Part shown: piece by piece, positions 1-32,000 of the stretch | Numbering within the stretch: the first letter of the stretch is position 1 | Layout of the letters: every line of letters begins with the position of its first letter | Assembly: GCA_965195285.1 (NCBI GenBank) | Contig: CBDAFS010000036.1 | Location: forward strand, 1-32,000 | Direction of reading: 5' to 3' | DNA from: an uncultured Aminicenantes bacterium | GTDB lineage: Bacteria; Acidobacteriota; Aminicenantia; UBA2199 | DNA length: 32,000 bases | Translations under genes and position numbers: made by a program | The notes under the pieces: model-generated | Told to the model about the DNA's origin: nothing | Databases searched by the model: none | Seen by the model: only the letters and a program-made list of their open reading frames with translations

Positions 1-71
1 AAAAACATGGCAATGGTCATTAAACCAAATACTCCAACAAAAACTTTTTTCTTAGAATAAAAACTTTTCAT
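1..71 (-). CDS. 5' end of a CDS running off the left edge (hydrophobic N-terminus, possible signal peptide or TM helix)
   Basis: The reverse complement of 1..71 reads ATG AAA AGT TTT ... = MKSFYSKKKVFVGVFGLMTIAMF, with no stop before the window edge. The ATG lies 4 nt downstream of the stop (76..78) of the preceding minus-strand gene. It is too short for a family call. Confidence 0.3.
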   Translation of the reverse strand, partial: MKSFYSKKKVFVGVFGLMTIAMF

Positions 72-75
72 TGTT

Positions 76-1146
76 TTACTTATTGTAGGCCCAGCCAAGT
101 GAGACAGAAATACCAAAATCATTTTTTTCAAAATCAATATCACCTCCCACAGGCGGATCGCTGTCATAGACATCAAAAAATGTTAATCCCCAGAAAAAGT
201 CTTTAAAAATCTCAATCTGTAATGAGCTGCGCAATTCGGCGCGATACCTACCCCAGGTGGTTATTCCGGGATAAACGGCCAGGCTGGTCGTTATATCCAC
301 CGTATTTCCTTCGTATTTAAACGTATCATAGGTAACTCCCAGGAGGATTTCAGCATTCCACCGAGAGGTTTCAAAACCGCTGTACTGCTCGTTGATACCG
401 ACCAACCCGGCAAAAAATGCCAGGTTTGTCTTGTTGGATTGAATAACCGTATAACCATAGGCTCCACCGGCCAAAAAACGATGATTCAATCCCATCTCAT
501 CATTCTGCCGAGCAGAGGCAAGCAGGATAAGACTTTTCCTTTCTTTGAGAAACCGGCGCAGCATCAGTTTCAGCGAATTCCGGGTGGTACTGTCAACAGC
601 TTCTTGATCCGAGAGAAATGAGTCAGCTTCTGCTTTAAACTCCTGTTTTTTTCCACGGGAGCTTATGCTACCGGCAAAGTTCCACTTGATATCCTGACTG
701 GCCTTGTTATAACTGAATCCCACACTCAAAGAGATTTTTAAACGTCTCAGAAATTTTTGTTCCATAGGGATTATTCTTATGACCGAGTCGATAGGCAAAC
801 TGTTCTTAGAATTTTGACTGGTCACCCTAATTTCTCCCTTTTCAGAGGATTTTTGCAGATAGCCGAAAAATTTCTGGCCGTTTTCGGTTTCCACCTCAAA
901 ACGGTTTTTGCTGAAAACAGCTGCTACTTTTGGCCATTCGATGAAAATGGTGCCCATATCATCGGTTGAGTACTTCAGTAATCCCCGGTCCATTTTTTTT
1001 ATTTCCCCGGTGATTTTATCTCCATTTTTCATAATCACGACATCGGTTTTCTGGGCCTGAATAAAACCCGCACCCATAACCACCATCAACAGATAAAGGA
1101 CTATTTTCTGAATACAATGATTAACAGATATAGATATTTTTTTCAT
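76..1146 (-). CDS. DUF481-type outer-membrane beta-barrel protein with signal peptide
   Basis: ATG start and a hydrophobic signal-like N-terminus (LYLLMVVMGAGFIQA). The N-terminal module VIMKNGDKITGEIKKMDRGLLKYSTDDMGTIFIEWPKV is typical of DUF481/YdiY-like proteins. Alternating beta-strand pattern, with a C-terminal ...YDSDPPVGGDIDFEKNDFGISVSLGWAY ending. Confidence 0.75.
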   Translation of the reverse strand: MKKISISVNHCIQKIVLYLLMVVMGAGFIQAQKTDVVIMKNGDKITGEIKKMDRGLLKYSTDDMGTIFIEWPKVAAVFSKNRFEVETENGQKFFGYLQKSSEKGEIRVTSQNSKNSLPIDSVIRIIPMEQKFLRRLKISLSVGFSYNKASQDIKWNFAGSISSRGKKQEFKAEADSFLSDQEAVDSTTRNSLKLMLRRFLKERKSLILLASARQNDEMGLNHRFLAGGAYGYTVIQSNKTNLAFFAGLVGINEQYSGFETSRWNAEILLGVTYDTFKYEGNTVDITTSLAVYPGITTWGRYRAELRSSLQIEIFKDFFWGLTFFDVYDSDPPVGGDIDFEKNDFGISVSLGWAYNK

Positions 1147-1215
1147 TGCTTTAACTCCAATAGTAAAAATCCAATTTAAAACAAAATGGAAAAATTTTCA
1201 AGGGACTTCTGAAAT

Positions 1216-2550
1216 TTATCGTACCCGTTCCCGCTGACGTACCGCTTTTTCATACCCTCCCAGGCAAAACTGAATCCGGAATCCTTTTTCTCCAAAGCCA
1301 ATGTCAAAACGGGTAACACCAACTACAGGAACCAAAAAACGAATGCCCAACCCATAGCCGGCAATAAAATTTCTTCGAAATTCTTCAGAACCATTCCAGG
1401 CCGTGCCGGCATCCGCAAAAAATGCCAGCTGCAGTCCAACGGGTAAAGAAAATCCCAATATCCTAAAAAGTTTTGGCTCTCTGATTGTATAACGGTATTC
1501 AATTGTATTGATAAACTGGTTTTTTCCGGAACGGGCATTCACTTCCCAGCCCCGGATGGTATTACTGCCACCGATGGAAAAATCCTGCCAGGGAGCGATT
1601 TCATTCCCTACCTCACCGGTGGTCAGGGTGGTCAAGGAAAAAAGAGCCAGGGTCTGCCGTCTGGACAGTGAAACATATCGGCGAAAATCAAGGTTCACCC
1701 TCCAGAAATCACTATCCCCACCAAATAATCCGGTTCGGATTACCTCTAACTCATTCCACCATCCGTTCCGGGTATTGATTAAATCATCCCGGCTGTCATA
1801 TCCAATAAAAATGCCTGCGATATTAACCTGATCCGCATCATCATCAGATAGCGTATTACCCGGAAGATCGCTGATAATGGATTGATAGTTTAAACGCCCG
1901 CCTATCCGGATGTTCTTTCCGATGCGCACGGCAACCGTAAAGAACAATTCAGTGGCAGTTTCAAAAAAACCATCTGTCCTATTATCCCTCTCACTATAGC
2001 TGCTCTCCAGCCGGTAGGAAAAGAGAGTACGGGAAAATACAGGCTGATCCAGGATGAATTTGAAAGTGGATGCACCCCCGAAGGTTCCGAATACGGTGCT
2101 ATATATGGCCTGACCGAACAGGTTCAGCATCTTGACCCCTCCCCCGACCGCAATTCCGTTTTCATCGGTGATCTGAAATTTTAAGGTGGGCAGTATGGGC
2201 GAAGTTTCCACAACCTTTACCTGAAGTCTGATTCCTCCTTTGATTTCCTCGGGAAAGACTTCAAATGAGGTAAATATTCCCAACCGTTTCAGCTGTGATT
2301 GATCCAGAAGGGTATTCTCCTCCTTATAGATTGTCCCCACCTGGGAGGCCATTTCTCCTAAAATCACCTTTTCTTTTGTCTGCTTGTTGCCAATGATCCG
2401 GATCTCCCTGATCACTTTGCCAAAAAATATTTTTTCAGAGCCCCGGGGATTGGAACCCAATATCAAAACATTGAATAAAAAAAACAGAAACAGACAGACA
2501 AAAGATTTAAAATATTTTGTTCCTCCGCTCTGTCTTATTTCCAAACTCAT
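1216..2550 (-). CDS. Omp85 (BamA/TamA-family) outer-membrane protein: one POTRA domain plus a surface-antigen barrel
   Basis: POTRA-like segment IREIRIIGNKQTKEKVILGEMASQVGTIYKEENTLLDQSQLKRLGIFTSFEV...LQVKVVE. It is followed by an Omp85-barrel-like sequence (GGSNTIRGW, FFADAGTAW, GYGLGIRF..TRFDIGF). ATG start. Confidence 0.8.
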   Translation of the reverse strand: MSLEIRQSGGTKYFKSFVCLFLFFLFNVLILGSNPRGSEKIFFGKVIREIRIIGNKQTKEKVILGEMASQVGTIYKEENTLLDQSQLKRLGIFTSFEVFPEEIKGGIRLQVKVVETSPILPTLKFQITDENGIAVGGGVKMLNLFGQAIYSTVFGTFGGASTFKFILDQPVFSRTLFSYRLESSYSERDNRTDGFFETATELFFTVAVRIGKNIRIGGRLNYQSIISDLPGNTLSDDDADQVNIAGIFIGYDSRDDLINTRNGWWNELEVIRTGLFGGDSDFWRVNLDFRRYVSLSRRQTLALFSLTTLTTGEVGNEIAPWQDFSIGGSNTIRGWEVNARSGKNQFINTIEYRYTIREPKLFRILGFSLPVGLQLAFFADAGTAWNGSEEFRRNFIAGYGLGIRFLVPVVGVTRFDIGFGEKGFRIQFCLGGYEKAVRQRERVR

Positions 2551-2604
2551 TTAGAAATATTACACTTTGTAACGCCGGTAAATCAGATTCAATCGAAAAG
2601 ATGA

Positions 2605-4716
2605 TCAGCGGCGCCGGCGGCTGCCGCTTCTGGAGCTACTGCGATAGTTCTGGGTTCGAGAATTTCCCCGCTGACGTGATTGAGATTGCCTGTTGAGGTT
2701 GGATCTCTGGGTTTTCTGGGCGGATGGATAAGAAGACCAGCCTTTTTTCGTTTTTTGCTGCCATTGATTCCCCTGGTTGCGATATACATTTCCCTTCTTG
2801 TTTGAATAAACATTGTTGGGATAACGCTTGGGTGTCATCTGTTTTCCAGGTGATTTGGGTCTGTATGGTGATACTTTTGGTGTTCTAACCCCTGGCCTGG
2901 GTTTATGATAAACCGTAGGGTATCGACCCCTTCCGCGGTAGGGAGAGATCCTGGGATATCCCGGCCGGTATCCTCTCCGGTAATGAGCGGCACGATAACC
3001 TCTCCAGAAACCATGATGAAATCCCGCCCGGTAACCATACCGGTAAGGCATCGGACCCCACCAGGGTCCAAATCCGACTCCCCAGCCCGCTCTGAACCAG
3101 CCAAAACCGTAGCCGGCGTGAAAACCCCAGCCGGTCCAGGGATTCCAGTGTACGCCAAAACCCCAGGTTACCATACGGGGATAATAGTAGGGCCCCCACC
3201 AGGGAGAGTACATCCATCCGGTGCCGTAAACAACACAACCATTGTAAATATAGGAACCAGAATAACCCGGAGTATATCCCACATGCACCACTTTCGGGGT
3301 GTAATCATAAACATATACATACTTCACATTGTAGTGGGGATTACTGGGGGGGATTTTTTGAATCTCAGGAGGAACCTTGACACATACCGAATAAGGCCCA
3401 TTGGGGCTGTTGGCCTCATACCAGACCGCATCTTCGCAACCGTAATAACGGTTTTTTATTTTAAATACCGCACTCTGGGTATTAACCGCATAGGCCATGT
3501 CAACGCCCTTTATATTTTCAAATTTCGGACTGCCATCGTATTTCACTTTCAGGCCGGCTTTATTCCGGTCCACCTCGGCTGTCTTGGGAATGGCATTTTC
3601 CAGCAGAGATTCTTTGGCCTGCTGGGTCCCGGCCACATGGGCCAAAATATTCCCCATGTCCGATTCAGGGGGGATTTTGGCAAAATCAGCAGAAATCTTG
3701 TCGGGAGATATGTGGTTCCATTTGTTGCTTAAAAGAGATGGTGATGTATACCAGCGGCCGGATATTAATATATAGTATTTCTGGGATTTGATATCCATCA
3801 GAATATCATTCTCAGTATTGGTGACATATAGAAGCTGTGTACCCTGAATGGGCGCCAGTTTTGGTTTACCATCGGTCAGGATTAATTCAACCGGTTTAGT
3901 GCTAATAATGATTTTGGGAACCACCGTACTCTTGGTTTTGGAAATTTCCCCTTTTTGTTCTTTTTCAAGGTCTTCCTGCTGTTTTTTTCGTTGTTCCTCC
4001 ATTTTTTCAGCCAGTTTAGCCACTTGAGAGGGAATCCTGGTGGTCTGTTGCCAGGGGCCCAGGACCTTCTGGGAGGCAAACCAGTATGCACCACCCTTCA
4101 GATAATATTTTTTTTGAGAAGGATCAAGGACAATAAAATAAGGGGTGTTCAATACATACTGCAGAGAAGTGTTTTCGATCTTTTTTAATTTTGGCTCACC
4201 ATCAATGAGAACCAAAACCGAGGGCTCGGTAGCCAATATGATTTTTGGGTGGACGTGCTTTAAACCCTGATCCACGGCCTTGACCTCTTGAACCAATTCC
4301 ATAGCCGCCAGTAAGCGGTCAAGAGACAGCCGCAAATCCCACTTGGGAATTTCTTTCTCCAGAAAACTGATTAATTTTTCCTCATGTTCCTTTTTGGCAT
4401 TGGGAAACTTAACCGCAGTTACCCTTACACTCTCCAGGCTAACCATACGTGTAGAAAAATCGGTCTTGACTCTGGCCCTAATCCAGATAGCACCAAACAC
4501 CGGTTCGCTTTTTTCCTTCATAGTAACCGATACCGCTGTTCTGGCTTCAAGTATATTTCTATCAAACTTTTCCAACTGTGGCTGGTATACAATCACTTTG
4601 GCATTCGGCGCTTCTATTTCCCGGGGCCAATCCTGGGAAATTCCTGGTGTAGCAAGCCATATCAACAAACCTGCAAATAAAAGGCAACATGTTAATGGTT
4701 TTTTTCTTAATAACAA
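2605..4716 (-). CDS. Secreted protein of unknown function with an internal duplication and a W/G/Y/R/P-rich low-complexity C-terminal tail
   Basis: TTG start (4716..4714) preceded by AAGGAGGA on the minus strand. Signal peptide LLFAGLLIWLATPGISQ. Two homologous segments (PKIILATEPSVLVLIDGEPKL... and PKIIISTKPVELILTDGKPKL...). The last ~200 aa are dominated by GW/GF/GY/RG and end in RRRR. Confidence 0.7.
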   Translation of the reverse strand: MLLRKKPLTCCLLFAGLLIWLATPGISQDWPREIEAPNAKVIVYQPQLEKFDRNILEARTAVSVTMKEKSEPVFGAIWIRARVKTDFSTRMVSLESVRVTAVKFPNAKKEHEEKLISFLEKEIPKWDLRLSLDRLLAAMELVQEVKAVDQGLKHVHPKIILATEPSVLVLIDGEPKLKKIENTSLQYVLNTPYFIVLDPSQKKYYLKGGAYWFASQKVLGPWQQTTRIPSQVAKLAEKMEEQRKKQQEDLEKEQKGEISKTKSTVVPKIIISTKPVELILTDGKPKLAPIQGTQLLYVTNTENDILMDIKSQKYYILISGRWYTSPSLLSNKWNHISPDKISADFAKIPPESDMGNILAHVAGTQQAKESLLENAIPKTAEVDRNKAGLKVKYDGSPKFENIKGVDMAYAVNTQSAVFKIKNRYYGCEDAVWYEANSPNGPYSVCVKVPPEIQKIPPSNPHYNVKYVYVYDYTPKVVHVGYTPGYSGSYIYNGCVVYGTGWMYSPWWGPYYYPRMVTWGFGVHWNPWTGWGFHAGYGFGWFRAGWGVGFGPWWGPMPYRYGYRAGFHHGFWRGYRAAHYRRGYRPGYPRISPYRGRGRYPTVYHKPRPGVRTPKVSPYRPKSPGKQMTPKRYPNNVYSNKKGNVYRNQGNQWQQKTKKGWSSYPSAQKTQRSNLNRQSQSRQRGNSRTQNYRSSSRSGSRRRR

Positions 4717-4784
4717 TTTGTCCTCCTTATTATTATAATTCTATAAGTTTTTAATTCTAAATTAAATATGGAATAAAATCAAAT

Positions 4785-4798
4785 TGGACTTTGGTCTA
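4785..4798. promoter_or_regulatory. Copy 1 of a recurrent palindromic motif, TGGACTTTGGTCTA
   Basis: Lies about 75 nt upstream of the 2605..4716 minus-strand start. 13 of 14 positions match the perfect inverted repeat at 7016..7029. Confidence 0.3.
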
Positions 4799-4815
4799 AT
4801 AGAAAAAGTAAATAC

Positions 4816-6198
4816 TTAAAAAGAAAAACCCAGCACCACCATAATACTGGAATAATTAAATTGCACATTATCTATAATGGCCAGCAATTCTTCATCCAGA
4901 CGGTCTCTGATCTGATCCAGGACCAATTCTCTCTTGTTGGTTCCGTAGGAGTATCCAATGCCCAGAGTGATGTTATACTTACTGATACTGAAAATGGCAC
5001 CCGCCATAAAATGAAAAAGATCCCAGTTGGTAATGGTCAGATTGGTTTCACTTACAAGCGATTCCGCTGAGTAATCAGTCCTGAAGCTGGCATAAGCTGC
5101 AAAACGCTTGCCAAAAACATGCTCAATTCCAATGGCAAAATTGAGCACACTATCCACCTCATGGGTTAACGAAAAATCAATCTCTTCGCCACTGGTTTGA
5201 GAATAACTGGTTTCCAGGTCCAAAACATCAAATGTCTTAATAGCCGAATACCACTCTGCACTGAAATACAGCCGGGTCCTTTTCAATTTATAGGTGAAGC
5301 CGAATCCAATCGAGAATGGAGTTGGAAAATGGGAATTCACATCCTGTTGATAGTCAGCAGCCATTTCAGCTTCTCCATTATCAACCTCACCCGGATATTG
5401 ACCGATGGCAGTATTATTATACCCGGCAGTGCCGGTTCCAAATAGCTTGATACTGGGGGTGGTCAGGGTGAATCCCAGGGTCCATTTACTGAAATCAAAG
5501 GCCAAACCCAGCTTCCAGAGAGTTCGGACGTTTAAATACTCGTATTCACCAGAATTCAAGTTAAAGATCATGTCCGTCTGGTCCGGAAGAATCTCTGCAA
5601 CCAATTGGTATTGGGCCTCATGACTGCGATACATAAGATACTGGCTGATACCAACACCAATATTATCCGCAATCTTGTATGCCCAGGTCAATCCAGCCCA
5701 GGTTTCAGACAGGGTTTCATTCAATACAACCCTGGCAAAAACCTCCTCATTTCCGGGAAGTTCTTTTAAAAGGTCAAAAGAATTCACAACGGTCCCGACA
5801 ATATCCAGTTCGACCGAATGACGGGTAAAATATGAATAAGCCAGTATGTACTTCTGCTTGGTTTTCACATTGAGTATCCCGGCCACCATTGATGGCGCGG
5901 GCCTTATGATAGACTCGCTCAATTCGACGTCGGATTCATTCAGATTTTTCATTGAGTATGTCGGATATTGATAAGCCAGGTTAGCCATTAGAACATCGGG
6001 ATCATCCATTAAAGCGAGCCCTCCCGGATTGTAAAAGGTTCCACTGAGGTCCAGAACACCACCGATTACCGATCCACCCAGCAAAGTGGATTTGGTGCCG
6101 TACTGATAGGTCCAGTAATTGGTGTCCTGGGCCAGGGAAAAACGGATTCCAATCACACCAATAAAAAAAACAAAAAGTAAAATTCTGAATCTACACAT
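4816..6198 (-). CDS. Putative outer-membrane beta-barrel protein (family not recognised)
   Basis: ATG start and signal peptide (ILLFVFFIGVIGIRFSLAQ). Alternating amphipathic strands throughout. The C-terminal ...MVVLGFSF has the terminal aromatic residue typical of OMPs. Confidence 0.65.
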   Translation of the reverse strand: MCRFRILLFVFFIGVIGIRFSLAQDTNYWTYQYGTKSTLLGGSVIGGVLDLSGTFYNPGGLALMDDPDVLMANLAYQYPTYSMKNLNESDVELSESIIRPAPSMVAGILNVKTKQKYILAYSYFTRHSVELDIVGTVVNSFDLLKELPGNEEVFARVVLNETLSETWAGLTWAYKIADNIGVGISQYLMYRSHEAQYQLVAEILPDQTDMIFNLNSGEYEYLNVRTLWKLGLAFDFSKWTLGFTLTTPSIKLFGTGTAGYNNTAIGQYPGEVDNGEAEMAADYQQDVNSHFPTPFSIGFGFTYKLKRTRLYFSAEWYSAIKTFDVLDLETSYSQTSGEEIDFSLTHEVDSVLNFAIGIEHVFGKRFAAYASFRTDYSAESLVSETNLTITNWDLFHFMAGAIFSISKYNITLGIGYSYGTNKRELVLDQIRDRLDEELLAIIDNVQFNYSSIMVVLGFSF

Positions 6199-6303
6199 GT
6201 TTTTTCGCTCTCATCTTTTGCATCCAAATAGAGATTCGCATTTGTTTATATCGGATTTAAGAATTCCAATTTCAGAATACAATCAAATAAAAAAAAAATC
6301 AAT

Positions 6304-6317
6304 ACAACTTTAGTCCA
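6304..6317. promoter_or_regulatory. Weaker copy 2 of the recurrent motif, ACAACTTTAGTCCA
   Basis: Lies about 113 nt upstream of the 4816..6198 minus-strand start. 10 of 14 positions match 7016..7029, and the right half-site GTCCA is intact. Confidence 0.2.
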
Positions 6318-6356
6318 ACGGTTTTAGAACGGGCTCAAAAATCGATTTGCTTCGAT

Positions 6357-6896
6357 TTATTTAAAGCGGGGAAATTCTTTCAAAATTTTTGATACGGCTT
6401 CCTGTATAACTGGCTCCAATTCATCAGGAATCAAATCGGGTTCCAATACCTTCTGGGCCACTCCCCGCCAGATCAACTTTTTATCCCCTGCTTTTATAAC
6501 ATCAATAATCAGAGTACTGCCCTCAAAGGCATAGGCATCGATGATCTCCCCCCAATAATCCGACTCTCTCCAGTAGGCTTCGCGGTTGGCATAGTCATAG
6601 CCCCAGTCGGTTATGTTTAAACGGCCCTGTACATAAGTATGCACTGCAATTAAAAGTTTAGGATCCTCCTGAACTTTTAAATACCCCTTGTCTTCCAGAT
6701 TACGGGATATTTCATTTTTCAGAATTTCCATAACTATAGGACTTACCGTAACCGTAGCCGGTATCTTCAGGAAATCAAAACTCTTATACTCAGAAAAATC
6801 CTCCTTCAGGTTGTAATCGTATTTGACCTTCATCGTGGAACAGTTCACCATGAAGAGGAAACCAATCAAAACCATCAAAACAAGAAACTTTCTCAT
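6357..6896 (-). CDS. DUF4136-type lipoprotein
   Basis: Lipobox-like FLFMVNC. The C-terminal part, GSTLIIDVIKAGDKKLIWRGVAQ, matches the DUF4136 signature. ATG start. Confidence 0.7.
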   Translation of the reverse strand: MRKFLVLMVLIGFLFMVNCSTMKVKYDYNLKEDFSEYKSFDFLKIPATVTVSPIVMEILKNEISRNLEDKGYLKVQEDPKLLIAVHTYVQGRLNITDWGYDYANREAYWRESDYWGEIIDAYAFEGSTLIIDVIKAGDKKLIWRGVAQKVLEPDLIPDELEPVIQEAVSKILKEFPRFK

Positions 6897-7015
6897 TCTA
6901 CACCTCTCTCATTTATTTTATTTTAGCCCAAAATGCCAGATTAACAAAGATTCCACTTTATAAAATATATTTTCCTTACTTACTTTATACTGTATTTCTC
7001 CATATTTTGTTTAGC

Positions 7016-7029
7016 TGGACTTTGGTCCA
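7016..7029. promoter_or_regulatory. Perfect inverted repeat TGGAC-TTTG-GTCCA (copy 3 of the recurrent motif) in the divergent intergenic region
   Basis: TGGAC and GTCCA are exact reverse complements separated by 4 nt. The site is about 126 nt upstream of the DUF4136 gene start and about 185 nt upstream of the NACHT gene start. Confidence 0.35.
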
Positions 7030-7121
7030 ATGGGATCATTCCAAAATCAATTGTGACGACAGGGATTTTGGTTATCTATTGTTTTCTAAATCAAAACCGG
7101 GGAATTCCTGTCCGGGTTACC

Positions 7122-7150
7122 TTGACTTTGATTTCCCTTTTTGTTATTAA
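7122..7150 (+). promoter_or_regulatory. Candidate sigma70-type promoter for the NACHT operon
   Basis: TTGACT (7122..7127), a 17-nt spacer, then TATTAA (7145..7150), about 59 nt upstream of the ATG at 7209. This is a sequence match only. Confidence 0.3.
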
Positions 7151-7208
7151 ATCCTTTAGAAGCTCATTCACCAAACCAGAGAAACCATGAAAAATCAGGA
7201 GAGAATAA

Positions 7209-13778: not shown

Positions 13779-16346
13779 ATGAGTGAAAGAAAATCAACTC
13801 AAAAAGATATTTCCACCATCGTGGTTACCGGGGATGTGGCCGTTGACTGGATGGAAGTTCCAATTTCCCCGGCCCCGATATCCCATGACAACAACAATAT
13901 ACTTAACTGGCAGATCATCCGGGGCGTCCGGCAAATTGCCAGGCCAGGCGGTGCCCTGCTGCTGGCTGATTGGATCAGAGCCTTTACGAAAACAAAGGTT
14001 CTGTCCCCTGCCCTGAAAGGGATCGAAGACATCTCCCCTGAAGAGATTCTTCATTCACTGGTCTGCCTGGACCAATTCCCCTTTACTCAAAGCAGCCAGC
14101 AGAATAAGGTATTCAGAGTCAGCCAATTCAAAGGGTATAGCGGAAATCAAAAACAGACACCCGGGCTCATAAAATTGGCCAGTGATGACCCAAAGGCAAA
14201 AATTCTGGTTCTGGATGATTCCGGTAACGGATTCAGGAATGCAGCCGAAAAATTCTGGCCGGCTGCATTAACAGCTGGAAAACCCGACTGGATTATTTTG
14301 AAAATGAGCCACCCCCTGGTACAGGGAAAGTTGTGGAATAAACTGAGCAAGGATTATCCGGATAAAATGATTCTGGTAGTCAGTGCCGATGACTTACGCC
14401 GGCTGGGGGCAAAAATAAGCCGCAAGGTCTCCTGGGAGCGCACCGCCATGGATTTTGTCTGGCAGATGGCTGCCAATTCCAAACTGATTCCCCTGAATCA
14501 ATGTGCCTGCCTGGTGGTCAGATTCGGAGTGGATGGTGCCATTGTGTATTGGAGAAGAGCCGGGAAGGTAGATGCCCGCCTGTTCTATGATCCGGAAATC
14601 GGTGAAGAAGGTTTTTCCGATTATTGCCCGGGTAGAATGATCGGAATAGGTTCGGTTTTTACCGCCTCTCTGGTGGTTCATCTGGCAGAAAACAGCCTTG
14701 ATAATATAATGCCGGGTATTAGCAAGGGAATTCAGGCTTCGAGACGGTTATGGAAACTGGGTTTTGGCAATGACATGGCCCTGCTGAATTATCCGTTTGA
14801 CCGGCTATTCCATAAAAAAGATATTCAGGAAACTCCCATCATGGATGTGAAAATCCCATCATCCTCACATACCAATAACGCTGATCCCCTTTACTGGTGC
14901 ATTCTCCAGGATATTACTGATTTTGGCCTGGAAAAAGCAGCTATCAATCAGGTAATTTACGGAAAAGATTCCTCCCTGGACCGGGTTCCCCGGGGCCAGT
15001 TCCGTAATTTAATAACCGTTGACCGGTCGGAAATCGAAATTCTGTGCAATATTAGGAATCTGATCCGCGAGTACCTGGACAATCCTAAAATAACCCGTCC
15101 CCTGTGTGTAGCCGTTTTCGGCCCTCCGGGATCGGGAAAGTCTTTTGCCGTTACCGAAGTAGCCAAGAGTGTGTCCCCGGAAAAATTAGCCAAAGATCCC
15201 CTGGAATTCAATCTCTCCCAGTTTGATTCCACTTCGGAACTGATCGCTGCTTTTCACCGGGTGAGGGACGTCACCCTGGAAGGTAAAATTCCCATTGTCT
15301 TTTTTGATGAATTTGATACTGCATTGAACGGTAAATTAGGCTGGCTCAAGTATTTTTTAGCCCCCATGCAGGATGGAAAATTTCGGGAAGGAGAAACGGT
15401 TCACCCCATTGGCCGGGCCATCTTTGTATTTGCCGGCGGCACGAGTTCTACCTTTGCGGCTTTCAGCCGGGAAGAAAAAAAAGACCTGCGAGATCAGGAC
15501 AGGCAATTTTTTGTGGATGCCAAGGGGCCTGATTTTGTCAGCCGTTTGCGCGGTTATATCAATGTAAAGGGTCCGGATCCGGTAGATAAAAAGGACAAAC
15601 ACTATCTGATCAGGCGGGCCATTATCATCCGGTTTTTATTAAAGAAAAAAGCGGCTCATATTTTCAATTCCCGGGGGGAATGCCAGATCGACCCCGGGGT
15701 GCTCAGGGCCCTGATCAAGGTCCCGGAATACAAACACGGCATCCGGTCTATTGAAGCCATCATCGAGATGAGCATGCTGTCCGGACGACCCGGATTTGAG
15801 CAGGCTGCCCTTCCCTCACCCGAACAGCTCATCCTTCATGTGGATGCGGATATGTTTACCCGTCTGGTAACCCGGGATGTGATCCTGGGAGGAGCCAGGG
15901 AAGAAATTGCCCGGGCCATCCATGAAGAGTTTTTAGCCAATAACAAAGGAAAAAAAGAATTGAATAAAAAAACCATGGTTCCATGGGACCAACTCACAGA
16001 ACATTATAAGGGATCCAACCTACGGCAGGCCGAAGATATCCCCCGGAAACTCAAGGCCGTGAACTGTGATTTTGCCCCAATCAAAGACAGAAAGCCTAAG
16101 CTTATAACATTTAATAAAAAAGAGTTGCTATTAATGGCCCAGCTGGAACACGAGCGCTGGGTGAAAGAAAAATTCCTCAATGAATGGAGTTACGGAGAGA
16201 AAAAGGATGAAGTCAAAAAAACCCATCCCTACCTGGTGGAGTGGGAAAAGCTCTCGGAAAAGGAAAAACAAAAAGACATCAATGCAGTAGAAGCCATCCC
16301 CCAGCTCCTGGCCAGCATAGGATTTGAAATATACCGGCTCAAATGA
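13779..16346 (+). CDS. Three-module protein: ribokinase/PfkB-like (probably inactive) N-domain, AAA+ ATPase, C-terminal RyR domain
   Basis: An AAGGAGGA SD lies upstream. The N-domain has IVVTGDVAVDW, RPGGALLLADW (GG motif) and MIGIGSVFTASLV in place of DTxGAGDxF. AAA+ Walker A is VFGPPGSGKSF and Walker B is IVFFDEFDTA. The C-terminal AIHEEF...LEHERWVKEKFLNEWSYG..KKTHPYLVEWEKLSEKEKQKDINAV..IGFEIYRLK is paralogous to the end of the 9713 gene. Confidence 0.85.
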   Translation: MSERKSTQKDISTIVVTGDVAVDWMEVPISPAPISHDNNNILNWQIIRGVRQIARPGGALLLADWIRAFTKTKVLSPALKGIEDISPEEILHSLVCLDQFPFTQSSQQNKVFRVSQFKGYSGNQKQTPGLIKLASDDPKAKILVLDDSGNGFRNAAEKFWPAALTAGKPDWIILKMSHPLVQGKLWNKLSKDYPDKMILVVSADDLRRLGAKISRKVSWERTAMDFVWQMAANSKLIPLNQCACLVVRFGVDGAIVYWRRAGKVDARLFYDPEIGEEGFSDYCPGRMIGIGSVFTASLVVHLAENSLDNIMPGISKGIQASRRLWKLGFGNDMALLNYPFDRLFHKKDIQETPIMDVKIPSSSHTNNADPLYWCILQDITDFGLEKAAINQVIYGKDSSLDRVPRGQFRNLITVDRSEIEILCNIRNLIREYLDNPKITRPLCVAVFGPPGSGKSFAVTEVAKSVSPEKLAKDPLEFNLSQFDSTSELIAAFHRVRDVTLEGKIPIVFFDEFDTALNGKLGWLKYFLAPMQDGKFREGETVHPIGRAIFVFAGGTSSTFAAFSREEKKDLRDQDRQFFVDAKGPDFVSRLRGYINVKGPDPVDKKDKHYLIRRAIIIRFLLKKKAAHIFNSRGECQIDPGVLRALIKVPEYKHGIRSIEAIIEMSMLSGRPGFEQAALPSPEQLILHVDADMFTRLVTRDVILGGAREEIARAIHEEFLANNKGKKELNKKTMVPWDQLTEHYKGSNLRQAEDIPRKLKAVNCDFAPIKDRKPKLITFNKKELLLMAQLEHERWVKEKFLNEWSYGEKKDEVKKTHPYLVEWEKLSEKEKQKDINAVEAIPQLLASIGFEIYRLK

Positions 16347-16368
16347 AAGGTTTCTAAACGAGGATAAT

Positions 16369-18087
16369 ATGTCTGAAAAAAAACTTATCGGACAGATGTT
16401 AATCGAAGCTGGCCTGATTGATCAGGGAAAACTGAATGAAGCATTAAAAGAGCAAAAAAAATCAGGTCAAAAGATCGGGAGTATTTTAATCCGGCTGGGA
16501 TATGTATCTGAAAGTAATATAGCAAAGATGTTGAACAGGCAATTGGGGTATCCTTCAATAAACCTTTCCAAAATAGAGATTGACAAAAAAATCTTAGATT
16601 TATTAAATCCCGAAATTCTCCGGAAGCATACTGTTTTCCCGGTCTACCGAATCGGGTCAACTTTAACCCTGGCCATGGCTGATCCATCAAATTCATTTGT
16701 ACAGGAAGAGATAAGATTTTCAACTAATTTAAGGATTCAAGCGGTTATCGCACCTGAAAGTTCTATTTTTGAAGCCATCGACGAATATTATGGGTCATCA
16801 ACCGGAATTGAACATCGGATGTTTAAGATTGATGAGGTAGAAGCAGAAGAAAATTCGAATTTGGAATTCATGAGCATTGAAGCGGATGAATCATCTGAAT
16901 TCCAAACCAAAAAACCATCAAGCATAACTGATGAAAGTACCAAAAAAGATATTTCAGATATCAAAATAAATACTGATGCTTCGGTTTTCAAAATTAAAAG
17001 CGAGAATACGAATACTGATCTGTTTGAGAAATACAAAACCGATGCATTTAAAAAAAGTGAAGAGGAAAAGCCAATTACTGAAATTGGAAGAGAAGAACGA
17101 ATTACAACAAAATCTAGTGACCTTACTCCGGAGGATATGAAACAAAAATGGCAAACTTGCGGAGGGACTCAAAAATTTAAAAAAACACATACTGAGCGTT
17201 TTAGCTCTCCTTCCAGTATCATTCTTCATCCTTCAGATGTTGAAAATCTCAAAAAAGAAACCGGTGATGAGGTCGATTGTTCGGTCTTCTCACCAGCTGA
17301 AATTTCCAGGAATGAGACTATTATGGTTCAGGTGTTTATCCATCTTCCCGAACAAAAAGAAGAATCCATGGATTTGGCCCGGGAATTCGATGAAGAAACA
17401 TCCAGACGGGGATTTAAGAGCCTGAGTATTCCCGTGGAAAAGGATTCGACATTATCCTTTAATCTGGTATTACCGAAACTTGTGGTTGATGAAACAAACC
17501 AGGAACTGATCTGGAAAGGCCGGCCGGAATCGGTTCAATTCTCTGTATCTGCTTCTGAAGGATGCAGTATCGGAAATACAGTGGGAACGGTGACTATTTT
17601 TAACGGGAGTGTTCCTGTCGGGAATATAAAATTCAAAATAAAAATTTGTGAGGAAAAACAAACTGAAACCATCGATCAAGCCAATCCGATCGGAGAGCAA
17701 GCCAGTAAATTCACCAAGGCTTTCATATCCTATGCTGCCAAAGACCGTGACAAAGTTCTGGCCAGAATCCAGATGATGAAAGTAGTGGGAATAGATTATT
17801 TTCAAGATATTCTGGATCTTGATCCTGGGGTTCGATGGGAGAAAGAACTTTACAAACACATTGATGAATGTGATCTGTTTCTCCTTTTCTGGTCATCTGC
17901 TTCAAAAGAATCAGAATGGGTAATGAAGGAAGTCCGTTACGCCCTGAACAAAAAGGGAGGTGACGATCTTGCTCCACCCGAAATCTATCCGGTTATCATT
18001 GAAGGCCCACCGATTCCCCTGCCCCCACAGGAATTATCCCACCTCCACTTCAATGACCGGATTCTTTATGTCATGGGAAGGGATTAG
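16369..18087 (+). CDS. MshEN/T2SSE_N-like nucleotide-binding domain - acidic linker - beta-rich domain - TIR domain protein
   Basis: I prefer the ATG at 16369 (GAGGA SD at 16358..16362) over the TTG at 16324, which overlaps the upstream gene. The N-terminus carries two 24-residue motifs, LIGQMLIEAGLIDQGKLNEALKEQ and KIGSILIRLGYVSESNIAKMLNRQ, separated by 5 residues (16384..16542). The C-terminal TIR is KAFISYAAKDRD...CDLFLLFWSSASKESEWVMKEV, with a candidate catalytic Glu at 17929..17931. Confidence 0.85.
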   Translation: MSEKKLIGQMLIEAGLIDQGKLNEALKEQKKSGQKIGSILIRLGYVSESNIAKMLNRQLGYPSINLSKIEIDKKILDLLNPEILRKHTVFPVYRIGSTLTLAMADPSNSFVQEEIRFSTNLRIQAVIAPESSIFEAIDEYYGSSTGIEHRMFKIDEVEAEENSNLEFMSIEADESSEFQTKKPSSITDESTKKDISDIKINTDASVFKIKSENTNTDLFEKYKTDAFKKSEEEKPITEIGREERITTKSSDLTPEDMKQKWQTCGGTQKFKKTHTERFSSPSSIILHPSDVENLKKETGDEVDCSVFSPAEISRNETIMVQVFIHLPEQKEESMDLAREFDEETSRRGFKSLSIPVEKDSTLSFNLVLPKLVVDETNQELIWKGRPESVQFSVSASEGCSIGNTVGTVTIFNGSVPVGNIKFKIKICEEKQTETIDQANPIGEQASKFTKAFISYAAKDRDKVLARIQMMKVVGIDYFQDILDLDPGVRWEKELYKHIDECDLFLLFWSSASKESEWVMKEVRYALNKKGGDDLAPPEIYPVIIEGPPIPLPPQELSHLHFNDRILYVMGRD

Positions 18088-18101
18088 TACTTTTATAATA
18101 A

Positions 18102-20048
18102 ATGAATAATTACCCAAATAAAAAATCGGTCATTGAAACCTTCCAGCGGGCCCTGGATCAATCCTCCTTTGTATTAAAAGAAAATCCCGAACTGACATTC
18201 CCCCAGATTTATAACAGGTTATTTCCCGAAATTGAGAAAAAGGGATTATTGTTGGAGAAATTGGAATCAGGGAAAAACAAATATAGCAAACCTTGGCTTA
18301 GAATATTAACTAAACCAAAAAAAACAAATCCTTTAATCAGAACTTTTTCCGGACACAAAGGGATGATAACAGACTGTGCTTTCAACCCCAAGGGAGACAT
18401 AATTGTTTCCTCTGGTATGGACCGGCAACTGAAGATCTGGGATGTGAAGACTGCTAAAGAGATTTCGACTCTAGGAGGACACAACCACGAAGTAACCGGA
18501 TGTGCATTCAGCCCGGATGGCAAACGCATTGTTTCTTCCAGCAAGGATGGCACCGTGAGGATTTGGGAGGTCGGGACATCCAGGGAAATCATAACCATTG
18601 GAGAAGCGTCCGGCGATCAATTATCCGAGGTAACCTTTATGACCTGCTGCGCCTTCAGTCCGGACGGCCAATACATAGCGGCCGGCGACAGTGAAGGAAA
18701 GATTAAACTATGGGATGCGGACAATAGAGAAATGATTCTCGATTTTCAGGGCCACCGATCATGGATCGTGCAACTGGAATTCAGCCATGACTGGAAGCAG
18801 ATTGCCTCGGCCTCATTTGATAATACGATAAAAGTCTGGGATACCATATCAGGCAGGCAAATTGCTGATTTTAAAGGACATCGGGACTTGAGTGATATAA
18901 CCAATTGGATGTCATTTGCCTTCAGTCCTGATGACAAATGGATCATATCATCAAGTTATGATGATTATAAAATCAGGATCTGGGACAGCAGCACCGGCCG
19001 GGAATTGTATACTCTATTTGGTTCCTTTGATGAACACCCGATATGGCATCATGATCATTCAGGCGAGTTTATTTTTTCCGGAAACAAGGAGGGAAAAATA
19101 ACTGCTTGGAGGACAGATGACCGGGCCAGAAATCATTATGAGGGAATGGAAATAGTTACCGTCAGGGGCCATGAAAAAAATATCACATCGTGTTCCATCA
19201 GCCCGTTAGGCAAATATCTGTTAACCGGGAGTGCCGATACCACCATGAAGTTATGGGATGTGAAAAAACTCGTGGATATTGCTGGCTCAAATTATGAAAA
19301 TGACCTGAAGGAACATTCACAAACAGAAAAATTATCCACTCAAAAAAAACACATTGGTGATGGTGAAGAAGTTGATCAAATCAACGTTGAAGAGTTAATA
19401 AATAATTACCAATTATACAAGGGAAATATCGGAGAAAATACCAGTCGGATCTACAGCCCGGACCGTCGCCTTATTGCTTCTGCCTCTTATCACCTGCGAG
19501 AAAAAAAGAAAGAAATTAAAATACTGGATACTGAAACCGGTGAGGAAATTTTAACCCTTGAAGATTGCACCCCGCATAGGATTTTCTCTTTTTTCTTTCC
19601 ACCCGGGGATGTGGATTTTGGGGTATTTTTACAATATCACAGGATTATCAAAGAATACTTGAGAATTGTGAATCTTTCCTTTAGCCCGGATGGGAATCAT
19701 GTGATTGCCTCCAGCGGTGACAGAACCCTGAATATATGGGAGACAAATAGCGGAAGAGAAATTTTTTCACTTAAGGGACATTTTTTTAAAGAATTTGATT
19801 TCGCCTTTAATCCCGAATTTGAAAAAATGGTGATTATTGAGGATGAAAACCATATTTTCGCTCTTGAAAATTTCAAGAAAGACCCGGCAATTAGCTCAGC
19901 CAAAAAAGAAGCAAATAATTTGTACTATGTATGCCCCTATTGCCAGGTAACAAATCCCATAGAAGAATCATCACTGGACCAGGAAATCACCTGTACTTCC
20001 TGTGGGCAGAAAAATAAGCTAAACCCATTTACCATCAAATTGGATTAA
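18102..20048 (+). CDS. WD40 propeller protein, type-A cassette 1 (conserved head, partly degenerate second half, C-terminal zinc ribbon)
   Basis: Head MNNYPNKKSVIETFQRALDQSSFVLKENPELTFPQIYNR...KPWLRILT..LIRTFSGH. Canonical GH...CAFSPDG...WD repeats in the first half. Tail CPYCQ...CTSCGQKNKLNPFTIKLD. Confidence 0.9.
   Translation: MNNYPNKKSVIETFQRALDQSSFVLKENPELTFPQIYNRLFPEIEKKGLLLEKLESGKNKYSKPWLRILTKPKKTNPLIRTFSGHKGMITDCAFNPKGDIIVSSGMDRQLKIWDVKTAKEISTLGGHNHEVTGCAFSPDGKRIVSSSKDGTVRIWEVGTSREIITIGEASGDQLSEVTFMTCCAFSPDGQYIAAGDSEGKIKLWDADNREMILDFQGHRSWIVQLEFSHDWKQIASASFDNTIKVWDTISGRQIADFKGHRDLSDITNWMSFAFSPDDKWIISSSYDDYKIRIWDSSTGRELYTLFGSFDEHPIWHHDHSGEFIFSGNKEGKITAWRTDDRARNHYEGMEIVTVRGHEKNITSCSISPLGKYLLTGSADTTMKLWDVKKLVDIAGSNYENDLKEHSQTEKLSTQKKHIGDGEEVDQINVEELINNYQLYKGNIGENTSRIYSPDRRLIASASYHLREKKKEIKILDTETGEEILTLEDCTPHRIFSFFFPPGDVDFGVFLQYHRIIKEYLRIVNLSFSPDGNHVIASSGDRTLNIWETNSGREIFSLKGHFFKEFDFAFNPEFEKMVIIEDENHIFALENFKKDPAISSAKKEANNLYYVCPYCQVTNPIEESSLDQEITCTSCGQKNKLNPFTIKLD
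19980..20044 (+). repeat. 65-nt type-A tail block, identical to 24979..25043
   Basis: By hand comparison, caggaaatcacctgtacttcctgtgggcagaaaaataagctaaacccatttaccatcaaattgga is identical in both copies. Confidence 0.9.
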
Positions 20049-20074
20049 GCATGTATAGTCAGTGTTAAAGGACA

Positions 20075-22720
20075 ATGAATAATATTTCAGAAAAAAGAAA
20101 TGTGATCGAAACCTTCCAGCGAGCCCTGGATCAGTCTGCTTTTGTCCTCAAAGAAAATCCCGAACTCACCTTCCTCCAGATCTACAACCGCGCCCAGTGG
20201 AAAACAGAAAAAAATAAATTATTAAAGAATATACTTGATAGAGAAGAAATTAAATTCAAAAAACCCTGGTTAAAACTTATTAGCAGACCCGCAGAAAGTT
20301 CAGCTTATATACGCACTCTCACTGGCCACACTGGGTCTGTAAATGCATGTAAATTCAGTCCAGATGGTAAAAAGATTGTTTCAGCTAGCAATGATAAAAC
20401 TTTAAAAATCTGGGATGTTGAGACTGGGAAAGAGATAACTACTCTAAGAGGCCATACCAGTAGTGTGGAGGATTGTGCTTTTAGTCCTGATGGGAAAAAA
20501 ATTATCTCACGGAGTTATGGGAACACCCTCAAAATATGGGATGCAGAGACTGGAGGATTGATTACTCTGGCATGGCACACTATTGGGCTAAGCACTGGTG
20601 ACGTTTCCCTGGACAACAAAAAAATAGTCTCAGAAAATGAGTTTTTATCTGGTTTAAATTTCGGGGAAGACGAACCCGAAACTCACATGCTATTGGATGC
20701 TGAGACAGGAGAAGAATTAGCCACACTCTCAGACCACGGTAATATTGTGAATTCCTGTGGTTTCAGCCCCGATGGGGAAAAAATTATCACAGGGAGTAGA
20801 GATAACGCCCTCAAGCTGTGGAATTCAGAGACCGGTCGGAAGATTGCATCATTGTCAGGGCATACTGGTTCAGTAAACACCTGTGCCTTTAGTTCAGATG
20901 GGAAGCGTATTGTCTCTGCAAGCTTTGACAGGACTCTTAAAATCTGGAATGCTGAGAATGGCAGAGAACTTTTTACACTCAAAGGTCATAATTGTTCTGT
21001 GATTGCATGTGCTTTCAGCCCGTATGGCACTCGAATATTATCTGAAGATTCACAGAAGACAATCATACTTTGGGATGCTGAGAATGGACACAAAATAGCT
21101 ACCCTCCAAGTAGGTTATGCTGGATATGAAAATCGACCAAGATTAAAATACATCCCTCTCGTACATGCCTTTAGTTCTGATAATAGGCATTTGATTTTTG
21201 CAAGAGATTTTGACAAATCCCTAGAACTGAGGGATGCTAAATCCGGTAAAATGATTGCTACATTGATAGGGCATCCTGATGATGTTTACACCTGTGCATT
21301 TTCCCCGGATAGCAAAAAAATTGTTTCAGGAAGTAATGGTTTGAATAACAACCTCAAGCTGTGGGATACCAAGACAGGAGAAGAAATAGCCACACTCTCA
21401 GGCCACAATTGTTTTGTGAATTGCTGTGCATTTAGCCCTGATGGGAGATGTATTGTCTCTGCAAGCGATGATAAAACTCTTAAAATTTGGGATGCTGAAT
21501 CAAGAGAAGAATTAAGTCTCCCTGTGTGCCATACTAATATTGTGAATTCCTGTGCATTCAGCCCTGATGGGAGACGTATTGTCTCTTCAAGCGATGATAA
21601 AACTCTTAAGCTATGGGATGCTGGGACCGGTGAGGAACTGAGCACTCTCACAGGTCATCCCGACGTTGTGCAAGCCTGTGCTTTCAGTCCTGATGGTAGA
21701 CGAATTTTTTCTGGAGGTAGATCCCAATTTCATCTTGACCCAAATGATATAAAAAACGTAACAAAGCTCTGGGATACAGAAACAGAGATTGACATAAAGA
21801 CTTTCGAAAGTTTTCATGGCTACTTAAGAGCCTGTGCATTCAGTCCCGATGGAAAGTATATTGTTTCTGCTGGTAATACAATGGACTTAAATTTATGGGA
21901 TGCTGAAGCTGGATATGAAACAGACATACTCTCCGGTCATGGTCATTTGGTTAATGGATGTATTTTTAGTCCTGATGGTAGTTATGTGGTTTCTGCAAGT
22001 AATGACAGATCTCTCAAGATCTGGCTTACTGAGACTATTAAGGAGCTTCACACGCTCACAGGTCACCCTGATGTGGTGAATTCCTGTGCTATTTCACCTG
22101 ACGGTAAAAAAATCGTCTCAGGAAGCAATGGTTTTAATAACAACCTCAAGCTGTGGAATACCAAGTCAGGAGAGGAACTGTCCACCCTAGAAGGTCATAC
22201 TGATGATGTAAACGCCTGTACTTTTAGTCCTGATAGTAAGCATATTATCTCTGCAAGCAGAGATAAAACCCTCAAACTCTGGGATGTAAGAACTGGAAAA
22301 GAACTAACTAATCTTAAAGGATATACTTCTGCGGTGAATGCCTGTGCTTTGAGTCCTGATGGAAGACATATTGTTTTAGGGGATCATATGGGATGTATCC
22401 TCCTTCTTTCCATTGAAAATGTTAAGCATTTCATTCCTTATGTAACTTCTGTACGAATAAAGATTTTTGGAAAAAATATTTTTTGGGAAAATAATATCAA
22501 AACAACCTGTAAGTTGTGTGGTAAACGTTTTCCGGTTTCGGATGACATTCTTGATTTGATAAGATCCATTAACCGGAATGCCGGAATCACGCCTGACCAA
22601 TCTCCCTGTCTCAATCTTCCAGACGAAGCCTGGGATGATCCGGTATTGATATCCGAATGTCCCCTCTGTCATAAACCATTAAAATTTAATCCATTTATTG
22701 TGGATAATAAAGATAAATAA
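20075..22720 (+). CDS. WD40 double-propeller protein, type-B cassette 1 (about 14-15 repeats, C-terminal Cys-rich tail)
   Basis: Head MNNISEKRNVIETFQRALDQSAFVLKENPELTFLQIYNRAQW...KPWLKLISRP..YIRTLTGH. Many GHxxxVxxCAFSPDGxxIVSxSxDKTLKxWD units. Tail CKLCGKRFPVSDDILDLIRSINRNAGITPDQSPC...CPLCHKPLKFNPFIVD. Confidence 0.92.
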   Translation: MNNISEKRNVIETFQRALDQSAFVLKENPELTFLQIYNRAQWKTEKNKLLKNILDREEIKFKKPWLKLISRPAESSAYIRTLTGHTGSVNACKFSPDGKKIVSASNDKTLKIWDVETGKEITTLRGHTSSVEDCAFSPDGKKIISRSYGNTLKIWDAETGGLITLAWHTIGLSTGDVSLDNKKIVSENEFLSGLNFGEDEPETHMLLDAETGEELATLSDHGNIVNSCGFSPDGEKIITGSRDNALKLWNSETGRKIASLSGHTGSVNTCAFSSDGKRIVSASFDRTLKIWNAENGRELFTLKGHNCSVIACAFSPYGTRILSEDSQKTIILWDAENGHKIATLQVGYAGYENRPRLKYIPLVHAFSSDNRHLIFARDFDKSLELRDAKSGKMIATLIGHPDDVYTCAFSPDSKKIVSGSNGLNNNLKLWDTKTGEEIATLSGHNCFVNCCAFSPDGRCIVSASDDKTLKIWDAESREELSLPVCHTNIVNSCAFSPDGRRIVSSSDDKTLKLWDAGTGEELSTLTGHPDVVQACAFSPDGRRIFSGGRSQFHLDPNDIKNVTKLWDTETEIDIKTFESFHGYLRACAFSPDGKYIVSAGNTMDLNLWDAEAGYETDILSGHGHLVNGCIFSPDGSYVVSASNDRSLKIWLTETIKELHTLTGHPDVVNSCAISPDGKKIVSGSNGFNNNLKLWNTKSGEELSTLEGHTDDVNACTFSPDSKHIISASRDKTLKLWDVRTGKELTNLKGYTSAVNACALSPDGRHIVLGDHMGCILLLSIENVKHFIPYVTSVRIKIFGKNIFWENNIKTTCKLCGKRFPVSDDILDLIRSINRNAGITPDQSPCLNLPDEAWDDPVLISECPLCHKPLKFNPFIVDNKDK
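22532..22611 (+). repeat. 80-nt type-B tail block matching 27550..27629 with one mismatch (the first 59 nt are identical)
   Basis: By hand comparison, ccggtttcggatgacattcttgatttgataagatccattaaccggaatgccggaatcac is identical in both. A single g/t difference follows, then 20 more identical nt. Confidence 0.9.
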
Positions 22721-22767
22721 CAACGATGAAAATTAATTTAAAAATCAAATTAATTGAAAAAATATAA

Positions 22768-25047
22768 ATGGATAATTACCCAAATAAAAAATCGGTCATT
22801 GAAACTTTCCAGCGAGCCCTGGATCAATCCGCTTTTGTTTTAAAAGAAAATCCCGAACTCACCTTCCCCCAGATCTACAACCGCGCCCAGGTTCACTTCG
22901 AGGAAAATCCCTTATTGAAAACTGTAGTTCAGGAAGCGGAAAAAAAATTTATAAGACCCTGGTTTTTTATTTCAACCCCTGCCAGAGAGAGCACCGGTTA
23001 CATCCGGTCCTTCGAGGGCCACACCCGGCAGGTAAGATCCTGCGCTTTCAGTCCGGATGGAAAAAAAATTGTATCTGTAAGCTGGGATAAAACCCTCAGA
23101 ATATGGAATACCGAAACCGGAGAAGAACTCAACACCCTGATGGGTCATACCCTGAGGGTAATGGACTGCGATTTCAGCCCGGACGGCAAACTCATTGTCT
23201 CCTGCAGCATGGACAGGACCATCAGGTTGTGGGATTCACACACCGGAAACGAACTCAAGGTGCTGGATGACCAGGACCGATCGATTCGGGCCTGCGCCTT
23301 TGGTCCGAACAGCAGAGACCTACTGACGGCTGCTTCCGGCAATGAGTTCAGCCTCTGGGACATTTCATCCGGAAAGATCATTCTCACTTTTAAAGGTCAT
23401 ACAGATAGAGTTGCTGACTTTGACTTCAGCCCGGATGGGAATCGTATCGTATCGGCCAGCCATGACAAAACCCTCAAAATATGGGACAAAAATACCGGAA
23501 AGGAATTGCACAGCCTGATTGGTCATTCCGATACAGTCACATCCTGTGCCTACCGATCTGACGGGAAACAGATTGTGTCCGCCAGCAGGGATAAAACCGT
23601 CAGAACCTGGAATGCGCTGACCGGTTCCGAGCTCCTGGTCATCACCGCTCATGTGGATGAAGTCACCACCTGTACTTTTGACCCCGAAGGGTCACAAATT
23701 TTGTCCGGCAGCAAGGACACGACCCTCAAACTCTGGGATGCCCGATCCGGTAAAGAACTTTCAACTTTTCAGGGACATTTTTTCAGTGTGGACACCTGCG
23801 CTTTCAACCCTGATGGCAATTATATTCTGTCGGGAAGCGGGGACCGAACTCTGAGACTCTGGAAAGGAGATAAAAAAAGTGAAGAATCAATAACTGCCGG
23901 GGGACATACCAAAAGGGTGAACGTCTGTTCCCTCAGCCCTGACAACAAATATCTCGTAACCGGAAGCCGGGACAAAACCCTCAAGATTTGGGATGTCCAT
24001 TCCGGAGAGGAACTGGCTACCCTGAAAGGACATATCGGGGAGATACGACTTTGTCAATTCAGACCGGACGTTAAAACCTTTGTCTCGGCAGATGATTCCG
24101 TATTCAAACTCTGGGAGGCAGAGCCCGGGGAACTGCGACTCCAATTCGAAGGTTACGATGTAAACATACACCATTTTGACTTCAATTTAAACGGAACCGT
24201 CATGGTTTCTTCAAGTAACGATCATTCCCCGAAACTCTGGAATGCAGAAAATGGACAGGTCATTAAAACCTTTGAGGGCCACAATCAAATTGTATACTTC
24301 TGCTTATTCACCCCGGACAACAAAAAGATTCTTTCAGCAAGCGCTGATAAGACCATTAAGATCTGGGATGTTAAAACCGGTCGGGAACTCAAAACCCTTA
24401 CCGGGCACAACAGCGGAGTTAAGGATTGTTTTCTCAGCCCTGACAGTACGCAAATCATTTCCAGAGATTATGATGATGTTGTTAAGATATGGAATTTTAT
24501 TGAGGGGAAGGAATTGAAAAGCTATTCAGGACACTTAATTGGGGCGTTCAGCCCGGACAGCCGGTTTATTGCCCTGGGAGATACTCACCATGCCATCCGA
24601 ATCCTGGATGCACGAACCTTTGAAACGCTTTTCATCCTCCGCGGTCACAAAGATGATATCAGTGAATTCAAATTCAGTCCCAATGCCAGGTATCTTTTTT
24701 CATCCGATTTTGACCGCGCCATCCGGGTCTGGGATTTGAAAACAGGAGAGCAGTGTGCTGCTTTCAGGGGACATTCTGCCTGGATATCCTGTTTTGCCAT
24801 GACGTCTGATGAAGAAAAAATCGTGATTGGAGACAGTTCGGGCCGGGTGATATTCACCACCCTGAAAAATATTGATTTTGGACCGGCCATTGTCACGGCC
24901 TACCAGGAATCCGATCAGTTGTTCTTTTTCTGCAAATACTGCAATAAAAAAAATACTATTCCGGAATCCTCCACGAGTCAGGAAATCACCTGTACTTCCT
25001 GTGGGCAGAAAAATAAGCTAAACCCATTTACCATCAAATTGGACTAA
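22768..25047 (+). CDS. WD40 double-propeller protein, type-A cassette 2 (about 14 repeats, zinc-ribbon tail)
   Basis: Head MDNYPNKKSVIETFQRALDQSAFVLKENPELTFPQIYNRAQ...RPWFFISTP..YIRSFEGH. WD40 repeats throughout. Tail CKYCNKKN...CTSCGQKNKLNPFTIKLD. Confidence 0.92.
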   Translation: MDNYPNKKSVIETFQRALDQSAFVLKENPELTFPQIYNRAQVHFEENPLLKTVVQEAEKKFIRPWFFISTPARESTGYIRSFEGHTRQVRSCAFSPDGKKIVSVSWDKTLRIWNTETGEELNTLMGHTLRVMDCDFSPDGKLIVSCSMDRTIRLWDSHTGNELKVLDDQDRSIRACAFGPNSRDLLTAASGNEFSLWDISSGKIILTFKGHTDRVADFDFSPDGNRIVSASHDKTLKIWDKNTGKELHSLIGHSDTVTSCAYRSDGKQIVSASRDKTVRTWNALTGSELLVITAHVDEVTTCTFDPEGSQILSGSKDTTLKLWDARSGKELSTFQGHFFSVDTCAFNPDGNYILSGSGDRTLRLWKGDKKSEESITAGGHTKRVNVCSLSPDNKYLVTGSRDKTLKIWDVHSGEELATLKGHIGEIRLCQFRPDVKTFVSADDSVFKLWEAEPGELRLQFEGYDVNIHHFDFNLNGTVMVSSSNDHSPKLWNAENGQVIKTFEGHNQIVYFCLFTPDNKKILSASADKTIKIWDVKTGRELKTLTGHNSGVKDCFLSPDSTQIISRDYDDVVKIWNFIEGKELKSYSGHLIGAFSPDSRFIALGDTHHAIRILDARTFETLFILRGHKDDISEFKFSPNARYLFSSDFDRAIRVWDLKTGEQCAAFRGHSAWISCFAMTSDEEKIVIGDSSGRVIFTTLKNIDFGPAIVTAYQESDQLFFFCKYCNKKNTIPESSTSQEITCTSCGQKNKLNPFTIKLD
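24979..25043 (+). repeat. 65-nt type-A tail block, identical to 19980..20044
   Basis: Same evidence as for the partner copy. Confidence 0.9.
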
Positions 25048-25074
25048 GTATGGATATTTGATGTTTAATGAACA

Positions 25075-27738
25075 ATGAATAATATTTCAGAAAAAAGAAT
25101 AGTGATCGAAACCTTCCAGCGGGCACTGGACCAATCGGCTTTTGTCCTCAAGGAAAACCCAGAACTCACCTTCCCCCAGGTTTACAATCGGGCTCAGTGG
25201 AAAAGAGATAAAAACGAATTACTCAAAAATAAACTCGATTCAGAAGAAAAAAAATTTAAAAAGCCTTGGTTTAAAATTTTAACCAGACCCATAGAAAACG
25301 TTGCTCTTGTTCGTACATTTACCGGGCATACTGATTTCATTAGATTATGTGCCTTTAGCAATGACGGGAAGCGCATTGTATCTACAAGTGAAGATATGAT
25401 GATCATTCTCTGGAATACTGAAACTGGCGAGATTATTAGAATTCTTGATAAATTATACGACGCAAAACCTTTATGTGAATTTAGTCCGGATGGAAAACTC
25501 CTTGTCTCTACAAGCAATAAGAATACCTTAAAAATCTGGGATTCAGTAAATGGATCAGAGATAAAAACTCTTTCAGGTCATAAAGGAAGGCTAACAGCCT
25601 GCTCATTCAATCCGAACGGAAAATATATTATATCTGCAAGTGAAGATGAAACTCTTAAAATCTGGGATACCAAAACTGGAAAAGAATATAAAACTCTTAA
25701 GGGACACGGAAGTACAGTGACCAATTTTGCACTCAGTCAAGATGGAATGTTTATTGTCTCTTCAAGTCTGGATAAAACCCTGAAGCTATGGAATCTAAAA
25801 ACTGGAGAGGAAATTAGAGTTTTTTCAGGTCATAATCATTGGATAGAAGCATGCAAATTAAGCCCTGACATGAAGCGCATTATATCTATAAGCTATTTAC
25901 ATAATGGACGGAATACATTGAAATTGTGGGATGTCAAAACCGTAAAGGAAATCACCGAGCTAAAGGGGCACAGTAATAAAGTTGCAGCCTGTAACTTCAA
26001 CCTTGATGGTAGTCTTATTATCTCTGCAAGTAGTGATAGCGTCCTAAAAATATGGAATTCAAAGGACGGTCAAGAGATCAAAACCCTTAAAGGACATACT
26101 GATAGTGTTTATACTTTTGCATTCAGTCCTGATGGGAAACATATCGTATCTGCAAGTGAAGATAAGACTCTAAAGATATGGAATATAGAAAGTTGTGAGG
26201 AAGTCACTACCTTGAGGGGTCATGCTGAATTTGTATATGCCTGTTCTTTCAGTGCTGACGGGAGATATATTATTTCTGGAAGTGGAGATCATACCTTAAA
26301 ACTCTGGGATGTAAACTCCGCAATTGATATTAAATATCATGAAGGGCATACCAATGAGGTAAATGATTGTGAATTCAGTTATGACAATCATCATATCATC
26401 TCGGCTAGCAATGATAAAACCCTGAAACTTTGGGATGTTGAATCTGGGCAGGAGATCAACACTGTAAAAGGACACACTGAAGCTGTTAAAGCCTGTGTTT
26501 TTAGCCCGAATGGAAAAAAATTTTTTTCAGTTAGTGAAGATAAAAAAATCAAGATATGGAATGCCGAAAGTGGTATGGAACTTGACATGCTCGAAGGTCA
26601 CACCGAGAAGATTTATTGCTGTGCATTGAGTCCTGATGGCAGGAGAATTGTCTCTGGCGGTGGATTATTTGATTATGAAAAACCGGCATTTGGTGAATTA
26701 AAGCTGTGGGATACGGAGTCCAAAAATGAGCTTAGAACCCTCAAAGGACACACAGAACCAGTAAATATCTGTTCATTTAGTCCAGATGGAAAACATATTG
26801 TATCTGGAAGTAATGATAAAACCCTAAGGATATGGGAATCCCAGACCGGCGAAGAGATCAGCCGCTTTGAAGGTCATACCGGACATATAAGTGCCTGCGT
26901 TTTCAGCCCGGATGGCAGGCACATTGTCTCAACTGGGGGAGTTTATGACGGAAACCTTCGTATTTGGGACATTAAGACTGGGAATGAAATAATTTCTGGT
27001 TACGGGCATAGGTATGGCGTACATACATGTGATATCAGTCCAAACGGCAGGTTTTTCGTATCTTCAGGTGGAGATCAGACAATCAAATTATGGGAAGCCA
27101 AAACAGGTAGGAATGTCAATGATCTTAAAACTCACATTCAATGGGTGGGGACCTGCTCATTCAGCCCAGATGGAAAATATCTTATTGCAGCAAGCGACAG
27201 ATACAATGCCCAAAGATTTCATTCATCAAAACTTATCTCAATCTCAGCTGATACAATGAAACTTTGGAATATAAAAACAGGGATTGATAATATTACCCTT
27301 AAGGGTCATACGGGCCGTGTAAGGGTATGTAAATTCAGTCCTAGTGGAAGACGAATAGTTATTGCTGATAAATCAGGCCAAGTTTTAATCATTTCTATAG
27401 AAAATTTTGAAATATCAGTTCCAATTGTCACAGCGGTTCGACTAATACTTTTTAAGCCTATTGGGATATTTTGTAGGGCAATCACAAGAAACAGACAATA
27501 TTGGGATGAAAACATCACAGCAGTCTGTCTTTGGTGTGGGAAGCGGTTCCCGGTTTCGGATGACATTCTTGATTTGATAAGATCCATTAACCGGAATGCC
27601 GGAATCACTCCTGACCAATCTCCCTGTCTTCATCTCCCAGACGACGCCTGGGGAGAACCCAGACTTATTTCAAAATGTCCCCTCTGCCATAAACCCTTAA
27701 AATTTAATCCTTTTATCGTGGATAATCGGGATAAATAA
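25075..27738 (+). CDS. WD40 double-propeller protein, type-B cassette 2 (about 15 repeats, Cys-rich tail)
   Basis: Head MNNISEKRIVIETFQRALDQSAFVLKENPELTFPQVYNRAQW...KPWFKILTRP..LVRTFTGH. WD40 repeats throughout. Tail CLWCGKRFPVSDDILDLIRSINRNAGITPDQSPC...CPLCHKPLKFNPFIVD. Confidence 0.92.
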   Translation: MNNISEKRIVIETFQRALDQSAFVLKENPELTFPQVYNRAQWKRDKNELLKNKLDSEEKKFKKPWFKILTRPIENVALVRTFTGHTDFIRLCAFSNDGKRIVSTSEDMMIILWNTETGEIIRILDKLYDAKPLCEFSPDGKLLVSTSNKNTLKIWDSVNGSEIKTLSGHKGRLTACSFNPNGKYIISASEDETLKIWDTKTGKEYKTLKGHGSTVTNFALSQDGMFIVSSSLDKTLKLWNLKTGEEIRVFSGHNHWIEACKLSPDMKRIISISYLHNGRNTLKLWDVKTVKEITELKGHSNKVAACNFNLDGSLIISASSDSVLKIWNSKDGQEIKTLKGHTDSVYTFAFSPDGKHIVSASEDKTLKIWNIESCEEVTTLRGHAEFVYACSFSADGRYIISGSGDHTLKLWDVNSAIDIKYHEGHTNEVNDCEFSYDNHHIISASNDKTLKLWDVESGQEINTVKGHTEAVKACVFSPNGKKFFSVSEDKKIKIWNAESGMELDMLEGHTEKIYCCALSPDGRRIVSGGGLFDYEKPAFGELKLWDTESKNELRTLKGHTEPVNICSFSPDGKHIVSGSNDKTLRIWESQTGEEISRFEGHTGHISACVFSPDGRHIVSTGGVYDGNLRIWDIKTGNEIISGYGHRYGVHTCDISPNGRFFVSSGGDQTIKLWEAKTGRNVNDLKTHIQWVGTCSFSPDGKYLIAASDRYNAQRFHSSKLISISADTMKLWNIKTGIDNITLKGHTGRVRVCKFSPSGRRIVIADKSGQVLIISIENFEISVPIVTAVRLILFKPIGIFCRAITRNRQYWDENITAVCLWCGKRFPVSDDILDLIRSINRNAGITPDQSPCLHLPDDAWGEPRLISKCPLCHKPLKFNPFIVDNRDK
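27550..27629 (+). repeat. 80-nt type-B tail block matching 22532..22611
   Basis: Same evidence as for the partner copy. Confidence 0.9.
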
Positions 27739-27755
27739 AATGGTCTCAGTAATAA

Positions 27756-27932
27756 ATGAATAATTTAACAGCTAAGAGATCAGTTCTGGAAACCTTCCAG
27801 AGGGCACTGGATCAATCCACCTTTGTGTTGAAGGAAGAACCGGGGCTCACTTTTCCCCAAATTTATAACAGAGCTCAATGGAAGACTGATAAAAATATAT
27901 TATTAAAACAAAAACTTGCTAAAATATTATGA
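27756..27932 (+). pseudogene. Head-only remnant (58 codons) of a fifth WD40 cassette
   Basis: Reads MNNLTAKRSVLETFQRALDQSTFVLKEEPGLTFPQIYNRAQWKTDKNILLKQKLAKIL, then TGA at 27930..27932. It is homologous to the first ~55 codons of the four cassettes and ends before the PW...GH linker and any WD repeat. It falls below the ORF-track length cut-off. Confidence 0.65.
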
Positions 27933-27947
27933 ATAAGAGAGGGAAAA

Positions 27948-32000: not shown

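Follow-up and report, generated by a model that had tools for sequence, protein, structure and literature searches.

The window, as we call the whole 32 kb stretch of DNA that was analysed, carries a series of genes packed tightly on the same strand in an operon-like arrangement (Table 1), and no terminator-like site was found on the + strand from 13779 to 19600. The gene of interest encodes an MshEN domain followed by a linker, a beta-sandwich and a TIR domain, an order given in the initial annotation and borne out here by Pfam, NCBIfam and AlphaFold2 (AF2). Its start codon is more likely the ATG at 16369 than the TTG further upstream at 16324, since an SD-like GAGGA (16360..16364) lies 4 nt 5′ of the former. 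The four WD40 paralogues that follow have in common an N-terminal region of about 75 aa and zinc-ribbon-like motifs at their C-termini.

Table 1. Features of the MshEN-TIR gene and its neighbours in the window
Feature	Position	Strand	Evidence or remarks
DUF4062 (TIR-like NADase) - NACHT STAND NTPase	7209..9560	+	Pfam; DUF4062 function per bioRxiv 10.64898/2026.05.01.722283
Membrane TrkA_N(RCK)-RyR protein, 598 aa	9713..11509	+	Domain match
ClpA/ClpB-like double AAA+ ATPase	11555..13744	+	Domain match
Ribokinase/PfkB-like - AAA+ - RyR protein, 855 aa, upstream neighbour	13779..16346	+	RyR E 1.1e-16, AAA; N-domain fold by AF2 and Foldseek
Complete ORF, MshEN - linker - beta-sandwich - TIR	16369..18087	+	572 aa and stop; uninterrupted translation
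MshEN_N motif 1, residues 6-29, LIGQMLIEAGLIDQGKLNEALKEQ	16384..16455	+	10/11 relaxed-motif positions; position 1 is Leu
Spacer KKSGQ, 5 residues, residues 30-34	16456..16470	+	Length fits the 53-residue MshEN_N unit of PMC5013675
MshEN_N motif 2, residues 35-58, KIGSILIRLGYVSESNIAKMLNRQ	16471..16542	+	11/11 relaxed-motif positions
MshEN_C (T2SSE_N alpha/beta subdomain), residues 59-145	16543..16803	+	Pfam PF05157, E 1.1e-22
Acidic/Lys-rich low-complexity linker, residues about 148-298	16810..17262	+	Without family match
Beta-sandwich domain, residues about 299-430, first half of the C-terminal cassette	17263..17658	+	AF2
TIR domain, residues about 449-572	17713..18084	+	TIR_2
Glu521 codon, predicted catalytic Glu (SEWVMKEV)	17929..17931	+	Invariant in alignments A1, A2 and A4
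WD40 protein, first of four paralogues	18102-20048	+	Cluster span 18102..27738
WD40 protein, second	20075-22720	+	
WD40 protein, third	22768-25047	+	
WD40 protein, fourth	25075-27738	+	

The MshEN-TIR protein is not a PilB/GspE secretion ATPase: PF00437, the T2SSE ATPase that is C-terminal in PilB/GspE, was absent from the ORF in the Pfam search, and the model TIGR02538 covered residues 7-179 only, with 102 bits against a cut-off of 676. Assignment to a catalogued defence system was also rejected, as PADLOC gave TIR-level matches alone for this protein and none for the RyR proteins. In the GTDB species set the closest relative of the gene stands at 57%, and none is close. A literature search returned no description of an MshEN-TIR fusion and no relevant paper joining MshEN (or T2SSE_N) with TIR, which agrees with the earlier remark that this architecture is not known as a described defence effector.

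The two 24-residue motifs and the KKSGQ spacer occupy residues 6-58 exactly as the initial annotation had claimed. Wang et al. 2016 (PMC5013675) give a relaxed form of the 24-residue motif with 11 constrained positions, and the two window motifs were scored by this form. Combined, they agree with it at 21 of 22 positions, the only failure being position 1 of motif 1, and this agreement far exceeds chance. The NCBIfam model NF053729 (‘c-di-GMP_motif’) gave 64.2 bits on residues 7-58 (cut-off 38, E 6.8e-18), against 67-69 bits for the parental PilB proteins. In both motifs all the contact residues are present, namely the hydrophobic residue at position 2, Gly3, Leu/Ile17, Leu21 and Gln24. The motif-defining positions other than position 1 are identical in the window protein and two orthologues, while several unconstrained positions differ. 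Motif 1 retains the turn Gly and the two hydrophobic residues of the canonical form (EAGLI), where the nearest PilB proteins have N, R or K. The T2SSE_N fold continues after the motifs, as had been stated: PF05157 covers residues 59-145, and c-di-GMP-bound MshE (5htl_A) aligns to residues 4-141 with E 4.7e-23. The Geobacter PilB structures 5zfr and 5tsg match at about 1e-31. Both profile families proposed in that annotation, T2SSE_N/MshEN and TIR_2, were in fact matched (E 1.1e-22 and 1.4e-17). To judge by its sequence, the window MshEN looks as competent for binding as its parental PilB domains and is most likely still a c-di-GMP binder.

The N-domain is a recent copy of a PilB N-terminus, and the best named homologues of this PilB-like domain are from Candidatus Aminicenantes. 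MshEN_C shares 80-82% identity with the PilB proteins of a single clade, with dS of 0.16-0.18 against 0.8-1.0 for MshEN_N. The dN/dS of MshEN_N is 0.14, and the MshEN half evolves under purifying selection. The replacement of the leading Arg by Leu in motif 1 and by Lys in motif 2, from which a different ligand had been suspected, is real, but the suspected change of ligand is unsupported. In the parental PilB clade the ancestral residue at position 1 is Lys in either motif (KIG.../KLG...), and Lys belongs to the relaxed set R/K/P/N, outside which Leu falls. Leu6 is a lineage-specific single-nucleotide variant, one step from Arg: its codon is CTT in the window and TGT (Cys) and CGT (Arg) in the two orthologues, so that Leu, Cys and Arg alternate among close relatives. 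Changed specificity is thus not indicated. In addition, the position-1 Arg contributes through hydrophobic stacking, with an effect on affinity of at most about fivefold (Wang 2016, PMC5013675).

The linker after MshEN is disordered. It is restricted to the three orthologues and has the highest dN/dS of the protein, 0.32-0.40. The next region, which had been described as beta-rich, is a confidently modelled beta-sandwich, with pLDDT of 94-97 in the AF2 model of residues 291-572. No specific function could be assigned to it, since Foldseek against the PDB gave generic Ig-like, CARDB, complement MG and ZU5 matches (E about 1e-5); a likeness to the ZU5 of the NLRP1 FIIND was too weak for use.

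The TIR domain matches TIR_2 over residues 452-561 with 64.8 bits (cut-off 28), and its AF2 model shows a flavodoxin-like alternation of strands and helices at moderate confidence (pLDDT 56-88). A profile of its family matches the TIR domains of 9m0n (8.4e-10), Cat1 (9mud, 5.6e-5) and flax L6 (5e-4). The conserved Glu that had been placed in SEWVMKEV is Glu521. It belongs to an S-x-W-x-x-x-E motif in the helix that follows strand three, and in the alignment it falls on the conserved Glu of L6 and the Cat1 TIR, whose helix motif is S-x-W-C-x-x-E; this residue is the catalytic one in TIR NADases. Glu521 is invariant among 49 and among 80 family members, and with Trp517 and the FISY/LFWS core, which are invariant or nearly so across the family, it makes up a core whose conservation is more typical of enzymes than of pure scaffolds. 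The dN/dS of the TIR is 0.07-0.08. NAD+ is the most likely substrate of the protein, which would either deplete it or convert it into a signal derived from ADP-ribose.

The beta-sandwich and the TIR form a contiguous C-terminal module of about 272 aa, the cassette, whose family is defined in this analysis from the sequence comparisons. Its signature, VDC(S/T)VF...FISYA..DR...LFLLFWS...WV..E...EGPP...HFND, is present in the window protein, of which residues about 299-572 are 40-60% identical to 47 proteins; the beta-sandwich itself is 40-60% identical across the family. Relatives in GTDB species genomes number 276, with the cassette always C-terminal, and the best 150 matches among 1.84 billion representatives all fall on the cassette region. 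Members of the family come chiefly from filamentous cyanobacteria, Acidobacteriota and Planctomycetota. The commonest N-terminal partners are kinase, FHA, TPR, WD40 and cNMP-binding domains, the last (cNMP_binding in P0015) being a second-messenger receptor. The cassette is thus a widespread plug-in output for many input domains. When 1086 ORFs of 82 loci were clustered in search of its conserved operon partners, most of what emerged was synteny within a genus (Nostoc) or belonged to generic families, among them histidine kinases, ABC ATPases, ArgRS and RibD. Only RyR, NACHT and WD40 were linked to the cassette across phyla in these 82 loci.

Several neighbours of the MshEN-TIR gene recur in other loci. 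The AAA-RyR protein belongs to a family of more than 1200 members, and the best named homologues of the window copy (68-75% identity) are from Candidatus Aminicenantes. A core of AAA-RyR, TrkA_N-RyR and DUF4062-NACHT recurs in loci L089 and L090, and DUF4062-NACHT co-occurs with AAA-RyR also in L002 and in L004, where both flank a TPR-cassette gene. The pairing of TrkA_N-RyR with AAA-RyR is seen in L089, L090 and 11 of the 39 well-flanked metagenome loci. The ClpA/ClpB-like gene is present in L089 but in only one of 80 further AAA-RyR loci. Of the 39 well-flanked AAA-RyR loci, 23 have TIR or DUF4062 within 10 kb, an association scored by tblastn against a rough background estimate and not a formal control. 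Cassette genes with RyR-protein neighbours occur also in L056, L072 and L085, and a RelA/SpoT-like domain is fused to SLOG in L004 and to RyR in L072.

In L089, whose AAA-RyR protein is 90% identical to that of the window, the MshEN-TIR gene is wholly absent, so it is dispensable for the core system. Its presence varies between near-identical contigs. The gene is a variable accessory of a conserved core formed by DUF4062-NACHT, split WD40 and two RyR proteins; its reading as an effector stands for the domain architecture and fails for a stand-alone effector.

TIR-STING, TIR-SAVED and Cat1 are known ligand-gated TIR effectors, to which MshEN gating adds a variant. The CBASS effector TIR-STING (PMC9402430) has a c-di-GMP receptor and a TIR NADase in one chain, the activities predicted for the window protein, and ligand binding leads to TIR assembly and NAD+ cleavage. 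It differs in its STING receptor, which is non-homologous to MshEN, in the lack of a beta-sandwich between sensor and TIR, in a ligand supplied by a CD-NTase of the same operon, of which the window has none, and in its assembly on ligand, whereas MshEN is not known to form filaments. The cyclic-dinucleotide receptor on a TIR proposed in the initial annotation is therefore upheld as an architecture but not as a new principle, TIR-STING being a non-homologous analogue. The logic of a sensor domain joined to a TIR is common also to Cat1 (CARF-TIR), whose TIR is among the best solved-structure matches, and to TIR-SAVED; the SAVED_TIR model was the best weak match in PADLOC (E 1.5e-8), on the TIR part only. 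These use CARF or SAVED sensors and ligands from Cas10 or a CD-NTase, neither gene being in the window, and no STING, SAVED or CARF domain was found in the window protein with Pfam, NCBIfam or PADLOC.

The MshEN of MshE and PilB (PMC5013675) has the same 53-residue two-motif unit and MshEN_C, with an ATPase output instead of the TIR cassette, and the Leu at motif 1 position 1 is a further difference. The MshEN partners listed by Wang 2016 (PMC5013675) are REC, HD-GYP, CheA, CheX, cyclase and kinase; TIR is not among them. In NfrB (PMC10118264) the domain allosterically regulates a fused non-ATPase enzyme, which is a glycosyltransferase where the window protein has the cassette.

In Thoeris (ThsB TIR and ThsA with a SLOG or Macro sensor), as in the window, TIR genes stand beside a domain of the type that binds cADPR isomers, which is RyR in the window and SLOG in the related locus L004. 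The window differs in having no ThsA, in its NACHT STAND and WD40 proteins and in its candidate receivers, the RyR proteins; ThsB models match the window TIR weakly (PADLOC E 5.6e-8, Pfam ThsB_TIR E 0.03). The neighbours, and not the MshEN-TIR protein, reproduce over several genes the architecture of DUF4062-NACHT-WD40 proteins such as human NWD1/TEP1 and bacterial Swarozyc (bioRxiv 10.64898/2026.05.01.722283), in which DUF4062 is a TIR-like NADase, except that the window WD40 proteins are separate paralogous genes with zinc-ribbon tails.

The only RyR-domain proteins described to date serve phages in counter-defence. Their RyR domains bind or cleave 2′/3′cADPR (PMC13232231; bioRxiv 2026.06.04.730250), both works treating phage proteins only, and in the phage RyR Tad H129/W132 is the ligand-binding pair (bioRxiv 2026.06.04.730250). 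By eye, an H-x-x-W motif like this pair is seen in both window RyR domains.

We propose, with a probability of roughly 0.4, that the protein is an MshEN-gated TIR enzyme, most likely gated by c-di-GMP, which feeds a Thoeris-like pathway with RyR-domain receivers. The MshEN recently copied from the type IV pilus ATPase PilB of the organism would be the input and bind c-di-GMP. Binding would alter the conformation of MshEN, or its self-association through the long flexible linker, and this change would permit or prevent the TIR-TIR assembly required for TIR enzyme activity. We know of no MshEN that oligomerises upon ligand, unlike STING, SAVED and CARF. As output the cassette would consume NAD+, by depletion or with formation of an ADP-ribose-derived signal. 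The protein would act as an accessory beside a DUF4062-NACHT sensor with separate WD40 proteins. Following Thoeris-like logic, its product would be received by the membrane TrkA_N-RyR and the ribokinase-like-AAA+-RyR proteins, which are likely receivers because the phage RyR domains bind 2′/3′cADPR. No GGDEF, EAL, HD-GYP, CD-NTase or Cas10 domain was found in the 32 kb window (Pfam, all ORFs of at least 120 aa). With no cyclase nearby, c-di-GMP would have to come from the general cell pool, and how self-activation is avoided then becomes a question.

It is also conceivable, and somewhat unlikely in our judgement, that MshEN was kept for protein contacts and not for c-di-GMP, either as a tether to the pilus platform or as an integrated decoy for phage proteins that target PilB. 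In the decoy form, binding of a phage protein would cluster and activate the TIR.

Four further MshEN + cassette clusters were found, which retain the fold with degenerate c-di-GMP motifs: all score below the NF053729 cut-off, and three of the four have Q, A or V in place of the key Gly in motif 2. The suggested survey of T2SSE_N-TIR fusions thus revealed recurrence but no canonical motifs in these relatives. A canonical binding site is therefore not needed for the fusion to be kept, and c-di-GMP binding is not general to the architecture nor, as far as the motifs tell, the conserved meaning of the fusion.

Contact-based retention would suit these degenerate motifs and also the copies of core machinery that serve as N-domains of the cassette elsewhere, FtsZ/tubulin with FtsZ_C (L035) and a PilM/FtsA-like domain (P0023). 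The closeness of MshEN_C to PilB, together with its much lower dS than in MshEN_N, is compatible with ongoing pilB gene conversion. The NACHT/WD40 neighbours resemble NLR systems, and plant NLRs are known to carry integrated domains. Docking is a known role of T2SSE_N domains, as in the PilB-PilZ-FimX complex (PMC8389850). On the other hand, in the window lineage the ligand-contact positions are intact and under purifying selection, and motif 1 lies nearer to the canonical form than that of the parental PilB proteins, which is unexpected if docking alone mattered. The N-domains most often joined to the cassette serve in signalling and are not targets of phages. A pilus link through the gene neighbourhood was rejected, as no MshEN-cassette locus has type IV pilus genes close by.

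A broader form of the c-di-GMP-gated enzyme would be a TIR-signalling immune pathway with host RyR receivers, in which DUF4062-NACHT and accessory TIRs, among them MshEN-TIR, make a cADPR-type signal; we hold this to be unlikely as a whole.

Still less probable is a TIR whose main role is homotypic assembly, by which the protein would be recruited to a mixed TIR/TIR-like oligomer nucleated by the DUF4062-NACHT and WD40 sensor, MshEN regulating or localising it and DUF4062 or other TIRs providing catalysis. Several arrangements are in keeping with such an adaptor: the L035 array, where TIR-TPR, FtsZ-cassette and 369-aa TIR proteins are neighbours, the additional TIR gene (339 aa) immediately upstream in L002 and L003, the protein P0122, which unites MshEN, DUF4062 and the cassette in a single chain, and the second TIR of about 12% of cassette proteins. 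The enzyme-like conservation of the TIR core speaks against it, as does the NACHT gene, which adjoins the cassette gene in just 5/83 loci.

Very improbable is a non-immune physiology in which a c-di-GMP-controlled NAD+ consumer ties the sessile or motile state to dormancy or programmed cell death in the community without phages playing a part: as a messenger c-di-GMP belongs to housekeeping and lifestyle control, no infection-specific cyclase lies nearby, and the phyla and the Ser/Thr kinase and FHA partners of the family would agree with it, but DUF4062-NACHT, the WD40 paralogues, the extra TIRs, RyR and the gene presence/absence look like a fast-changing conflict locus, and where DUF4062 and TIR systems have been put to the test, they defend against phages (bioRxiv 10.64898/2026.05.01.722283).

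If the MshEN-gated TIR is real, physiological state, in the form of the general sessile/motile messenger c-di-GMP, would enter a death or signalling pathway based on NAD+, and one more enzyme class would be added to the outputs of MshEN. To our knowledge, the known ligand-gated TIRs (TIR-STING, TIR-SAVED and Cat1) all answer messengers whose synthesis is confined to infection. Of greater weight, perhaps, is the wider result, namely the cassette as a common plug-in and the host RyR proteins linked to TIR or TIR-like NADases in many phyla. Since the 2026 work found that phage RyR domains bind cADPR isomers, these RyR proteins are directly testable candidates for a new family of TIR-signal receivers. 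If such a pathway with RyR receivers exists, the RyR repeat would be an ancestral receptor module for ADP-ribose-derived messengers, and MshEN-TIR would wire housekeeping c-di-GMP directly into an immune or cell-death NAD+ pathway.

The MshEN-TIR gene is an open frame of 572 codons in a co-directional array, tightly packed since the neighbouring genes end at 16346 and start at 18102; a GAGGA sequence (16360..16364) lies 4 nt ahead of its ATG. PADLOC recognised no known system in the window, and no GGDEF, EAL, HD-GYP or CD-NTase was detected in it. A 2026 report describes DUF4062 as a TIR-like NADase; human NWD1 and TEP1 have a DUF4062-NACHT-WD40 architecture (bioRxiv 10.64898/2026.05.01.722283), of which the DUF4062-NACHT gene and the four separate WD40 paralogues of the window resemble a split version. 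The four WD40 proteins are near-identical over about 40-75 aa at the N-terminus, and their C-termini carry two alternating kinds of Cys-x2-Cys tail. Four ORFs of the flanks (703, 460, 249 and 686 aa) have no Pfam match.

Features of the gene array and its flanks
Feature	Position	Strand	Remarks
Flank	76-6896	-	DUF481, Omp85/POTRA protein, DUF4136 lipoprotein-like; apparently unrelated
DUF4062-NACHT	7209-9560		co-directional array
TrkA_N-RyR	9713-11509		membrane protein; co-directional array
ClpA/B-like AAA+	11555-13744		co-directional array
AAA+-RyR protein (AAA-RyR)	13779-16346		855 aa; co-directional array
MshEN-TIR	16369..18087	+	co-directional array
WD40 paralogues (four)	18102-27738		common N-terminus, zinc-ribbon-like tails; co-directional array
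Flank	27948-31964		calcineurin-like phosphoesterase at 28870-29685; apparently unrelated

We propose that MshEN-TIR is an input-gated TIR enzyme, a model to which we assign, as a whole, a probability of about 0.4. Its MshEN domain would most likely bind c-di-GMP from the cellular pool and control whether the TIR domains of the C-terminal cassette (beta-sandwich and TIR, residues about 299-572) adopt an active assembly. Either the product of the TIR or the loss of NAD+ as such would work together with the DUF4062-NACHT/WD40 sensor and both RyR-domain proteins, of which the membrane TrkA_N-RyR is a plausible executioner. The identity of the domains, the intact motifs, the selection, the modular cassette and the gene associations are observed; that the ligand binds, that the TIR is catalytic, in which direction gating works and that RyR domains receive the signal are inferred.

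By every sequence criterion but position 1 of its first motif, the protein belongs to the MshEN family. The initial annotation had described two 24-residue MshEN motifs, a beta-rich middle domain and a TIR domain with a conserved Glu, and every detail of this observation was upheld. [quoted passage not shown] 2016, PMC5013675). NCBIfam NF053729 ('c-di-GMP_motif') scored 64.2 bits on residues 7-58 (cut-off 38), Pfam MshEN matched residues 59-145 (E 1.1e-22), and the c-di-GMP-bound MshE domain 5htl_A aligned with residues 4-141 (E 4.7e-23).

Full-length relatives are few: a word-indexed search covering 5.8 billion proteins, of which only 8000 candidates were scored, gave P0001 (88% identity) and P0002 (86%), and exhaustive HMMER on 1.84 billion cluster representatives returned its own lineage as the only full-length match. 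The best solved relatives of the N-domain are Geobacter PilB proteins (E about 1e-31). Identity to one PilB clade is 80-82% for residues 63-150 and 52-59% for residues 1-62; the motifs of this clade start K-I-G and K-L-G, and its NF053729 scores are 67-69 bits. On sequence grounds, the N-domain is a copied PilB N-terminus. We see no basis for the suggestion that the changes at position 1 may alter ligand specificity, because the motif-2 Lys is inherited from this clade; the motif-1 Leu codon, CTT in the window, is one nucleotide step from CGT (Arg), as is TGT (Cys), these being the codons of the two orthologues; and the Arg only stacks hydrophobically on guanine, its mutation changing affinity by about fivefold at most (Wang et al. 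2016, PMC5013675).

In comparison with the orthologues, dN/dS values of 0.14 (MshEN_N), 0.11-0.12 (MshEN_C), 0.16-0.18 (beta-sandwich), 0.07-0.08 (TIR) and 0.32-0.40 (linker) indicate purifying selection on all domains. Within the region 16369-16803, dS is 0.8-1.0 for MshEN_N (codons 1-58) against 0.16-0.18 for MshEN_C (codons 59-147), which suggests a mosaic history, possibly by gene conversion with a resident pilB. A docking or decoy role of this PilB-like domain is the strongest alternative, and we consider it less likely than the input-gated model.

A survey of T2SSE_N-TIR fusions among the 150 best representatives returned four further clusters with an N-terminal MshEN-like domain (P0129, P0171, P0211 and P0122, the last also with DUF4062). 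Since PilBs resemble the window N-domain far more closely than do the N-domains of these clusters, the fusion has had more than one origin. All four clusters carry degenerate motifs: NF053729 scored 35.8, 31.1 and 21.8 bits, with no match in P0122, and P0129, P0171 and P0211 have Q, A or V in place of the motif-2 Gly that hydrogen-bonds guanine, changes comparable to those listed for the non-binder XpsE (Wang et al. 2016, PMC5013675). Judged from the motifs, the window lineage alone seems capable of c-di-GMP binding, and the architecture by itself does not imply c-di-GMP sensing. Bax-inhibitor-1-family membrane proteins are encoded near two independent MshEN-cassette genes (L085:4125-4835; L087:11293-12042), which may be coincidence.

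In the C-terminal half, AlphaFold2 modelled the middle region as a beta-sandwich (pLDDT 94-97), with generic Ig-like folds as its only Foldseek matches, and the TIR part with pLDDT 56-88. Pfam TIR_2 matched residues 452-561 (E 1.4e-17). Glu521 (codon 17929..17931) is invariant across all family alignments built and pairs with the Glu conserved in the S-x-W-C-x-x-E motif of the flax L6 and Cat1 TIR domains; the protein is a TIR_2 family member with its predicted catalytic Glu present. That the TIR is a non-catalytic adaptor appears quite improbable.

The cassette can be treated as an output module taking many inputs. Many proteins with differing N-termini share 40-60% identity with it at their C-termini, and 276 relatives were found in GTDB contigs (one genome per species), from Nostoc and other cyanobacteria, Acidobacteriota, Planctomycetota, Victivallales, Gemmatimonadota and others. 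It is C-terminal in all 47 aligned proteins and in nearly all of the best 150 representatives of the 1.84 billion searched. Its partners in Pfam censuses of 49 and 80 members include Ser/Thr kinases (~12%), a second TIR (~12%), TPR, WD40, FHA and MshEN; single examples join cNMP_binding (P0015), caspase (P0025), a PilM/FtsA-like domain (P0023) and a full FtsZ/tubulin with FtsZ_C (L035:8771-10828). The array mates of the FtsZ gene are TIR-TPR, another TIR, DUF4062-NACHT and WD40 genes. In 15 Nostoc loci (e.g. L011:8922-9476), the cassette gene has a NUDIX hydrolase gene immediately upstream, which may be no more than genus-level synteny.

Related contigs share a common core around a fluid MshEN-TIR locus. 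L089, whose AAA-RyR is 90% identical, presents DUF4062-NACHT, TrkA_N-RyR, ClpAB and AAA-RyR, with 60-aa and 612-aa ORFs lacking Pfam hits (12565-14848) in place of MshEN-TIR; L090 (Aminicenantes) presents TrkA_N-RyR, AAA-RyR and DUF4062-NACHT-TPR. Even among near-identical lineages the locus varies: in L002 and L003, a further TIR gene, of 339 aa, precedes MshEN-TIR (L002:462-1481), and a 39-codon WD40 N-terminus remnant stands directly before DUF4062-NACHT (L002:3260-3376).

Phage RyR-repeat domains bind or cleave the Thoeris signals 2'/3'cADPR, so host RyR proteins, which these two 2026 preprints do not discuss, may receive TIR signals (PMC13232231; bioRxiv 2026.06.04.730250). Both window RyR domains (PF02026) have, by eye, an H-x-x-W motif resembling the ligand-binding pair H129/W132 of phage RyR Tad. 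The AAA-RyR family is large and well conserved, with >1200 hits and a length of about 850 aa; its named members come from Ca. Aminicenantes, Desulfomonile, Planctomycetes and other groups. In the AAA-RyR of the window, the N-terminal region matches no Pfam or PDB sequence; residues about 10-350 (13779-14830) were confidently modelled as a ribokinase/PfkB-like fold (pLDDT about 85-90), with HldA, pseudouridine kinase and ribokinase as Foldseek matches (E about 2e-8, TM about 0.5-0.57). This predicted sugar/nucleoside kinase-like domain adjoining a cADPR-binding-type domain is suggestive. Of 39 metagenome loci of AAA-RyR flanked by 6 kb or more, 23 encode DUF4062 or TIR within 10 kb (tblastn at 1e-4), a raw count without a formal random-locus control; many of the contigs are short.

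The proximity of RyR proteins to cassette genes crosses phyla. A RyR protein lies near the cassette gene in L004 (Victivallales), together with a RelA/SpoT-TPR-SLOG protein (13191-15389); in L056 a kinase-cassette gene is accompanied by one resembling TrkA-RyR; and in L072 a RelA/SpoT-like protein with C-terminal RyR domain (8064-10997) is near the cassette gene. SLOG and RyR thus appear interchangeable beside the RelA/SpoT-like nucleotidyltransferase domain, as a signal-receiver role would predict. In L085 (5014-12147), the end of an M48-peptidase-like gene (996 aa) is overlapped by the P0211 gene, which faces and directly adjoins genes for a cNMP-binding protein and for a RyR, TPR-S and guanylate-cyclase protein of 744 aa; a relay from TIR signal through RyR to cyclic nucleotide is possible there.

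Functionally, MshEN-TIR comes closest to bacterial TIR-STING, a TIR NADase activated by c-di-GMP (PMC9402430); Cat1 and TIR-SAVED work on the same principle. MshEN-TIR falls outside all three, since it has no STING, SAVED or CARF domain and its operon no synthase. A physiological, non-immune role is the least probable reading. The initial annotation did not recognise the architecture as that of a described defence effector, in agreement with the literature, in which we found no paper on an MshEN-TIR fusion; the founding MshEN paper lists no TIR among its partners (Wang et al. 2016, PMC5013675). The RyR-TIR linkage, revealed by gene context, is part of the interest of this finding.

Follow-up and report, generated by a model that had tools for sequence, protein, structure and literature searches.

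Four WD40 genes as putative detached sensors of a NACHT protein in an uncultured Aminicenantes bacterium

The WD40 array and its neighbourhood

The window, by which is meant the whole stretch of 32,000 nucleotides that was analysed, carries at positions 18102-27738 four consecutive WD40 genes. Each is complete with its own ATG, all are transcribed in one direction, and the gaps between them measure 14-47 nt.

18102..20048, forward strand: sensor A1, 648 aa; head followed by some 10 WD40 blades that can be recognised and by a short zinc-ribbon tail of type A
20075..22720, forward strand: sensor B1, 881 aa; head, 15 blades, long zinc-ribbon tail (type B)
22768..25047, forward strand: sensor A2, 759 aa; head, two propellers (15 blades), type A tail
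25075..27738, forward strand: sensor B2, 887 aa; head, 16 blades, type B tail

The second propeller of A1 is degenerate, and the gene may be disappearing. The original prediction, made from the sequence of the window, held that the ends of the four genes are much closer to one another than their cores, and this was borne out together with all the nucleotide figures that it quoted. The 65-nt identity of the A tails is exact (68/69 nt over the whole tract), the B tails agree at 79/80 nt between 22532-22611 and 27550-27629, the B starts are identical over 25 nt, and the A-to-B spacers, described as alike, align at about 17/26 positions. The heads and tails also read as described, except that A2 starts with MDNYPNKK and not with MNNY. 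The ends are indeed alike, but to call the termini almost identical was an overstatement, since the B heads are 82.5% and the B tails 83.6% identical over about 230 nt. Along the genes, a sliding-window Nei-Gojobori analysis gave 20-55% amino acid identity and a saturated dS in the cores, and 80-97% amino acid identity at the ends, which supports the notion of WD40 sensor modules that are conserved at both ends and diverge strongly in the core.

The shared head comprises about 75 residues, of which residues 10 to 40 are common to all four sensors, the difference between the A and B heads being limited to about 8 codons. The A and B tails are the same CxxC...CxxC...NPF zinc ribbon, which in type B contains an insert of about 35 residues. 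Only the first 8 codons and the tail therefore distinguish the two alternating gene types proposed earlier, and the cores do not sort by type. In Pfam, the TEP-1 propeller models match the sensors, no model covers the sensor head, and the tails give only sub-threshold zinc-ribbon matches. Within the WD40 repeat families the nucleotide identity is 60-77%. The AlphaFold2 model of A2 is confident throughout (pLDDT 89.8) and shows a head made of three helices (7-60) and the first propeller strand, followed by 15 blades that form two propellers split at 367-383; its best global match in the PDB is Apaf-1 in the apoptosome (TMq 0.70, rmsd 4.7; 3j2t_A, 5juy_A). A promoter and terminator scan revealed no terminators between the sensor genes and no enrichment, and the absence of intergenic terminators is compatible with their co-transcription. 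The Rfam scan of the window gave no match.

The array is accompanied by the following genes:

9713..11509, forward strand: TrkA_N + RyR domain protein, accessory gene (Pfam; 93% identical orthologues in L034 and L035)
11555..13744, forward strand: ClpA/B-like double AAA+ ATPase (Pfam AAA_2 3e-49; PADLOC PDC-M37B 6e-33, DolB 5e-29)
13779..16346, forward strand: AAA + RyR domain protein, accessory gene (Pfam RyR 1e-16)
16324..18087, forward strand: MshEN + TIR_2 protein, candidate effector or regulator (Pfam MshEN 1e-22, TIR_2 1e-17; PADLOC ThsB-like)
27948..28697, forward strand: 249-aa protein whose family was not recognised, inside the cluster and absent from L001
28870..29685, forward strand: calcineurin-like metallophosphoesterase, last conserved gene of the cluster (Pfam 2e-16; PADLOC PDC-S10 1.6e-13)

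The comparison loci, designated by L and a number, are metagenome contigs of uncultured bacteria throughout. The ClpA/B-like ATPase recurs near this NACHT/WD40 family in L002, L010, L011, L016, L020, L021 and L035. The AAA + RyR protein has orthologues in L001 and L035 and relatives in L011, L019 and L028, the metallophosphoesterase has an 87% identical orthologue in L001 and is also found in L008 and L013, and the 249-aa protein gave no match in Pfam or PADLOC. The domain content of the cluster and the weak PADLOC matches of these neighbours suggest that it may have a role in defence.

The upstream NACHT gene and the head junction

Upstream of the array lies the gene that gives the conserved head its meaning:

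7209..9560, forward strand: sensor-less STAND hub, 783 aa; DUF4062 (TIR-like NADase fold) + NACHT + NWD1-type winged helix

In Pfam, this protein matches DUF4062 (3.3e-13), NACHT (5.8e-9), AAA_16 (9e-13), nSTAND1 (5e-8) and HTH_NWD1 (2.5e-7), and its Walker A motif reads GNPGSGKS. In PADLOC 2.0 it has no confident system match and only a weak one to STAND_TPR (1.6e-4). Its DUF4062 domain matches the crystal structure of the TIR-like domain of TEP1 (PDB 11gz_A, 4e-15), and DUF4062 has been reported to act as an NADase in phage defence (bioRxiv 10.64898/2026.05.01.722283). The hub is free of repeats, and the sensors have ORFs of their own in the array 8.5 kb away, with four other genes between, so that the sensor carried on the same polypeptide in proteins of the TEP1/NWD1 type is absent here.

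In the fused homologues of L004, L009, L010, L011, L012, L020 and L026, the head follows within about 6 residues of the NACHT module in one polypeptide. The junction alignment places the head as the segment directly after the ...DYRTAL..MPQE of the fused proteins, and the hub ends at the homologous ...DYRTAL..P.E, its C-terminus (DYRTALDKFPHE and the stop codon) falling exactly at the point where the fused homologues run into the head. Because the hub stops at the junction where the fused homologues continue, the four genes would be detached sensor halves, and the window holds, judging from its sequence, a split variant of the NACHT-WD40 family of TEP1/NWD1 type and not a canonical member of it. 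The end of the head together with blade 1 aligns to residues 581-650 of Apaf-1. The original prediction had recognised the sensor modules, and did not draw the link to the sensor-less NACHT gene. It had also considered both ends as docking ends; for the head there is now a rationale, since it is the NACHT-proximal linker of the fused homologues, whereas the tail, a zinc ribbon, occurs in fused proteins as well, and further domains sometimes come after it. We consider it probable that the STAND system of this locus is NLR-like, of the TEP1/NWD1 type and split, and that A1, B1, A2 and B2 are its free-standing sensor subunits, paralogous to one another.

The relatives of both halves are mostly split too. 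The homologues number at least 1,377, and most of the best 120 NACHT homologues are 770-830 aa long and have no repeats. A profile of the head retrieved 241 clusters among 1.84 billion representatives, and among the best 150 of these 241 clusters the head is N-terminal in about 139 and internal, at about 780-940, in only 5. The head was found only in this NACHT/WD40 family, and 12/18 head-selected loci of at least 6 kb carry this NACHT, either fused or adjacent. The homologue search with the whole of A2 was dominated by generic WD40 proteins (thousands of matches), and only 7/120 of its matches have the head or the tail.

In six loci, the stop codon of the NACHT gene and the start of a sensor keep an overlap of 8 nt. 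A +1 shift at this overlap would fuse NACHT and sensor in frame, and an A-rich run lies after the stop; a programmed frameshift that fuses the two is nevertheless a very distant prospect. The hub itself could be decaying, its adjacent sensor being dead, although its ORF is intact and its orthologues are 91-97% identical.

Homogenised ends and a shifting set of sensors

The homogenisation of the ends within this genome, claimed in the original prediction, is visible in the synonymous codon identity, which is raised at the ends of paralogues and not of orthologues. Between A1 and A2, identical residues are encoded by the same codon at 28/36 positions in the head, 94/187 in the core and 21/22 in the last 23 codons (Fisher p=0.002 and 2e-5); for B1 and B2, the corresponding values are 25/36 in the head, 129/303 in the core and 46/62 in the tail (p=0.002 and 4e-6). 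In the orthologue pair, the proportion in the tail (13/20) is lower than in the core (483/568). Moreover, the A1 and A2 tails are identical at 68/72 nt, against 61/72 nt for A2 and its L001 orthologue. This excess at paralogue ends, with none in orthologues, points to gene conversion acting on the sensor ends, for which two tracts were delimited:

19980..20048, forward strand: A-tail conversion tract, partner 24979-25047, 68/69 nt identical
22532..22611, forward strand: B-tail conversion tract, partner 27550-27629, 79/80 nt identical, dS 0.16-0.32 where the cores are saturated

Only these two stretches, of 69 nt in the A tails and 80 nt in the B tails, give a strong signal. In the heads, the synonymous identity between paralogues (69-78%) does not exceed the orthologue value of 78%, and for this reason the heads may be maintained not by conversion but by selection that acts on the nucleotide sequence or on the start of translation. 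With an identity of only 35-42%, the cores are too different for misassembly to be the origin of the A-B-A-B pattern, and this origin was rejected.

These data bear on the view that the four genes are ordinary tandem WD40 scaffold paralogues that act alone, without a NACHT link or gene conversion, and whose ends are conserved only because a folding or zinc-binding element is under purifying selection. WD40 proteins are abundant and generic, the conservation of the head is equal between paralogues and orthologues, and in the multi-sensor loci L021 and L031 the ends are not much closer than the cores, all of which would fit. However, the head is confined to this family, corresponds to the NACHT-proximal segment of the fused proteins and is genomically linked to NACHT in most loci, and neither the closer likeness of the A tails within the genome than to the orthologue nor the codon agreement of the orthologues, lower in the tail than in the core, is predicted by purifying selection alone. 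We regard this view as unlikely and retain that of sensor subunits detached from a NACHT protein.

The sequence likeness of the cores gives no support to the tandem duplication of an A+B pair that had been put forward. The core identities are 42% for B1-B2, 42% for B1-A2, 41% for B2-A2, 34.5% for A1-A2, 36% for A1-B1 and 36% for A1-B2, so the cores do not group A with A and B with B, and only A2 has an orthologue in related strains; the pair duplication was rejected on these two grounds. Elsewhere, head type and tail type are unlinked, the proximal sensor of L035 combining a B-type start with an A-type tail. Three loci with 91-97% identical NACHT genes carry different sensor sets, in agreement with the expectation that the repertoire differs between close strains. 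A2 is the only sensor conserved in the related strains, as an 85% identical orthologue in L001 and an 84% identical fragment in L035, where the A2-like gene looks disrupted. For A1, the comparison with L001, L034 and L035 gave no orthologue and a best match of 34-35%, and the best outside match of B1 is the L035 proximal sensor, at 50%. Thus A2 is old and common to the related strains, whereas none of the available relatives shares A1, B1 or B2 with this genome, and the array is a shifting collection and not the product of an A+B pair duplication.

It is the gene content that changes fast, and not the face of the propellers. The substitutions between A2 and its L001 orthologue, a single orthologue pair, are not enriched on the top surface (9/42 at GH+1 to +3 and 3/26 at D-1 and D+1, for about 14% overall), contrary to the diversification focused on that surface which had been anticipated; the variable columns, GH+1 to +3 and the residue before the Asp of the B-C turn, follow the generic WD40 pattern. 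The dN/dS of A2 against this orthologue is 0.26, the neighbouring genes having 0.15-0.21; A2 is thus under purifying selection, which argues that the sensors are functional genes. Two other sources of diversity were rejected: highly internally conserved repeats of the fungal type, the repeats here being only 60-77% identical, and DGR-type hypermutation, since inspection of ORFs and Pfam matches found no reverse transcriptase in the window.

Three further features, overlooked in the original prediction, are remnants or possible remnants of sensors:

9553..9660, forward strand: collapsed proximal sensor, a 35-codon head-plus-tail mini-ORF (MNNISEKRSIISEHETICSVYGEKHKLNPFVINLD and stop; tblastn)
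27756..27932, forward strand: 58-aa ORF that consists of a head alone and is left over from a fifth sensor (73-76% to the head by blastp/tblastn)
28818..28859, forward strand: possible type A tail-end remnant (LNKLNPSTIKID and stop; weak, tblastn E=0.05 within the window)

The ATG of the mini-ORF overlaps the NACHT stop by 8 nt. Its B-type head start, which over the first 24 nt does not differ from the starts of B1 and B2, is joined to a diverged A-type tail end with the second CxxC broken, and the mini-ORF looks decayed. At the same position L035 has an intact gene of 803 aa and L034 the same mini-ORF; between the two strains that have it the structure is shared, the changes are mostly non-synonymous, and a zinc-binding Cys is lost in the copy of the window. 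Of the sensor that once overlapped the NACHT stop, only 35 codons are left. Head-only ORFs similar to that at 27756-27932 occur in L001, L005, L007, L019, L028 and L035. The reading frame of the third feature was verified, and its stop codon is placed as in A1 and A2.

Such fragments raise the question of whether the array serves as a donor for recombinational switching of the kind known from pilS/pilE, vls, hsdS shufflons or Rhs/CdiA orphan modules, in which cassettes would be copied or moved by means of head and tail into the NACHT-proximal slot, one sensor being coupled at a time. The composition of the mini-ORF, a head start with a tail end and the same first 24 nt as B1 and B2, would suit this scheme, as would conversion tracts at both ends, the recurrence of collapsed head-only and head-plus-tail ORFs in many loci and the variation of sensor content between close strains. 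On the other side, the four sensors are complete and closely spaced ORFs with their own ATG and one direction, the window has no recombinase, reverse transcriptase or inverted repeats (only two trivial palindromes), the mini-ORF resembles a shared old deletion and not an active landing pad, and the slot is occupied by an ordinary intact gene in L035 and L028. We therefore hold a donor array to be quite improbable.

The remnants, of which the window has at least three, could also be taken with the partly degenerate A1 and the disrupted-looking A2-like gene of L035 as marks of a degrading NLR island, the once-fused gene having been broken by frameshifts or deletions and the four genes being leftovers with no present role. 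This would be more improbable still, for the split is the majority form over hundreds of clusters from independent projects, the start/stop overlap is kept in six loci, the four ORFs run uninterrupted for 648-887 codons, A2 is under purifying selection, and its structural model is confident throughout.

A possible mechanism and related systems

The mechanism that we favour for the detached sensor subunits assumes that they function in trans with the hub. The head would dock each sensor on the single NACHT hub, completing the helical linker; a ligand bound by the propeller would then free the hub, and the freed hub would oligomerise and activate its DUF4062 NADase, possibly with the participation of the TIR, RyR and ClpA/B-like proteins encoded nearby. 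Recognition would be broadened by the presence of several sensors per hub. Short conversion tracts would hold co-resident sensors close to one another in head and tail, and this end conversion would preserve the fit of all of them to one hub. More tentatively, and as a possibility that we put behind the assignment of the sensors themselves, the locus could represent a modular bacterial NLR network, in which one DUF4062-NACHT hub is completed by any of several WD40 sensors through the three-helix head, head conversion keeps newcomers plug-compatible, and strains exchange their sets when the conserved ends recombine.

The order of DUF4062 TIR-like domain, NACHT, NWD1-type winged helix, helical linker and WD40 repeats is that of the TEP1/NWD1/NWD2-type STANDs (NACHT clade 16 of Kibby et al.). 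The differences are that the chain is cut here between the winged-helix region and the linker, that the sensor half is present in four intact copies, each with a terminal zinc ribbon, in addition to remnants, and that there is no TROVE or vWA domain. With the Apaf-1 apoptosome the locus shares a tandem WD40 propeller after a helical domain, and the proposed release of the NTPase by a propeller ligand follows the logic of Apaf-1; the latter, however, is a single chain with NB-ARC in place of NACHT, a CARD effector and one sensor instead of an array.

In NAIP-NLRC4 inflammasomes and plant sensor/helper NLRs, paralogous sensors, often in tandem arrays, share one common executor, and the repertoires vary between strains. 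Every sensor of those systems is a whole NLR that includes an NTPase, whereas the sensors of the window have no NTPase and would complete one hub. If the modular network exists, it would be a prokaryotic counterpart of the NAIP/NLRC4 or plant sensor-helper networks built from half-proteins and not from whole NLRs, and a naturally split NLR would show that the recognition and signalling halves are separable and recombinable in nature. As its halves could be expressed separately, the split system would offer a simple test bed for the restraint and release of NACHT by a sensor, and it would bear on TEP1 and NWD1, its relatives in eukaryotes, for which no WD40 ligand is known. It would also be a case in which immunity diversifies as whole sensor genes are gained, lost or converted at their ends, and not by point changes on a binding face.

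The fungal HET-E/D/R and NWD genes likewise combine NACHT with WD40 recognition, concerted evolution and repertoire variation. Their repeats are near-identical and shuffled, with positive selection on the top face, whereas here the 60-77% identical repeats show no top-face enrichment and only the gene ends are homogenised. A common machine with an array of alternative specificity modules that have conserved end sequences is also known from the hsdS shufflons and the Rhs/CdiA orphan modules, where recombination leaves fragments. Those cassettes are usually partial or silent and need a recombinase or homology to an expressed gene; in the window they are complete ORFs, each with its own start, and there is no recombinase.

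The Avs/bNACHT anti-phage proteins are prokaryotic STAND NTPases as well, in which the effector is N-terminal and phage proteins are recognised by a repeat sensor at the C-terminus, but the characterised ones are single polypeptides with mostly TPR-like sensors, so that sensor and ATPase evolve jointly. WD40 sensors are mentioned in a 2026 Nature survey, and bNACHT genes lie only rarely in operons (Kibby et al.). In an incomplete search of the literature, we found no description of multi-gene sensor arrays for Avs/bNACHT and none of split DUF4062-NACHT systems with WD40 gene arrays; within the literature so covered, this layout has not been described. Among named relatives, the closest is a Candidatus Aminicenantes MAG.

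The hub, its detached sensors and the NACHT-WD40 junction

An unbroken run of + strand genes occupies 7209-29685 of the window and includes a sensor-less DUF4062-NACHT gene, which we call the hub, and four sensor genes with intergenic spacers of 14-47 nt:

7209-9560, + strand: hub, 783 aa; DUF4062, NACHT and NWD1-type winged helix, without repeats
18102-20048, + strand: sensor A1, 648 aa
20075-22720, + strand: sensor B1, 881 aa
22768-25047, + strand: sensor A2, 759 aa
25075-27738, + strand: sensor B2, 887 aa

Domain annotation confirmed that all four sensors are WD40 proteins, as predicted. Each begins with a shared segment of ~75 residues, the head, and ends with a zinc ribbon, the tail, of type A or B. 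Pfam contains no model for the head, whose close relatives are few, several of them being head-only ORFs of 49-65 aa. A head-motif scan of metagenome and genome collections gave 26 loci, annotated with the window's own domains, among which the head is internal in L004, L009, L010, L011, L012, L020 and L026. In the fused loci, a single polypeptide carries DUF4062-NACHT, the head at most ~6 residues further on, the WD40 repeats and then a tail of type A or B; the aligned fused proteins read ...TLTDxEFLEQK...LLDDYRTAL..MPQEDEV...SVIQAFSKALDQxSFVLKENPELTFPQLYNRLQW...KRPWLRL...LIRTFxGH. In this junction alignment, the free-standing sensor genes begin ~8 residues ahead of VIETFQRALDQ, and the C-terminus of the hub (...EDYRTALDKFPHE*) is the exact junction point of the fused homologues. 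Since the hub stops at the junction where the head starts, the four genes very probably encode, in detached form, the C-terminal sensor half of a TEP1/NWD1-like STAND protein, the N-terminal half of which lies 8.5 kb upstream. TEP1/NWD1-type STANDs have the same domain content, but the canonical ones carry the sensor on the same chain; such a sensor was looked for in the window and is absent, and the system is therefore filed as a split variant of this type. It is unlikely that the genes encode independent WD40 scaffolds kept by purifying selection alone, because the head originates from the NACHT-WD40 junction, the genes are linked to NACHT in the genome, and paralogues differ from orthologues in the codon use tabulated below.

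A2 was modelled confidently with AlphaFold2 (pLDDT 89.8, pTM 0.79) as three helices (7-27, 29-43, 48-60), a strand (65-68), a pair of propellers parted at 367-383 (15 blades by repeat HMM) and a beta-ribbon tail (707-757). Its fold is Apaf-1-like: the best global PDB match is to the Apaf-1 of the active apoptosome (3j2t_A, 5juy_A; TMq 0.70, rmsd 4.7 Å, ~695 columns), and sequence alignment places the head end and blade 1 onto Apaf-1 581-650. The DUF4062 of the hub matches the structure of the TEP1 TIR-like domain (11gz_A, 4e-15); a recent study describes DUF4062 as a TIR-like NADase at work in phage defence as well as in TEP1 (bioRxiv 10.64898/2026.05.01.722283).

The split architecture is genuine and predominates. 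The best 120 of 1,377 homologues of the NACHT protein (E<1e-30) are mostly 770-830 aa long and without repeats, a few of them being fused to WD40 or TPR; their named sources are Aminicenantes, Acidobacteriota and Deltaproteobacteria MAGs. A head profile run against 1.84 billion representative proteins retrieved 241 clusters, and of the best 150 of these, ~139 have the head starting no later than residue ~55 and only 5 have it internally, at ~780-940. Among the head-selected loci, 18 measure 6 kb or more, and 12 of these have this NACHT, fused or adjacent. In six loci (the window, L034, L035, L028, L029 and L003), a conserved ...KFPHE* precedes an 8-nt overlap of the sensor ATG with the NACHT stop, ATGA(A/G)T(A/G)A, which bears the hallmark of translational coupling between two genes. 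We also observed that the B-type starts (9553-9580, 20075-20100, 25075-25100) each carry the run GAAAAAAG, which in the NACHT frame is A_AAA_AAG, 9 nt past the stop; a hypothetical +1 shift at the overlap would join hub and sensor in frame.

Homogenised ends and diverged cores

The original prediction described sensors with alike ends and diverged cores. Uniform divergence along the genes was looked for by sliding-window Nei-Gojobori comparison of the paralogues; the cores have 20-55% amino-acid identity with saturated dS and the ends 80-97%, so that the observation stands. The 65 identical nt of the A tails were recovered (68/69 overall), together with the 79/80 nt match of the B tails and the identity of the B starts, which covers 25 nt; overall, B heads and B tails are ~83% identical over ~230 nt. 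The head and tail sequences quoted are present, except that A2 actually starts with MDNYPNKK. Head residues 10-40 are common to all four genes, the A and B head types thus differing in ~8 codons only, and the two tail types share one CxxC...CxxC...NPF zinc ribbon, extended in B by an insert of ~35 residues. A1 has a degenerate second propeller (aa ~390-520), only ~10 recognisable blades and a charged insert of non-WD type; it may be in decay or may be differently built.

Same-codon use, counted only at codons encoding the identical amino acid in both genes
A1/A2: head 28/36; core 94/187; tail 21/22
B1/B2: head 25/36; core 129/303; tail 46/62
A2/B1: head 25/32; core 92/229; tail types differ
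A2/L001 orthologue: head 28/36; core 483/568; tail 13/20

All tabulated heads and tails of paralogues are significantly above their own core, whereas the ends of A2 and its orthologue in locus L001 are not, the tail being below the core. Tail identity is higher between A1 and A2 (68/72 nt) than between A2 and this orthologue (61/72). This genome carries the same 24 nt, ATGAATAATATTTCAGAAAAAAGA, at 9553, 20075 and 25075, and L034 and L035 have GAT, not AAT, as third codon of this start. Such a pattern is the one expected of within-genome gene conversion, and the 69-nt A-tail and 80-nt B-tail tracts show it clearly. The case for head conversion is weaker: head identity is the same for paralogues (89%) as for orthologues (90%), which makes conversion and nucleotide-level selection inseparable for the heads. 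Over all loci, heads have 72% amino-acid identity within a locus and 57% between loci. The extreme contrast of the window between ends and core was not seen in other multi-sensor loci.

A tandem duplication of an A+B pair had been proposed, and core identities, tail spread and the unlinking of heads and tails speak against it. The cores are not sorted by type (B1-B2 42%, B1-A2 42%, B2-A2 41%, A1-A2 34.5%, A1-B1 36%, A1-B2 36%), and both tail types are widespread in other loci, in fused and free proteins alike. The proximal sensor of L035 combines a B-type start (MNDISEKRE) with an A-type end (...CGEKNKLNPFVINLD); head and tail types are therefore unlinked.

When the blades of all four proteins are pooled, variability is highest at GH+1 to +3, at the two residues past the conserved Val and at the residue ahead of the B-C turn Asp; WD40 repeats in general vary in this way, and it is nothing specific to these sensors. 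The predicted concentration of variable positions on the propeller top face did not appear between A2 and its 85% identical orthologue (9/42 and 3/26 versus ~14% overall, in this one pair), where the most changed columns are the C-D loop and those around the residue after Trp. The dN/dS of the pair, 0.26, is slightly above the 0.15-0.21 of neighbouring genes; propeller 1 has hardly changed (93-100% identity, dS 0.03-0.18), while propeller 2 retains 65-85% identity. The WD repeats are mutually 60-77% identical in DNA, unlike the fungal hypervariable WD40 type.

Sensor turnover between relatives

The window was compared directly with two JGI contigs bearing members of its NACHT cluster at ≥90% identity. 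It is the gene content that changes quickly across these strains.

Gene order in the window and in two relatives
Window: NACHT, 35-codon remnant, TrkA_N-RyR, ClpA/B-like, AAA-RyR, MshEN-TIR, A1, B1, A2, B2, head-only ORF, 249-aa unknown, Metallophos
Ga0366824_1000192 (L034 + L001), 5' part: 1836-aa sensor with HEAT-like extension, NACHT, same 35-codon mini-ORF (CxxC intact), TrkA_N-RyR, ClpA/B-like, AAA-RyR
Ga0366824_1000192 (L034 + L001), after AAA-RyR: TIR, MshEN-TIR, A2 orthologue, head-only ORF, second fused NACHT-WD40-tail B protein, Metallophos
Ga0466255_055895 (L035): NACHT, intact overlapping 803-aa sensor, TrkA_N-RyR, ClpA/B-like, AAA-RyR, head-only ORF, A2-like fragment at contig end

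In these relatives, A1, B1 and B2 have no orthologues, their best matches being 34-50% identical, and the L035 proximal sensor is the closest match of B1 and B2. The mini-ORF at 9553-9660 (35 codons, MNNISEKRSIISEHETICSVYGEKHKLNPFVINLD*) shares its first 8 nt with the end of the NACHT gene, stop included; in it, the beginning of a B-type head is fused to the last part of a degenerate A-type tail. L034 has this mini-ORF too, at 12345-12452 and with its CxxC intact, and L035 has its intact 803-aa sensor there; the window copy is a deletion derivative of the latter. The mini-ORF, common to the window and L034, evolves chiefly through non-synonymous changes. Further collapsed sensors, reduced to head + tail or to the head only, are present in L005, L007, L019, L028 and L032/L033, so that the family is prone to deletion and recombination between repeats and ends. 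Such remnants and the end homologies make attractive a cassette-switching array supplying the NACHT-proximal slot, but this is quite improbable: the ORFs are complete and startable, a recombinase is absent and the slot has decayed. Still more improbable is a decaying island, the split form being prevalent, A2 being under purifying selection and the long ORFs being intact.

A 58-aa head-only ORF (27756-27932) lies directly 3' of B2, and comparable ones of 47-65 aa occur in L001, L005, L007, L019, L028 and L035; such ORFs may have been left by deletions or may encode small competitors for the hub docking site. Just upstream of the metallophosphoesterase gene, at 28818-28859, the frame LNKLNPSTIKID* resembles the last A-tail residues, with the stop at the same place (a weak match, E=0.05). 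ORFs of 169-175 aa with head, type A tail and zero or one blade (L032/L033, 12377-12886; L005, 8983-9510) are independent propeller collapses or genuine small head-tail proteins. The second, fused DUF4062-NACHT-WD40-tail B protein of L001 (10165-15456, 1763 aa) has an HPr-like C-terminal segment, a NACHT part with just 61% identity to that of the hub, which has no sensor, and a very divergent internal head. Upstream of the hub in L034, the 1836-aa free-standing sensor (4428-9938) continues for ~1000 HEAT-like-repeat residues past the type A zinc ribbon, and the tail is thus not always the C-terminus.

Proposed mechanism and neighbouring genes

The window probably encodes a split NLR-like system in which detached sensors serve one hub, and it is moderately likely that these sensors function in trans. 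The head would dock each sensor onto the single hub, and the binding of a ligand would free the hub, leading to its oligomerisation and to NADase activation. Head conversion would preserve compatibility with the hub, the ClpA/B-like, RyR and TIR proteins would act as accessory regulators or effectors, and the whole would be a conflict or defence system. Apaf-1, with its propeller sensing, is similar in logic, as are NAIP/NLRC4 and the plant sensor-helper NLRs, where many sensors serve one executor; the window system would achieve this from half-proteins. In the literature searched, bacterial NLRs are single polypeptides, seldom in operons, WD40 sensors and split proteins receive a passing mention only, and no description of a sensor-less hub with multiple separate WD40 sensor genes was found. 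The claim is known from genomes alone, yet it is directly testable.

At 9713-16346, TrkA_N-RyR and AAA-RyR proteins, whose RyR ends have 41% mutual identity, stand on either side of a ClpA/B-like double AAA+ ATPase that matches PADLOC PDC-M37B and DolB. ClpA/B-like and/or RyR homologues adjoin the NACHT/WD40 family in L002, L010, L011, L016, L020, L021, L028 and L035. Neither Pfam nor PADLOC gave a match for 27948-28697 (249 aa), which lies inside the cluster and is absent at syntenic L001, or for 29904-31964 (- strand, 686 aa). The gene at 16324-18087, conserved in L001/L034, encodes MshEN (c-di-GMP-binding type), a ~280-aa middle region without assigned family and then TIR_2, and its product could be a second-messenger-gated TIR effector.
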